Of a stretch of 64,000 bases of DNA, positions 1 through 64,000 are shown one piece after another; the stretch's first letter is position 1, and the number at the start of each line of letters is the position of its first letter. This stretch comes from Nemertoderma westbladi (lineage: Eukaryota; Animalia; Xenacoelomorpha), in NCBI GenBank assembly GCA_032718475.1, contig JAUCBJ010000090.1, forward strand, positions 1 through 64,000, read 5' to 3'. Made by a program: the position numbers and the translations under genes. Under the pieces are notes generated by a model. That model saw only the letters and a list, made by a program, of their open reading frames with translations, did not search any database and was not told the DNA's origin.

Positions 1-280
1 TTATAGTGAAATAATTCATCAATAAGTTCTTTGGGAACGTGAAAATATACGTTGGATCGCACCAGAATACTAATAATTAGCTGCTGATACATCAACTATA
101 TATATATATATAAATATAATTTTAAATATCCAGTTATAACTGCTATTCATGATATATTTTACAGTATGTTTTTTATTTCATTACATAAAATATGAACCCA
201 TATGATTACATAGTATAACTTAACTAGATATTTGTAATATATTGCTTTTATTGACATTTCCACCCAAAATAACTCACCAA

Positions 281-886
281 TTTTTTAATCAACTCCCCCC
301 AAGCAAAACTCATTTTGAAGTATTTGAAATCTATCGTACGGGAAACAATTAAGAGGGATAATGTCTAACAAAAAGTGTAACAACACAGTTATCCCTGTTA
401 AATTTATTATTTTCCTATTGTTTAGCCCTCGGGTCAATTAATGTGTGAACCCTAGGTTTACACATAAATTTGTTTAGCCCTAGGGCATAAAATTATACAT
501 GCTCGCAGTTATAGCCCCCCAAAATTCCACGCCCCATTTTTAATCAACTCCCCCCAAACAAAACCCTTTTAGAAATGTTCGAAGTCTAGAATAGGGCAAA
601 CAATTAAAAAAGTGTAACAACACAGTTATTCCCTGTTAATTGTGTTTTTTTCCCTGTTGTTTAGCCCTAGGGCATAAAATTATACATACACACAGTTATT
701 TCTCCCCAAAATTCCAAGCCCCATTTTTAATCAACTCCCCCCAAACAAAACCCTTTTAGAAATGTTTAAAGTCTAGAATAGGGCAAACAATTAAAAAAAG
801 TGTAACAACACAGTTATTCCCTGTTAATTGTGTTGTTTTCCCTGTTGTTTAGCCCTCGGGCAGGGGGCTAAACAACAGGGAAAACA
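281..886. repeat. ~187-bp tandem repeat (about 3 copies, first diverged) ending in a 22-bp-arm hairpin; probable non-autonomous DNA element remnant
   Basis: TGTTTAGCCCT(A/C)GGGC recurs at ~471, 658 and 846; TAATCAACTCCCCCC recurs at ~286, 541 and 728; TGTTTTCCCTGTTGTTTAGCCC...GGGCTAAACAACAGGGAAAACA forms an inverted repeat at ~834-886. Confidence 0.7.
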
Positions 887-2679
887 AACATCTCGGGATT
901 AATATTACACCAAAGATCCATGCAGTTTTATTCCATGTACCCCAGTTCTGCGGTCCACGTCAATTAGGTCTCGGGTATTGGAGCGAACAGGCGTCAGGCC
1001 GTTCACTCTGACTTTGAATCTACCTGGGTGAAGTACAAGGTCGGGGAAGGGAATGCAAATTATGGGAAACAGATATTACGAGCAGTTTGTGAATATAACT
1101 CAAAACACATTTAGTTAGTTTTTATTTTTATTTGAATTTCCGAACTCATATTTGTTTACTGCATTATATAATAATATAATATTGAAATAATTAAATAATT
1201 ATATAATAATAATATTGAATTAATTGCCTGAATATTAGTTAGAATTTGAATATATTAATAATAAAAAAACGTACCAGAAATATATTTTTGACAGTTTTAT
1301 ATGATTTTATTGTGTTCAGCACCTTCGAAAATATATTATTACAAATATTGGAAACTTTGGGAATAATTGGCAATTTTGAAAATTTTGGTCCTATCGCGCA
1401 CACCAAAAAAAACACATTTGCTAAAAAAAAATGTGAAGATGTCCACAAAAAATTTGAAATTTTGCAAAAAAAAACAAATATTGGGTGTGGGCAATTTTTT
1501 TGAATAAAAAGTTGGTTCAGCTCCACTCGAGTGACATCAAAAAAAACAAATTTGGCTGTAAAAAAGATGTCCATAAAAGATTTTAATTTTTTTATTTTTC
1601 TGATCAGTACAGCTAAGAGATCTAAAAAAAAAAAACTTTGGGTGTGGGCAATTTTTTTAAATTAAATGTTTGTTCAAAGCCACTGTGAACGTCAATGATA
1701 CATCATTGTTCATAAAATACCACTTTATAATAATAGAACGAGGGCCGTAATAGCTTTAATGTGCTAATTATGAACAATGGCGAATTTAATTTTATTTATT
1801 TGTGGTGAATTATTAGTAGTTATGCACTCAATTATTAATTATAAAGTTATGGATCATGCCCATAAAAATCCATAAGGGGGTCGGTCTGGTCTATGCCCTG
1901 TAGCGGCAGATTGGAGAACTTAAAGACTGATTTAGCCACCTTTGAAAGACACAGCTAATTGTTTGTATGTATGTTTGTATGATGCAAGTTTCAAAAAATC
2001 TAAATTTTTGATCCTATTGAAGCCTACAGATTTTCACACATCATCTCCAAATCCGACAAAGTTATTAGCAAGTTAAAAAAAATCGTAACGACGACGGCGG
2101 CGGAAAAAACTATTTCCAAAAATTGTAATTTGCTCTGCCCTTTGTTATCTGCCTTGGCTTCTTTGTATTTTGCCCTGTTCTTTGTCCTGCCCTACTCTTT
2201 GTTTTCCAATCTGGCTAAACTTAAATAGAAATACTATCATCAGATATATCTTATTAATATATATTGTACCATATATTGGTTTCTTTACCACCCTGTAGCC
2301 TAAAAAGTGACTAAGTTATTCCTGTCAATAAAGGTGTATGGATCCAATAATTACCATCCAATCTTTAAAGGGACCCCAACAGTTCGTAGCAGGACACTGT
2401 TACCACTCAGACAGGACTCTGTAGGACATTGAGAGGCGGAAGGTAATCAACCAACGGCGGCTTACTGCGAAGCTGCTTGTATGAGTTGCGACCAGAAGCA
2501 GTTTACTAACGCAACTGAAAGATATGAGAACCACCCAGAAAAAATACGGCGCAAATTTGACCAGAAGACATCAAGGGCACCTATAAAACCAGTTTCAATG
2601 GCTTTCTCTAAAACCTAATGTAATAGTGTGAATTGATACCAATAAACACCACATTCAACAAGCGAAGGGGAAGCTGTTG

Positions 2680-3570
2680 AGTGTTGGTGACCTTTCAATG
2701 CGCCCGAACGGAACTATAGCTCAGCTGGACTACATCTTTATCAAGAGAAAGTGCAAGAACATCATGATTAACTGAAAGGCATACTGTTCGTTCAAACGGA
2801 TGCTGAACAAAGGGGATAAGCTAAATAACGTTGAACTAAAGGAAGGAGACTTCGATATATCAACATATATGTCGAAGATCGTCACCTTGTGATTCCTGCC
2901 AAAATATACAACAAAATGATTCTATATAGAATTAGACCAACGGGAGGATGGTGGAATGAATTGACCTTCTTGCAGTTCTGACCTGAGTGGACTTCAAGAA
3001 ATATTGTGAAACTGAGCTCTTTTTAATCCTGGCTGGTGTACTACAAGGCAAAACCTTGGCTCAATTACTTTTCATAATTGTTTTGGATTAATCAATGAAG
3101 ACAGCCACAACTGGTGAATTTGACATGGGTGAATGCAACAAAGTACAAGTAGCAAATCCTTCTCACACAATTACAGACAGGAGGTTGGATGCACAGAAAT
3201 GCTACCAAAACGGAATACGTGGTATTTAATGTTAATGGAACGCCTGACCACCATCTTTAAAAATCATATAAAGAATCTTGATGACTTCATGAACCTTTGG
3301 GCCAAGATAGAGAGCAGCAAAAAAGACAGAAGTAGGAAATAAAGACAGAAGTTCGTAGCTCTATCAAAAATGGATCCCATCTGTAAATCAGACTTCTCCC
3401 GTCACCTGAAGACCCGCAGTGAATAGTACGGGGGTTGGGTCCTGGACTGGTCACTTAAGAAATCACTTGAACAGCGAATTTGATAGTTGCTATACAAGAC
3501 TTACTAAGGGCAGCCCTAAACATCAGCTGGAAACAACACATGACAAACACGGAGCTTTATGATACGATAA
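2680..3570 (+). pseudogene. Highly degenerate, internally deleted RTE-type LINE remnant (family 1)
   Basis: Pieces translate to PNGTIAQLDYIFIK (endonuclease C-terminus), AKIYNKMILYRIRP and CYTRLLRAALNISWKQHMTN, matching the copy at 5683-7921. Confidence 0.75.
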
Positions 3571-4149
3571 ACCTAATAAAATGGTAATATCTTTATCGAG
3601 TCCCTGAAATGTAAGTTCAACTTACATTATATTATATGAACTCTTATATTTTTTCTCCAACAGTTTACTTTAGTTCACTTATTACTGTAAATTTATACGT
3701 CAATTTATTCCCACAGTTTGTATATCTATATCTATTTCTTATTTTTATTATTTCATTTTTATTTTTCTTATTTCCTCCAAAATAAACGATAAAATGTAAA
3801 ACACAATACCGAAAAAATATTGATTGATGTGTGGTAAGGGTGAGACTCCGGTATAGCATAGCTAGTGTAGCATTAGCTCGCACCCCCTGCATCTGCAGAG
3901 TTCTAGAATGTTAGACTACTGCGAATCGAATTTAATAATTATGGAATTTGAACATGAGTATTAGCACCTGGCATTTATAGAGAAGAGATCTAGTGGTAGG
4001 ATACGTAATTGTTGATAGAAGGACTGAGAATGATTGAATGTGATACAACGCAATATTTTATTAATTATTATTAAATTAAACGATCTGTGTTGGCTTTGTA
4101 AGTGCCGCCCCAGTTCCAAGGTATACCTTCCTTGGTAAATTATACCAAG

Positions 4150-4430
4150 GTTCCACCTTGGTGTAATGGTTGCATCGAATTCACATCTCCTGTAGGTCGT
4201 GGGTTCGATCCTCACATGGGCTAGGGCAGTTTTCGTTTCGGCACGAATGCTTTAAAGGGACCAGCCAGGGCGCATCTCTGCCTTGCATCCTTAAGTGGTA
4301 GCTAAATGAGTACTAGAGTTTCCTCTGGGGAGTAAAGTTCTGGGGGGACCGCACTGGAAATAAGTCGTCAGACTTTGTGCGTAATGTAATCCCTGGCCTA
4401 GTGGCCGAAGAAAATTTACTTTACTTTTTT
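4150..4430 (+). mobile_element. tRNA-derived SINE with a Deu/Nin-like central domain and (CTTTA)n-type tail
   Basis: A box TGGTGTAATGG (4159-4169), B box GGTTCGATCC (4202-4211), body motif TCTGCCTTGCATCCTTAAGTGGTAGCTAAATGAGTAC resembling the Deu/Nin core from memory, tail TTTACTTTACTTTT at ~4415-4430. Confidence 0.65.
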
Positions 4431-5682
4431 TGCCCCAAACAATCAAGCCATAGAAAATATAAGGATAAATTATTGTATTAAACAGCATGAAAAGTAAATC
4501 TCTAGAAAGTATGTCGATGTTTATATAACAGTCCATCTGTTATGGAATTTTTGAAGTTTGTATTTATTTTAATGTGCTCGTTAAATGTGAGTTTATCATC
4601 TATAATTTTACAGCAAACGTATATTTGATGGGTTTGTTGTTAATATTAACTGTTGTGCTTTGTAAGGTATGATTGATGTAATTTAATGATTTATGAAGTT
4701 CAATAAATAATATTTATACGAAATTCGCACTAACCATTTCAAATTTGTTTGTTTCAATATATTTGCACCCACAACTAATAACCACTACCGTGATTAAAAC
4801 AAAACAGGTGACATGAATAGATGAAAAATAATTAGCCATTTCACGGTTGTCTCTCTATGTATAATATAATATAATCTGATTTTTTATTTCAAACAAAAAT
4901 GTTCAGAAAACGTTATGTAACTACAAACTTAAACTTTTCTAACAGATAAAAATTTCGCATAAAAGGAAACGAAACTGGACTAATTTCTCGGTAATTATCA
5001 TTCGCTTTTTATCTCACCTGTCCGGTTCTTTGTGAATGCAGATTTATGTATCGCCAGTTAGACACAATTAAATCCACACAGGTCCGCGCCGCGGGAAACT
5101 AAAAAACACTTAGCGCTCACATTACAATGTGCAATTATTTTGAAGGATCAGCATTAAACATTTGCGTTGCAACGTCAATGAAGTCCAGATGATAAGGGAA
5201 AGTTTGACAGTTCGGTGATGAATTAAGGAAAACTGCTGACATTAAGCTGCCCTAAACTGCTGCCCTCGTCTCATTATACACATACATGTACCACAACAAT
5301 GTAAAATAATTAATTGCATAATCTTAGAACAGAAATGGCGATAATGGTGAAGCAAAAAGGGTAATGGATTACTATTATACCTTAAAATAAGTGCAGATTG
5401 GCAATTTACAGACGTACAAAATTATCACACAAGTTTGGACAAATTTAAATTTGTTGATAAATTCCCTACAAATTACGCATTTATTTATTCGGTCAACAGA
5501 ATATGGTATAAACCACATCGAACAATAAAAAAAAAATAAAAAAATAAAAAATATCTGTACTTTTGTAATAGAGGTCCCATGTAACGTATTGTAAAAGGTC
5601 ACCGTTATGTTTTACATAATTATTATCTTTTAGCCATATCGTAAACCAGATGACATTTTAATTACAGGTCAAGATATTCTAA

Positions 5683-7921
5683 TACTACTACTAGGTCGAG
5701 CGTACTCGGACAGTGGAAATGAGATCCTTCCAGGGTTCCCGATTCTCCATAGTTGTCGCAATTTCGTTTCTCCAAGTTCGGTATCCCTTTCAAGTTGATC
5801 TATATATGTTATGGCCGGTCGTCCATGACTACGCTTTCCATAAGTTGGTTGCCAGAAAAGTAGATCTGGTATGACCTCGTCTTTACTTCGCCAGCAGTGC
5901 CCACTGAATCTTAATCTGCGTTCACGGAGGGTGGTTGATACAGGTGGTATTGTACCATAAAGCTCGGCGTTTGTCATGTGTTGTCTGCAGGTGATGTTTA
6001 GGGCTGCCCTTAGTAGTCTTGTGTAGCAACCATCAATTCGTTGTTCAAGTGATTTAGTCAGTATCCAAGTCTCACCCCCGTATAAAAATACACTTTCCAC
6101 TGTGGCTCGAAAGAAGTTAGTCTTCAGGTATTTGGAGAGATCTGATTTCCAGATGGTATCAATTTTTGTTAGAGTTAACCAAGCCTTTGCTTTCCTAACT
6201 TCTATGTCCTTTTTGCTACTCTCTACCCAAGATCCTAGGTACTGGAAGTCAATGACCTTCCTTAGTTGATTATTTTCAATGGTTGTCAAGTTTCCATCAA
6301 CATTAAAAGTCATGAATTTGATATTGGTAGCATTTATATGCAATCCAACCTCCTTAGCAGCTCTGTCCACTTTATTTAGTAGAAGCTGTGCATCCGCTAG
6401 CATATTAGAGAGCAGGGCGATGTCATCCGCAAAGTCGGTGTCTATGACTGTAGTTGCCGGATATCTACTACTTCTGTGCTCTTGAAGTGTGAATCCCAGA
6501 TTTTCACCCGTTGTGGCCATCCTCAATGCGTAATCCAGCACAATTACAAATAGTAGTGGTGCTAATGTGTCACCTTGCAGTACGCCATCCAGGTTTTGAG
6601 AAAAACTCAGTTTCACCATCTGGTGAGAGTACCTGTGCTTCTGTGTCACAATATAACAATCCAATGGCAGCAACAATTACTTCTGGTATTCCATAAGCTC
6701 TTAGGATATCAAGTATTTTACCTCTTTGGATAGAGGCGAATGCCTTCTTGAAGTCCACAAAAGTCATGCGGGGAGATTATTTGACTTAATACCTTCAATC
6801 AGTCTCCGTAGTGCAAGTGTCTGAGCTATTGCTGATCTATTTGGTCGAAATCCGTTTTTGCTCTTACGCAGTAGTTTCTCTATGTGAGGCCTAATCCTAT
6901 ATAGAATCATTTCATTGTATATTTTGGCAGCTACCACAAGCAGACAGATCCCACGATAGTTTGTTGGTATACCGAGGTCTCCTTTCTTTGGGAAAGGCTT
7001 TAGTTGACCTTTACTCAAGATTGGTGGTGGCTTTTCCCCTTTTAACATCCGGTTGCAAACATTCAATAATGGTCTATTTAGCACGGTGTTAGCACATTAG
7101 CAGGTGTGAAGTCCCCTGTTTCTATAGGTAGTGTCTTGTCATATATTTTCCTTGTAGGGCTGACCTCGATATGTTTGCTGGCTGCCCAAGCAAGTTGATG
7201 AAGTGATTTTTCCACTTCCCAACACGTTCTTCAGGACTATCGGCTTTGAAGCGCCACTTTGCACAACTTTTCCGACCAGATACCTCATTTACAGTTTGCC
7301 AGGTACGTCTTGATTGTTGCTGTATGTGAGCAGTTGTAATTGCTTCAATTTTATCCTGTATGTTTTTTTCCTAGCTGGTGTTGTAGGCCAATTTCAGATC
7401 TTCCTTAGCTTTCTCAACCTTGTTAATGTTTTCGGCAGTTGGTTGTTCGGTTTTTACTTTAGGCTGTCTTAAGATCTTCTCTCTTACAAGTAACCTCCGC
7501 GTTTTGCCATGGCACATACTGTTTCCGTTTGGGTTTTCTATGGATATATGCCTCTTAGCTGATTCCTTGTGGGCTTTTATTATATTCTGGTATAGTGGTA
7601 TATTGAATCGCTTGCCTGGACTTCAACCATTGACTGAAGTTCTTCAAAGCGGTTTTGAACTTCTACTGTGCATCCTTTACTGTATTGTCAGTTCTGAGTT
7701 TCTCCCAGTCATAACTGATTTGCTTGCTTCTCCTGGGTTTGCTGGCTCTCAAATTGAGTCTGATCTCTGCAGTCACAATTCTGTGGTCCGAACCAATTAG
7801 GTTGAACGAGCTGTATGCCTCGAAGTTAATCATGCTGTTTCTCCACTTTTTGTTTATAAGGATGTAATCCAGTTGTGCTTTGATTCCATTAGGGTATTGA
7901 AAGGTCCATAGCTTCCCCTTA
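5683..7921 (-). mobile_element. 5'-truncated RTE-type LINE (family 1): endonuclease C-terminus + reverse transcriptase, frameshifted
   Basis: Motifs LWTFQYPNGIKAQLDYILI, PKKGDLGIPTNYRGI, FVDFKKAF, GVLQGDTLAP, DTDFADDIALL and FQYLGSW spread over several frames; (TAG)n tail at 5683-5693. Confidence 0.9.
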
Positions 7922-8699
7922 CACGCTCCAGATGATGTGGCACCATGCTGACCTTTTCTGGATGTTGTATATTCATTTTGTTTTACAGTTTTTTGACCCC
8001 AACTCATTTGAAATTCTGTATTGAATTTCTTACTATTAACAGCAGCTTCATTGTCTCTACATAGGGATATATGATGGCGCGTTTACTACAATTGTAACAT
8101 CGTCTTTTTGAAATACATTCTGCTGATGTATGGCTCTTTTTTAGACATAAAAAACAACGGTTTTTTTGCGCAAAAATTCCACACGATTGTCAACCTTTTT
8201 CACAACACTGCATTGATCTGCATAATGTGGTTTCCGGCAATATGTACAAGCAAATACATTTTTTGAATTATCAATCGAATATGAATTATCTTGTGATAAG
8301 GCTGGCATTGAAGACATTCATGAAACTGGTTCAGATATTTTAGGTATGTTTTCATAGTTTTTATTATTTTAGGATTTATATGATGTTACTGTTTCACTAA
8401 ATGCCGCAAACCGTTCACGCATTATGATTTCTTTATATTTTATATGACCCCCCCCCCCCCCCCCCGTGGTTTTTTTATTATAATTCTGAAACAAACGCAG
8501 TTATCCTAAATATCTATTGTCTTCCTTGTAGTGAAAACCGTTTTCAAAAATATTGGGTAGTTATAGCTCCATATTTTAACTCTACTTTTGGCACTTTTAT
8601 GAAAATTACATTTCATTAAATATTAATTGTAACATCTCTATCTTTTATTTACACCGGTTTTTTGTTGTTAGCAATTGGATGGAATTCATATAAATTGAT

Positions 8700-10384
8700 T
8701 TAGAAATTTCAAACTTGTTTTTTTCGGCGGGTGCCAAATTTTGGTGTCAGCACCAAATTTTGAAATATGTCAATTTTGTAAATTGATTTATTGAAACTTG
8801 TGTTTTACGCAATTGGGGTTTTTTGGGGTTCTGGTTTCGATGAAATATATACGAGTTGCACCAAGCGTATCAACTTGTATTTTTCGGTGCTGTGTGCAAA
8901 TTTTGGTGCTACCACGAAATTTTGAAAATCCATTCAATAGATAAAATTGTTTGTGACAATTTATTTGTTGCATTTTAGAGGTTTATGGCTGTTCTGAATT
9001 CAATGGAATATATAATTATCGAACTAGACATCTCAAACTTGTATTTTTCGGAAGTGGGTGCAAAATCAAATTTTGAAAACCATCAAATATATCAATTGAT
9101 TGTGTCATCTTGTTTCTTGCGTTATACGGGTTTGTTAGGGTTCTGAATTCAATGGAAGCAGTAAAAATTTCATATGAGTTTTCAAACTTGTATTTTTCGC
9201 TGGTGGGTGAAAATTGTTGTGCCAGCACCAAATTTTGGAAAATGAGTAAATTGATCAGTAGATAGTATCATCTTGTTTCTTGCGTTATACGGGTTTATGA
9301 GGGTCCTGAATCCGATGGAATCAATAAAAACAGCACTGGACATCGCAAACTTGTACTTTTTGGTGATGGGTACGAAATTTGGTGCTAGCACCAAAATTTG
9401 CCAAATTACGCCGAAAAATATAAGTAGCAATTATCTGGCATATTTGAAATGTATTCCATTAAAATCAGCGCCCAAGAAAACCTGAAAATGGAAATTTATA
9501 GCATCGTATAAGTGAATTAAAAATTTTGTGTTCTGACTGAAAAGTGCTGGTTACTTGTTTTTTTTATTTTTTTCCTACGTATAGAGGACTAAACAGCCAT
9601 TTATGGTAATCATATCATTTTTAAATATTTTCCAATGTATTTTGTGCCCCAGAAAACCTGTATTGAAAAACAATTAGCCGAAAAATGTAACTTTCAAATT
9701 TTGTGAAAATTGTGCACTACTTGTAATTTTGGTGCTGCAATATTACCACCCCAATACATTTTTTCGAAATTTTTTTTTTCGGTCGGATCCAGACTAGTGA
9801 TACCTACGTACAAACAAAAAATCAGGCAAATTTTGGTGCTAGCACGAAATTTTGAAAATCCATTCAATAGATAAAATTGCTTGTGACAATTTATTTGTTG
9901 CATTTTAGAGGTTTATGGCGGTTCTGAATTCAATGGAATATATAATTATCTAACTAGACATTTCAAACTTGTATTGTTCGGAAATGGGTGCAAAACTTGG
10001 TTCTAGCACCAAATTTTGAAAACCATCAAATATATCAATTGATTGAGTCACCTTGTTTGTTGCATTCAAATTCAAATTCAACATCCGGTTTTAGGCCCCT
10101 GCGGCTTTATTTGACAAATTTGATAAAATATATATGGCAAACTATACTACATACTGCCGAGAAACATAACATTATACGGGTTTGTGAGGGTTCTGAATTC
10201 GAGGGAATTATGTACAAATTGCATAAGAGTTTTCAAAATTGTATATTTCGCCGGTGGGTGAAAATTGTTGTGCCAGCACCAAATTTTTTAATATTAGCGA
10301 AATGAGCAATAGATAGTGTGATCTTGTTTCTTGCCTTATATGGGTATATGAGGGTCCTGCATCCGATAGAATCAATAAAAACAG
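8700..10384. repeat. Degenerate ~160-bp tandem repeat cluster, probably the internal repeats of a non-autonomous DNA/Helitron-like element
   Basis: Recurring CAAACTTGTATTTTTCG...TTTGGTGCTAGCACCAAATTTTG units; a near-identical block at ~8897-9110 and ~9827-10050 gives the duplicate ORFs MQQINCHKQF. Confidence 0.7.
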
Positions 10385-11373
10385 CTACTACTACTAGGAT
10401 CGGCATGCTGCATTGCAGCTGCATTTTTAAGAATGCTGTGCCGGCTTGTCGACAAAATTGCGCCGCCACAACTCCCTATCACCCATGACATTTGCTAGAT
10501 CATCCGCATCTCCACGGCCAGTGTCCTTTAACATGCGTCTCAAGGAAGTCATGGGCTGTCCAGTCCACCATGCATATTCACTCCACGAGGCTGCCAAAGC
10601 ACAAGATTATGCAATGGCTGGTCGTCATGGCGAAAGCAATGTCCTGTAAAGCGGAGGCGGCTTTGTTAAAGTGTCAAGCTTGGGGGAACCAATGAGACAC
10701 CTCCAATGTTATATAGTGTCTGGTTGGAGATGTGTGCAATGTACTTGACACAGTGAACCCGGCGTAGCATTCTTGTGAATGTGCCATCCAGCGATTTGGT
10801 GTCCTCAGCAGTTAGAGTCCAGCATGGACTCCCATAGAGGAGTACTGGTACTACTGCTGCTCTAAATAATCGGACCTTAAGTTACCGATTAATTCGATGT
10901 GATTTCCAAATCCTGGAAAGCCTATTCAAGGCTGCCCATGCCTTTCCCTTAGGTATTCGAAGGTCCTCATCGGACTTCCGGATCCATGATCCCAGGTAAC
11001 AGAAGTCGTCCACATGCTCAAGCATACCATCCTTTGAGATTATGCTCATCCGGTCAGAGACTTGCTGAGGGCTTTCAAAGTTAACTGTCAAAATTTTGGT
11101 TTTTTTGGAGTTAATAAAAAGACCAACACTAGAAGCAGCCTGTTCTAATAAGCTGAGGAGCCGTTGGGCTCCCTCTAGTGATTCTGAGAGTACTCCTAAG
11201 TCATCAGCAAAGTCTAGATTAGTTAGGTACTTGGCAGGATTTCCTCGAGTTCTGGAGCCAGTAGGTGGAGTTACCATCACCCCATCATCATTATGATGAT
11301 CTAAGGACATGCGTAGAACATAGTCAACCACAATTATGAACAAGAATGGTGCAAGTGTGTCTCCTTGGAGGAC
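10385..11373 (-). mobile_element. 5'-truncated RTE-type LINE (family 2), 3' ~1 kb
   Basis: VLQGDTLAPFLFIIVVDY, LDFADDLGVL, DFCYLGSW; (TAG)n tail at 10385-10397; reverse complement of 11950-12892. Confidence 0.9.
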
Positions 11374-12892
11374 CTCCATCGTGCCTATGCCCAATCGTGC
11401 CAGTGGAGTAGATGGTGTTCCCCCTGAGGTCTTTAAAATACCTGAAAGTTTAAAGTTCATCTATCCCATCATAGTAGACATATACAGAACAACAAGAATC
11501 CCACAAGAAATGAAAACAAATAAGTTATTGCCAGTTCCCAAGAAGGTACCTACTAACGCGCTACGGTGCTTTTCAGGGAATCTCATTGATCTCGATTGCT
11601 GCAAAGCTATACAATAGAATTCTATTAAATCGCATCAGGGATCCCATTGAGAGACTGCTCCGTGGAAATCAGAATGGTTCCGTAAAGGTCGTGGACCATG
11701 GAGCCCATTTTGGCACTTAGAAGGATAATTGAAGAGTTATCAAAAAAGAAAGACAGGCATCTGGCTGTTATCTTTGTTGACTTCTTCAAGGCCTTTGATT
11801 CAGTCTCTCGCTCACGTATGTTCAGCATACTTTCATTATATGGGATTCCTGATGAAATTATTGCAGCAATCAGATCAGTATACGATGGTTCGACAACATT
11901 TGTGTCTACTGTTGATGGTAAGACAGAACCATTTGAAGTATTATGGGGAGTCCTCCAAGGAGACACACTTGCGCCATTCTTGTTCATAATTGTGGTTGAC
12001 TATGTTCTACGCATGTCCTTAGATCACATGAGAGGTGATGGTAACTCCACCTACTGGCTCCAGAAGTCGAGGAAATCCTGCCAAGTACCTAACTGATCTA
12101 GACTTTGCTGATGACTTAGGAGTACTCTCAGAATCACTAGAGGGAGCCCAACGGCTCCTCAGCTCATTAGAACAGGCTGCTTCTAGTGTTGGTCTTTTTA
12201 TTAACTCCAAAAAGACCACAATTTTGACAGTTAACTTTGAAAGTCCTCAGCAAGTCTCTGACCGGATGAGCATAAGCTCAAAGGATGGTATGCTTGAGCA
12301 TGTGGACGACTTCTGTTACCTGGGATCATGGATCCGGAAGTCAGGTGAGGACCTTCGAATACGTAAGGGAAAGGCATGGGCAGCCTTGAATAGGCTTTCC
12401 AGGATTTGGAAGTCACCGAGAATTAATCGGAAACTTAAGGTCCGATTATTTAGAGCAGCAGTAGTTCCAGTACTCCTCTATGGGAGTCCATGCTGGGCTC
12501 TAACTGCTGAGGACACCAAATCTCTGGATGGCACATTCACAAGAATGCTACGCCGGGTTCACTGTGTCAAGTACAATGCACACATCTCCAACCAGACACT
12601 ATATAACATTGGAGGTGTCTCATTGGTTCCCCCAAGCTTGACACTAGAACAAAGCCGCCTCCGCTTTGCAGGACATTGCTTTCGCCAGGATCAGTCAGTG
12701 CATAATCTCGGGCTTTGGCTGGCGGACAGCCCATGACTTTCTTGAGACGTATCTTAAAGGACACTGACCTTGAAGATGCGGATGATTTCACGGGTGATAG
12801 GGAGTTGTGGCGGCGCAATTGTGTCGACAACCCGGCACAACATTCTTATAAATGCAGCTGCAATGCAGCATGCCGATCCTAGTAGTAGTAGT
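11374..12892 (+). mobile_element. 5'-truncated RTE-type LINE (family 2), RT domain to 3' end, frameshifted
   Basis: RASGVDGVPPEVFK, FVDFFKAFDSV, GVLQGDTLAP, DLDFADD, RLRFAGHC; (TAG)n tail at 12880-12892. Confidence 0.9.
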
Positions 12893-13167
12893 GCTAGTTG
12901 CAATGTATATTTGTATACTATAATTATTAAAGTTAATTTCGCGCAATATAAAACGTAATTCGTCAATTTTACACCTGGGGTTCAAAAATAAAGGATGAGA
13001 AAAGACAGAAAAGCGTGTTGAAGAGATGAAAAAAATCAATGAATCAAAACAGACAATAACCATTGTATGAAAAAAGAAAAGAAGGGAAAATTTTAGACCG
13101 AGCTGAAAGGATTATAATATATTTGAAACGAAAGACATTTTAGTTCAGCTAAGAATGTATTTCTTTC

Positions 13168-13411
13168 AGCTCAGATTCTAGCGCTACGGAGACTTGTTGA
13201 ATTAATTAAGTCAATTGCTGCAAAAATGTGGTAAAAAACAAGAAATCCTAAGAGCTTATGAAATACCATAACTATTGGTCGTGGCATTGGATTGTTATAT
13301 TGTGACACAGAAGCTCATTGTACTTTCACCGGATGGTAAAACTGAGAATAGGGAAGCCTGGAAGGATCTCGTTTCCATTGTCCAAGTTCGGTCGATCTAG
13401 TAGTAGTAGTA
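13168..13411 (+). pseudogene. Short internally deleted RTE family-1 remnant with intact 3' tail
   Basis: AQILALRRL and GLLYCDTEA pieces joined to GGAAGGATCTCGTTTCC...TAGTAGTAGTAG, matching the 3' end at ~5683-5740. Confidence 0.75.
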
Positions 13412-14644
13412 ATTTCAACCTAGGCCTACGTGGTAGTTTCCATAATGTAACTTATGAACACGAAATGATCTAATTTATTGTAAACTGAAACTATTTATTA
13501 GGCGTATTTTGTTGACGGGGTTGTTTATTAGATAGATGGTGCCATCCAATATCTGCGGGACACAAAATTATTTGTTGCTTTTCCCCATTTTATAGTGCCA
13601 TGTTGGCCTATTCCATATTTTTTTAACGCATTATTCCTAAAGTGGAGGATTGTTAGGGGAAAGTAGTGAACAAGTGCACCATGAATGGCTTACCCATAAT
13701 ACAACACGAATGAATTTCTTACATTGTTACTATCTATTTTTATAACACTTATTAATTAAATTTCATACCATTTAAACCTGCGACATTTTTGAAGCAAGTT
13801 TTGAAATTCATCAATTTAAATTTAAAATTTTTAATTCATTTAAATTATAATTATTTTTCATTTATTTATGATTAATATTGCTAATTAGATGCAGACTTTA
13901 TGGTCTCACGCAATCCCATGGTCCGCCGCTAAGAGGCGTTAAATATCACTTCGTCTAAACTTAATAACTATTCAACTACTTGATAGATTTTTATAAATCT
14001 TTCACTTAATGACCTATGGTTGGTTCGGAATTAAATGAGAGACTTAATAGTGTTACGCAATACAATGGTCCGCCGCTAGGAGGCGCTAAATATAGGCTGT
14101 TAGGTCGCCATATAGGTTGCATATAGGATCTACTTACATGTTTAGGGTCTAAGTTAGCACCCCTGGTTTCCACGCGAAATCTACATTCCCCCCTAGAAAC
14201 TAATATTATTGGTTTTCTGTTAGTTTCAGTTGGTTTCAGCTGGTTTCAACCGGTTTCAGGTGGTTTCAGTTCGTTTCTGGTGGTTTCAGCTGGTGCAGTA
14301 TTTTAGTTTGTACCCATTGGATCTGCTTGTTTATTTAAAATATGCTGCTAAGTCAAAGTAACGTATGAAAGTAACGTCAATGGCAAAGGCGTTTTTATTG
14401 TAGATGTTGTAGGCCTACAGTAGGCCTATTCTTATAATTGGCATTAGAACTAGTGAACAGTAGAACATTTCAATTATGGGTTCGGCAACATCCCATGATA
14501 TTTTCCTACTATTGTTGTTTAAAAAAACATATAATATAATCGTAATTAGTAAATAAAAATATCTGTTTTGATTTCATTTTGTTTAATTTATTTTTGGGTT
14601 GCGAATTCAATATATCGCGGAATCAAGAACCACAAATTGATATG

Positions 14645-17600
14645 CTGGAACCAACGGCCAGTTATTGAACTCATTCGCGTACTGGAACCAACGGCCAGTT
14701 ATTGAACTCATTCGCGTACTGGAACCAACGGCCAGTTATTGAACTCATTCGCGTACTGGAACCAACGGCCAGTTATTGAACTCATTCGCGTACTGGAACC
14801 AACGGCCAGTTATTGAACTCATTCGCGTACTGGAACCAACGGCCAGTTATTGAACTCATTGAGATGCTGGAACCAACGGCCAGTTATTGAACTCATTCGC
14901 GTACTGGAACCAACGGCCAGTTATTGAACTCATTCTGGAACCAACGGCCAGTTATTGAACTCATTGAGATGCTGGAACCAACGGCCAGTTATTGAACTCA
15001 TTCGCGTACTGGAACCAACGGCCAGTTATTGAACTCATTCGCGTACTGGAACCAACGGCCAGTTATTGAACTCATTGAGATGCCGGAACCAACGGCCAGT
15101 TATTGAACTCATTGAGATGCTGGAACCAACGGCCAGTTATTGAACTCATTGAGATGCTGGAACCAACGGCCAGTTATTGAACTCATTCGCGTACTGGAAC
15201 CAACGGCCAGTTATTGAACTCATTCGCGTACTGGAACCAAAGGCCAGTTATTGAACTCATTCGCGTACTGGAACCAACGGCCAGTTATTGAACTCATTGA
15301 GATGCTGGAACCAACGGCCAGTTATTGAACTCATTGAGATGCTGGAACCAACGGCCAGTTATTGAACTCATTCGCGTACTGGAACCAACGGCCAGTTATT
15401 GAACTCATTCGCGTACTGGAACCAACGGCCAGTTATTGAACTCATTCGCGTACTGGAACCAACGGCCAGTTATTGAACTCATTTAGATGCCGGAACCAAC
15501 GGCCAGTTATTGAACTCATTCGCGTACTGGAACCAACGGCCAGTTATTGAACTCATTCGCGTACTGGAACCAACGGCCAGTTATTGAACTCATTCGCGTA
15601 CTGGAACCAACGGCCAGTTATTGAACTCATTGAGATGCCGGAACCAACGGCCAGTTATTGAACTCATTCGCGTACTGGAACCAACGGCCAGTTATTGAAC
15701 TCATTGAGATGCTGGAACCAACGGCCAGTTATTGAACTCATTGAGATGCTGGAACCAACGGCCAGTTATTGAACTCATTGAGATGCTGGAACCAACGGCC
15801 AGTTATTGAACTCATTCGCGTACTGGAACCAACGGCCAGTTATTGAACTCATTCGCGTACTGGAACCAACGGCCAGTTATTGAACTCATTCGCGTACTGG
15901 AACCAACGGCCAGTTATTGAACTCATTGAGATGCTGGAACCAACGGCCAGTTATTGGACTCATTCGCGTACTGGAACCAACGGCCAGTTATTGGACTCAT
16001 TCGCGTACTGGAACCAACGGCCAGTTATTGGACTCATTCGCGTACTGGAACCAACGGCCAGTTATTGAACTCATTCTGGAACCAACGGCCAGTTATTGAA
16101 CTCATTCTGGAACCAACGGCCAGTTATTGAACTCATTCTGGAACCAACGGCCAGTTATTGAACTCATTCGCGTACTGGAACCAACGGCCAGTTATTGAAC
16201 TCATTCTGGAACCAACGGCCAGTTATTGAACTCATTGAGATGCTGGAACCAACGGCCAGTTATTGAACTCATTCGCGTACTGGAACCAACGGCCAGTTAT
16301 TGAACTCATTCGCGTACTGGAACCAACGGCCAGTTATTGAACTTATTGAGATGCCGGAACCAACGGCCAGTTATTGAACTCATTGAGATGCTGGAACCAA
16401 CGGCCAGTTATTGAACTCATTGAGATGCTGGAACCAACGGCCAGTTATTGAACTCATTCGCGTACTGGAACCAACGGCCAGTTATTGAACTCATTCGCGT
16501 ACTGGAACCAACGGCCAGTTATTGAACTCATTCGCGTACTGGAACCAACGGCCAGTTATTGAACTCATTCTGGAACCAACGGCCAGTTATTGAACTCATT
16601 GAGATGCTGGAACCAACGGCCAGTTATTGAACTCATTCGCGTACTGGAACCAACGGCCAGTTATTGAACTCATTCGCGTACTGGAACCAACGGCCAGTTA
16701 TTGAACTCATTGAGATGCCGGAACCAACGGCCAGTTATTGAACTCATTGAGATGCTGGAACCAACGGCCAGTTATTGAACTCATTGAGATGCTGGAACCA
16801 ACGGCCAGTTATTGAACTCATTCGCGTACTGGAACCAACGGCCAGTTATTGAACTCATTCGCGCACTGGAACCAACGGCCAGTTATTGAACTCATTCGCG
16901 TACTGGAACCAACGGCCAGTTATTGAACTCATTGAGATGCTGGAACCAACGGCCAGTTATTGAACTCATTGAGATGCTGGAACCAACGGCCAGTTATTGA
17001 ACTCATTCGCGTACTGGAACCAACGGCCAGTTATTGAACTCATTCGCGTACTGGAACCAACGGCCAGTTATTGAACTCATTCGCGTACTGGAACCAACGG
17101 CCAGTTATTGAACTCATTGAGATGCTGGAACCAACGGCCAGTTATTGAACTCATTGAGATGCTGGAACCAACGGCCAGTTATTGGACTCATTCGCGTACT
17201 GGAACCAACGGCCAGTTATTGGACTCATTCGCGTACTGGAACCAACGGCCAGTTATTGGACTCATTCGCGTACTGGAACCAACGGCCAGTTATTGAACTC
17301 ATTCTGGAACCAACGGCCAGTTATTGAACTCATTCTGGAACCAACGGCCAGTTATTGAACTCATTCTGGAACCAACGGCCAGTTATTGAACTCATTCGCG
17401 TACTGGAACCAACGGCCAGTTATTGAACTCATTCTGGAACCAACGGCCAGTTATTGAACTCATTGAGATGCTGGAACCAACGGCCAGTTATTGAACTCAT
17501 TCGCGTACTGGAACCAACGGCCAGTTATTGAACTCATTCGCGTACTGGAACCAACGGCCAGTTATTGAACTCATTGAGATGCCGGAACCAACGGCCAGTT

Positions 17601-18266
17601 ATTGAACTCATTGAGATGCTGGAACCAACGGCCAGTTATTGAACTCATTGAGATGCTGGAACCAACGGCCAGTTATTGAACTCATTCGCGTACTGGAACC
17701 AACGGCCAGTTATTGAACTCATTCGCGTACTGGAACCAACGGCCAGTTATTGAACTCATTCGCGTACTGGAACCAACGGCCAGTTATTGAACTCATTGAG
17801 ATGCTGGAACCAACGGCCAGTTATTGAACTCATTGAGATGCTGGAACCAACGGCCAGTTATTGAACTCATTCGCGTACTGGAACCAACGGCCAGTTATTG
17901 AACTCATTCGCGTACTGGAACCAACGGCCAGTTATTGAATTCATTCGCGTACTGGAACCAACGGCCAGTTATTGAACTCATTGAGATGCTGGAACCAACA
18001 GCCAGTTATTGAACTCATTGAGATGCTGGAACCAACGGCCAGTTATTGGACTCATTCGCGTACTGGAACCAACGGCCAGTTATTGGACTCATTCGCGTAC
18101 TGGAACCAACGGCCAGCTATTGGACTCATTCGCGTACTGGAACCAACGGCCAGTTATTGAACTCATTCTGGAACCAACGGCCAGTTATTGAACTCATTCT
18201 GGAACCAACGGCCAGTTATTGAACTCATTCTGGAACCAACGGCCAGTTATTGAACTCATTCGCGTA
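14645..18266 (+). repeat. 37-bp minisatellite, about 100 units, with a 31-bp constant core and a variable 6-bp slot; higher-order repeats
   Basis: CTGGAACCAACGGCCAGTTATTGAACTCATT followed by CGCGTA, GAGATG or nothing; the same variant block recurs at 15917, 17145 and 18009. Confidence 0.97.
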
Positions 18267-19726
18267 AATATAATATATCAGTTGATGTTGTATATTGTTA
18301 ACATTTCAAGTTGCCACGCCTTCTTTTTATGACAACAAGAATAAAGCTGGAATTATAAATAATTTAAATATAAAATAATTTACGTTGCTCCCATATTTGG
18401 TTTCCGCAATAAATTATAGTTAATTGGCCACGCGGATCTGTTAACTAATAAATAATATTGACAATTTTTTACCTGTTAGTTGTATTTCAAAGTTGCAAAG
18501 TTGTTCTTTAAACAATTTCGCAAATTGTTAGGTTTAAATGATGCTTATAAAGGAATTTTTAGTTATTTAAATTTGGTTTTTATGGTTAATTATATTGTAA
18601 GTTATAGTGGAATACAAGTGGGGATATAAATAACACTGTAATCAACACTGATAGTGTTCTTCGTAAATGGCAAGGTGGCGAATAACAATTGAACCATGAT
18701 TAAATATCACCGTAGCATGACCCCGAAATTGACATTCAGTTTTATAAATAGGTTGTTGAACAATAGCTACGTAATTTAAAATACCTGCTGTTTGATGAAT
18801 TTTTCAAAGGATAATGTTGGAGTATCCCAGAGCGAAAATGACGGATACTTTTCCAAAGTAACTTAATAAATAGTTTATAGTAACCTTTTAATCTATTGTG
18901 ACAGCGTGGGTGCCCCACACAAAGGTAATCAAATAGTAATCAGTAAGAAGGGAAGAGAGTAAGGATGGAGGGAGGGTCCCGCAAGGATTCCCACTCAGTC
19001 GCCTAACATAACTACTGTATGCCCGGAAGCCTGCATTTACCATCCTATTGTCGCACAGTTTTTGCCTGTGGGTTTATGCAACACCAAAGTAAGATATCTC
19101 TAATTTACTTGTTTATTTTATTATATTTCATTCAATTCTATCTTTTTATAATACGAAAGGATTCTTTTAATAAAAAAAAATCTGAGAGAAAATGAAACCT
19201 GATAATTTTGGAATTAGTTTTCAGATGGCAGGCTTTCTCGCCCACACATGAGACCGGTGTAAAAGGTGTAAATGAATCCCCTTTTAGAATGACCCCCCAG
19301 TGATCTGGGGAGTCATTACAACCTAGGTTGAAATGACGTCAGAATGTTGAAGTGAATCCCTACAAGGATATCCATAGGTTAAATAGTGACCTGCACTCTT
19401 AATAAGATGTGATTGTTCCTACGCTTTTTATAAGTAGTTTTATAGTAAAGGTCATGAGAAAGTGGAACGTTTGCATTTCTCATTCTGATACAGGCGCGGA
19501 TCCACAATAGGGGCGCGTGGCGCCGCGCACAATATATTTTTTGAGAAAGAAAATAAAAAGAGTAAAATATATAAAAAAAATTATAAAAATACATCTTTTT
19601 AGATTTACTATTGATAGTTACGATAAAACATACAAGTACAAGGGCCGTCATCACTCGATAACCCCAAGCGGAATCCACATTCACAACTTTCATCACCATA
19701 CCATCCCCAATATAAAATCGGTATAT

Positions 19727-20399
19727 AAGTCGGTGTCTGTGACTGTAGTTGCCGGATATCTACTACTTCTGCGTTCTTGAAGTGTGAATCCCAGATCTTC
19801 AACCATTGTGGCCGTCCTCATTGCGTAATCCAGTACAATTACAAATAGTAATGGTGCTAATGTGTCACCTTGCAGTACGCCAGCCAGGATTGAGAAAAAC
19901 TCAGTTTCACCATCTGGTGAGAGTACCTGCGCTTCTGTGTCACAATATAACAATCCAATGCCAGCAACAATTACTTCTGGTATTCCATAAGCTCTTAGGA
20001 TTTCAAGCATTTTACCTCTATGGATGGAGTCGAATGCCTTCTTGAAGTCCACAAGAGCCATGACTGCGGGGAGATTATTTGACTTAATTCCTTCAATCAG
20101 TCTCCGTAGTTCAAGTATCTGAGCTATTGTTGATCTACTTGGTCGAAATCCGTTTTGGCTCTTACGCAGTAGTTTCTCTATGTGAGGCCTAATCCTATAT
20201 AGAATCATTTTATTGTATATTTTGGCAGCTACCAAAAGCAGACAGATCCCACGATAGTTTGTTGGTATGCTGAGGTCTCCTTTCTTGGGGAGAGGCTTTA
20301 GTTGACCTTTAGTTCAAATTGGTGGTGGATTTTCCCCTTTTAACATCCGGTTGCAAACATTCAATAATGGTCTGTTTAGCACTTCGGTTTTCCATACCT
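19727..20399 (-). mobile_element. RTE family-1 LINE, RT portion (downstream part of a copy split by LTR element A; 3'-truncated)
   Basis: ORF 19693-20235 with VDFKKAFDSIHRG and GVLQGDTLAP, very similar to 6430-7080; reading frame PAEV|WKTEVLN rejoins across the insertion. Confidence 0.9.
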
Positions 20400-21057
20400 T
20401 GTGACGGGATCCTCCGGGTTAGATTTGTACGCGTCACCGTTCTGCTGGGCAGTCGTGCTAGTTCGCTTTGGCAGAAGGCCGTTGGGGAAAACAATAAGGG
20501 TTTCTGTTGTTTCTCAATATCGATAGTCCAAATGATAATAGCACAATCGGTCAATCGGAATGATACATATGTAATAGCAGAAAATACACAGATTAATTGC
20601 TGATGTTAGTGGCGGTGACTGTCATAAACTATGACCGGTCTGCAACTGAGTAACGGAATCAACTGACCGGTAAATCAGTAATGTATGATAATATATGATT
20701 AACACACACGAATATTGATTTTACCTGTTACTGTACTTGGCCCTCTGTACCCAGTGGATTCTCTCCTATCTCTAATAACGTGCTTCCCTCCCCGCTATTT
20801 TCTAATATACTAATTGTCACTTTGACACTCCCCGTGAGTGTTTCCCCCCACTGCTAGCCTCTACTTGCTGTATTCCTTCCGAGGTGGTTTGACCTCTCAC
20901 CTCTCTCTGTGGATTTAGGGCATGTGTCCCCCCCCCCCCCCCAATGTTAGTTGTGAGGCGAGATTAATATTGGTAATCTCGTATCCCCAACTTATTGGTA
21001 AAATGCCACTGGTCCCATTTTCTGGTGGGTAATGAAGTGGAATTGAATCCGCTTACA
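20400..21057 (-). repeat. 3' LTR of element A
   Basis: Plus strand TGTGACGG...GCTTACA, direct repeat of 33186-33853; adjacent CTCCCCC is the PPT on minus. Confidence 0.93.
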
Positions 21058-21589
21058 CTCCCCCATGCTATCTTCCCGGTGAGAAGATAGCCTCAACCTT
21101 AAGTGCGCTTCAATTCCGCTGGAACCCAATCTAATATCGGGCGTGGGGTGGAGTTCTTTTCTCGGGGTTGGCTTTCCAGGCCGCCCCCCCTGGTTATGTT
21201 ATTACTACCCCTCCTTGGTGCAATCGCGAGCTATGTTGCACCAAGGTATCTGGTGTCTCTGTTTGAGATAATTGTGCTCTCTCTTCACACAATTTTCTAG
21301 ATCCTCTCTCTAATCTCACTCTCGGACCCCCATGTCCCTTACTCTCTCTCTCACAGACCTCGTTGTCCCTTACTCTCTCTCTTACTGCTCGCTCCCCACA
21401 CTTGAATTGCACTCCTCTCACTCCCACGCATGTCAACACCTCCTCTCCATACTTCCCCCGTTTCCATTTTCGTTTCCATTCTTCATGCACTTATTGGGTC
21501 CCACACATGTGTGCACCAATCGGTAATGATACAGATGTAATAGCAGAAAATACACAGATTAATTGCTGATGTTAGTGGCAGTGACGTCA

Positions 21590-24500
21590 TCACACATGAT
21601 AACACGTAAGCGTCCATCCGAACGGCGTGAGAATCGCCGTCGGATCCCGCTGCTTATTCTCTCTGAATATGGTCCGTACTCTCTCGTGGGCCGTCGGACA
21701 ATTCATTCCGACTATGATGGATACCTTCGAGACATCCACTTCCGGTATCGGCCTCGTCTGTAACCCTATCTCCTCGGCCACCCAATTCTCCACCAGCGTG
21801 AAGGCTGCTCCACTGTCGACCAGCATCAATGTCGTGATTGATCAGTCGCCCTTTCCTGTTATCCTCACTGGTACTACCCCGAGTAGTACTGTCCTCTTTC
21901 TCCTTGCTCCCGTCGTGCTTGTAGCCATAGTTTGGCCTCCAGTCTCATCAGTCTCGTCGTATTCTATCGGTGTTTCTCTACACTCTCCGAATCTGTGTCC
22001 TTCTACCACGCATCGATGAGATAGTCCGTTTGTATCCGCATAGGCTACCCGATCTTGTTTAGGCAACGCCTGCCAATGCTTACAACTCATGGTCTTATGG
22101 GTTCCATCTCTATGCAATTGACATTTGTAACCTGGATTGTAGCGTTCCTTATATAGCCCTTCACATATCGCATGTAGGTTCATATCTACCAGTTTAGTGT
22201 TTTGGTTATTTGGACTCGGCCTACTGGGTGTGTTGGGATTATATTTGTTCGTGTTGTTATTTTGTTTCTGTTCCTGCCACGGTGTGGCCCTACTCCCAGC
22301 TATCTGTGGACTTGTAGCCCCCTGCATGGCCGCATGTGGTAGCGACTGTCTCACTCTCGGGAATGCATCTGCCGGATTATGTTCAGGTTTAGGCCTGTTG
22401 TATTCAGCTTTCAGCGCCTTCCCCAAACTATCCTCGCTGTAGACTGGGTCTGTAATCAAATCCTCCTCATAGTTAAGGAAGTTCGACATTTCCTCTAGCC
22501 CTGGCTCCGCACCTTTCTTCTCCCGGGTGGAGAAGGCGATCTTCCCCCACTTATTTCTTAGCCAGATCGGCAGTGCCTGCGCTATTGTGGTGATGTTATT
22601 CGATGCATTGAGTTCGTAAGGCGCATCCAAGGTCTTCAGCACAATCAGCGCCTTTTCGACCTTATTCGCGAAATTCCTGATGCTGACAGGGTTATCTTGT
22701 AGGCCACCTGATGTTATTCCCCTCAAGGTTTGCTGGATGATCTTGGCAGGGTGTCCGTATTCCCTGTCTAGGGCCCGCCATGCAGTCATGAATCCACCCT
22801 CGATACCTTGATACTGCCTTACGATATTTTACGCTGGGCCCCCTGTGTAAACTTGTAAATATTTTAGGCACTCCGCCTGCATCAGGTTCTTTGTCAATAT
22901 TTCGTTACTGTATATGCGTCGGAATTGCAGATATTCTTCCAGCCTGCTTCCATCGAATTTGAACGGCTCCACTGGTGGCAGCTCGATCCTGGTCTTAAGT
23001 GCATCGATGAGTGTTGCCATTCCCATCGCCTGTACTTCTAGTGGGTTGGATGGATGCTGTACAGACTCCCATGTTGCTGGGTGCGGTTCGCCCGTCGGGC
23101 CTGTCGACCTCTTCTGCATTGGATATATCATTGGGGGTAACGGTCCCCTCCATATCTCTGTATCGCATGATTTATTTTGGTCCAAGGGGTTCGGGGTTTT
23201 TGTTCTCGGTTGAGTGTATTGCTGATATTGTAATAGGGGAATGTCACCCTGCCCCCCCCCCCCCCCTGCACCGGTGTTATATTTGGTAGTGGGGTTGATG
23301 TTACCATGTTAGGGCCCATACACCTATCGGCAATAGCTCCCCCCTCCCCTGGGTATATCTTATATCCCTGCATATTATAGTCATACTGGTGTGCAGGTAC
23401 GGGTATAGGCCTATCCACTTCTTGCCTACCTACCGGTATATATGCTGCAACTTCCGGATCTAATCCTGATGTCCGCATTACCCTATCGCCTACACTATCT
23501 CTTCCAGCATGGCCTATAGTATGTGCACTAAGGCTTACAGTATGTCCTGCAGTCTGCCTGTGTCCTTCCGGACCGAAGTTTAATCTTCTCGAATATTCCA
23601 AGAAGTCCTCCCCGCAACTACCGTATTCTCGATCGGCAGCTTCGCCTCTCCGGGAAGTTTCTCTTCGATCCCCTCTCCTGTCCTCGTCCTCGCGCCGGTA
23701 CATCCTGTACCCGTCTCCCGGTGTATGGTATATCTCACCAGGCTGCGTCTCTCCGGGGCGACGGCAAACTCCCGGAGTTCGACCTACTGACTCTCTAACT
23801 CCATCTCTACTGCCGACGGTTCACTGTCCATCCTTGCTCTCCGGTTGCTCGTAGCAACGCTTCTTCTATTCTCTTCACTTCTTCTCTCTTCAGTGTAGCG
23901 ATCCCCTTCGTGAGATCTCGCTTCGACCTCCCGGATAAACTCCACTGTTCTTCTTCCATCCTCCGACTGGGCTCGACGTCCTGTCGCTTGCCCGCTCACG
24001 GCGCCAACCTCTCTCTCTCTACCCGGTTGGACGCTCCTGGGGATACTCGCAATCCTCCTACTATTCTCTGTCATCGGGTGCCGCGGTTCACCTAACCCAC
24101 CCTGCGCATTATCCGCCGACGCTTGTGGGACATTCTCTGCCCCCCCCCCCTTCCACCACTAATCTCTCTTGGTGGGGTGCCCGTAGCCCCCCTCCCCCCC
24201 CCCATTCGCCACCTCTTACTTCGCTACCTCTTACTTCACTTCTACGCCCCTCTCTAGTCGACGCACTATCTCCACTCCGGCTGGGTCTACTCACCCTCGC
24301 CTCTCCCTGTGCGACTGCGTGGCCTTGCAGGCTCCAGTTGGGTTGACTCACCCCCGCTACTCCCTGCGTTACTACGTGGCCTTGCAGGCTCCCATTGGCT
24401 TGACTCACCCCCGCTACTCCCTGCGTAACTACGTGGCATTGCAGGCTCCCGTTGGCCGGCCCATCTGCCTCCCCTGTGTCCATATTAATTGCACCGTTAT

Positions 24501-24756
24501 TCGTAACATTATTATCTAAGTTATTTAAATTATTTTGTTCAGAATTAGGGCTATTATTTGGAATATTTTGCACATTTAAATTAGAAATATTTGGATTATT
24601 TTGCACATTTAAATTAGTATTATTTGGATTATTTTGCACATTTAAATTAGTATCATTGTTATTACCGGGTAAAATATTATTTCCTGCAACAAAAGTTTGA
24701 TTAGAGTTGTCTACTACAGTACTATTAATATTAATCCCTTCTAATGTATTATTATT
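21590..24756 (-). pseudogene. gag: Element A gag (3' part) and aspartic protease, disrupted
   Basis: Asn-rich and Arg-rich low-complexity segment, then PFKFDGSRLEEYLQF and AWRALDREYG (DUF1759-like), knuckles CQLHRDGTHKTMSC and RCVVEGHRFGEC, protease LVDSGAAFT, TPFGWTL. Confidence 0.85.
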
Positions 24757-24761
24757 ACCCC

Positions 24762-25362
24762 AGTTAGCGTATTCAATTCCGCTAGCCAGCCCCATAAAGC
24801 GAGCTTTAAGCAATATTGGGAACACGAGGTTGATATCCAATATCAACCTCGTATCACCCCAATAAAGTGGGGACAAGAAAACCCCAGAGGACATACGCAC
24901 AACAGGGGTCAGGGGTTACACCCCTGAGAGAGAGAGGGAATAACAGGAGCAACGTGAAACACTCCAGGGAAGGTGAAGGGGCGACAATTAGGTTATTAGC
25001 CAATAGGGGGGAAGCATCGACTGGGTAGAGCAATATGGCCAACCGTGCAATATATTACTGGTCCATGCATTATTTCATTCACTTGTAGTAAGGACAGTTA
25101 GGACTAGTTAGGGCTAGTTAGGACAGTAGCGGAACTCTAGTTACCGTCTCCATCTACCGTCACCAGTACATATCATTTACCGGTACATTATATCATACAT
25201 CAAGCATCTGTGCTATTATCTTTACTATATTGTATTCCGAACCCATATACACTGATCAATCAATAACTCAGAACTACTCTTTATATCTTTTACACACGGC
25301 GGGGACGCGTAAGCTAGAAACCAAAACCGGATAAACCGGGATCCTCCGTAGATCCCGTCACA
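24762..25362 (+). repeat. 5' LTR of element B (terminal TG mutated to AG)
   Basis: AGTTAGCGTATTCAATTCC...GATCCCGTCACA, direct repeat of 31175-31758. Confidence 0.9.
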
Positions 25363-25392
25363 GTAACTAGATCGACTACTGCCTGACTACGA

Positions 25393-28300
25393 GATGAGCC
25401 GAATAGGAGAGACGACACCGCCGCGGACCCCGGATGGCGATCTAACGATCCGCGAGGCCGCGACACGACGGTATAGGCCCACGACACCGGACCCATCGCA
25501 ACGGGTGACCCGGTGATCCAACACGAGGGGAGCCGTCTACAACGAGAAGGGAGAGACGAGTCGAGAGAAGGGAGAGACGAGTCGAAAGAAGGGAGAGATG
25601 AGTCGGGAGGAGAGAGAGACGAGTCGACACACGACGGCGGTCGACGTGCCGATGTCGCCGGCCAGCCACAGGCCGAGGGCGATGGACGGCCCACCGGAAC
25701 GGCGACGGTGGGGCCGCCGGTACGATGCCGGACACGGAGAGAAAGAGGGGATGTCGGCGACGAGGATGTCGGAGTTAGCGACCGGCTCCGACGGGCTTAC
25801 AACGCCACGAGGGAACAGTTGAGGGAAGCTAAGGAGGGAGCAGAACTAGACGAGGTAAAGTTAGAAAAGCGGCTAGGTGAGTCGAACAGATATTTTGCTT
25901 ACCTAGTGCGTTTTGGGCAGCAAGAACTAGCCAGCGAGAGAGCGAGAGGGGTTGCCAGCGAACTGATTGAACTATGGGAGTGTAGGGGTATGCAGCCTAG
26001 TATAGTGTACATAGGGCCATACTTAGTCGATGCCCGGGAATAAAATTAGTGGGTTGGAGGAGACCGCAGGAGGGCGAATCCGAGGTTAGCCCCGAGGATT
26101 CGGTCTCGTCGGTCGGAGGAAGTTCTGGGAGTCGGGGGAAAGTTGGTGGGACGGAGGGGTGACGGGAGTCCGTCGCAACCGATAAGTCTGCTACATCCTC
26201 CGAAAAAGAAAGAAGGGTGCGGGAGATAAATCTGACGTATAAATTAGAAATGGTGGCGACAGAGCAGAAAGAGTTAGAGAGGCGACTGAGGGAGGAAACC
26301 ACATTGTTGGAGACAGAAAGAGAGTGGGCGAGGGAGTATAGAGAGAAAGCCGAGGAGTGTAGAGAGAGAGCCGAGGAGTGTAGAGAGCGGGAGATGAGAG
26401 TAGAGAGCGAGCTGGCAAGGCAGTTTGAGATGATTGCGAGAGAGGCAGAGTTGGCTGAGCAGAGTATACGAGAGAGAGAGATAGAGGGTGAGTGCGTGCG
26501 GGATGATTTGCGTGCCCAGCTAGAGAGGCTTACACAATATCAAGCCAAACTGAATCAGCGCCGACTAGAACTGGCGCGGTTGGAACTATCAGAGAGTGAG
26601 ACCCCACTTACAGACACCGGGCGAGAGAACCAGAACTGGTGTAGCCGTACGGGCGGGGGGTGTAGTAGTAGTACGTTAGGAAATGTTGGTATTAATAGTA
26701 CCGTAGTAGATAACCCTAATCCCTTTATTACAGGAAATATTTTATCCGGTAATTCAAATTCAAATAATAATATTAATTCAAATATTCAGAATAATTCAAA
26801 TAATTCGAATAATAATTTAAATTTTGAAAATAATAACAATTCTAATTTAAATAATTTAAATAATAATCCCGTTTCAAATTCTAATAATTCTAATATTTTA
26901 ATTGATTTTGGGGATTTAATTGATCCAACAGATAATATTGGGAATGGTGCTAAATGGTGCATTAATATGAGCGTGGCGGACGTGCATAGCCCGGCGAATG
27001 GCGGCCTGGTAGACCACGTAGTTAGTAGGCAGGGAGTAGCGGAGTTGAGCCAACCCGAGGTGGGCCTGGTAGGCCACGCAGTAGTAGAGAGAGAGGTGGG
27101 GGTGAATAGACCCAGCCGTAGTAGAGACAGTGCATCGACTAGAGAGGGGTGTAGAAGTGGAGTAAGAGATAGTGAAGTTAGATGTGGCGAGTGGGGGGGG
27201 GGGGGGGCTATGGGCGCCCCACCACAGAAGATTAGTGGCGAGAGAGGGGGGGGGGGGGAGAGAATGCCCCACAAGAGGGGTGTAGAAGTGTTGTAAGAGG
27301 TAGCGAAGTTAGAAGTAACGGGTGGGGGGGGGGGGGCTACGGGCGCCCCACCACGAGAGATTAGTGGCGAGAGGGGGGAGGTAGAGAATGTCCGACAAGA
27401 GGGACGCAGAAGTGTAGTAAGAGATAGTAAAGTTAGGAGTTGCAGGTGGTGGGGGCTACGGGCGCCCCACCACGAGAGATTAGTAGCGAGAAAGGGGGGG
27501 CAGAGAGTGCCCCGCAAGCGTCGATGGACAATGCGCGGGCCGAACTAGGTAAACCGCAACACCCGACGACGGAGAATAGTAGGGGGATGGCGAGTATCCC
27601 CAGGAGTGTCCAGCCAGACAGAGTAGAGTCAGATATTAGCGACGAGAGTGGGCGGAGCGACGAGACGCCGAGCCCAGTCAGAAGAGAAAAGAAGTGAAGA
27701 TAAAAGAAGTGCCGTTGCTAGGAGCAACCGAAGTGCGAGGACGGATAGAGAGCCGTCGATAGTAGAGATGGAGTCAGGGAGACAGTGGGGTCGAACTTCG
27801 GGAGATTGCCGTCGCCCTGGAGAAACGCACCGCACGCCAAGAGAGGGGTACAGGACGTACCGATACAAAGTCGAGAACAGGAGAGGGGATCGAAGAGAAG
27901 CTTCCCGACGGGATATAGCTGCCGATCGAGAGTGCGGTAGTCGCGGGGAGATTCGAGATTCGCGAAGATTAAACTTCGGTTCGAAAGGGCACATGCAGAC
28001 TGCAGGACATACTGTAGGCCTTACTGCACATACTATTATAGGCCATGCTGGGAGAGGTAGAGTAGGCGATAGGGTAGCGCGAACGACGGGATTAAACCCG
28101 GAAGCCGCGGAGTACATACCGGTAGGTAGGCAAGAAGTGGGTAGGCCTATATCGGTACGGCAGCATGACTATAATACACAGGGACATAACATATATCCAG
28201 GGGAGGGGAGAGTTATTGCAGATAGATGTATGGGCCCCAATATATTAACATCAACCCCAGTACCAAACATACCGGTGGGGGGGGGGGGGGGGGACAGGGT

Positions 28301-29410
28301 GACATTCCCCCATCACAATATCAACAATATACCCCAATAGGAGCAAGAACATCGAACCCCTTGGACGAGAACAGGTCGTGCGGACAGTCGCTACCACACG
28401 CGGCCATACAGGGGACTGCTAGTCCACAGTTAGCTGGTAGTAGGGCCACACCGTGGCAGGGACAGAAAGAAAATAACACCACAAATAAACACAATCCCAA
28501 CATACCCAGTAGGCCGAGTACAGACAACCAAAACACAAAATCGGTAGATATAAACCTACGCGCGATACGTGAAGGACTATACAGGAAACGCTATAATCCA
28601 GGATTCGAATGTCAATTACATCGGGACGGAACCCATAAGACCAGGAGTTGTAAGCACTGGCAAGCGTTGCCCAAACAAGATCGTATAGCCTACACAGACG
28701 CAAACGGACTATGTCATCGATGTGTGGTAGAAGGACACAGACCCGGAGAGTGTAGAGAAACAGCAGCTACAAGCACGACAGTGGCAAGAAAGAAGAGAAA
28801 AGTACTACCCGAGGAAGTAACAGTTAGAGAGTGGGCGGGGGAGAATGGATATCCCAGCAAGTATCGGTATGGAGATAGAGAGGAACGGACGGCAAGATGT
28901 CCGGAGGACAAACCGGAGGAGTGTCCGGTGGAGTGTCAGGAGGACAATAGTCCAGAGGAGTGTCCGGAAGAGACGCCGGTCCGGTTGAGAGGCATACCGA
29001 CAAGGGGGAGGTCGAGTAAGAAGACAAGATGGAAAGGGAGAGGATGTGAGAGGATTAGACCAGGGGCAGAGAGGTCCGTGGGTGGACATAACAAAGGACT
29101 CAGGAAAGCAGGAAGCGTGTTGCATACGCACGCGGGACTGACAGAGTGCGAGGGGGCATTACATGGGCAGACGTCGTGTATACCGAAGGACGGACGGGGG
29201 TCGTCGAGGCCTTTAATGCCAGCGCACATACTAAGGGGGAGGCCAGCAGAGGTAGTGTCTAAGAAAGTGTGGCGAAGAGTAAGAGGACGTATAGGAGGGC
29301 AGTGGGAGAGTGCCTACTGGAAGAAAGGGCACCTTAGAGTTTTAGTCGTCCAATGTTTTGGACTGAGGGGGGTGGGAATGAGGGCGAGACGCCCTTCCCA
29401 CGCAAAATAA
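25393..29410 (+). pseudogene. gag: Element B gag (coiled-coil, Asn-rich, zinc knuckles) fused to an integrase C-terminal remnant; disrupted
   Basis: ORFs 25513-26043, 26217-27296, 27648-28340 and 28226-29410 are homologous to A gag; CQLHRDGTHKTRSC and CHRCVVEGHRPGEC; LTECEGALHG...PLMPAHILRGR...WRRV resembles the Pao integrase C-terminus; start position approximate. Confidence 0.8.
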
Positions 29411-29459
29411 TTATTTAATTAAAAATAAAAATAAATAATAAAAATAATTAAATAATAAA

Positions 29460-30960
29460 TAAGTAGAAAGTCAGAAAGTAAGTAGATAGCTAGCTAAGTT
29501 AGAAGAGTTAGAGGGTACGTAGTACCGTTAGTTAGAGAGGTTAGTTAGTTAGTAAGAGGGTACGTAGTACCGTTAGTTAGTAGAGAGAGTTAGAGAAGTT
29601 GGTAAGAGGGTACATAGTACCGTTAGTAGAGAGAGTTAGAGGAGTTAGTAAGAGGGTACGTAGTACCGTTAGTTAGTAGAGAGAGTTAGAGAAGTTAGTG
29701 AGAGGGTACGTAGTACCGTTAGTAGGTAGAAGTTAGGTAGTAAGAGAGTAGTACCGCTAGTTAGATAGAGATATAGTTAGTAAGAGGGTACGTAGTACCG
29801 TTAGTTAGAAAGTTAGTAGAGCAGTAGAGGGTTGTGGGCACCGTAAGCGCCACGTAGAAAGTAGTAGCAGTAGAGGTTGTGGGCACCGTAAGCGCCACGT
29901 AGGAAGTAGTAAGCAGAGTGGTTGTGGGCACCGCAAGCGCCACGTAGTTAGAGTTAGTAGGGGATGCGTTGAACTAAGTGGGGCACGGGCGTGATGACGT
30001 GTTTGATGTAAGAGCAGGGTATGTTAATTAGGGTGGGTGCCGGGCACAAGAGGTGCCGGGCACAAGAAGATTAGTAGTAGAGTTAGTTGAGTTAGTAAGA
30101 GTTAGTAGTAGAGTTAGTTGAGTTAGTAGTAGAGTTAGTTGAGTTAGTAGAGAGTTAGTAGAGTTAGTAAGAGTTAGTAGTAGTTCACATAATTAACGTA
30201 CCCACTCTGCCGGCACTCAGAGCGTCACGTGCAGGCGAGGAGACGTAAAGGGGGTAAGATGTGATAGAGTAGAATAGTAGAGACGGGCACATAGGGTGCC
30301 AGGTAGTAGAGTTAGAGAGTTAGAGGTAGTAGAGTAGTAGAGACGGGCACATAGGGTGCCAGGTAGTAGAGTTAGAGAGTTAGAGGTAGTAGAGTAGTAG
30401 AGAGGGCACATAGGGTGCCAGGTAGTAGAGTAGTAGAGAGGGCACATAGGGTGCCAGGTAGTAGAGTAGTAGAGACGGGCACATAGGGTGCCAGATAGTA
30501 GAGTGGTTGTGGGCACCGCAAGCGCCACGTAGTTAGAAGAGTGGGTAGAGTTAGAGAGTTCTAGTTAAAGGGCTAGAGAGTTGGTAGACTTAGAGGGTTT
30601 TAGTTAGAGTTAGTAGTAGAGGGGTCGTGGGCACCCTAAGCGCCACGTAGTTAGAAGAGTTGGTAAGAGTTAGAGAGAGTTAGTAGAAGTAGAGAGTTAG
30701 TAGGAGTTAGTTAGACTTAGTAGAGCTAGTTAGAGTCGGAGAGTTAGTAGAGAGTAGAGAGTTAGATAGTTAGCAAGTAAGTAGTAGGTAGATAGTATGA
30801 TAGCACAGGGGTAGCATTAGAGATTAGGGCCTTAGGGAGTGGTAGAGAGTAGAGAGGAGTATGGAGAGAAGTTAGAGTGCGATTCAGGTGTGGGGAGAGT
30901 GTAAGAGTGGGGAGAGAGTAGAGGGGAGTTAGAGCGGAGTTAGTTAGAGTGGCGAGAGTG
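29460..30960 (+). repeat. C-poor (AGTT/AGT/AG) low-complexity tract with three repeated short hairpin motifs, in the 3' region of element B
   Basis: GGTAC(G/A)TAGTACC x6, GTGGGCACC(GTAA/GCAA/CTAA)GCGCCAC x5 and GGCACATAGGGTGCC x5 embedded in AGTTAGTAGAG-type sequence. Confidence 0.85.
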
Positions 30961-31174
30961 TTGGGGAAACAAAAATTGTGTGAGAGAAGCGCACGATCGG
31001 CCCGACACGAGACGCCAGAGGGTAGTGACATCATACCCATAGGGAGCGGCCTGGAAAGCCGACTCCAAGAAAATAACTCCACCCCACACCCGATAATAGA
31101 TCGAGTTCCAGCGGAATTGTAGCGCACTTGAGGTGGATGCTATCTTCTCACCGGGAAGATAGCATGGGGGGGAG

Positions 31175-31758
31175 TGTGAGCGTATTCAATTCCGCTACCA
31201 AGCCCCATAAAGTGAGCTTTAAGCAATATTGGGAACACGAGGTTGATATCCAATATCAACCTCGTATCACCCCAATAAAGTGGGGACAAGAGAACCCCAG
31301 AGGACATACGCACAACAGGGGTCAGGGGTTACACCCCTGAGAGAGAGAGGGAATAACAGGAGCAACGGGAAACACTCCAGGGAAGGTGAAGGGGCGACAA
31401 TTAGGTTATTAGCCAAAAGGGGGGAAGCATCGACTGGGTAGATCAATATGGCCAACCGTGCAATATATTACCGGTCCATGCATTATTTCATTCACTTGTA
31501 GTAAGTCAGCTAGTTAGGACAGTAGCGGAACTCTAGTTACCGTCTCCGCCTACAGTCACCAGTACATATCATTTACCAGTACATTATATCATACATCAAG
31601 CATCTGTGCTATTATCTTTACTATATTGTATTCCAAACCCATATACACTGATCAATCAATAACTCAGAACTACTCTTTATATCTTTCACACACGGTGGGG
31701 ACGCGTAAGCTAGAAACCAAAACCGGATAAACCGGGATCCTCCGTAGATCCCGTCACA
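31175..31758 (+). repeat. 3' LTR of element B
   Basis: TGTGAGCG...CCGTCACA, preceded by the PPT and followed by TSD ACCCC. Confidence 0.92.
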
Positions 31759-31763
31759 ACCCC

Positions 31764-33146
31764 CACGTCCGTACGGTTACACCAGTCCTGAGTCTGTCGT
31801 CCGGTTCCTGTAAGTGGGGTATTAACAAACGTTTCCATTACTTCTGGCTCCTCGTAAACACTACCCGAACCAGCCTCACTCTCTGATAATCCCAACTAAT
31901 CCAAAGATAATCCAGTTCTAACCGGCACTTTTGCTTCGCCTGGTATTGAATAAGCCCCCTTAGCCGGGTATGCATATCATCAAGCATACGCTTACACGCT
32001 CTCTCTCTCTCTCTATCCTCTCTCAAACTTTGGTTGGCCAACTCTGCCTCTCTCGCAATCCTCTCAACCCTCCTCGCTTCACGCTCCTTGCGCTCATTCG
32101 CCTCTCGCTCTTTGTGCTCGCTCCTCTCTCTCGCCTCTCGCTCTTTGCGCTCGTTCTTCTCTCTCTCCTCTCGCTCTTTGCCCTCCCTTATTTCTCTCTC
32201 CTCACCCTCCCTAAAGTTTCTCGCCACCCTCTCAGCCCTCTCTTTGCATTCCCTCGCTAACTCTCTCTCTTTCTCTAATAATGCGGTTCCCTCATCCAGT
32301 TGCCTCTCCAACTCCTTCTGATCCAGCGCCACCATGTCTAGTTGACACGCCAGATCTATCTCTAACACCCTTCTTGCTTTTGCGGAGGATGTAGCGGACT
32401 CCCGTCGCCTCCCTGTCCTACTAACTTTCCCCCGCTTTCTGGGGTTCTTGCTAACTGACAACACCGAATCCTCGGGGTTAACCTCGGGTTCGCCATCGTG
32501 CGAGTCCACCCATCCCACTAACTTAATTCCCCTAGCATCCACTAAGTAAGGCCCTACGTACACTACGTCAGGCTCCATTATCCCGGACTGCCACAATTCA
32601 AACATTTCCGTGGCGACCAACCCTCGCTCTCTCACTCGCCAGTTCTCCCTGTCCGAAACGGACCAAATAATGAAAGTGTTTATTCGACTCACCTAGCCTC
32701 TGGTATAGTTTAGGCTGGTATACCTTTCTCCCCTCCTTGGCCTCTTTGAGTAGTTTCTTGGTGGCGTTGTAGGCCCGTTGTAGCCGATCACTGGTCCCGA
32801 CGTCCTCTTCGCCAACTCTACCTTCTCTCCTCGTCCGGCGTTGTACCGGCGGCCCCACCATCGCCGTTCCGGTGGGCCGTCCGTCGGCCTGTGGCTGGCC
32901 GGCGACTTCGGTACTCCGACCGCCGTAGTGCGTCGACTCGTCTCTCCCTCGTGGTTGACGGCCGCCCTCCGCTTGGGCCATCGGATCGTACCTGGTTGGC
33001 AAATCCGGTGTGGTGGGCCGATACTGTGGCATCGCAGCCTCACGGATCGTTTGGTTGGTGTCGTCCGGGGTCCGCGGCGGTGTCCTCTCTCCCTCTGGAT
33101 CTTGGGACTCCTGATCGCTCATCTTCTCTCGCTGTCTTGCAGTCAC
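31764..33146 (-). pseudogene. gag: Element A gag (5' part, coiled-coil), frameshifted
   Basis: ORFs 32598-33146 and 31838-32692 align with B gag (RLQRAYNAT, RFGQ.ELASER, VYVGPYLVDAR, E/R-rich coil). Confidence 0.8.
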
Positions 33147-33185
33147 AGTGTTAGTTGGTCAGTTTATGGCTCGGCAGTTTATGAC

Positions 33186-33853
33186 TGTGACGGTATCCTA
33201 AGATCCCGACCGGGTTAGATTTGTACGCGTCACCATTCTGCTGGGCAGTCATGCTAGTTCGCTTTGGCCGAACGCCCTTGGGGAAAACAATAAGGGTTTC
33301 TGTTGTTTCTCAATATCGATAGTCCAAATGATAATAGCACAATCGGTCAATCGGTAATGATACAGATGTAATAGCAGAAAATACACAGATTAATTGCTGA
33401 TGTTAGTGGCGGTGACAGTCATCAACTATGACCGGTCTGCAACTGAGTAACTGAATCAACTGACCGGTAAATCAGTAATGTAGGATAATATATGATTAAC
33501 GCACACGAATATTGATTTTACCTCTTACTTTACTTGGCCCTCTGTACCCAGTGGATGATCTCCTATCTCTAATCATGTGCTTCCCTCCCCGCTATTGGCT
33601 AATATACTAATTGTCACTTTGGCACTCCCCATGAGTGTTTCCCCCCGCTGCTAGCCTCTACTAGCTGTATTCCTTCCGAGGTGGTTTGACCTCTCACCTC
33701 TCTCTGTGGCTTTAGGGCTTGTGTCCCCCCCCCCCCACAATGTTGGTTATGAGGCGAGATTAATATTGGTAATCTCGTATCCCCAACTTATTGGTAAAAT
33801 GCCACTGATCCCATTTTCTGGTGGGTAATGAAGTGGAATTGAATCCGCTTACA
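33186..33853 (-). repeat. 5' LTR of element A
   Basis: Direct repeat of 20400-21057, followed by TSD TACCT. Confidence 0.93.
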
Positions 33854-34709
33854 TACCTCTGCTGGGATTTCATATAATCCACTCGCTTTATTATTGGACA
33901 TACTTTTAATGCTTCTTTGGAGTTCGGCAGGTGTGAAGTCCCCTGTTTCTATAGGTAGTTTATTTTCATATATTTTCCTTGTAGGGCTGACCTCGATGTT
34001 TGGTGGCTGCCCAAGCAAGTTGCTGAAGTGGTTTTACACTTCCCAACACGTTCTTCAGGACTATGGGCTTTGAGGCGCCCCTTTGCACAACTTTTCCGAC
34101 CAGATACCTCATTTACAGTTTGCCATGTAAGTCTTGATTGTTGCTGTATGTGAGCAGTTGTAATTGCTTCAGTTTTATCCTGTATGTACTTTTCCTGGCT
34201 GATGTTGTAGGCCAATTTAAGATCGTCCTTAGCTTTCTCAACCTTGTTAATGTTTTCAGTTGTTGGTTGTTCGGTTTTAACTTTGTAGGCTATCTTAAGA
34301 TCTTCTCTCTTACAAGTAACCTCAGAGTTTTGCCATGGCACATTCTGTTTTCGTTTGGGTTTCTGGGGGATATGCCTCTTAGATGATTCCTTGTGGGCTG
34401 TTATTATATTCTGGTATATTGAATTGGTGAATTGGTCTTCATCCATTGACTGAAGTGCTTCAAAGCGGTTTTGAACTTCTACTGTATAAGCATCCTTTAG
34501 AGCATTGTCAGTCACTGAGCCTCTCACTGAGTTTCTCCCAGTCATATTTGATTTGCTTGCTTGTCCTTGGTTTGCTGGCTCTCAAACTGAGTCTGATCTC
34601 TGCAGTCACAATTCTGTGGTCCGAACCAATTAGGTTGAACGAGCTGTATGCCTCGCAGTTGATCATGCTGTTTCTCCACTTTTTGTTTATAAGGATGTAA
34701 TCCAGTTGT
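33854..34709 (-). mobile_element. RTE family-1 LINE, upstream part of the copy split by element A (5'-truncated)
   Basis: QLDYILINKKW, SDHRIV, EVQNRFEAL and KASGLYEIPAEV; collinear with ~7100-7876. Confidence 0.9.
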
Positions 34710-35625
34710 CAATAGACAACATCAGTAGAATTACAGGAAAACAATTAATATGTGCCTGGATTGAAAATTATACAAGACATTCATTATTTAAATGTACCTT
34801 CCCGCGTTAAATTTTAATGCGGTTTTAAAGAACTATTATTTATTCAGTTCTTGTTGGGAGAACCATGTGAACGACCACCTAAATTTGTATAAAATTTTGG
34901 ATAATAATTTAACAATTTAACATTCGCATTTTTTGAAATTTTTTTGCTCTACTAGAAAATAGACATGTTGAACATGTAATTATTACGCTTCTAATGCATT
35001 TTTGAACGAATTTACAAGTATGCGAGGTGGGGTTCAAGTCTCCCACCCTAGGTGTCAAGTCTCCCCCCCCCCCCCCCCCCCATTGAGGGAGACGTGACGC
35101 TTTTTCGAAAATAAGAATAATTGGTTTAATTAAAAAAGTTTAAAAGTTGAAATTCTCAAACTCTCACATAGTGATAGCAATCATAAATCTAAATGACGGA
35201 TTGTGAAAAAGTTAAAACGGCATTGAAAAATTAATTTATCTGTTCTTTAGAGCGATTATAACTTTTGGGGTTCAAGTCTCCCTCACTCACCCTACAGTTT
35301 AAATTAAAATGTAAATCGATACAGACCGCTATAATTCAAATGTTTACAAAATACCTTTTATTTGTACGGTTTATTTTATTATTAACATGTGTGTTGTTTA
35401 ATAGTGGTCTATTTAGTGTAATTAGTACTTTTTTTAACAGTATTATCTTTAGTATTTTTTAACATTACTCTTTTTAGCGACTGCCTTCTTTGATATAAAT
35501 TAATTCTGTATATTACATCCATAAAATATTAAATCTCTAAAATTTGTCGCATGTACAATATGTTAAAAGATAATTAATTAAGTAAAAATATTTTAAAAGC
35601 CCAGTTTGGACATGCCGGGTTTAGC

Positions 35626-35860
35626 ATATGGGTTTGTTGGCATGGGTTTCGGGTATGGGTTACGGGTATGGTTTTTTGACATGGGTTTTGGGTATGGGTT
35701 TTTGGCATGGGTTTCGGGTATGGGGTTCGGATATGGGTTTTTGGCATGGGTATCGGGTATGGGGTTCAGGTATGGGTTTTTGGCATGGGCTTCGGGTATG
35801 GGTTTTGGTTATGGGTTTTTGGCATAGGTTTTGGGTATGGCGTTTGAGTTTGGGTTTTTG
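35626..35860 (+). repeat. Short tandem repeat with ~12-bp subunits (GGGTATGGGTTT / GGCATGGGTTT)
   Basis: Directly visible degenerate array; the ORFs over it are repeat translations. Confidence 0.85.
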
Positions 35861-36004
35861 GCCACGTTTACACCACACAGAATTCGCGACAAGCGAAAAC
35901 GATTGTGATTTATTTGATTACATTATCCATCTTTAATCGAATTCTAAACTTTTGGTGTCAACGTTATCCAAGAAGTTGTCACATGTAAACCGGTGTGCTA
36001 GTTT

Positions 36005-36667
36005 CTATTGATTTCCCCTGAAAGACGACTCGGTTTTTTTCGATTTTTCGGATACCGTCTCGCTTTCCCCATGAGAGAAGACTGCATCTGTTGATTCTCC
36101 GTAGGTTAGTTGTTCTGCTAACTGAGCCTTCCATTGGGTTGTTCCCTGGACTTTAACATTCACTCTTTGGAACCAAGTCTTTACTGCCACCTGCAGTGAG
36201 GTGTCTTGACTTCTCTTTGAGGCTTCTTCGAACACTGACAGGATTAATCTTATCCGCAGTATCCGTTCTCTTACTTGGTATAGCAGTTCTCCTTGCTCTG
36301 GAGGTTCCAGTTGCCCTCGGAATAACTGCGTTTCCATTCGTCCCAAGGAGTTGAAGAATCCCTGGACATATCCAGCTGCCGACCTCTTCCATACAGCGGG
36401 ATCTCTGGTATCTCTAACTACACCCATCTGGTGTAGGTCTTCCCAGGCAGCTTCAGATAAGTTAAACGGTAGTCCGGGTCCGGGAAAGTTCCATTGATTT
36501 TCCACAAGAGACTTTAATTCCTCGAGCGGGTATCCGGCGTAACTATCCCTGGTTGACCGCTTATTTCTTGTCCAGTCTGCTTGATGTTCTTCTATGGCTA
36601 GAATAACTCGAGTGAGCACCTTTCCAGGAAGAATCAGGAGTAGGTCAGAGTAAGCCACTTCTTCCAT
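36005..36667 (-). CDS. 220-aa intronless ORF of unknown function, possibly a gag-like gene of another mobile element
   Basis: Uninterrupted ORF in a GC-richer island; likely extends upstream by frameshift into ORF 36645-36854; no recognised motif. Confidence 0.4.
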   Translation of the reverse strand: MEEVAYSDLLLILPGKVLTRVILAIEEHQADWTRNKRSTRDSYAGYPLEELKSLVENQWNFPGPGLPFNLSEAAWEDLHQMGVVRDTRDPAVWKRSAAGYVQGFFNSLGRMETQLFRGQLEPPEQGELLYQVRERILRIRLILSVFEEASKRSQDTSLQVAVKTWFQRVNVKVQGTTQWKAQLAEQLTYGESTDAVFSHGESETVSEKSKKTESSFRGNQ

Positions 36668-38674
36668 TTCTTGAGCCGGTCTCGGGCGTTAAATCTTCGG
36701 TGCTGGAACTAGGGTCACTAAGTGGTTGAGAGATAACCTCTTGGTCAGGGCGCCGCCGCTGTTCTACAGCCATCGGTTGGTCTCGCTTAACTTGAGCCCT
36801 AGGGCCTACCAGGCTGCAAACCTCCACTGAACCGCGCACAACGCCTGCACACAATTTTTCAGCCGTGCAATATTGGACAATACTGGAGTATTGGAGAATA
36901 TATTGGAGAATATTGGAGTGTGATAGTACGTCTCATAGGCTGCCTCATCCTGGGGATATTGGTTGAGTTGATTTGGGATATTGTGCAGAGCTCTATTGTG
37001 GACCCAGAGGGGAATGTGTCACTCTATTGTTAGGCTTACCGCTAACAGCCTGTATTCACTTAACAGGTAAAACAGCTGTGGTTTACATCTATTTGGTGCT
37101 CTGTGCATGGGGTTTGATATAGGCAGTACTATACCGAGAGTGTAGAGTCCGAGGTTGTGGGTTGGTGTCGGTTTTGTTTTTGTATTTATGTAGTATTTCC
37201 AGTTATGTATTGTCGCTGATACTTTTAGCAAATGAAACTAAAGTCTGTAACTTTAAGAAATTGTATATTTATGACAAACCATATCGACCCTGAATCCCGG
37301 GACCTGGGGTGAACTCTCATACATGCACCGAACAAAACACGCACACCACATTTTAACAAAAAAATAAAAAATAAAAAAAATAAAAACATACGCGAGCGAA
37401 GTGAGCAAAATTTTTTTCATTAAGAATGTATAATGAAAAAAAAATGCGAGCGAAGCGAGTGAAATTTTTTGTGGCAAATTATTTTTCTCACTTTGAACAG
37501 TTGCATGCATGTAAACCTTTTTACACCACATCCAGACATCGGCCTGTCCACGCACTTTTATGACTTTTGATATTTTGCACAGATTACTGCGCACTTTTGT
37601 TGTCTTTCACATAAATTTTGCGCACTTTTATTTCAATTCCGCGCACATTTACCAAGCACCATTTCAAATACGCGCACAAGACGTTCGATTTTTGGACTTC
37701 ATTTGCAGCCTGGAGTGCCTATAATAGACCTATGGTGCTTCACTAACCTAGGGTCTGACACAACTACTGTAGGGATGGCCTTTCTTACAGTAGGAGGAGG
37801 GGACTTAGACCTCGGTTGTGGCCTTTCTATACTTTGATATGGGTCACAGATTGTCTGTTCCAAAAGACTATCTGACATTGTTTGTTTTAGGTCAGACATA
37901 ATTAAATCACAGTTGAATGCCTCTCACTATAATAACAGTTAAAGTAAGTCTAGGGAAAATCAGTATCAACTGTCAGTCTTGTAGTTACCAAATATTGTTA
38001 CTCAATGTAACGTGGGTAGATATCGAGTGTTATAATACTGGTATACACCTATTAATAGTATATAACAGTATTACTACAGACTAGGATCAATCACTGAATA
38101 CCGGTATATAAGTTTAGCCTAAGTTATATAAATATATAATAAGCTTACGGTAGGCACTGATTATCAATAATTAAATAATAACTGATTATCCGATTTTAGG
38201 AATTATTTCCCTTTTACTCTATTACTGATATTGAGTAATAGGTTCAACTGATAGTAAGACATAATTGATGTATAACAGGCCTACTAATTTATAAATCTGA
38301 TTGAATTAAATTTATAAATATATATACCCATAATGGGTTTTGTCAATTATTGAAATAAATGTTATTATTTCTTTATTCTTTATTAGTACGAAGTCACTAC
38401 ACAGAGGTTGGACGCTCTCAGTGGAGTGCTACTTGTTAGACACTAAATACTGATAGTTCTACTTAACTACGTTACTTATCACTACAAATTACTTACGTAT
38501 AACGGGTTGAGATTACACAATCTCTAAATAAACAATAAACAAAGTTACACGTACAATTTTTAGGGTAATTTTACAAGAATTTTACAAACCAGACTACCAA
38601 GAATTTAGAATTTCTGGTTCTTACAGACTGACAGGGAATTTACATAATTTTGAAACCAATAAAGTAGTATTCAA

Positions 38675-39650
38675 TGTTCGCGGTATTTCAACTTTTCCTA
38701 ACGCGAGTTGAATATTTTTTGGATTTATTTAAAATGATTATTCCGATATTACTACTGGGTGCGGGAACATGGGTTTTAGGCACACTCGATGGACTGGGGG
38801 CGATTTATGGGCGAATATTGGGGCGCTTACGGGGTACGGGACTCATTTCATGTATATAAGGGCCAGGGGGGGAAGACAAAGTTAAGCAGTATTCAGGTTT
38901 ACCTGATTACTATTAGGCCTAGCCAATTTCCTGCTGCCTGTAGAGGTGGATTTGGTAACTCGCTAGGTCTAAAGGACAAGGACTGCCCTTAGCGGTCCCT
39001 GGCCAACAGCAGTTATTACGAGCCTGAAAAGTACATCGGAAAGTCTGCTGCTTGTGTCAGGGATTTGCGACGGGAAACGACGACAGACCCCGTAGCCAAG
39101 CCGTACTGGTTCTCGATGATCGTTCCCTTCGGGGTTCGTAAGGGGTGGGACGGACACGCGAAAGGGTCGACCGACTAACAGAGGAAGGGTTTGACAAGAC
39201 TGCCCTTAGCGGTCTCTGGTCAACAGCAGTTATTACGAGCCTGAAAAGGACATCGGAAAGTCTGCTGCTTGTGCCAGGGATTTGCGATGGGAACCGACGA
39301 CAGACCCCTTAGCCAAGCCGTACTGGTTCTCGATGATCGTTCCCTTCGGGGTTCGTGAGGGGTGGGACGGATACGCAACGGGGTCGAAAGACAAAGGACT
39401 GGACTCTACTGGCCTACCGACTGTTCGGATCAGTTTCTCGGTTGCCGAAGCGACTATGAGCCTGAATAAGGACTCGGAAAGCCTAGGTGGTTGGGACTCC
39501 ACCGCGATGAACCGACTGACCCCTAGCCAAGCCGTACTGGTTCTGGATGATCGAACCCTTCGGGGTTCGGGAGGGGTGGGACGGACACGCGAACGGGTCC
39601 ACCGACATGACAGACTCCTAGCCAAGCCGTACTGGTTCTCGATGACCGAT
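38675..39650 (+). repeat. 5' LTR of element C; its 3' part and the PBS have been lost by deletion
   Basis: Matches 50248-50999; homology stops abruptly at GATGACCGAT (39650); TATA-like TATATAA at 38853-38859. Confidence 0.85.
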
Positions 39651-39878
39651 GACCTCGATGGAAGTATCGATCACACCCATTGACATAATGCAAGTTGAGC
39701 CAGGAATCTGGCACGTCGAGGTTGAAGTACAAGGAACGAATGTCGGACGATTCAGGATTACCGTTCGAGTAGTCCAAGCTGAGTACGAGAGCTACGAAGA
39801 ACTATTCTACGACATCGCATATCTAGCTATCAACGAGTCGCTAGAATGACAACGAACAACGTCTCCGACACCGATTAG

Positions 39879-42800
39879 ATGGACACCCACACAGACTCAG
39901 AAGCCGACGAGGTACCGAATATCAAGAACATGACCCGTCGACTAGGTGCTCTCAAAGGCGGAGTCACTCGAGCGTATCAGCGTATAGAGAAACAAGTCAA
40001 GAGAGTCGAAACTCCCCTCAACGAGATACAAACTCAGCTTCAGAATATCCGAAGTATCTTACAACGATATGAGAGGATGATACAGGCGTATCAAGAACTC
40101 ATTCCCTCCACCGATCAGGTAAACTACCCCAGGTTAGAAGAACATGTTGTACATCTAGATGAGTTCCGCAAACAACACCGGAGGACCCTCAGCCTTGTGA
40201 GAGGCTACGAAGAACAGTACTACAAGAGAGCTGAAAGAACAGACGCAGAATCGGTGCGAACCTCCAGCACCAGGACAGCAATACATCGAAAGAGAACGGG
40301 GTCCTCTAGGAACCAGCACTCCAGCGCTAGGAGCGCGGTGTCCGGTTCAGCACATAGCTCTCAAGGGGGTCAGCCACTCCGAGACCAGCTACGAGAACAG
40401 AAGGCATTAGCCCTCAAAGCTCGGATGGAAAATGAGTATGTTCAACTGCGTACCGAGCAAGATGTATTAGCAGCCGAAATGCAAAAACGAGAGGCCGAAC
40501 AAGAGGCCGAACGGCAGGTCGAACAACGCGAACAGGAGGCTGAACAGCATAGACGAGACGCCAAACAACGTAAACAGGAGGCTGAAAGGCATAGACGAGA
40601 GGCCGAACGGCAGGCCGAACAACGTGAACGAGAGGCCAAACAACAGGCCGAACAACGTGAACATGAAGCTGAACAACGTAGACGAGAGGCCAAACAAGAG
40701 ATCGTACAACGTAAATGGGAGGCAGAAATGCGTAAACAACACGCCGAGGCCCAAGCGATTCTCATCCACAAAAAGAATGCGGATATTGCGAAACTCGCGG
40801 AATACGAAGCCGCGCTTATAGAACGAGATATTCAAATATACGAGGACTGGGAAAGGGGTATAGACCAGAACTATGAACCAATACCGATACCAGAATTAGA
40901 GAAGTCATTAACGACACCGGCGGTGAAACCTCCGAAACCCGAGTTCCCGCCTACCATACAGTCTACATTATCGGCACAAGCACCGGTATTCCATCCCCCA
41001 CCGGTTACGCTTAAGAATGAGGAACCTTATACCCCCCCCGAGCGTTCCCAAGTACGAGCCTGAAAAGGACTTGGAATGGGTCGCCACTCCCTGCTCCAAC
41101 AACCCGTTTACATCCACACCACAAATCCGTAGCCGAGTCATCATTAAAACACCACCTATCATCGATCCATCGTGTATGGGAGAGAGTGCCAATAACTATA
41201 ACCCTCCTAGTCATTCCGGTTCAGACGACATTGGCATTATCCGGGCATTAGAGAACCGACTGGCCATGCCCAAGATGGAGATCCGCACCTTCGAAGGAGA
41301 TCCCGTCGATTACCTCAGATTCATGAAACGGTTTTTCGCCCAGATTGGGTCAACGGACATAGCTGATGCACAAAAAATAGTATATTTATCCCAATACCTG
41401 GGTGACAAACCACGCCGGATTATCGCATGCTTTGAGGGAGGAGCTCATGAGGCATACTATGACGCATGGAAAACTCTAGATAAAAGATACGGAAATATCG
41501 GGACTATAATTAATAAAACTCTCGAGAAACTGATACAGGACGCGGGATCTCTAGGGGACCCACAGAATATCCAGGAATTCTCAGATTCCATGAAGGATGC
41601 CTACTATACTCTAAAACCATTAAATAAGGAGGAACAAGTAAACAACATTCTAAACCTCCGACAGATCGCCCGAAAGTTCCCCGGATGGCTGCAAAGTAAG
41701 TGGGCCTATAAATGCGTAGATCTCCGGCGTAGACACCCAGATCGAGATCCCAGATTCAAGATCGAGATCGAGATTCCTGGATGATATCTCCGAAGCCATG
41801 AATGACTCGATGTTCTCGAAACAAAGTCTCGCCAAGTTAGACGGATTAGAGAGCAACTCCAGGAGCAAGACGCCCACTCAGAAACCGAGATTCCGTCTCC
41901 TTCCGGTGAGTACAATGGCCATCACCATGGCTGAGGATTCCGACGACGAAGACTACGAGGAACCGACATCAGCCGAGGAATGGGCGTGTTATCTTGCGAA
42001 TTGGGCACCCGAAAGGGAAGGCATCACAAACTCCCTTCTCTGTCTCTTCTGTGGAGAGAAACATAAAGTGGAATTCTGCAGGAAGTTCCAGTTTGCCGAA
42101 CTCGTCCCACGCTTCGAGGCGATCATGAAACACCGAGGATGCTTCCGGTGTCTTGGAACAGGTCACTATGTTCGGGATTGCGACCAAAGATCGTGCTGTA
42201 CGGTTTGTAATGACCTATGTCATCACACACTCCTCCACATCCCCGCGAACTTTGACTTCACCACCCTCCCATTTCGGATTGAAGCCAAACGAAGAGGAGA
42301 AACGAACCACGTTTCTAAAGGAACCCGGACGACCCAACGGAGAGAAACCAACCCGTTTAAAACCTCCACCGATGCATCACAAGTGACAAATATCTCAGCC
42401 ACGATCAACCTTATAAATCGCCGTTACATGGTCTTCACCAAAGTAATCCCAGTTAGAATTCAAGGGGTCGGGAAATCATTGACAACGCTCGCATTCCTTG
42501 ATAACGGGTCGGACGGAACCATCATCGACCGAGATTTCCTCGAGCAACTCGGCCTAGATTATGAACCTTGCAAACGGCCCATACAAACGATCACCGACCA
42601 CAGAGAAGTAGAATCCGGGGAGGTGCAGCTCCAGATGGAAGGAGTAATGAAGGGCTACGAGACGGTTAAGCTGACAATCAAGAACGCCTTGGTACACACC
42701 GATCTCCGAGTGCGGTTCCGACAATCAGCCGAATACGCCCCTCTCATACAGTTAGACCGGGAAGATGTAGACCTAAGGTGCCTGCCGTTGGACGTAAACC

Positions 42801-45800
42801 GCATCACCCTATTGATCGGACTTGACACACCGGAATTACACATACCCTCCGGAGACGTCGCCCGATCTATAAAGCAGGATGACGGCTTTTACGCTGAACG
42901 AACAATAATGGGATGGACACTCTGCGGCATCAAGGAAGAGACTACAGACACCTATACATACCTTCCTAAATGTCAGATTAAAGAGAATGCAACCTCCGTG
43001 GGTTATTGTTCAGCTACAGACATTGACGAGGATTTGTTTCTTGAGACCGAGAAAACCCAGCAAGAGATGACTAAATACTTTAATCTAGAGACTCAAGAGT
43101 TCGCTGAAAAGGACGAAAACCCGTCCGAGGAGGATCAATATTGTATTGACGTCCTTGACCAGGCCACGTTCAAAGACGGACACTGGTGTTCACCCATGCT
43201 ATGGAAGGACCCAAATAAACCAATGGCGAATAACGCCAACATGGCCCTTAGGCGACATGAAGGGATCATACGCCGGCTGAATGACCAACCCGAGATAAAG
43301 GAGAAATATAATAATGTAATCAAAGGATATCTTGAAGATGGATTAGCAGAAATGGTACCCCGGAATGAACTGCAAGGGGGTAAAAGAACATATTATCTCC
43401 CAACCCACTATGTGGTAGAAGCCCGGAAGGGTGGTAAAATCCGAGTAGTCAATGATGCCGCCGCTATGTATCAAGGCAAATCCCTGAACAGCCAGCTTTA
43501 CACGGGGCCCAACATATACAGTACACTCATTGGCATGTTGATCAGGTTCAGGGAAAACCAGATAGCATTCACCTGCGACATTAAAGCGATGTTTCACCAG
43601 GTCCGTACGCTACCAAGAGACTCAGACTGTCTGCGTATATTATGGACGGATAAAAGGAGATTAGTCAACTTACATTGAAGGATGTAGACGTAATGCGCAT
43701 GATCGTCAGGATCTTCGGCGCTATGGACTCGCCGGTAGCATGTAGTGACATGTTGAAGAAAACGGCAACTATGTGCGAAAACGAGTTCCCTCCAACCGTC
43801 ATAGAAACCATCCGATGATGCTTCTACGTGGACGACGGATGCGCTGGCGCAGATAATGTTGACGAGGCATATCAGCTAGCAATGGGGATGGTGGAATGTC
43901 TAAGGAAAGGAAGTTTTCCTCTCGTGAAGTTCAGATCCCACGACAAAAAACTTATGGAAAGGTTTCTGGAAGAAATCCGACTGGACAATAATAAAATGTA
44001 TTCCGAGGATGTGGAACACCGTGTACTTGGCATTGAATCAGATGAATTCATTTTCAAATATAACCCCCTACCCAAGCCTATGACGAAAAGGGGATGTTTG
44101 TCAATAAAAAGCGCAATATTCGACCCACTAAACTTCATATCTCCGGTAACCTTGGCCGGAATGAATCTAATTAAGGAAATGTGGATAGAAGGACTGGGAT
44201 GGGATGAAGAACACCCCCCACACATCAGTGTCAAATGGAGAAAGTGGACGGAACAGCTCGAACACCTACATCTTATGCGGATCCCTCGACCGTTCTTCCT
44301 CGATAAACTACCCACCGATATCTTCCAGCTCCATACTTTCTCGGATGCTTCGAATACCAGAATCGGCGTAGTCACTTTCTTAAGAAGACTAAGTAACGAT
44401 GGAAACGGCGATACGAGCTTCTTATTTTCTAAAGCTAAGACGGTATCCGGGGAATTCGTAGCAACGATTCCGAGACTTGAGCTACAGGCCGCGGTTTGGG
44501 CAGTGAGACAGAACCGCAGGGTCATGCAGAACATACGAATCCCCATCGAATCTCAACACTTCTGGGTCGATTCGAGTATCGTTCTCTACTATCTCCACTC
44601 TCCATCACGGCGTCACACCACGTTTGTAGCAAACTGAGCCACGGAGATAAAACAGTGGTGTACCGGCCGAGAACAGTGGCACCATGTGAACGGGAAAGAA
44701 AATCCAGCGGACTTATCAAGCCGAGGCGCCACCCCAAAACAACTCAGCAAAAGTAAACTCTGGCTTACAGGCCCGGAATTCCTACAGCAGCCACAATTAA
44801 CATGGAGTACCCGATTCGATCCCAAACTCGATAGTGGAAAATACTCCGAGGACGACAAGGAGATCCGTAAAGTCCATAGAAGCAACGCAGTGGAAATCTA
44901 TAGTTGTCTGACCGAGCCTGCAAAGGACTCGGGCAGGCACTATAACGTTGCGACGATCACTCAACCAGCGGCGTCTTTACACCTGTTGATCGAGCAAACT
45001 TCATCAATGAGACGGCTCATCCACCACGTTATAACCCTTCGCAACTTCTTACGGTGGAAAGACAACAAACCGATAGTTAAACGGAGTATACAAGAACTCA
45101 TTATCGCGGAGAAGTGTATTGTTGGATATGTCCAGAGAGAAAGTTTCCCCGATGAGTGGGAACAACTTAGTGCGGGCAAGACCCTGAAACCGGACAGCCC
45201 AGTCTACCAATTGAGACCAATGATGGGAGAGGACGGACTGATTCGACAGAATACCCGGATGGCAAACGCCCCGGTTGAATACGAGGTTAAATACCCAGCG
45301 CTTCTGCCCGGAACGTCGACACTAGCCAAGCTATTAATTCAACAGTGTCACGAGGAAAACCACCATGCGGGACAGAACTGGATTATAGCTAATATAAGAC
45401 AAAGATATTGGATCACCCACATCCAGCCACTGATCCGGAAAGTGTTAAAACGTTGCTTTCCCTGCAGAAGATATCTAGCGCCACCACTCACACAAAAGAT
45501 GGCCGACTTACCAGCCACACGTCTACAGTCCGATTCCCCACCGTTCTATGTAACCGGAATAGACTGTTTCGGACCATTTACGGTCATCGAGCGACGATCC
45601 AACATCAAATGCTGGGGAGCCATATTTACCTGCCTTAGGTCTAGGGCAATCTACCTAGACATCGTGGTGAACCTTACGCAACACACATTCATCAACGCCC
45701 TGCGTCGGTTCGTGGCGAACAATGGGACATGCCGTCATATGTACTCCGATAATGGTACAAACTTTGTGGGAGGAGAAAGAGAACTTAGAGAGGCGATCGA

Positions 45801-46523
45801 GGGATGGTTTACCGAGGACACCGCATCCCAAGTCTGGAGGGACCACCATATACAGTGGCACTTCCAAACACCCTTAGCACCCCATACGAGCGGGGTATGG
45901 GAGAAGCTAATCGACTTAGTAAAACGGTCCATGCGCGTCGCATTAGGAGACACCCAGGTAACCCATTCCGGGTAATCCGCACAACGTTCTGCGAGATCAC
46001 GGCTACCCTGAACAACCGGCCCATTGTCCCTATCCGCGACGACCCCATGGATTTGGAGCCCCTCACTCCTAACCACCTACTGGGAAGACCCAAAACCCAT
46101 ATTCTCCCAGAGACGATGTTTCCGGATCCCAACGATATCGCGAGACATACAAATTGGAAGAAGGCCCAAGCATTGGCAGCGCATTGGTGGAGAATCTGGG
46201 CCCAGGAGTACCTCATAACCCTCCGGACCAGGAGGAAGTGGAACAACACCTACAGGAATGTCGCCGTTGGCGACATGGTGCTGGTGAAAGAAGATCTCAA
46301 AGACCGCGTCCACTGGCCTGTGGCGCGAGTCGCGGCAATACACCCGAGCAAAGACGGATTTGCGAGGACTGTGACGATACGAACGGCAAAGGGCCACTGC
46401 CAACGCCCTATCCAGAGGCTGTGCCTTCTTGAAGGCAATGACAGCGGTGACTCTATGAGAGGTGATAAGTTCCCTACTCAGGATCCTGCTGCAGACATTG
46501 GTGACAATTATAAACCCGTTTAA
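39879..46523 (+). pseudogene. gag-pol: Element C gag-pol polyprotein with several frameshifts and stops
   Basis: TFEGDPVDYLRF (DUF1759-like); three knuckles CLFC..H, CFRC..GH and CTVC..HH; protease FLDNGSDG; RT YYLPTH, KIRVVND, DIKAMFHQV, YVDD; RNase H FSDAS, IPRLELQAA, WVDS; integrase HHCC, TGIDCFGPF, SDNGTNFVG; C-terminal RVHWPVARV. Confidence 0.95.
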
Positions 46524-46794
46524 ACCCTTCTCATCCTGTTGACAAACTCCTGATGAAAATGGACCCCCCTTAAACCAACTGTAACCACGCAATGGTATTT
46601 GTGTTTCCTTGTGTGCTATGTGGAGTCCAGCGTCACCCTGCAGATGTTTCGACTGACGCAGGGTCGTTTATGTATTGTTTACCCTGATTTTGGTCATCGG
46701 GACCAACGATATTGGATTATTGGAAATGGTAAAGATTTGAAGTGGAATTCATTGTATCCATTGTAGTATGTTATGTTGTCAGTTGCGTGCGCAG

Positions 46795-47185
46795 TTCGGG
46801 GCGTAGGCGGTGTAACTAGTCCAGCTGTAGATCCCGGATTGCCGCGCAACACCCCCTCTATCCCGTTATTCTGGTGGATCCATGGTGCATCCACATGACT
46901 TCGACGATAGAGGGTTTTATGTTTCTCAGTCGCGTTATTCTGGTTGGACCGTTGCGTGGATTTTGGGGCATAGGCGGTGTAACTAGTCCAGCTGTAGATC
47001 CCAGAATGTTGCGTAACCCTATCCCACATGACTTCGTCGATTGAGCTTTATGTTGTTGGGAGTGTTATTCTGGTGGGTCCCTGGTGCATTCCACGTGACT
47101 TCACTTCCAGCGTCTTCATTGTCCGTTACGTGTGCAGTTTGGGGCGTAGGCGGTGTAACTAGCCCAGCTGTAGATCCCAGATTGT
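46795..47185 (+). repeat. Triplicated ~35-bp motif in the non-coding spacer between pol and ORF3
   Basis: GGC(G/A)TAGGCGGTGTAACTAG(T/C)CCAGCTGTAGATCCC at ~46801, 46967 and 47143. Confidence 0.8.
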
Positions 47186-47758
47186 CGCGTAACACCACTT
47201 CCACAACGAAAATTTCCCAAAGAAGATGATTGAATGTAGTTGGAAAAGATGAAAAGAAACAGACGACATTACTATAAACTGAATGTGACGCGTATGATGA
47301 TGAAAATGAAATGATGCGCACCCTGGTGCTGCGCTTATAACAAATGATGATAGCCTGGGGGCTATAACCCCAATGATGATATGGAAATAAATGAAATGTG
47401 TAATAAATGATGAAATGGTGGAACTAAATGATGAAATGTGTTGAAATAAATGAAATGTACAATGAATAATAATGAGAAATGAAAAAAGAATGTATAAAAA
47501 AAAATGTATAAAATATAAAAGAAAAGAATTGGAAAAAAGAAGAGGACATAAAAAGTCAAAACTGGTTGGATATTAATGTATAGCTATAGTAACTGTAAAT
47601 GCTGAATGTATTAGCAATAAGATGGTAGATGCCTATTTAGCAATGTTATTTAATAAACTGAATTAAAAATAAACTGAATTATTCTGCAATCACTATAGTA
47701 TCAGACTTTCTGGATTTATAATTAACTGATATAAATTTGCAACGGACATAATTTAAAT

Positions 47759-49579
47759 ATGGACCCAAATCGCCAAATTATCGGCGAATTACGTCATACG
47801 ATAGATCTACTGGAATATCCACAACCTGGATCCCTTAACTTTGATACAAATTGGAGCACCCTGATAAATGAGAATGTGCGAGTCGTCAAATTCTCCGGGC
47901 GAGAGGGACAGGATTCCCGGAATCTACAAGCCCTCCGGTTAGCCGATGCTAGTACGAGCCTGAAAAGAACTCGGAACGCAAAGGCTACCGGAGGGGATGC
48001 ATTGTCGTACTGGGATACGTTCCGGCAAAGCGTCTACAAATCCCGATGTTTGATATACGACAACGAGGGAAACGCGACGCCCACCTCGAAAGCGATGACG
48101 TTGGCGCGATGTCAAAGTTTCATTGATGACAAGAGTATGTACCTCGCCCACTGGGGAAACCTAGCGGAGTGTACGGCGACGCTACGAGAGGAACGTATAT
48201 TGGTTATCCAGAATCGCGACGACTACCAGGAGAAGTACGGGACGAAAGAATACGGTCGATCCTTGGTCGTCGTCCTCGGAACCCTGGATGGTTTGGTATT
48301 GGTGTGTCGAATATTTCCGACACCCAGACAGGAGGTACGGACAGCCGGAGCTATCTGGCTACTACCTCCGGAGATCCGAAAGATCCTCTTCGACTTCGAC
48401 GTCATTAAAATCGGGTCGGATATAAAGGCGGACGTCCGAAACGACTACGCGAATGCTCCTTTCGGAAGAGACCGTAGAGATGATCTCAACGCCATTAGCC
48501 ATTGCGTCGACACCCAGACTCTATTAGCCTGGCTACGATCCGCCGAATTCATGCGAGGATTCCGGGAGGTGAGACAGACGAAATCCGGTATCGGCTACCT
48601 TGCAGTGCTAAACGGCGGCGTCGATTTTAAACCTCAGAAATTCCAGGACTATAATAAGATATATGGTGGATACACGGGATTGGAAATAAAGAGCGAGCGA
48701 GAGGGTCGATGGAAGGACGTTGACAGGAAGTGGACGATACATCAAAGGTGGGAAAATCCGGACCGACGGAACTACATCTACGTCATTATGGAGTCCTACA
48801 CCGTCGCTAAGTTCATATGTAAAACTCTCGATAACCTCATTACGGTGGTTCCTCGTTCCTTTATCGACTACGACTGGAATGAAGTTATCAGCCACGCCTA
48901 CAAAGCGGTCGAGAATACTACACCGGGAGAGACAAAAACGCTCACCGTTATCGACTCCTGGGATGAGAACGGACCTTTCGACATCCCTACGATTACCGAT
49001 CTCCTCGGTGCGGAGGAGCCTCTGATTTCCTTGGAAGGGGAAGAACTATGGCTACAGGAAGGCGTTCTACTGTCCACCCCAAATCGACCACTCGAGCCAG
49101 AAGCCGCGTACGAACTGGCCGCCAAACGGGTTGCCTCGGCCGAACCTGCGACGGAAGCAGGTGCTTCCACCCCACTCGGCTCCGGTAGCCCTGCGAGGGA
49201 GTTAGTTACTACCTCCACGTTGAGCGACTTCGGCGACATATGCCAGAGGTTATCCCCATATCCTTTCCCGGGTGGCGAAGACTGGTCTTCGGAGATTCCG
49301 AGTACCAGCACTCAACGGACCCGCTCAGCGATACTGGTCGAGAAGGGTCCCAGCGCTGCGCCGACTCCCAAAGATCTCCTCGGAATCCCTCCGTCGAAAA
49401 CCCCGGCACCTCTTCACCGACCAGCGGTGACAACTACCCCCTCCGTTCCACAGGATACTATGCGACTAACCCGATGGTACGCCGAGCAAACCGAATGGAT
49501 CCACCGCCAGAAACGGTCGTCCGTGATGAGGCCGGTGGGACATAAAGAAGGTTATCGGAGCGAGAACCTACTACGCTAA
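47759..49579 (+). CDS. Element C ORF3, 606 aa: DEDDy/WRN-exonuclease-like domain (probably inactive) followed by a Pro/Ser/Thr-rich linker
   Basis: LPPEIRKILFDFDVIKIGSDIKADV, CVDTQTL, SGIGYLA and RWENPDRRNYIYVIMESY resemble, by eye, the Exo II and Exo III region of WRN/EXD/Mut-7 nucleases; no signal peptide or TM segment. Confidence 0.6.
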   Translation: MDPNRQIIGELRHTIDLLEYPQPGSLNFDTNWSTLINENVRVVKFSGREGQDSRNLQALRLADASTSLKRTRNAKATGGDALSYWDTFRQSVYKSRCLIYDNEGNATPTSKAMTLARCQSFIDDKSMYLAHWGNLAECTATLREERILVIQNRDDYQEKYGTKEYGRSLVVVLGTLDGLVLVCRIFPTPRQEVRTAGAIWLLPPEIRKILFDFDVIKIGSDIKADVRNDYANAPFGRDRRDDLNAISHCVDTQTLLAWLRSAEFMRGFREVRQTKSGIGYLAVLNGGVDFKPQKFQDYNKIYGGYTGLEIKSEREGRWKDVDRKWTIHQRWENPDRRNYIYVIMESYTVAKFICKTLDNLITVVPRSFIDYDWNEVISHAYKAVENTTPGETKTLTVIDSWDENGPFDIPTITDLLGAEEPLISLEGEELWLQEGVLLSTPNRPLEPEAAYELAAKRVASAEPATEAGASTPLGSGSPARELVTTSTLSDFGDICQRLSPYPFPGGEDWSSEIPSTSTQRTRSAILVEKGPSAAPTPKDLLGIPPSKTPAPLHRPAVTTTPSVPQDTMRLTRWYAEQTEWIHRQKRSSVMRPVGHKEGYRSENLLR

Positions 49580-50262
49580 AGCCCAGCCTTTTGCGGGCTA
49601 CCAGCCACAGCGAATATTCAAAAGAGCGACCGACGACTCGAGTATTACGTCGGCGTCCCGATCCCGATCTTCTTCGGTCGGGAGATGCAGTTAGAGATAT
49701 GCGCAGACTGCGGTTCGGAGCAGTGCCCACGCGGCAGACGAAATCGAGTAACCGACTCGTGCCTAAAAGCTCCTCGGGATTCTGTATTGTCCATACTGCG
49801 CGACATCGGGACACGACGTCTCAGTTCCGTTGACGGAACTGAGGTTTCCGTGGACATTCCGCTAGCCCCCGCTGCAATATAAAATGTCCCACAAAGGACG
49901 TTACCACTATGGGAAATCTGGTTATGTTCGAAACTTACGCAAATAGCCACATAAAGACCAAGGTACGGAGAAACGCTCGGAATATTGTGCAGGAAATGGC
50001 GTGTGGTTATTTTTCCTTCCCAGAACGCCTCCATACTACAGCGTCGCTACCTTTCCATTACGTGGATCTGTTGCTAAGCGCCGGATTGTTCGGCCCATTC
50101 GAGATCCTTCGACGCTTATATTCGTATAAAGAAGAGTTTGGTGACGGAAAGTGGTTCCTAGAGGCACGCAACACCGAGTTGGAAAGACGAACCGATATGA
50201 TCCCGTTGCCATCGAAAGGAAGAGCCGCCAGGAGACAAGCCGAAACGTTCAACTTTTCCTAA
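49580..50262 (+). pseudogene. Frameshifted Cys/His-rich C-terminal continuation of ORF3
   Basis: CADCGSEQC...C and, in another frame, YCPYCATSGHDVS (from ~49785), then ORF 49909-50262 running into the 3' LTR. Confidence 0.5.
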
Positions 50263-51519
50263 CGCGAGTTGAATATTTTTTGGATTTATTTAAAATGATT
50301 ATTCCGATATTACTACTGGGTGCGGGAACATGGGTTTTGGGCACACTCGATGGACTGGGGGCGATTTATGGGCGAATATTGGGGTGACTTATGGGGTACG
50401 GGACTCATGTCATGTATATAAGGGCCAGGGGGGGAAGACAAAGTTAAGCAGTATTCAGGTTTACCTGATTACTATTAGGCCTAGCCAACTTCCTGCTGCC
50501 TGTAGAGGTGGATTTGGTAACTCGCTAGGTCTAAAGGACAAGGACTGCCCTTAGCGGTCCCTGGCCAACAGCAGTTATTACGAGCCTGAAAAGGACATCG
50601 GAAAGTCTGCTGCTTGTGTCAGGGATTTGCGACGGGAAACGATGACAGACCCCGTAGCCAAGCCGTACTGGTTCTCGATGATCGTTCCCTTCAGGGTTCG
50701 TGAGGGGTGGGACGGACACACGAAAGGGTCGACCGACTAACAGAGGAAGGGTTTGATGAGGACTGCCCTTAGCGGTCTCTGGTCAACTGAAATTATTACG
50801 AGCCTGAAAAGGACATCGGAAAGTCTGCTGCTTGTGCCAGGGATTTGCGACAGGAACCGACGACAGACCCCTTAGCCAAGCCGTACTGGTTCTCGATGAT
50901 CGAACCCTTCGGGGTTCGGGAGGGGTGGGACGGACACGCGAACGGGTCCACCGACATGACAGACTCCTAGCCAAGCCGTACTGGTTCTCGATGACCGATC
51001 CCTTCGGGGTTCGAGAGGGGTGGTACGGATACGCGACAGAGTCTACCGACTGGACCGACCCTTAGCCAAGCCGTACTGGTTCTCGATGATCGATCCCTTC
51101 GGGGTTCGGGAGGGGTGGTACGGACACGCAACAGGGTCGACCGACACCGACACTACGGCACCAAGACTAGGACCGAGGGAAAATCTGGGGAACATTAGTT
51201 AGGCTAAAATCTGAGCGAACAGTGGGTAATTAAATAATATACTGTAGGGATTTATATTGTCATGTATTATTATTGTGAATATTTGGTGTATATTGATTTG
51301 GGGAAGCCCAACTTATTCTCAATCAAGGTTCAACTGTAGGGAAGTTACATTAAAGAGTATATCCAACCAATGCAGCTTTTTCTCAACCGCAATCTTGCAT
51401 TTAAGAACGTATTCCTTCTCCACAATCAATATCCGGTGACTGGCCAGGATTCCATGGTCTGTAAAGTTCCGCCTCCAGCATCGGCGTTTTCCCCCATGGT
51501 GTCGGGAATAACGGCAACA
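50248..51519 (+). repeat. 3' LTR of element C (first ~12 bp and PPT missing), containing arrays of structured repeats
   Basis: Matches 38687 onward; ATTAAA at 51349-51354; ends ...CAACA followed by TSD TTCAA. Confidence 0.88.
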
Positions 51520-53374
51520 TTCAATACTTTGTGTTGTCCAGATAAGGAAATGCCACTGCCTGACTGCCTGACGGCTTATAGTCTACACTATAAACAAACG
51601 TACCCGGAGTGTCCTATACATAGAGATTAATTATCGAAGCCTAAAGCTAACGGACCTATTAACCACGTTACAACACAAATATACTGCATACAAACTAAAT
51701 TAACTTTCAGTAAAGCGCTGTACTCTAAACCCTAGATTAGATACTAGCACTTATACAACATATAACTTAAAGTTAAATATATGTGAACAGCTAAAAGAAC
51801 CACAGCATCTGCTGGAGTGAGCAGAGTATTTAGGCTTAATTATCCGATGCTAAAGAAATCACCAGTCTGTCCTATGCCAAGCAGTCCTGAAGTAGTACCC
51901 GGGTTAATTTAACTATTACGGTATGCATAACAAGCAGAATTACTGTAAGGAATAAACTTGGGGACATGAATGTTGCAAATTACTTGCATAAACTCTGAAT
52001 AATAAATATTACGCTACCCGTACAGACTATTCAAATAAAACACAGACCAAAATGCTGACAGACCACCGCCAAGCCAAAAATAAACCACAGTATATGCAGT
52101 CTCCAAAATGGTTAGTTAGTAAGCGATCTAGACTACATAGTACGACTTATTCTTTCGTGGGGGATTTACCTTACAACTTTGGAAGCCTCCACTGCCTAAC
52201 TAGCACTTTATTGGAAAAATAACCTACACACACTGTAATCCACATCAGACCTAACAACAATCAGACAATAATTCAGCCTATAAGTTACTTTTACAATCCG
52301 AGCAGGTTTACACACCTTCTGCTCAATACTACACTTACCGGTAAATAAAGCCATCAGAAATAAGTAAACCATACAAGGAGTAAGGGTGATCAATCCCTGA
52401 TCCTCTAACAGCCTACAATATCCCGGTACAATATTTCACAATCGAAGTAATACTGCTATAAGGTACCGGTTTGGCACTACTAAGCCTACAGTTTACCGTC
52501 AGACCCGTACGTTAGGGTTTATTGCCTACTGAGCAATAAATGAAAAAATCTAATAATGTTCTACCAGAACATTAGCAAAATCTATTAATGTTTGCGCTTT
52601 TAGACCTTTAACAGTTTAACCTGCTAATTTAAGTGTCTTATGAATCGACTATTGCCCGTACTAATTGACATCATCTGAAACCAGTCTAGCGCAGCGTATG
52701 ACCCACGGGTGTGGGAGACTGGATTCGGTTCTAGAGAAGTATTGCAGTAGGCTACTTTGTATTATTCGATTGATCACTACTATATAATTTCCGACAACTA
52801 TATTTACTTTCGGGGAAATATTAACAGTTCCTTTGGGACGTGGCGCTTTAAGTATCAAGCTGAGTTATGACTAACACTAATTACAACTAGTGGCAATAAG
52901 ATAACGCAAATGGCACATTCTTTAGGAATGCTTTATTAACCTTCACACTAACTTTATACACTAATATTCACACTAATGCACACTGATTTGCCGACTGTCA
53001 CTGATTTTAATCATATATAAGGAGGATTGCAACTCACATACATTGGGATTATGAAATAGCATTTAATTCACACAAACCACTATAAATTGAGCCACAATTG
53101 CTACTGATACACCCTTCTGCTTACCTCAGTAATTAAGAAAGTCAAGGGGGATTTTACGATTATTCATCAGTATTCTCCAAATATAACATCCATTAATATA
53201 AACACCAATTAACAATAGTATAAAACAATGTATTAGAAAGCAGTGCGGTGAAATGAGTATGAATAGTTTAGTATGAGCATGAAATGAGTCGTTAATAGAT
53301 TCGTGTTCTTATGACTCTAGGTCACTGATGTTAGGGCAAAGTCTGAAATTAAGAATGTCAGTATGAATTCTGAA

Positions 53375-53460
53375 TGAATGAATTCTCCGAATTTTGCCGC
53401 ATTGCGTCATCTCTTATAGGCCACTGTAAACAGAAGAAGGGAGATCGCTCTGATTGGCTG
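53375..53460 (-). promoter_or_regulatory. Possible Pol II core promoter pointing leftward
   Basis: Minus strand reads AGCCAATCAG, then CTATAAGAG ~35 nt later, then TCATTCATTC; TATA-to-Inr spacing (~39 nt) is longer than canonical. Confidence 0.3.
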
Positions 53461-53671
53461 AAATATATGTCAACAAAGCAGATTCCTCACACAAAGGAAC
53501 AGCTGGTAGATTTTGTCATTCCAACTCTGAGTTTTTTTACAGACACGTAGTTGTACAATTATATGCCTTTTAGAGTATTTAGCGCATTGTGCAAATGACT
53601 TATTTTGTCCGCAAAAGCTTTTACAAAGCGCTTGAACTATATGTACTAATGATAAACGTTCTATACGAGTG

Positions 53672-54918
53672 GTTATGGGTAACACCTACGCGTAGTTATG
53701 GGTAGCCCCTACGCGTAGTTATGGGTAACATCTACGCGTAGTTATGGGTAGCCCCTACGCGTAGTTATGGGTAACACCTACGCGTAGTTATGGGTAGCCC
53801 CTACGCGTAGTTATGGGTAACATCTACGCGTAGTTATGGGTAGCACCTATGCGTAGTTATGGGTAGCCCCTACGCGTAGTTATGGGTAGCACCTACGCGT
53901 ATTTATGGGTAGCACCTACGCGTGGTTATGGGTAGCACCTACGCGCAGTTATGGGTAGCCCCTACGCGTAGTTATGGGTAACACCTACGCGTAGTTATGG
54001 GTAGCACTTACGCGTAGTTATGGGTAGCACCAACGCGTGGTTATGGGTAGCACCTACGCGTAGTTATGGGTAGCCCTTACGCGTAGTTATGGGTAACACC
54101 TACGCGTAGTTATGGGTAGCACCTTCGCGTAGTTATGGGTAGCACCAACGCGTGGTTATGGGTAGCACCTACGCGTAGTTATGGGTAACACCTACGCGTA
54201 GTTATGGGTAGCACCTACGCGTAGTTATGGGTAGCACCTACGCGTAGTTATGGGTAACACCTACGCGTAGTTATGGGTAGCACCTACGCGTAGTTATGGG
54301 TAGCCCCTACGCGTAGTTATGGGTAGCACCTACGCGTATTTATGGGTAGCACCTACGCGTGGTTATGGGTAGCACATACGCGTAGTTATGGGTAGCCCCT
54401 ACGCGTAGTTATGGGTAACACCTACGCGTAGTTATGGGTAGCACCTACGCGTAGTTATGGGTAGCACCAACGCGTGGTTATGGGTAGCACCTACGCGTAG
54501 TTATGGGAAGCCCTTACGCGTAGTTATGGGTAACACCTACGCGTAGTTATGGGTAGCACCTTCGCGTAGTTATGGGTAGCACCAACGCGTGGTTATGGGT
54601 AGCACCTACTAGTAGTTATGGGTAGCCCCTACGCGTAGTTATGGGTAACACCTACGCGTAGTTATGGGTAGCACCAACCCGAGGCTATGGGTAGCCCCTA
54701 CGCGTAGTTATGGGTAATACCTACGCGTAGTTATGGGTAACACCTACGCGTAGTTATGGGTAGCTCCTACGCGTAGTTATGGGTAGCCGCTACGCGTAGC
54801 TATGGGTAACACCTACGCGTAGTTGTGGGTAGCACCTATGTACCCGAGGATATGGGTAGCACCTACGCGTAGTTATGGGTAGCAACTACGCGTATTATGG
54901 GTAGCACCTACGCGTAGT
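53672..54918 (+). repeat. 23-bp minisatellite, about 54 units
   Basis: GTTATGGGTA(G/A)C(A/C)CCTACGCGTA tandem array; the 10-bp palindrome CTACGCGTAG recurs once per unit. Confidence 0.97.
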
Positions 54919-56152
54919 TTGCATACATAGGACCTGTTCAGCATAGTTACAGTATAAACGTCAGCGTTTGCGAAATAAATATTTTCTAACAAATCAGGAC
55001 GAACGTAACCAAGTTTGCAATGGAGACACGTACTGCGGTAGTTAATATTTTTCGCCATAAAACCAACTTAAAAGCGTTCACATGGCCCACTAAAATAATC
55101 TCAAATCGTACGACTTTTGCCCTAGATACGATGCGACTATGGGCAAGTCGAACTACACTATATTTATAAATGTATTTATTATTAGAGTTAGTTCACAAAT
55201 ATGTCCGCTCCTGTCCCAGACGGTTGATCAGAGTAACCGAAGCTCTAGCACTGTACTGGATATTATAAGAATAACAAAGGCCTACCAGCATTTGCAACAG
55301 TAGGTGGTAAATATTAAAATTTTTATGAATTTTAAATTGAAATAATTTTTATAAATTTTAAATTTATTAAAAAAAATTTGAATTATGGACGAATATTAAT
55401 TTGTTATAAACTGTCGATAAGATTATATTTACAAAATCTCGAAAATGTTAATTTTAATTTCATAATTGGGTTATTTGGTTTTTAGTTCATATTTAGTTCC
55501 ATTAATTTAGTTTATAGTTTTGGTTAGAATAATGCGCCACTGTAATATGTTCCTTTCCATTAATCAATATTTTAAAGACTATTTGGGATACTACAGTATG
55601 TTCGTCTCCATTTACATTCCTCATTCTACAATGCTCTTAGATTTTAATCTTATTATTGTACTTTGAACTTATAACTACAATACTCACTATTTACACGCCT
55701 TTGTTGAAGTAAATAGCAATTGATATTAATTTTGCAGCGATAACGTGGCATTCCATTGGAGTATCAGGAGATTATTGTTTACGAATACCTATAACTACTT
55801 TACACAATGTCCTGGAATCCATATTTTTCTGCAAATTACAATACAGTATAATTGATAGCTAAAAATATCAAAAATAATTTTCATGAAATTTTTTGCTAAA
55901 TAGTTTGTTATTAAAAAGCATCACCCTGTGTGATATAACATCCGTTATAAATTATTTAAAAAGCGTTTTACTATTTTATTATCGCCACCTTCAAAGCAGA
56001 ACCCCCTAAGTCGATTTTTGTATTTCTGAGATAATCGATAAAAACTGTTTATTTTTTAGAGAGATGCCTCAGTTTACTTGTTATTGTGTTTTTGACAAAT
56101 AAATATATATAGAATTCATATAACAAAACATTATATTTAATTTAGAATCACC

Positions 56153-56346
56153 TTTGAAATATATTGCGGTATTTTTGTAAAAATTTGGACTTATGGTGTT
56201 TTGCCAAAACAAGGGGGACACCGTTTTCTGGTATTATCCCGTAACTATACGATAGTTGCGGGGTATTGCCTAGAAAACAAGGCATCCTCAATTAGGCAAA
56301 ACACCATAAGTCCGAATTTTTCCAAAAACACGCAAAATATATCAAA
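56153..56346. mobile_element. Fully palindromic ~190-bp MITE-like element
   Basis: AAAAATTTGGACTTATGGTGTTTTGCC / GGCAAAACACCATAAGTCCGAATTTTT outer arms and inner CCCGTAACTAT-ACG-ATAGTTGCGGG arms; no TSD established. Confidence 0.6.
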
Positions 56347-56591
56347 TTATATCCAAGGCGTATCGTACGTCCTTAATAATTTAGTGCGTAGTGCGAACGT
56401 AATACATGTGCGCATTTGTTATTCGCTAATACGTGCTATCTAACATGTTAACTACTGTATATAGCATTTTACATTTAGTAGGCCTACTATAATATACATA
56501 CAGTATACACAGTAAATTATATTACGGTAGTAATTTATCTGCCTCATTTCAATAATAATGTATCTTATCACTTAAAAGCAAAACAGATATT

Positions 56592-57323
56592 ATGTTGAAT
56601 TTACCAGGAAACTTCTGCGTCGGATTATATACCTCCATTGTTATAATAATATTATTATCTTCTACCACTACAGCGCAATCTAAATGCAGTGTAGATTATG
56701 ATTGCTTCGGAGATGATGTATGTTGGTTCGGCCAATGTGTTGAATGTTCAACCAATTATGATTGTTTCGATGCAAATAAACCGTATTGTTATTTACAAGA
56801 ATGTATAGAATGTAGATTCAATTCTCAATGTTCCCTTGCAAGTAAACCTTATTGTTATTTACAAGAATGTGTTAAATGCAAAGATAATTATTGTGTGTCA
56901 TTCTTCGGCTATTCAATAGGTGTGGCAGTTGTAATTATCATCTTGCCAATATTGTGCTGCTGCTTCATAAGTATTTTCATATATCAAAAATCTCGCCAGC
57001 GCTCCCAGCTGACTCGGATACCTGTCGGGATGGTGACGTCATCAGCTGCTGCTACTTCCGGCTACATGGGGCCTGCGGCATATCCCGGAAGTCAACCACC
57101 CCCATACCCCGCCGGAAGTCAACCGCCCCCATACCCCACCGGAAGTCAACCAGCCCCATACCCCACCGGAAGTCAACCTGGTATAAACCGCATGGCTCCA
57201 TACCCAACTCAACCGGCACCCTACCCCACTCAACCTGCACCATACCCCATTGCAAGTCAACAACCCGCACCATATCCCACCGGAAGTCAACCTGGTCCAA
57301 ACCCACCTCCTTATCCTACATAA
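56592..57323 (+). CDS. Intronless type I membrane protein: signal peptide, ~3 Cys-rich repeats, TM with CCC, Pro/Tyr-rich tail with PPPY motifs (Shisa-like/WBP1-like architecture)
   Basis: Hydrophobic N-terminus; repeats of form C...DC....C..xC.EC (two share KPYCYLQEC); TM SIGVAVVIIILPILCCCFISIFIY; GSQPPPYP repeats. Confidence 0.8.
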   Translation: MLNLPGNFCVGLYTSIVIIILLSSTTTAQSKCSVDYDCFGDDVCWFGQCVECSTNYDCFDANKPYCYLQECIECRFNSQCSLASKPYCYLQECVKCKDNYCVSFFGYSIGVAVVIIILPILCCCFISIFIYQKSRQRSQLTRIPVGMVTSSAAATSGYMGPAAYPGSQPPPYPAGSQPPPYPTGSQPAPYPTGSQPGINRMAPYPTQPAPYPTQPAPYPIASQQPAPYPTGSQPGPNPPPYPT

Positions 57324-57649
57324 AATAAACCAGGGCCAGACGCCTCATCACCAAGTGCCCCTCCTCCAGCATGATTAACTGTAAAATTGTTTTGTTTTAT
57401 ATAAATTATTACAATATTAATATTACTATTAATTAAATACCAACATAATATACAATGAAATAGTAACGTTACAGTATGTATAATAATGAGTAAGCCTATT
57501 ATTTACACACAAAAAAACTATATGAAATCTCTATTTTAATGAACTGGAATTACATATAATAGATATTCATGTTCAGTTTACCAGTGATTGAAGTTTAGTC
57601 ATTTCGACAGATTTTTTAGTCATATTTATCATTATTATAAAAATTAGTT

Positions 57650-58477
57650 GTACGGTAATGAAGGTAGGACAATTCGAGAATTCCCCGTCTTACAAGTACG
57701 ACTACATTACAATAAACGCAGCATCCTAGTAACCGCCTTACTGGATACCGGAAGTTCGGGATCTTTCATCGACCAAGATCTTGCAGACGAACTATTTGAT
57801 GAGAATGACTGACATCCTATGAAACTAAACCTTTCTGGTGTGATGCAAATATGGCAATTGGTTATACAAACTCGTTATTACAAGGTCTCATTGTCCGACC
57901 CAGGAGATACAAATGAGGTATGTAAGCTGGATAATATCAAGATGGTCGCTATAAAGAACTTTGCGGAAAGTCAAGCCCCTATGTATGATTGGGATAGCAA
58001 TGACTTAAAACACAACAATATACCGAGATACCGACTCGATAGACAAGGAGTTCAACTGTTTATCGTACAGAACGCCCCGGAAGCCATAGAAATTTTAGAG
58101 AAATTCCCTAGTTCTCCTCCACCATTAACAACTTATGCTGGTAGAACCAGAATAGGATGGTTCTGCACCGGTCCATCCATAAACACCTTAAACGAAAGAA
58201 GAACGACTGACAAGATATCAATGAATAACATTCATTCCGAAAATCTGTCTATCAACTACATCCATTCCCATAAGGCTAACAAGATCATGGAAGCGGAGGA
58301 ATTCGTGGAGGGAGGATCCGATTTTGGTACTAAAATTTCAAAAATTTATGACTATAAGTCGAGTGACTCTAGCGATAATGACCTACCAACCTCTCGTTTC
58401 AACATGGACGATGCAACCACCATGTTAGAATATGGAGAATACACCCGTTATCTGTTAACAGGCGTGGCCCCTTTAAC
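57650..58477 (+). pseudogene. Element D (BEL/Pao): protease region, 5'-truncated (no gag or LTR seen)
   Basis: PVLQVRL...VTALLDTGSSGSFID at ~57695-57772 and YAGRTRIGWFCTGP in ORF 57819-58508. Confidence 0.75.
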
Positions 58478-60486
58478 TAGGGTTGGGACAAAGTGTACAT
58501 TTTCCTAAATACAAGTATTTGCAGGGGTATATCTTAGGCAAAATTAAGTGCAGATTTCGAATTTGGGGGACTTATTGACATATGACATCATTTTATGCCG
58601 GAACTGGGGGCATTTTGATGTGACCACTAAAATGTAAATAAATTTAAAAAAAATAAAGAAAATTCTGCAGATTTTAAGAGATATCAATGAAGAAATAACG
58701 ATAGTTGAAACGATTCATACATTTATTGCATAGGAAAATGCATTTTATTAAAGCACATATACACACATGGCCTACAATTAAACCAAAACACGTTGTGGGC
58801 CTTCGTGCAGCATGAGATGCGTTTGCATTGCCACACAAGGGACATACAGAGACAGTATATTCAAGAATCATTCCTATACAAGGCAGTTATCAACAACTGT
58901 TCTATGTTTTCCGTTTTTTTGTATTCTGGCTTCAACACCATCTTGATTTCGGCCATGAGGTCTATTAAATTAAAGTTCTGGAATTTGTATTTCCCATCGG
59001 TCTGCTTTACACGGCGTTTCTGTCGGATATCCGGAGCTACAGTCAAGCGTAAATATGCAATCTCAACCAGAAGTTGCTTTTCGTTCAGTTTATCCAGAAG
59101 TTCTATAGAGGAAGAAGTGACTGGCCCTTGGTGTCTTTTACAATCCTCCAAAACCAGCCGCAGTCGTTTCATCTTCTGTTGCTTGAGTTATCCTTTCTTT
59201 TTTAGTGCCAATGCCTTACTCATTTTAACTTTCATCAGGAATTCCGTTTCTACTTTTTTTGTTTTTTTCACTGCTTTGCTGCTTCTAGCCCATTTCCATT
59301 TTTTTCATTTTTCAACCTCGCTAAGTTGAATAAACTCAACTTTCTCTAGGAACTTGTTTGTTGCGACAATTGATTTACGGGAGTGAGTTTTCACTGTAGT
59401 CATCCCTCCAGAAACTTTCAGCTGATTGTCCAGAGTTGCAAAACGCGATTCACAACCCAAGTTAGTCAAAGGTGCATGACTCAATTTTTCAGTATCCATA
59501 GTTGTCTCATCGTTAAAAAAGTAGTCTACCTGACTAAGTTGTCGATTAAAGGCATTGTTCACTTACTCAAGCACTGATCCTATTAATTGCGCCTTTCCAG
59601 TTATCTTACTCCCAAATCGTTCTCTCAGAGTTGCGAGTTTAGCTATCATATCTTTGAAAAACACCTTTGAAGCAGACCAATTACTAGACTGAGATTTTTT
59701 GTCAATTCCCAGGAATGTCATAATAGGAAATATCACTATCTCACCGATTAATGAGTAAACTTCGACAGCACATTGAAACCAGTCGTGAAAACAGTTTTGC
59801 TATTGCAATTAAACCAAGGGTCAAAATACTGGAAGAACTATTTCTCACAATGTTTCCACATTCGATCAGTTTATCAATACCAATTCGTCGTTCAGTATCT
59901 TTCAGCACCTTTTCTATTGCATTGTCTACTCCAAGGATGACGTGAGCACAACATTTCAAAGTTTTTTCTTTCTCTACGCCCAACGTTTCCAGCATTGTTT
60001 TACAATCACTGCCACGATCACTCATCCAAAAGTCGACATGCTCCATAATTTCTTCAACAGAACTATCTGTCAATAGGGCAAGGCATGTCAGTTTTAATTC
60101 GTATGCTTTAGCAGCATCTTCCCCTGAATGAGAGAGATTCTCGATATAACCAGTGGTATATGTTTCTCGATTAGTTGAGGGTCCAGCAATCGTAATATAA
60201 TCTGTTTTAATATTGAACACCTTGTGACCTGCGGCCTTTGTTGTATCATCAATTCCTATTGTGACAGCATCATCATCTTGTTTTCCAAGCAAATGACGTG
60301 CAACCACTTCTAAGTTTAGATATGAAGCATCTTCAAGATAGTTTAAAATTGACCTTCGGCTAGGCAAAATGTAGGAATAATCTACACACTTTCGATGGCG
60401 CTTCCCAACGTTATCACATTCATCATAATCGTCATCTTCACTACTATCTGACTCATTATCCTCAACATCTGGAGACATTCCCCATT
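58478..60486 (-). mobile_element. hAT-like DDE DNA transposon, one end only, transposase disrupted and 5'-deleted
   Basis: Left boundary TAGGGTTGGG interrupts the element D frame; transposase pieces GIDDTTK, WMSDRG, KCCAHVI (CxxH) and PLTNLGCESRF; subgroup not assignable by eye. Confidence 0.7.
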
Positions 60487-60515
60487 CTTGGTGTCTGAAT
60501 AACCATCCGTTAAAG

Positions 60516-63500
60516 TTTAACGGATGGTTATTCAGACACCGAGGAAGACAGGGATATTTTATTACGCAAATCAATCACAGATGCGACCCTGACTGAGAAA
60601 ATATCCAACTGGGTAGATCAACAAAAGATGGAAGAAAATTGCCATGATTGCACCCTATCTATTGAAGAAGAGCAAGCCATACAAATTCAAAACACTACCA
60701 CTCGTTATATCCCAGAAGAAGGTAGATACGAAACTGGATTACTGTGGCGCTCTAAATCGGTGAAGTTGACGAATAACCCTGTCCTATCTGAGAAATGCCT
60801 TAGCCAACTAAAGAGACGTTTAACCGGCGATCATAATGCCCACAGGATGAACAAATGACTAAGACTATTAGTGAAGGGTACGCTACAGAGGTGCCACCTG
60901 ATACTCCCCACACCGATCGCACTTATTACATAACTCATCATTATGTAAAGCGGCCTGATAAACCAGACAAAGTCAGAGTAGTTTTCGACAGATCAGCCTT
61001 GTATAAAGGACAATCGTTAAACTCTCAACTGATGGCCGGCCCTAACTTATTGCGTTCACTTCCAGGGATATTAATACGATTACGGCAATTCGATGTCGCC
61101 TTTGCCTCTGATATTGAAGGTATGTTCCTGCAGGTTAAAGTCACTCAGGAGGATCAGGATAGTCTGCGTTTCCTCTGGTGGCCTGGAGGAGATTTCACTA
61201 AACCACCAAAGAGTACTGGATGACCATACAAGCCTTCGGGCTAATATCCAGCCCTTCAAATGCCTGCCATATTGTGCCCCGCATGGCAGACGACAACAAA
61301 CACCTATATGAGTCTGAAGTCATTAACAATATTAAAAGTAATATTTAGATGGACGACAACTTACATTCAGTCCCTACCATACCTACAAGAAGCCGTGTCC
61401 ATTGCGAAGGGAACAGTCGACTGCTTGAAGAAAGGTGGCTTCCGCTTAACCAAGTTCACCAGCAACTCCCGGGAATTCCTGTCAACTATACCCGAGACGG
61501 AAAGGGGCAGCCACGACTTAGACCTAAGTAAAGATGACTTTCCGGCAACTAAAACCCTCAGCCTCAGATGGGATACGCAACTGGACGAAATGTTTTATAA
61601 GGTCCAGATTAGGCCTCCAGGTGTACGCACTAAGCGTATTTGTCTTAGCATATTAAGTACAATGTTCGACCCTATAGATTTTATAAGTCCTGTAATTCTG
61701 GAAGCTAGGCAGAAAGTAAAAACCATGTGGGACCAGAATCTTACATGGGACGAACACCTGGCAGAAGATTTATTAATTAACTGGTCCAGGTGGGAAAATG
61801 CCTTACCTGATATTGAAAACTTTCGGGTGCCCTGAGCTTACATCCCCAATGCTTTACCATCACACACATACCAATTACATGTATTTGGAGATGCAAGTGA
61901 CAAGGGCATTGGCATCATAGCTTACTATAGGGCTACCACGAAGACACTCGGGTATCCCTCGTTGCGTCCAAATCTTTGATTAAGAGTAAGGACTTGACTG
62001 TCCCAAGAGCCGAACTAAAGGCCGCGTTATTCGCGACTATTGTCGCCAAAAATATACTGGACGAGACCGACTTCATAATTTCAAGGACAGTTTTATGGAC
62101 AGACGCAGCCATAGTGCTGGAATATTTAACTAACACCGTTTGCGGTTTTAGTGTATACATCATAAACCGAGTATCTATAATACTCAACCACACTAAATTA
62201 GAACAATGGAGGTACATTCCCAGACCTCAAAACCCCGCGGACATACCTTCACGTGGTGCAACCCCTAACGACCTGATAAACTCTAAGTGTTGGTTGAATG
62301 GACCCGATTTCCTTTCCCAACCAGAGGACCAATGGCCTGCTCATATTACTCCCGAGGAAATGAGACAGGTTAAGAGTTTGGAAATCGTTAAACCTAAAAC
62401 CAGGCCATCCAAGTCCAAGCTATTCAAACCCATCGATATAGCGACCAACAATTATGTAAACAAACTAGACAGTCAAAATTCAGACCCTCTTGCAAGTACT
62501 CAACACAGGGCTGAAGCTGTCCCAGACAACCCCAAAATATCCACAGGTCAGTCAGACTTGCCCAACGTGGATATCGGTCTATCCCCACTAATAGCCCAAG
62601 CCATAAATCATTATAGCTCGTGGGATAAGATATGTAGGGCTATAACTATACTAAAACAACTTTTCAACTATAGGTACAGTACTAATAGCGTACCTGTGAT
62701 AGGCTTAACACATAATGGAGTGGATAAATCCAACCTACAATTATTGAGAATTTCACAAAGGCTGGAGAAACCTGAGAAATATAATCAGGTCAGCATCGAT
62801 CCCTTGACTCCACTGGCTGATAAATTCTCCAGCATTATGATAAATGGGTTAATTTGAGTTGGAGGACGCCTCACTAACGCTCCCATCTCCAGGGATACTA
62901 TGTTCCCCATATTAATATTTGATCCCGAGATTCAAACCAAGTTGATTGGGATGTTCATTACCGACTCTATCACACCGGGAGAGAACACATATTAAGCGAG
63001 ATTAGAATGCGTTATCTTGTTCACCATTGTGCGGCCCTCAACCAGATGCTACGAAACTGTATACGTTGCAAAAGGATTTATAGCAAACCAATGACGCAAC
63101 TGGAAGTGGTGCTCCCGAAGGAAAGAGTTGACTGTTATCAGCCCCCATTCACCCACACTGGTGTGGATCTCTTCGGCCCCTTTGAAGTTAAGCGTGCCCG
63201 CTCGATAGTAAAACGGTGGTGCGTCATCTTCGTTTGCATGACTTTTTGAGCAGTCTACCTGGATATGGTTAACGACATGTCGATGAAAAGCTTTATCCTT
63301 TGCCTCCGGAGACAGATCGGTAGATTTAGCACTAGCTGGACCATGAGGTCCAACCAAGGGACTAACTTCATAGGCGCCAACAAAGAAATCTCCAAATTCA
63401 TTACAGATTGGAACGATCACCAGCTCGAAGAACATCTTAAAGTGTCGGCATCCACATGGACATTCAATGCCGTCGACGTGCCCTGGTGGGGCGGAAGGTG

Positions 63501-64000
63501 GGATTAAAAGCACAAAGGTCGCGTTCCATCACATCATCCCATGTAAGGCTTATTTAACCGACGAACTACTCAGAACTATTTTGGAGGAGATATCAAGTTA
63601 CTTGAATGATAGACCCCTCTTACCTAATTCATCGAATCCACAAGCCATGGAACCCCTCACACTGTCCCATTTCCTACTAAGAAAACCCGTAACAATGCTG
63701 CCCTAATCCGATCCACAGGATGGTAATGAACTGTTGAGACTTACTTGCCATATGATGCAACTACTATCTCAGCGATTCGCTACACATTTCGAAAGATACT
63801 ATTTACCTTCAGTCCAGCTCAGGATCAAATGGTTTTCCAAGAAGGAAAATGTATCAGTTGGCGATATAGTACTTTTAGTGGATCCGGACCAACCTAGAAA
63901 GAACTGGGAAATGGGCTGTATAACAGAAATTGATACAGGTAACAATGACTTGGTACACTCAGTTGAACTGGCTATTTGGAGAGCTACACCCAAACCCAAA
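60516..64000 (+). pseudogene. pol: Element D (BEL/Pao) pol: RT, RNase H and integrase, degenerate, continuing beyond the window
   Basis: RYETGLLW, YYITHHYV, KVRVVFD, SDIEGMFLQV, VFGDAS, TVPRAELKAA, NPADIPSRG, TGVDLFGPF, SNQGTNFIG, VGDIVLL..RKNWEMG. Confidence 0.92.

Follow-up and report, generated by a model that had tools for sequence, protein, structure and literature searches.

The window, the whole stretch of 64,000 nucleotides that was analysed, contains two nested BEL/Pao-derived elements. Element A spans positions 33853-20400 on the minus strand, is flanked by a 5-bp target-site duplication (TSD) and is interrupted by element B (24762-31758, plus strand). The features of A, all on the minus strand, are the following:

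33186..33853, minus: 5′ LTR, 668 nt; TSD at 33858-33854
33458..33492, minus: TATA-like motif (from 33492) and Inr-like motif (33463-33458); predicted start near 33461
33418..33427, minus: predicted self-primer end in the 5′ LTR, this copy having one mismatch to the primer-binding site (PBS)
33176..33185, minus: PBS, flush with the LTR end
31759..33175, minus: 5′ part of the internal region (gag N-terminal remnant), cut by the insertion of B
21597..23011, minus: gag (DUF1759, zinc knuckles) and protease remnant, with two in-frame stops and without reverse transcriptase (RT)
21517..21592, minus: internal copy of an LTR segment, matching 33424-33348, at the point of pol loss
21058..21064, minus: polypurine tract (PPT); 3′-side TSD at 20399-20395
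20400..21057, minus: 3′ LTR, 95% to the 5′ LTR, with the perfect oligo at 20630-20621

Those of B, all on the plus strand, are:

24757..24761 (second copy 31759-31763), plus: 5-bp TSD, within A
24762..25362, plus: 5′ LTR, 601 nt, with a 17-nt duplication missing from the 3′ LTR
25051..25084, plus: TATA-like (25051-25057) and Inr-like (25079-25084) motifs; predicted start near 25081
25115..25144, plus: predicted self-primer end, comprising the core 9-mer 25136-25144 and the upstream arm of a 26-bp duplex
25145..25151, plus: bases right after the predicted cut, with predicted pairing to U5 at 25301-25307
25363..25389, plus: PBS and extended pairing arm, the core (25363-25371) flush with the LTR end
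25390..31165, plus: internal region of tandem repeats and broken gag remnants, without RT, RNase H or integrase
31166..31174, plus: PPT
31175..31758, plus: 3′ LTR, 97% to the 5′ LTR, with a copy of the oligo at 31532-31540

The TATA-like and Inr-like motifs of B were assigned by the general consensus of either motif. The 5′ edge of the internal LTR-segment copy in A coincides with the oligo, which is the LTR stretch complementary to the PBS.

The BEL/Pao origin proposed in the sequence-only reading was upheld. The Gag of A matches DUF1759 weakly in the domain scan (E 0.005, below the cut-off), all 11 protein matches longer than 1600 aa, and one of 1423 aa, are BEL/Pao polyproteins, and Peptidase_A17 and DUF1759 are present in each of the 12 long matches scanned. 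LTRs, PPT and TSD of both elements are those of BEL/Pao, and their proteins are BEL-type, not those of Ty3/gypsy chromoviruses. No tblastn match to RT, RNase H or integrase was obtained in A or B; the two are non-autonomous BEL/Pao derivatives and not complete members.

Neither element carries the 18-nt PBS complementary to a tRNA 3′ end of the ICTV definition, and TGG is absent from the first 40 nt past the LTR end in both, as had been noticed before for the TGG-type tRNA PBS. Instead, GTAACTAGA (25363-25371), directly following the 5′ LTR of B, is the reverse complement of 25136-25144 and of 31532-31540, that is, of a site in either LTR. In A, GTCATAAACT (33185-33176) directly follows the 5′ LTR; it is the perfect complement of 20630-20621 in the 3′ LTR and pairs with 33427-33418 in the 5′ LTR with one mismatch. 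All these coordinates, first given in the sequence-only reading, were confirmed, and so was its claim of covariation: A and B differ at 5 of the 9 paired positions, all five differences are compensated so that Watson-Crick pairing is kept, and cross-pairing between A and B amounts to just 5 nt. By sequence, either PBS is complementary to RNA derived from its own LTR and adjoins U5, as in Tf1-type elements.

Pairing is better than chance in both elements, as had been estimated. With PBS offsets of 0-5 allowed, shuffled PBS sequences reached the observed run in 1/300 (B) and 2/300 (A, 3′ LTR) cases; a separate shuffle test gave 4/200 for B and 0/200 for A. The pairing also extends beyond the 9-10 nt described earlier. 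In B, 9 bp, a 3-nt bulge and 17 bp form a 26-bp duplex of -37 kcal/mol, a strength equalled in 0/100 shuffles; with the 3′ LTR of A, 10 bp are followed by a 3-nt bulge and 4 bp and more (3/100 shuffles), while the duplex with the 5′ LTR of A is by itself not significant (16/100). At the mismatch site of that LTR, the pairing base accounts for 52-71% of contig depth among the variants listed (three runs, two studies). Over the PBS of B, contig depth falls to 655 versus approximately 81,000 and 71,000 in the flanks (run X1), a collapse that is expected if the PBS varies by family; contig depth does not equal copy number, and the length of the Logan contigs does not suffice for phasing the oligo with the PBS.

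Further elements were found as BEL contaminant contigs in six bacterial assemblies. In 14 of the 15 non-TGG elements among them, the PBS forms at least 11 contiguous pairs (11-15) with a predicted GT-AG exon junction inside the element's own LTR, compared with 9 contiguous pairs in B, and for each of the 14 such pairing was reached by 0-1 of 300 shuffles; the fifteenth, L020, has 10/11 pairs (11/300 shuffles). None of the six TGG-PBS elements exceeds 7 pairs to an own-LTR junction. Among 272 cross-comparisons, 11 pairs were reached only by 4, between elements sharing an 11-mer. Across 15 elements with distinct sites, 161/165 cells are Watson-Crick and all four pair types occur at 8/11 positions, a count in which pairs were picked by best score, so that the shuffle nulls carry the weight. 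Between L005 and L013, the upstream exon's half of the pairing shows two differences, each matched by a compensating change. In A and B, no base separates the LTR from the PBS arm, which begins 0-5 nt past the LTR in the relatives; the six TGG controls have their PBS at 0-4 nt. AATAAA or ATTAAA follows 0-33 nt past the predicted cut in 9/12 relatives, and this poly(A) signal would define a short R. The two LTRs of L005 are 100% identical, intron included. The 11-bp junction pairing is known from these distant relatives, not from the family of A and B itself. Introns were also sought in the latter: in B, no junction reaches 10 pairs or more, and the one 11-pair junction in the 3′ LTR of A was rejected, since its acceptor has no pyrimidine tract and 10 pairs form even without splicing.

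As to the scored set, it was on inspection of L017 and L012 that the criteria were widened to PBS offsets of at most 5 and to one additional donor motif. Of 18 loci scanned automatically at offsets 0-1, 2 came out as candidates; L077 escaped the scan, was spotted by eye and then scored. Elements with LTR or PBS missing or not found were left out (L004, L007, L010, L011, L016, L018, L019, L021-L024, L064, L066, L067, L071, L076, L080, L081, L083, L084, L086 and L087). L057 repeats L009; L060 and L062 (L061 family) stand outside the scored set, as do L065, L079 and L085 (the same as L072), which have TGG-type motifs upstream of gag.

In the trees, a single change divides the self-pairing elements from those with TGG (support 84 and 88), a moderate support obtained on an element sample enriched by the query. 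The Gag-protease of A groups on the self-pairing side, and the AU test rejects its placement with the TGG group (p 1e-4); its Gag, on a long branch beside a third element of the window, C, shares no more than about 26% identity with the elements tested. In C, no complement was found at 39641-39760; its PBS is lost and its 5′ LTR end apparently so. A homology search with longer proteins as target gave no matches, no BEL protein was confirmed in viral contigs, and the LTR-end pattern had zero matches in viral contigs and two chance bacterial matches in metagenomes. Family-wide searches matched 1/63 and 4/251 genomes and yielded no new testable element.

From these data, Tf1-like self-priming from the element's own RNA, splice-assembled in the relatives and intron-free in A and B, is the reading that we favour, at a probability of roughly 0.6. 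To the observed anatomy, complementarity, compensation and clade distribution it would add a transcription start, an RNA fold formed in vivo, an RNA cut, the priming step, splicing and mobilisation in trans. With its capped 5′ portion (predicted approximately 45 nt), the transcript would fold onto the PBS as a helix of 9-10 bp, a 3-nt bulge and further pairs. The RNA would then be cleaved immediately downstream of the oligo by RNase H from the RT of an autonomous partner, and minus-strand DNA would start from the freed RNA 3′ end and run through U5 and R. The distant relatives would need the host to splice out the LTR intron before this helix, there 11 bp long, could form; A and B represent the intron-free form. 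The upstream transcription start, suspected earlier to be an obstacle, is none, because Tf1 likewise needs an internal RNase H cut (PMC7175516). Self-priming, as first proposed, is supported as a reading, and none of the findings named beforehand as refuting it turned up in the tests that were run; its origin within a small lineage is not, since a wide BEL branch has the trait. The broader scenario, for which we see even odds, is that a broad animal BEL/Pao branch swapped the tRNA primer for its own RNA. In most members the spliceosome would join two LTR exons into the primer, the PBS would be a copy of the exon junction, and the unspliced 3′ LTR copy would be unable to compete; A and B would descend from such elements by loss of the intron.

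Predicted folds bear on this in different ways. In both A and B, the primer helix is predicted to stack on a second helix formed by the post-cut bases with U5. Predicted helix probability is 0.43-0.61 in the 5′ LTR of A; in B, lengthening the folded sequence on the upstream side lowers it from 0.87 to 0.02, and a mean of at least 0.57 is predicted in only 6/14 spliced leaders of relatives. Whole-leader folds of A and B do not exceed those of shuffles in stability (z -1.2 and -0.9).

It is unlikely that the pairing is structural or regulatory, serving for example to mask the 5′ poly(A) signal or to control packaging, while priming falls to something else, such as a tRNA fragment, a protein or a small RNA of the host. 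The 26-bp duplex of B exceeds what a primer needs, the B oligo has an alternative predicted pairing with U5, and fungal GalEa copia elements without a PBS have an unexplained hairpin instead (PMC5445492); yet the duplex covers exactly the bases a primer must, and one host RNA cannot match fifteen different sites. The PBS of A and B match tRNAs over just 6-7 nt, which is chance level (76 surrogate tRNA calls from other organisms; a weak test, with 1/6 TGG controls matching cleanly).

Improbable, too, is an element-derived primer supplied in trans and not from the 5′ end of the same molecule, be it a short capped, polyadenylated (in the relatives, spliced) transcript from any LTR, solo LTRs included, or the 3′ LTR copy carried by the genomic RNA. 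Such a primer would explain why the relatives keep the intron in both LTRs, as in L005, despite the need for a spliced primer, and would fit the poly(A) signals close behind the cut site, the plentiful LTR-end contigs in host runs and the better pairing of the 3′ than of the 5′ LTR of A. However, the stacking predicted for A and B is a cis arrangement, and Tf1 works in cis (PMC7175516). Chance complementarity, or a functionless leftover inverted duplication, is very improbable: albeit a single 9-mer match has a probability of about 0.2-2% and the 5′ LTR of A alone is not significant, the pairing recurs with different letters in 17 elements, is own-LTR-specific in each and is found in none of the TGG elements; own-LTR junction scoring with shuffle nulls largely refutes this reading.

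Self-priming from own RNA was not found for BEL/Pao in the literature searched; the ICTV profile describes replication of Belpaoviridae as poorly understood and tRNA-primed (PMC8742986). If true, BEL/Pao would be the third LTR superfamily with self-priming, after gypsy (Tf1/Sushi/Tcn1) and copia (TAR), and a splice-built primer would couple reverse transcription to host splicing. The elements would be freed from tRNA supply and, possibly, from tRNA-fragment silencing, and their escape from PBS finders would be explained. Both the RNA cut and the splice junction are predicted at exact positions that can now be tested.

Among known systems, Tf1/Tf2 of S. pombe, Tj1 of S. japonicus and the Tf1/Sushi and Tcn1 groups have a PBS complementary to their own LTR-derived RNA over about 11 bp, the self-primer of Tf1-type elements being made by an RNase H cut (PMC7175516, PMC4600332, PMC6317226). 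A and B resemble this Ty3/gypsy group in such complementarity and differ from it in their BEL/Pao Gag and protease, in a bulged and extended duplex and in an oligo that, judged from promoter-like motifs, would lie approximately 45 nt inside the transcript instead of at nt 1-11; in their relatives, moreover, the primer end spans a predicted splice junction. Outside the Tf1 group, self-priming has been predicted from sequence for the TAR lineage of Ty1/copia (Houba, Osr-1); unlike A and B, these are plant copia elements, and the consulted part of the article makes no mention of a splicing requirement (PMC6317226). With Belpaoviridae (Semotivirus), A and B share the DUF1759 Gag, zinc knuckles, protease motif, TG..CA LTRs, PPT and 5-bp TSD, whereas the 18-nt PBS complementary to tRNA-Arg or tRNA-Gly (PMC8742986), RT, RNase H and integrase are missing from them. 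Like the fungal GalEa copia elements, they have a structure at the PBS position in place of a tRNA PBS; the GalEa site is conserved and without an LTR complement, whereas the site of the A and B type is variable and LTR-complementary (PMC5445492).

Elements A and B are non-autonomous BEL/Pao derivatives, so called because RT, RNase H and integrase, which were looked for in both, were found in neither, and because the Gag of A matches BEL-type proteins. Gag and protease of A are retained but broken; the coding content of B consists of gag remnants only. The DUF1759 match of A's Gag lies below cut-off. With this Gag as query, 321 proteins were retrieved at E up to 0.001; among the 18 scanned, all 12 longer than 1400 aa contain Peptidase_A17 and DUF1759, and 11 of them also DUF5641. 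According to self-comparison of the window and flank inspection, B is inserted into A in opposed orientation. Each element has a 5-bp TSD. The two LTRs of one element are 97% (B) and 95% (A) identical, and those of A and B share ~71% of aligned bases. These and other features of the window are as follows.

33853-33186 and 21057-20400, minus strand: LTRs of A (self-comparison, flank inspection)
24762-25362 and 31175-31758, plus strand, opposite to A: LTRs of B (same methods)
19727-20382 and 33927-34709: LINE-type RT fragment, insertion target of A
6432-7876: paralogous LINE-type RT copy, uninterrupted
10385-12891: inverted repeat of RT-coding sequence, ~990 nt long, 91%
14645-18266: tandem array, 37 bp x 100 copies
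53664-54919: tandem array, 23 bp x 54 copies
56153-56346: MITE-like palindrome
56559-57323: ORF adjoining the palindrome; cysteine-rich, transmembrane, proline-rich
38676-51150: element C, near-complete BEL/Pao with frameshifts and repeat-rich LTRs, 5' LTR end lost; nearest relative of A's Gag-protease in the Gag-protease tree
47735-49579: extra 614-aa ORF of C past the integrase, no match in Pfam or PDB
57700-64000: element D, broken BEL/Pao pol, protease split from RT by unrelated sequence
59741-60574, minus strand: 277-aa ORF in D, within this unrelated sequence

The PBS directly following the 5' LTR of either element is complementary to an oligo of 9-10 nt inside the LTR, and this complementarity is a real, compensated and clade-wide feature. 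The positions assigned to oligo and complement by the sequence-only reading were confirmed by inspection, as was the lack of a TGG-initiated PBS, no TGG occurring within 40 nt of the LTR end in A or B. The match had been held to exceed chance, and shuffled PBS sequences equal it in 1/300 cases for B and 2/300 for the 3' LTR of A; the 5' LTR of A by itself, with its mismatch, does not reach significance (16/100 shuffles). The pairing itself stood, and its length had been underestimated: the predicted duplex comprises 26 bp at -37 kcal/mol in B (equalled by 0/100 shuffles) and 10 bp, a 3-nt bulge, and 4 bp and more in A (3/100 shuffles), the bulge past the first helix being common to both. From oligo end to LTR end, the distance is 218 nt in B and 221 and 232 nt in A. 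The proposed covariation also holds, since five of nine pairs are unlike between A and B and all five are compensated. In host-species contigs from three sequencing runs (X1-X3, two studies), the pairing base accounts for 52-71% of depth at A's mismatched position, and B's letter for about 86-97% at the base following the oligo. Depth over the B PBS bin is ~hundredfold under either flank, which is consistent with a family-specific PBS; Logan depth does not equal copy number. Matches of both PBS to tRNAs are at chance level in a surrogate set from other organisms, a weak test.

Close relatives of A and B with DNA were not found among protein homologues, viral contigs and metagenomes. Scanning a BEL alignment against prokaryote assemblies gave 22 loci, which would stem from animal hosts whose DNA was sorted into the assemblies of their symbionts; searches in those assemblies added more. 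Several GTDB representative genomes (L003-L024, G001-G010) carry animal BEL/Pao elements that are intact, as well as tRNA genes arrayed in tandem, most likely as host contamination; in G010 these sit within the main contig.

Readable LTR and adjacent PBS were the inclusion rule for the 21 relatives scored. Six have a TGG 0-4 nt past the LTR, with a best self-match of at most 7 nt. The remaining 15, from six assemblies, lack it, and their unspliced LTR-PBS match is 6-9 nt. Against a predicted exon junction (a consensus-like GT donor joined to a pyrimidine-rich AG acceptor of the same LTR), the PBS forms 11-15 contiguous pairs in 14 of these 15 (0-1/300 shuffles each), PBS offsets up to 5 and one extra donor motif having been admitted after the data were seen, and L077, missed by the automated scan, having been included after detection by eye. 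The exception, L020, has 10 of 11 pairs (11/300 shuffles). Predicted introns measure 76-1022 nt in 12 relatives. Only 4/272 cross-comparisons reach 11 pairs, each between elements with an identical 11-mer. Between L005 and L013, the upstream-exon side is unlike at two positions, 338 and 451 nt away from the acceptor; each change is compensated in the PBS. By fold prediction, the helix is well populated in 6/14 spliced leaders and in no unspliced one. In L012, an ORF of ~250 codons lies directly after the PBS, before gag; in L023 (6850-7300), whose 5' end is missing, the 3' LTR has the same donor/acceptor context as L078.

Trees were calculated for RT-RNase H-integrase (36 rows, quick search) and Gag-protease (35 rows), both without outgroup. 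In each, the split between self-pairing and TGG elements is a single change, which may have run in either direction (support 84 and 88; 0/500 shuffles), in a sample whose self-pairing branch was enriched by the query. Within the self-pairing part, A is joined to element C (support 90, on long branches). Its placement with the TGG set is rejected by the AU test (p 1e-4). The suggestion that self-priming evolved within the A/B lineage itself needs widening, as self-pairing extends to a broad group of BEL elements. As a guess from host range (PMC6238403, PMC8556966), the subclade may be the Suzu or Sailor group.

A primer derived from the element itself, in cis or in trans, is the favored reading, at a probability of roughly three in four. 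By analogy with Tf1, the most likely mechanism starts with annealing of the element's own RNA to the PBS; a partner RT would supply the RNase H that nicks this RNA where the helix ends, and the nicked RNA would then be extended by RT through U5 and R. The poly(A) signal found 0-33 nt past the predicted cut in 9/12 relatives fits a short R. In retroviruses, plus-strand synthesis copies the primer; if this applied here, the PBS would be rewritten from the primer every cycle, which would explain the exact junction complements. Since neither LTR of the relatives has lost its intron, either splicing would be restricted to the 5' LTR copy or a short spliced LTR transcript would prime in trans. The sequence fits both alike; action in cis is considered the probable course, and priming in trans rather unlikely. 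A weak hint that the template ended near the predicted cut comes from A's internal LTR fragment (21592-21517), which starts at most 7 nt from it.

When the start of the A and B leaders is set ~50 nt upstream, the oligo:PBS helix is predicted to stack on a second helix of post-oligo bases with U5, with a hairpin near the LTR end. Predicted helix probability for A is 0.99 with the 3' LTR sequence and 0.43-0.61 with the 5' LTR; for B it is 0.87, 0.37 and 0.02 when the leader includes 45, 60 and 80 nt upstream, a rival pairing of the B oligo being with U5. TATA-like motifs lie 75 nt (A) and 94 nt (B 5' LTR, a 17-nt duplication counted) upstream of the oligo end, followed after ~30 nt by what we take, by eye, to be Inr-like motifs. 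From these promoter-like motifs, a self-primer of ~45 nt would be predicted for both elements.

The ICTV profile describes priming of Belpaoviridae by tRNA-Arg/Gly (PMC8742986). The titles and abstract openings searched contained no report of BEL/Pao self-priming; prior notice may exist in subscription journals, Repbase or GyDB. A term search found no mention of the PBS in the accessible portions of PMC554778, PMC3118150, PMC6238403, PMC8556966 and PMC2774666, and those of PMC8220671, PMC3601003, PMC5445492 and PMC7472051 held nothing on BEL self-priming. Self-priming has been described in the Tf1/Sushi/Tcn1 groups, and TAR copia elements are predicted to use it (PMC6317226, PMC4600332). In Tf1, pairing involves the first 11 bases, and the cut falls between bases 11 and 12 (PMC7175516). 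A known type of mechanism, self-priming, would now be found, as a variant, in a family so far regarded as using tRNA primers.

Follow-up and report, generated by a model that had tools for sequence, protein, structure and literature searches.

Why should one short hairpin recur in both long terminal repeats (LTRs) and in three coding regions of a single retrotransposon, and what might read it? The initial annotation of the window, the 64-kb stretch of DNA analysed here, had described eight copies of a GNRA-capped hairpin and taken them as repeated protein-binding signals under selection at the RNA level.

The element and its hairpin copies

The hairpins lie in a 12.8-kb BEL/Pao LTR retrotransposon (38675-51519, plus strand) that is abundant in the genome of the host animal. 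It begins with TG, ends with CA and is flanked by a short target-site duplication (Table 1), and joints of the empty site run from 38668-38673 to 51519-51530. The order of domains is the usual one for BEL/Pao (DUF1759 of Gag, CCHC knuckle, protease, Peptidase_A17, integrase zinc finger, DUF5641), with a Pao peptidase/RNase H region and the integrase 3' of RNase H, and pol is 32-37% identical across most of its length to BEL proteins from many animals. The element thus has the domain order, LTRs, TG...CA ends, 5-bp target duplication and pol identity in common with the BEL/Pao elements (Belpaoviridae); it differs from them by the addition of ORF3 and of arrays of structured repeats, and by its pol hairpin, an insert missing in aligned homologues. 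In the window copy, gag, pol and the tail of ORF3 are interrupted by stops and frameshifts, no primer-binding site was recognisable at the 3' end of its 5' LTR, and its 3' LTR does not start with TG. The two LTRs are 96.6% identical over 699 columns. A TATA-like site (50415 in the 3' LTR, 38853 in the 5' LTR) and, in the 3' LTR, ATTAAA at 51229 followed by GT-rich sequence lead us to predict from these motifs a long R region that would contain all LTR hairpins. The window also holds a second BEL element (pol 34-47% identical), truncated by the window end.

The hairpin, about 30 nt long, is present in exactly eight copies in the element, every one on the sense strand and at the coordinate first assigned to it. 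The 7-mer GAGCCTG occurs within the element eight times on the plus strand and never on the minus strand; elsewhere in the window it has four unrelated minus-strand matches. When a covariance model built from five of the copies was scanned unfiltered over the whole 64 kb, eight matches scored 38-50 bits and the next 11.4, a gap of 27 bits to background; five of these are the training copies and the other three are LTR duplicates of one training copy. The same scan gave no ninth copy and none in the second BEL element up to the point where the window cuts it. An LTR-derived 18-mer matched three internal sites at four or fewer mismatches, again three at five, and none on the minus strand (shuffles: mean 0.08; 0 of 1000 reached three). 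Among the 1263 18-mers of the 3' LTR, the 14 with at least two sense-strand internal matches at three or fewer mismatches all overlap the hairpin motif, and a structure-pattern scan matched only the gag copy, the ORF3 copy and one AT-rich chance site. The count of eight therefore holds, but it reduces to five independent settings, because the copies at 39019, 39236, 50581 and 50799 are a single LTR unit (unit A) multiplied first within the LTR, through a tandem duplication of 217 bp, and again when the LTR itself was duplicated. The gag copy is placed in a proline-rich stretch upstream of DUF1759, and the ORF3 copy in the N-terminal part, ahead of the exonuclease-like domain. Along the predicted transcript, the internal copies come at roughly 18%, 49% and 73% of its length and further copies cluster at each end, so that the element bears several stem-loops of one motif over its length, as genomes with dispersed packaging signals do.

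In both LTRs unit A alternates with unit B, a UUCG-capped rod with a kink-turn-like GAUGA/GA loop, in which a compensatory change is seen. An internal loop of unit B, GCCAAG facing AYACGC, is kept in all seven whole copies and presumably resembles, imperfectly, the 11-nt GAAA receptor.

Table 1. Positions of the features in the window, with fold z scores where calculated.
Feature	Position	Strand	Remarks
Target-site duplication, 5 bp	38670-38674 and 51520-51524		flanks the element
5' LTR	38675..39657	+	3' end shortened by internal deletion; other copies diverge 5' of 39658
LTR hairpin unit A, core 39019	38992..39068	+	one upper pair broken; fold z -4.1
LTR unit B, about 90 nt, 5' LTR	39084..39650	+	three whole copies and one partial
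LTR hairpin unit A, core 39236	39209..39285	+	fold z -4.5
LTR hairpin A', core 39457	39446..39488	+	5' LTR only; 5-nt loop here
gag hairpin, core 41055	41044..41085	+	AGUA/GAA loop; fold z -0.9
pol hairpin, core 44913	44899..44945	+	GCAA cap, no loop E; fold z -4.6
ORF3, first ATG 47759	47735..49579	+	probable DEDDy 3'-5' exonuclease-like domain
ORF3 hairpin, core 47955	47931..47995	+	AGUA/GAA loop, long outer stem; fold z -6.1
3' LTR	50240..51519	+
LTR hairpin unit A, core 50581	50554..50630	+	fold z -5.0
LTR unit B, 3' LTR	50645..51145	+	four copies
LTR hairpin unit A, core 50799	50772..50848	+	outer arm degraded here; fold z -1.2

Sequence and fold of the hairpin

The 19-mer consensus quoted in the initial annotation is exact in pol only, and gag and ORF3 each depart from it at a single base; in the LTR unit the 3' strand is longer by an A, one pair is broken at 39019, and the copy at 39457 begins with T. 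The loops are as described (six GAAA, one GCAA, one GAATA), the last being one base shorter in other genomic copies (place 39467), and so are the three distinct closing stems of the gag, pol and ORF3 copies (CCCA/TGGG in gag, TGTCTG/CAGGCA in pol). The AGTA/GAA internal loop reported for gag and ORF3 is present there but belongs to a broader pattern: A-N-U-A/GAA flanks seven of the eight copies, reading AUUA in the LTR unit, ACUA at 39457 and AGUA in both gag and ORF3, and only the pol copy lacks it. The loop E, or bulged-G, motif is defined by AGUA opposite GAA, enclosed by helices, and this sequence pattern is found in gag and ORF3. The bulged A on the 3-bp upper stem, presented as part of the motif, is not fixed, since many sister copies have A.A at the lowest pair.

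In a 220-nt context the predicted pair probabilities of the gag, pol and ORF3 copies are 0.85-1.0 (gag core pairs 0.94-0.98), and the copy at 39457 is not predicted to form (0.01). Between settings the arms share 2-11 of 20 identical bases, the ORF3 5' arm having 11 of 20 in common with two LTR settings. Against 3484 windows of the same spacing, the arms nevertheless pair better than 95-99.9% of them in LTR unit A, ORF3, gag (over 15 nt) and pol (for the adjacent arms), and those of the pol and LTR copies include G.U pairs. For the ORF3 hairpin the minus strand folds just as well. Covariation across the five settings was not significant (127 of 500 shuffles). Rfam covariance models run over 13 kb gave no match on the motif and one chance-level match (E 1.9) away from it; with the cut-off raised to E 10, the 3' LTR gave no match. 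A by-eye comparison with consensus features led us to reject the hammerhead, the hairpin ribozyme, the 5S rRNA domain and group II intron domain V, their core residues or partner domains being missing, and none had an Rfam match.

Coding context and variation among sister copies

The gag and ORF3 copies are read in different frames, as had been noted; the pol copy has the same phase as gag (TEPAKDS versus YEPEKDL), and in the GAAA copies an internal TGA blocks the third phase. All three internal copies occupy weakly constrained protein stretches. At the pol copy, the linker between RNase H and integrase has gained an in-frame insert of about 18-20 residues, which is absent from 100 homologues (insert residues 88-105 are occupied in 0-5% of them), and the E-to-SS distance is 47 residues here versus a median of 27 (92 of 120 homologues with both anchors). 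The insert clearly exemplifies the gain of an RNA module within a protein linker.

Among sister copies of ORF3, the sites changed in at least 20% of depth were 3 of 69 in the hairpin versus 14 of 66 in the flanks (p 0.004), and none of the listed changes fell at AGUA, GAA, GAG, the unpaired A or CU. In the closest X4 contig, 2 of 69 hairpin sites versus 14 of 66 flank sites were changed (p 0.001), or 1 versus 8 (p 0.016) once sites at which the window departs from both X4 contigs are set aside. For the divergent X4 contig the counts are 13 of 69 in the hairpin and 10 of 66 in the flanks (p 0.65), and 6 of the 13 hairpin differences break pairs or the GNRA cap. Most of the listed flank changes alter the amino acid; the hairpin changes at 47986, 47941-42, 47949 and 47972 shift a bulge or leave a G.U pair. 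The pair 47959/47968 exists in two forms, both found in LTR-type and in ORF3-type contigs, an apparent switch between C-G and A.A in LTR and ORF3 alike. At fourfold-degenerate sites of ORF3, 0 of 6 core sites versus 4 of 11 flank sites were changed, a difference that is not significant (p 0.24).

The pol-linker insert, the lower variation in the ORF3 hairpin, the strand specificity and the pairing of unrelated arms together argue for selection on the nucleic acid and not on the protein. To this extent the proposal of selection on RNA is supported, and the folded RNA is its likely target.

Candidate readers and rival explanations

ORF3 is probably a DEDDy 3'-5' exonuclease-like protein that has lost the first D-x-E motif. 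Its Atlas features (0.93, 167 shared) lead to a cluster with PF01612 on 50% of members, and its homologue P0123 has a weak PF01612 match (E 0.2); ORF3 itself had no Pfam or PDB sequence match, and its structure models were poor (pLDDT 34-36), with no fold match at E 0.001. The first acidic motif reads Q-x-R in the window copy versus D-x-E in the homologues P0123 and P0124, in a register placed by eye where the automatic alignment was gapped. A word search with ORF3 gave 0 of 3076 candidates, and a search with P0123 recovered only P0123 itself; P0122 and P0125, two of four matches, were rejected as unrelated repeat proteins. The stretch coding for the ORF3 domain (47990-48934) is open in the window copy, and Cys/His-rich remnants in broken frames extend 3' of ORF3 to about 50080.

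The reading that we prefer, at a little short of an even chance, is that the hairpin may be a repeated protein-docking tag on the RNA of the element, read most probably by ORF3, that steers the transcripts. Loop E, the GAG/CUC helix, the unpaired A and the GNRA cap would form a bent helix, and, judging from known motifs, the core letters may be kept while the arms are free to change because such a helix needs fixed base identities. ORF3 would bind the hairpins and bring about nuclear export, transport or protection of the transcripts. Since tags lie in both predicted R regions and in gag, pol and ORF3, all element RNA would be marked and not the full-length genome only; every transcript, whole or partial, would carry several tags, and binding would be multivalent. 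The identity of the reader is the least certain part of this explanation; the loss of the first acidic motif would parallel RNA-binding pseudo-nucleases. Packaging, export and localisation are indistinguishable from sequence, and protein binding as such is what we infer. If the preferred reading is true, it would explain why some LTR elements have an exonuclease-like third ORF, the role of which is left open in PMC5408684. Since the hairpin is short and well delimited, occurs in natural variants and has two candidate readers, the question of how such elements mark their RNA is accessible to synthetic 60-nt RNAs and single protein domains.

The main rival to ORF3 is Gag, whose zinc knuckle or capsid domain would read the hairpins as dispersed packaging or assembly signals that nucleate the particle. 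We consider this somewhat unlikely, although the element has a CCHC knuckle, the copies are spaced along the transcript and clustered at both ends, and dispersed stem-loops with a shared motif are described for RNA viruses and the hepatitis B pregenomic RNA (PMC6281560, PMC7612645). Against Gag, tags in ORF3 and in the predicted R would also mark partial transcripts, so that full-length RNA would not be singled out (both R and an ORF3 message being inferred); the second BEL element, as far as the window includes it, has no copy; and the core exceeds the short loop motifs of known signals in length and is more strictly fixed. The packaging signals of MS2 and hepatitis B are likewise several dispersed stem-loops with one motif on otherwise different stems, as described in PMC6281560, whereas here the shared part extends over about 30 nt, includes a loop E and a fixed helix, and recurs in five settings.

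By analogy the tag would work like dispersed viral packaging or export signals. Rev-type proteins are not known to be exonuclease-like. In the LTR unit there is a run with one mismatch to AAGACA, predicted to be partly paired; AAGACA itself, the CTE loop motif given in PMC4174252, is not in the eight aligned hairpin copies. The MPMV CTE, the gamma-CTE/CAE of MLV and Rev/RRE are likewise cis-acting stem-loops, some in pol, for which copy number matters (PMC4174252, PMC7551171), and the gamma-CTE is described as active only at four or more copies (PMC4174252). In MLV, five elements are scattered along the RNA (PMC4174252, PMC7551171); as these sources describe them they are distinct, whereas here copies of one hairpin are found. 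An 8-nt match of an LTR arm to the SPRE core (PMC8579622) was treated as chance, and an MLV export motif resembling the cap, which we traced to a primer sequence only, was not used.

More specifically, and distinctly doubtful, ORF3 might be a self-encoded adaptor like Egalitarian, a disarmed exonuclease that reads the loop-E/GNRA hairpin which its own element carries in both LTRs and has gained in frame within gag, pol and ORF3 itself, and that routes the RNA, with the kink-turn-like LTR arrays as a second layer; protein and RNA would then be a pair encoded by one element outside the retroviruses. As described in PMC13186709, Egalitarian places an exonuclease-homology domain on stem-loops bent by 3'-strand bulges, one of them likewise in the coding sequence of a retrotransposon, the I-factor; the stem-loops are read in pairs, two per RNA being needed. 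Egalitarian, however, is encoded by the host, requires its winged-helix domains as well and recognises shape with little regard to sequence (PMC13186709), whereas in the present case the candidate reader comes from the element and the letters of the core are fixed. The bdelloid elements Juno and Vesta likewise have an exonuclease-like (DEDDy) third ORF in an LTR element (PMC5408684); its catalytic residues are intact (DEED), in contrast to the missing first acidic motif here, the present element is BEL/Pao, and the word 'hairpin' is absent from the main text of that report.

RNA-RNA contacts, in which GNRA caps dock on unit B loops or on each other and compact, circularise or dimerise the genome with no dedicated protein, are improbable: the alternation of units A and B in both LTRs and the conserved loop of unit B fit them, but the receptor likeness is imperfect, the pol cap is GCAA, and docking needs the cap alone, leaving the fixed GAG/CUC helix and loop E unexplained. 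Quite improbable is passive copying, by which template switching moved an LTR segment into tolerant linkers and recombination keeps the copies alike without function. The weakly constrained sites, the two 47959/47968 forms shared between contig types, as conversion would yield, and the similarity of the ORF3 5' arm to the LTR settings agree with it; however, LTR arms would then come along, whereas each site has its own mutually pairing arms, three in-frame gains of the same 20-30 nt with no other LTR 18-mer are hard to obtain by drift, and the hairpin varies less than the sequence next to it. Very improbable is a dyad-symmetric DNA site for a transcription or chromatin factor repeated along the integrated element, for although the core forms an interrupted inverted repeat whose letters are fixed and show little covariation, and although the ORF3 copy can fold on either strand, all eight copies have one orientation, unrelated arms pair (with G.U in pol and LTR), the loop-E pattern is kept on both its strands, bulge shifts preserve pairing, and the neighbouring repeats are UUCG-capped with compensatory change.

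Beyond the window, scans with the hairpin pattern gave 0 matches each in viral contigs, metagenomes and prokaryote genomes, protein-led locus scans confirmed none among 2 and 279 candidates, and blastn of the LTR units against phages gave no match; no sister family from another species was found in the scans of viral contigs, metagenomes, prokaryotes and protein-led loci. A search of the open-access literature found no report on RNA signals of BEL/Pao elements.

The element and its hairpin copies

The sequence at 38675-51519 is a BEL/Pao LTR retrotransposon that carries, in order, the Pfam domains DUF1759, a weak CCHC knuckle with a weak protease, Peptidase_A17, Integrase_H2C2 and DUF5641. It ends in TG...CA between identical 5-base flanks, and as empty-site evidence public-run contigs connect both flanks directly. 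The 3' LTR measures about 1.28 kb, and the 5' LTR is 96.6% identical to it over 699 columns. The 5' LTR stops near 39657, beyond which other genomic copies carry different sequence, indicating that part of the 5' LTR and the leader has been lost from this copy. Stops and frameshifts also disrupt gag, pol and the tail of the third ORF (ORF3, 47735-49579). The family is abundant in the host (14757, 10900, 7207 and 227 matching contigs in four public runs from at most three samples), and pol homologues are spread over many animals. Contig depth is high on both flanks (38400-38670 and 51520-51600), which other contigs connect to each other; the element is inserted within another abundant repeat.

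The initial annotation had placed a GNRA-capped hairpin of about 30 nt at 39019, 39236, 39457, 41055 (gag), 44913 (pol), 47955 (ORF3), 50581 and 50799, and all eight coordinates were correct. A covariance model from five copies scored 38-50 bits at these sites, and the next best site on both strands of the 64 kb scored 11.4. The proposed consensus was exact in pol, whereas other copies deviate from it. Seven of the eight have A-N-U-A opposite GAA, with G, U or C as N, and pol is without it; we take the variable position to be the bulged position of a loop-E motif. Four LTR copies (unit A: 39019, 39236, 50581, 50799) are one unit multiplied by tandem and LTR duplication, so the independent settings number five: unit A, 39457, gag, pol and ORF3.

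For a non-circular test, an 18-mer seed was drawn from the LTR alone. At up to five mismatches it found the three internal sites and no others, with none on the minus strand, and at up to four it had no match in the remaining 51 kb of the window. Three matches were reached in 0 of 1000 shuffles (mean 0.08). When every sense-strand 18-mer of the 3' LTR was examined for two internal matches, only those of the motif qualified.

Coding context and sister copies

The gag and ORF3 copies are read in different phases, as had been claimed, but the pol phase equals that of gag, leaving two phases in use; the third is blocked by a stop in GAAA copies. The pol hairpin spans residues 88-103 of frame 44638. 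In an alignment of 120 homologues (100 with both outer anchors), columns 88-105 were filled in 0-5%, and two conserved anchors lie 47 residues apart versus a median of 27 (92 homologues having those anchors; one has 60). The near-empty columns and the longer spacing mark the pol hairpin as an insertion, in frame, into the linker between RNase H and integrase. Immediately 5' of the gag hairpin is a run of eight Cs (41032-41039), within a gag frame change at 40927-41063; the upstream frame terminates inside the hairpin. This change may be either damage of this copy or recoding.

Sister contigs aligned to 47860-48060 gave at least 34 differences at at least 32 places, those listed all lying within 47894-48028, and the two public-read contigs that span the ORF3 hairpin each have 6 more beyond those listed. 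Among the differences listed, none fell at AGUA, GAA, GAG, the cap-stem CU or the unpaired A; core depth pools contigs of other settings, so core differences are not specific to ORF3. Places altered in at least one fifth of depth numbered, among those listed, 3 of 69 in the hairpin versus 14 of 66 in the flanks (p 0.004), and the majority of listed flank changes alter residues. We infer from depth values which differences belong to which spanning contig. By this allotment, and among differences listed, the contig closer to the window has 2 changed sites among 69 in the hairpin and 14 among 66 in the flanks (p 0.001), or 1 versus 8 (p 0.016) once positions at which neither contig agrees with the window are removed. 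The divergent contig differs at 13 of 69 versus 10 of 66 (p 0.65). Of its 13 hairpin changes, seven displace a bulge, leave a G.U pair, close a pair or lie in a loop; the remaining six disrupt the cap, a single inner pair or the outermost two pairs. Changes at 47959 (Ser to Arg in ORF3) and 47968 occur in separate contigs, one ORF3-type and one LTR-type each, with depths that sum exactly, so this pair appears to be C-G or A.A in both settings, unphased within single elements. Loose contig ends, inspected by eye, include LTR-type contigs that share 30-31 of 32 bases with the ORF3 copy.

Proposed protein docking and its alternatives

The hairpin is probably a protein-docking tag. More tentatively, this tag may serve post-transcriptional handling, with ORF3 favoured over a host protein as its reader. 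ORF3 matched no Pfam or PDB sequence; Atlas connects its region from residue 80 to 400 with a cluster of 3'-5' exonucleases (score 0.93), and two distant homologues were found (E 2e-7 and 2e-4), one of which (P0123) ends in zinc knuckles. Both retain D-x-E in the first strand; ORF3 reads Q-x-R at that place. DEDDy third ORFs of bdelloid LTR elements, in contrast, have intact catalytic residues and are not known to have a role; the source also mentions inactive DEDD proteins that retain RNA binding (PMC5408684). The exonuclease-homology domain of Egalitarian reads bent stem-loops, one in the I-factor coding sequence, and two per RNA are required (PMC13186709).

From the TATA-like site (38853/50415) and ATTAAA (51229), all LTR hairpins would lie within R. 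The poly(A)-like signals preceding the ORF3 ATG suggest a separate ORF3 message, and that stretch is possibly an internal end of the gag-pol message with an ORF3 promoter of its own. Given both, the tag would be present on every transcript, a distribution better suited to export, transport or protection than to picking out full-length RNA. Gag packaging, the other form of protein docking considered, is less likely.

RNA-RNA docking is improbable; a candidate partner would be LTR unit B, whose 4x4 loop loosely resembles a GAAA-tetraloop receptor. Unit B also holds a second loop-E-like loop, a GAUGA loop facing NGA that we take as a kink-turn-like pattern, and, in its 24 predicted pairs, a single compensatory change; an Rfam search with it gave no match.

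Passive copying is a slightly poorer account of the hairpins still. Outside the core, the arms of different settings have 2-11 of 20 bases in common, yet within a setting the two arms are complementary. Against 3484 windows of equal spacing, 25-nt arm pairing in unit A and ORF3 beat at least 99.7%; gag beat about 95% with 15-nt arms but not at 25 nt, pol more than 99% if the arms adjoin the core, though not once the loop-E offset is applied, and pairing was weak at 39457 and 50799.

A DNA site is the least probable reading. Three results count against RNA: covariation among the five settings was not significant, the ORF3 hairpin folds on either strand, and the search for public runs with this stretch turned up none of RNA. 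Several features favour RNA: all copies point in the sense direction, G.U pairs and GNRA caps occur, bulges shift in sister copies, and both loop-E strands are present. So do units B and C (sense-strand folding z of the C copies, -3.2, -1.4 and -3.2; minus strand of the first, -0.3).

Novelty and neighbouring features

Repeated cis-acting stem-loops in packaged or exported genomes are a known kind. No Rfam family matches the hairpin, the motif was not found in the viral contigs, metagenomes, prokaryote genomes, protein-led loci and phages scanned, and searches of the open-access literature returned no paper on a motif of this kind for BEL/Pao elements. No description of the motif, of its insertion into pol or of its association with an exonuclease-like ORF3 turned up in what was searched.

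Features in and around the element
Feature	Position	Description
Two hairpins	38885-38985; 50447-50547	Just past TATA-like site, at predicted RNA 5' end; z about -2.7
LTR unit B	39084-39650; 50645-51145	Seven whole copies and one partial; rod of about 90 nt, UUCG cap
Unit C	46776-46856; 46945-47020; 47117-47200	Three long hairpins with fixed inner sequence; non-coding, between pol and ORF3
A-rich stretch	47380-47760	Before ORF3 ATG; five AATAAA and one ATTAAA (47386-47668), TATA-like run
Cys/His-rich remnants	49580-50100	Three broken frames past ORF3 stop; weakly similar to knuckle-bearing tail of P0123 (E 0.004)
Second BEL/Pao pol	60867-63970	24-47% identical by stretch; runs off window end
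Gag-like remnants	21749-33158	Rearranged, both strands; weak DUF1759, long coiled-coil and Asn-rich ORFs, many short tandem repeats
Satellite array	14645-18266	About 100 copies of 37 bp
Satellite array	53664-54919	About 54 copies of 23 bp
Non-LTR reverse transcriptase-like fragments	5669-6676; 10882-12736; 19693-20313; 33949-34581	First: RVT_1, E 1e-9
Cys-rich ORF	56559-57323	Cys-rich repeats, hydrophobic stretch, PPPY-rich tail; no Pfam match

The two hairpins just past the TATA-like site occupy a TAR-like position. The covariance-model scan of the 64 kb found no hairpin in the second BEL/Pao pol. By its predicted sequence, the Cys-rich ORF looks like a small membrane protein.

What the first reader, a model, noticed from the sequence alone, without database searches (positions are those of the whole stretch)
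47759..50262. BEL/Pao element carries a probably dead DEDDy (WRN/EXD/Mut-7-like) exonuclease ORF plus zinc knuckles in the env position
Seen: a 606-aa open frame after integrase, with no signal peptide or TM segment, continuing through frameshifts into CxxC and CPYC..GH motifs. Residues ~145-350 resemble the WRN-exo fold by eye (LP..I+.IL.D..V.K+G..I..D, VD..TL, W...Y...ESY). The Exo I DxE position appears replaced (ILVIQNRD) and the Exo III D appears as E. Established: inactive or active DEDDy domains act in small-RNA and RNA-transport pathways (EXD1, Mut-7/Nibbler, Egalitarian). Inference: a captured nuclease fold repurposed as an RNA-binding accessory protein, either recognising the element's own hairpins or acting as a decoy against piRNA silencing. 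Together with the hairpins this could be an element-encoded protein/RNA-signal system. I cannot establish novelty without a search.
Basis: partly seen in the sequence, partly recalled or inferred. Interest (0 to 1): 0.8.

Follow-up and report, generated by a model that had tools for sequence, protein, structure and literature searches.

The report
BEL retrotransposon carries dead exonuclease gene
A multi-copy BEL/Pao jumping gene carries, where retroviruses carry their envelope gene, a selectively conserved gene predicted to encode a likely disabled RNA-trimming enzyme joined to zinc knuckles, which likely binds the element's own structured RNA rather than cutting it.

Summary
A 12.8-kb BEL/Pao element (38675-51519, 5-bp target duplication) carries a third gene after integrase. 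It has a 606-codon open frame, then an in-frame stop and two frameshifts through three broken zinc knuckles. Two unnamed relatives (P0123, P0124) match its N-terminal domain. P0123 has the whole layout unbroken: exonuclease-like domain, linker, CCHC knuckles and a shared C-terminal motif. The DEDDy fold call is indirect (ESM Atlas features; profile-profile match, probability 58%, E 1e-4); both AlphaFold models failed. The relatives keep Exo I DxE, while this element has QNR, and one divergent copy keeps QNR through silent codon changes. ORF3 is family-wide, not a one-off insertion, and its exonuclease domain is under purifying selection (11 of 16 listed differences silent, about 29% expected). 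One RNA hairpin motif recurs seven times, in both long repeats, in gag and in ORF3. DEDDy ORF3s are published for gypsy-like rotifer elements, with intact active sites. I found no BEL/Pao case, no disabled case and no knuckle fusion in print. Likely an RNA-binding pseudonuclease; function untested.

The parts
38670..38674 (.). 5-bp target-site duplication TTCAA, left copy
   Evidence: empty-site joints 38671>51525 in contigs of all three runs
38675..39650 (+). 5' terminus (TGTT...) and 5' long repeat with hairpin units; 96.6% (675/699) identical to the 3' repeat over the collinear part
39879..46523 (+). BEL/Pao gag-pol in pieces (DUF1759, zf-CCHC, aspartic protease, Peptidase_A17, Integrase_H2C2, DUF5641); broken by frameshifts and stops in this copy
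41053..41075 (+). hairpin motif A inside gag coding sequence
   Evidence: (z -3.05)
46524..47758 (+). spacer between pol and ORF3: three copies of a 56-78 bp repeat, then an AT-rich stretch
47759..49579 (+). ORF3 main frame, 606 aa (P0001), ending in an in-frame stop
47931..47998 (+). hairpin motif A in a long stem inside ORF3 codons about 58-80
   Evidence: (z -5.80, 0 of 200 shuffles)
48176..48853 (+). DEDDy-like exonuclease domain (residues about 140-365): Exo I position Q151-N-R153 (48209-48217), Exo II D225 (48431), Exo III Y341/E345 (48779/48791)
48854..49576 (+). P/S/T/E-rich linker, no sign of purifying selection (4 of 16 listed differences silent)
49580..49882 (+). continuation in the same frame after the stop; first knuckle remnant CADC at 49700
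49788..49814 (+). second knuckle remnant CPYCATSGH, second frame
49843..50262 (+). third knuckle remnant (GFRGH) and C-terminal motif GYFSFP..LPFHYVDLL shared with P0123; the stop codon lies inside the start of the 3' repeat
   Evidence: score 60, 0 of 300 shuffles
50248..51146 (+). 3' long repeat with two copies of hairpin motif A and four of kink-turn-like motif B
51147..51519 (+). unique 3' end of the element, ending ...AACA
51520..51524 (.). target-site duplication, right copy

Best explanation
This BEL/Pao family carries a third gene, present in many copies and kept by selection, that is predicted to encode a DEDDy exonuclease fold, likely catalytically dead, joined through a linker to CCHC zinc knuckles, and the protein likely works as an RNA-binding accessory factor on the element's own structured transcript. 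Shown: position, reading frames, the catalytic-position residues, presence in other copies, silent-site excess in the exonuclease domain, and seven copies of one hairpin motif across the repeats, gag and ORF3. Inferred from homology (about 0.9): the fold. Inferred from the motifs (about 0.8): loss of activity, because the first Exo I Asp is missing in either register. Inferred and untested (about 0.5-0.6): the mechanism. The old active-site groove would hold an RNA 3' end or stem and the knuckles would grip single-stranded RNA nearby, as in TbRND. The protein would then cap or chaperone the element's RNA (protection from 3' trimming, RNP assembly or transport), as EXD1, Exuperantia and Egalitarian do without using catalysis. 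The copy in the window is dead: pol and the knuckle region are broken.
For: Relatives: P0123 and P0124. P0123 has the complete layout, with knuckles that match retroviral nucleocapsid and Air2 structures (best E 1.1e-4) and a C-terminal motif shared with window 50005-50073. Fold: ESM Atlas features gave 24 of 30 hits in the PF01612/WRN-like set at 0.93 (family on 38% of that cluster's members). hhalign of the three-sequence alignment against 30 bacterial PF01612 domains gave probability 58%, E 9.8e-5, score 36 against at most 20.7 in 60 column shuffles, with Exo I, Exo II and DTQ in register. Loss of Exo I: DVE and DTE in the relatives, QNR here. One divergent contig keeps V-I-Q-N-R-D with four silent codon differences (table 5c, read by eye; one record). 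Family-wide: 1280, 1613 and 797 contigs at 85-100% identity laid on 48150-49950, 30 of 30 bins in each of three runs. Selection: 11 of 16 listed differences silent in the domain against 29% expected (p 0.0013), 4 of 16 in the linker. Hairpin A: 7 exact 12-mer matches, all inside the element and on the + strand; allowing one mismatch gives 9 matches against 0.52 expected. Precedent for catalysis-independent RNA binding by DEDDy folds: bioRxiv 10.1101/2025.08.03.668247 (passages).
Against: No direct structural evidence: both AlphaFold models had pLDDT 32-33. The window protein alone gives no Pfam hit, no PDB sequence hit and hhalign probability 0.5%, so the fold call is transitive through P0123, which itself scores under the Pfam cut-off (E 0.049-0.2). 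The three top Atlas rows were unnamed clusters. Nothing links the protein to the hairpins except residence in one element. The domain is only slightly basic (36 K+R, 31 D+E). D154 and D155 lie next to the Exo I position and might substitute. The selection count rests on 36 of the 40 rows shown out of 103 (4 rows beyond the frame changes were left out), and it compares one copy with the majority rather than giving a true dN/dS.
Confidence: 0.45

Rival explanations
1. The dead nuclease is a decoy or antagonist of host small-RNA silencing: it competes with EXD1, Mut-7/Nibbler or their partners for piRNA intermediates or binding sites.
For: EXD1 is an inactive DEDD protein of the piRNA pathway (passages). 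An EXD1-like cluster was the second Atlas row for P0123, at 0.77, a lead only. The family is multi-copy.
Against: No sequence link to EXD1 or Mut-7 specifically was found, and no phylogeny was possible with the eukaryotic sequences at hand. The knuckles and the element-wide hairpin point more simply to cis RNA binding.
Confidence: 0.2
2. The domain is still a 3'-5' exonuclease with a rearranged site (acids at 154/155, D225, E345) and trims the 3' end of the element's RNA or cDNA, as proposed for the rotifer DEDDy ORF3s.
For: Exo II D and Exo III YxxxE are kept. The closest relatives keep DxE. The exonuclease-plus-CCHC layout is that of the active enzyme TbRND (PMC7797062, passages; a Euglenozoa PF01612+zf-CCHC cluster was the top Atlas row for P0123 at 0.86).
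Against: The first Exo I Asp is Q or N in either register. It ligates both metals in DEDD enzymes (recalled knowledge). The change is kept in a divergent copy.
Confidence: 0.15
3. ORF3 is a passenger: a captured or nested gene that hitchhikes with the element and no longer has a function.
For: The linker evolves neutrally. This copy is broken in the knuckles. The genomic context of P0123 and P0124 is unknown.
Against: Silent-site excess in the exonuclease domain. The element's own hairpin motif lies inside ORF3. ORF3 ends inside the 3' repeat. No well-supported joint that skips ORF3 was among the joints listed (56 more not shown).
Confidence: 0.1
4. The domain is not a DEDDy fold, and the motif matches are convergent.
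For: No direct Pfam, PDB or fold hit for the window protein.
Against: The two relatives have DxE, D and YxxxD/E at the expected places, and the profile match stands well above the shuffles.
Confidence: 0.07

Closest known systems
DEDDy ORF3 of Juno and Vesta LTR retrotransposons and of Terminons in bdelloid rotifers (Rodriguez et al. 2017, PMC5408684; part 2 of 5 of the text and passages read)
   Same: A non-env ORF3 downstream of pol that encodes a DEDDy-type exonuclease, lacks TM and coiled-coil segments, is family-specific and has no tested function.
   Different: There the catalytic residues are reported intact (DEED) and the domain is called RNase D-like; the hosts are rotifer lineages with the GPY/F integrase tail, not BEL/Pao (their gypsy-type placement is recalled). 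Here the host is BEL/Pao, the Exo II motif is of the K.G..I..D type (WRN/EXD-like, recalled label), Exo I is lost and three CCHC-type knuckles follow.
TbRND of Trypanosoma brucei (PMC7797062; passages)
   Same: A 3'-5' exonuclease domain followed by C-terminal CCHC zinc fingers that bind the RNA upstream of the 3' end.
   Different: TbRND is a cellular, active enzyme with a 28-residue linker and four fingers. Here there is a linker of about 280 residues, three knuckles and a lost Exo I. Homology beyond the shared domain types was not shown.
EXD1, Exuperantia and Egalitarian (passages of bioRxiv 10.1101/2025.08.03.668247)
   Same: Exonuclease folds used for RNA binding without catalysis. Egl binds stem-loop signals, including that of the I factor retrotransposon.
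   Different: They are host genes. Egl keeps all five catalytic residues. The passages read give them other partner domains (SAM, EHD) rather than CCHC knuckles. Orthology was not tested.
Dada DNA transposons of Laccaria and Ectocarpus (PMC3706591; passages)
   Same: A transposon-borne DEDDy domain.
   Different: It is inserted within a DDE transposase, with all four acids intact.
BEL/Pao elements with env (PMC3118150; passages)
   Same: Same gag-pol order, with a third-gene slot.
   Different: That survey mentions only env as an extra gene and has no occurrence of 'exonuclease' in its main text. At 12.8 kb this element exceeds the usual 4.2-10 kb given there.

Membership tests
BEL/Pao LTR retrotransposon | gag with DUF1759, Pao peptidase A17/RNase H region, integrase with DUF5641, in gypsy-like order | tested here: met
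   the integrase region's best hits are BEL-type polyproteins at 31-42% identity
BEL/Pao LTR retrotransposon | TG...CA termini and 5-bp target-site duplication | tested here: met
   TGTT...AACA with TTCAA on both sides; empty-site joints
BEL/Pao LTR retrotransposon | two complete LTRs that share both termini, with PBS and PPT next to them | tested here: inconclusive
   The long repeats share about 900 bp, but the 5' terminus and the 370-bp 3' end each occur once. The purine tract lies inside both repeats. No PBS was assigned.
DEDDy 3'-5' exonuclease fold (PF01612) | Pfam gathering score | tested here: not met
   No hit for the window protein; P0123 E 0.049-0.2, below the cut-off
DEDDy 3'-5' exonuclease fold (PF01612) | profile-level homology with Exo I, II and DTQ motifs in register | tested here: met
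   hhalign probability 58%, E 9.8e-5, 125 columns, above 60 of 60 shuffles; the alignment ends before Exo III; Atlas features
DEDDy 3'-5' exonuclease fold (PF01612) | structural superposition on a solved DEDDy domain | tested here: inconclusive
   Models at pLDDT 32-33; fold searches uninformative
Active DEDDy nuclease | Exo I D-x-E | tested here: not met
   Q151-N-R153 against DVE and DTE in the relatives; kept in a divergent copy
Active DEDDy nuclease | Exo II D and Exo III Y-x3-D | tested here: met
   D225; Y341-x3-E345, with E as in P0123
Active DEDDy nuclease | measured 3'-5' exonuclease activity | not testable with these tools
   needs an assay
EXD1 / Mut-7 / WRN / Egl subfamily | phylogenetic placement with one cellular subfamily | not tested
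   No eukaryotic DEDDy sequences were retrievable for a tree; the reference profile was bacterial
Rotifer Juno/Vesta DEDDy ORF3 pool | clusters with the rotifer retroelement DEDDy ORFs | not tested
   Those sequences were not obtained
Retroelement env | signal peptide, TM anchor, fusion-protein homology | tested here: not met
   hydropathy scan and no Pfam hit; no dedicated predictor was run

The most novel reading that the evidence does not exclude
This BEL/Pao lineage encodes its own protein and RNA-signal pair: a pseudonuclease-plus-knuckle protein that recognises a repeated hairpin (bulged-G/loop-E-like, GAAA-capped) placed near the start of both gag and ORF3 and arrayed with kink-turn-like hairpins in the terminal repeats. 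That would be a Rev/RRE- or Egalitarian-like system in a retrotransposon, possibly tied to its non-standard ends, in which neither long repeat is a complete LTR.
Probability: 0.2. Interest if true: 0.8.

Novelty: new variant of a known kind. Interest (0 to 1): 0.5.

Why it matters
It extends non-env DEDDy cargo from rotifer elements to BEL/Pao. It also gives a natural pair, an active-looking relative (P0123) and a version that lost Exo I but is still under selection, which makes the open question from the rotifer paper testable: do retrotransposons need the cutting or only the RNA binding? The element also supplies candidate RNA targets, so binding can be assayed directly.

Tried and rejected
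No whole genome is held, so there was no copy-by-copy analysis. The search for homologous proteins found nothing for ORF3 residues 30-400 (0 of 3875 candidates) and only P0123 with the alignment (1 of 7989). The search for related loci found no confirmed relatives: viral contigs 0 of 86, metagenomes 0 of 421 and 0 of 279. The hairpin pattern had 0 matches in viral contigs. Rfam gave 0 matches at E<=1 over 37000-52500. PDB sequence searches with ORF3 and alignments A1 and A2 gave 0 hits; P0124 gave one irrelevant hit; plasmids gave one weak knuckle hit. Two AlphaFold models were unusable. Foldseek on the second gave 0 matches at E<=0.001, and VIA-align gave a best Z of 3.0 (the EXD2 exonuclease at rank 24, Z 2.6, is not counted as evidence). 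No RNA holder was listed, which says nothing about expression. P0122 was rejected as a fibronectin-repeat artefact. ORF3 residues 1-146 show no match to the relatives' N-termini (score 26). The first two knuckle frames are not significant alone against P0123 (102 and 169 of 300 shuffles score as high). Motif B (z -1.81), the third 5' copy of motif A (z -1.94) and the post-pol repeat (z -0.14) do not fold clearly better than shuffles. No covariation count was run on the hairpins. Whether the stop at 49577-49579 is shared by other copies could not be told: it was not among the 40 of 103 rows shown. Literature searches with no BEL/Pao exonuclease report. The slash in 'BEL/Pao' cannot be searched and 'bel pao' scored 0 occurrences in the papers listed, so these searches are weak for BEL-specific papers. 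Repbase and subscription journals are not covered, and no supplements were read.

Full report
1. The element. The window holds a BEL/Pao retrotransposon from 38675 (TGTT) to 51519 (AACA), flanked by a 5-bp duplication, TTCAA. Contigs of three public DNA runs of one organism join 38671 to 51525, the empty site. The pol pieces carry Peptidase_A17, Integrase_H2C2 and DUF5641, and gag carries DUF1759 and a zinc knuckle. The integrase region's best relatives are BEL-type polyproteins, the named ones from marine invertebrates and fish, at 31-42% identity. Gag-pol is broken into six frames in this copy. The two long repeats are 96.6% identical over 699 collinear bases, so this is an aged, dead copy.

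2. The observation. ORF3 starts at 47759 and is open for 606 codons. After an in-frame stop the same frame carries CADC (49700), a second frame carries CPYCATSGH (49788), and a third carries GFRGH (49843) and runs to a stop at 50260-50262 inside the start of the 3' repeat. There is no N-terminal hydrophobic stretch. The one hydrophobic window (2.08, residues 168-186) falls on the predicted beta-hairpin of the fold.

3. Relatives and architecture. A search of 1.84 billion representatives gave three hits. One is a spurious fibronectin-repeat protein. P0123 (648 aa) and P0124 (472 aa) are unnamed singletons from ENA. P0123 shows the unbroken layout: exonuclease-like domain, low-complexity linker, three Cys/His knuckles (the last two match HIV nucleocapsid and Air2) and a C-terminal motif. 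The window's last piece aligns to that end from GFRGH to LPFHYVDLL (score 60, 0 of 300 shuffles); the first two knuckle frames are not significant alone. So the pieces most likely belong to one gene, about 830 codons long. Loose ends of contigs at 49764 and 49819-49843 show that other copies differ from the window at these breaks, which fits lesions private to this copy. The genomic context of P0123 and P0124 could not be fetched, so their association with BEL elements is untested.

4. The fold. Direct evidence is lacking: no Pfam or PDB sequence hit and two unusable models. Indirect evidence agrees from three sides. ESM Atlas features put 24 of 30 hits in a WRN-like/PF01612 set at 0.93, though the top three rows were unnamed clusters. 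P0123 has a sub-threshold PF01612 hit and DEDDy clusters as its nearest named Atlas rows (0.86 and lower, leads only). A profile of 30 bacterial PF01612 domains matched the three-sequence alignment with probability 58%, E 9.8e-5 over 125 columns, score 36 against at most 20.7 in 60 shuffles and 13.8 reversed. P0123 alone gave 70.5%, P0124 2.0% and the window protein 0.5%. I put the fold at about 0.9. The K.G..I..D form of Exo II is the WRN/EXD/Mut-7 type rather than the RNase D type; that label is recalled, not tested.

5. The active site. The relatives have Exo I as SIDVE and SFDTE, Exo II D, and Exo III as YxxxE and YxxxD. The window has VIQNR, D225 and Y341-x3-E345. The Exo III E is therefore not a defect. 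The Exo I change is: Q-N-R in the best register, N-R-D in the alternative, and the first Asp is absent either way. It is not decay of this copy alone. One divergent contig (run X2, depth 26) reads V-I-Q-N-R-D with four silent codon differences and then lacks 11 codons in frame (table 5c; one record, read by eye).

6. Family-wide and selected. In three runs (two samples, two studies) 1280, 1613 and 797 contigs spread over 85-100% identity covered 30 of 30 bins of 48150-49950, and a contig bridges the spacer into the ORF3 start. Depth is not a copy number. Of 103 sites where most copies differ from the window, 40 were shown, and I classed the 36 that lie in the main frame. Silent: 11 of 16 in the exonuclease domain (29% expected; p 0.0013), 4 of 16 in the linker, 3 of 4 after the stop; domain against linker Fisher p 0.03. 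The domain is maintained as protein although Exo I is gone.

7. RNA motifs. A 12-mer occurs exactly seven times, all on the + strand inside the element: three in the 5' repeat, one in gag, one in ORF3 and two in the 3' repeat; with one mismatch allowed there are 9 matches against 0.52 expected. It is the core of a hairpin with a GAAA-type loop, flanked by an AGUA/GAA pair that looks like a bulged-G (loop E) motif (label recalled). The outer stems differ in sequence between copies. The ORF3 copy folds at z -5.8, a 3' repeat copy at -4.1, the gag copy at -3.05 and one 5' copy at only -1.9. A second unit, seven full copies in the repeats, fits the kink-turn consensus by eye (label recalled; z -1.8). 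Rfam has no match. No evidence ties these to the ORF3 protein.

8. Mechanism. My best reading (0.45) is an RNA-binding accessory protein. The dead exonuclease groove and the knuckles would together hold the element's structured RNA for protection, packaging or transport. TbRND shows how an exonuclease domain and CCHC fingers share one RNA (PMC7797062, passages). EXD1, Exuperantia and Egalitarian show DEDD folds working without catalysis (bioRxiv 10.1101/2025.08.03.668247, passages). Rivals: a decoy against small-RNA silencing (0.2), a still-active trimmer with a rearranged site (0.15), a passenger (0.1), or a wrong fold (0.07).

9. Prior art and novelty. DEDDy ORF3s in the env slot were described for Juno and Vesta elements of bdelloid rotifers, with intact catalytic residues and untested function (PMC5408684, part 2 of 5 and passages). 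Reviews repeat this (PMC6431247 and PMC5718144, passages), and Dada DNA transposons carry an intact DEDDy domain (PMC3706591, passages). A BEL/Pao survey mentions only env as an extra gene (PMC3118150, passages; its supplements were not read). My searches found no BEL/Pao case, no disabled case and no knuckle fusion, but they are weak for BEL-specific wording and do not cover Repbase. Earlier unchecked notes of this scan report Rrp6-like and dead DEDDh ORF3s in gypsy or other LTR elements of other genomes and none that holds all of 'BEL Pao exonuclease'. These notes suggest the theme recurs, which lowers surprise; I did not test them. Verdict: a real, conserved accessory gene and a new variant of a known kind; interest 0.5.

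Noticed in passing
window 38675-39650 and 50248-51519: The two long repeats are not complete LTRs: the 5' terminus (first 12 bp) is absent from the 3' copy, and the last 370 bp, with the AACA end, are absent from the 5' copy. A PPT-like purine tract lies inside both (38865, 50427) and no PBS was found by eye. No well-supported joint among those listed suggests that other copies differ, so the arrangement may be family-wide and hard to square with standard LTR replication.
   Followed up: partly
window 39110, 39327, 39541, 50672, 50890, 50985, 51080: Seven copies of a UUCG-capped hairpin with a 3-nt bulge and tandem GA/AG pairs, matching the kink-turn consensus by eye; possible L7Ae-family (15.5K/Snu13) sites. 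Untested.
   Followed up: partly
window 46776-47196: Three copies of a 56-78 bp repeat between pol and ORF3; no folding excess (z -0.14).
   Followed up: partly
window 42038-42181: The gag knuckles match the knuckles of P0123 weakly (tblastn E 0.18); the ORF3 knuckles might derive from a gag.
   Followed up: no
window 14494 onward and 53663-54919: Two satellite arrays with periods of 37 bp and 23 bp.
   Followed up: no
window 21000-33200 and 10385-12891: Large inverted duplications of decayed gag-like and RTE-like sequence (labels by eye).
   Followed up: no
window 56559-57323: A 254-aa frame that reads like signal peptide, Cys-rich repeats, a TM segment and a proline/tyrosine-rich tail; possibly a host gene or retrocopy.
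   Followed up: no
window 61245-62857: Remnants of a second BEL/Pao pol (by eye).
   Followed up: no
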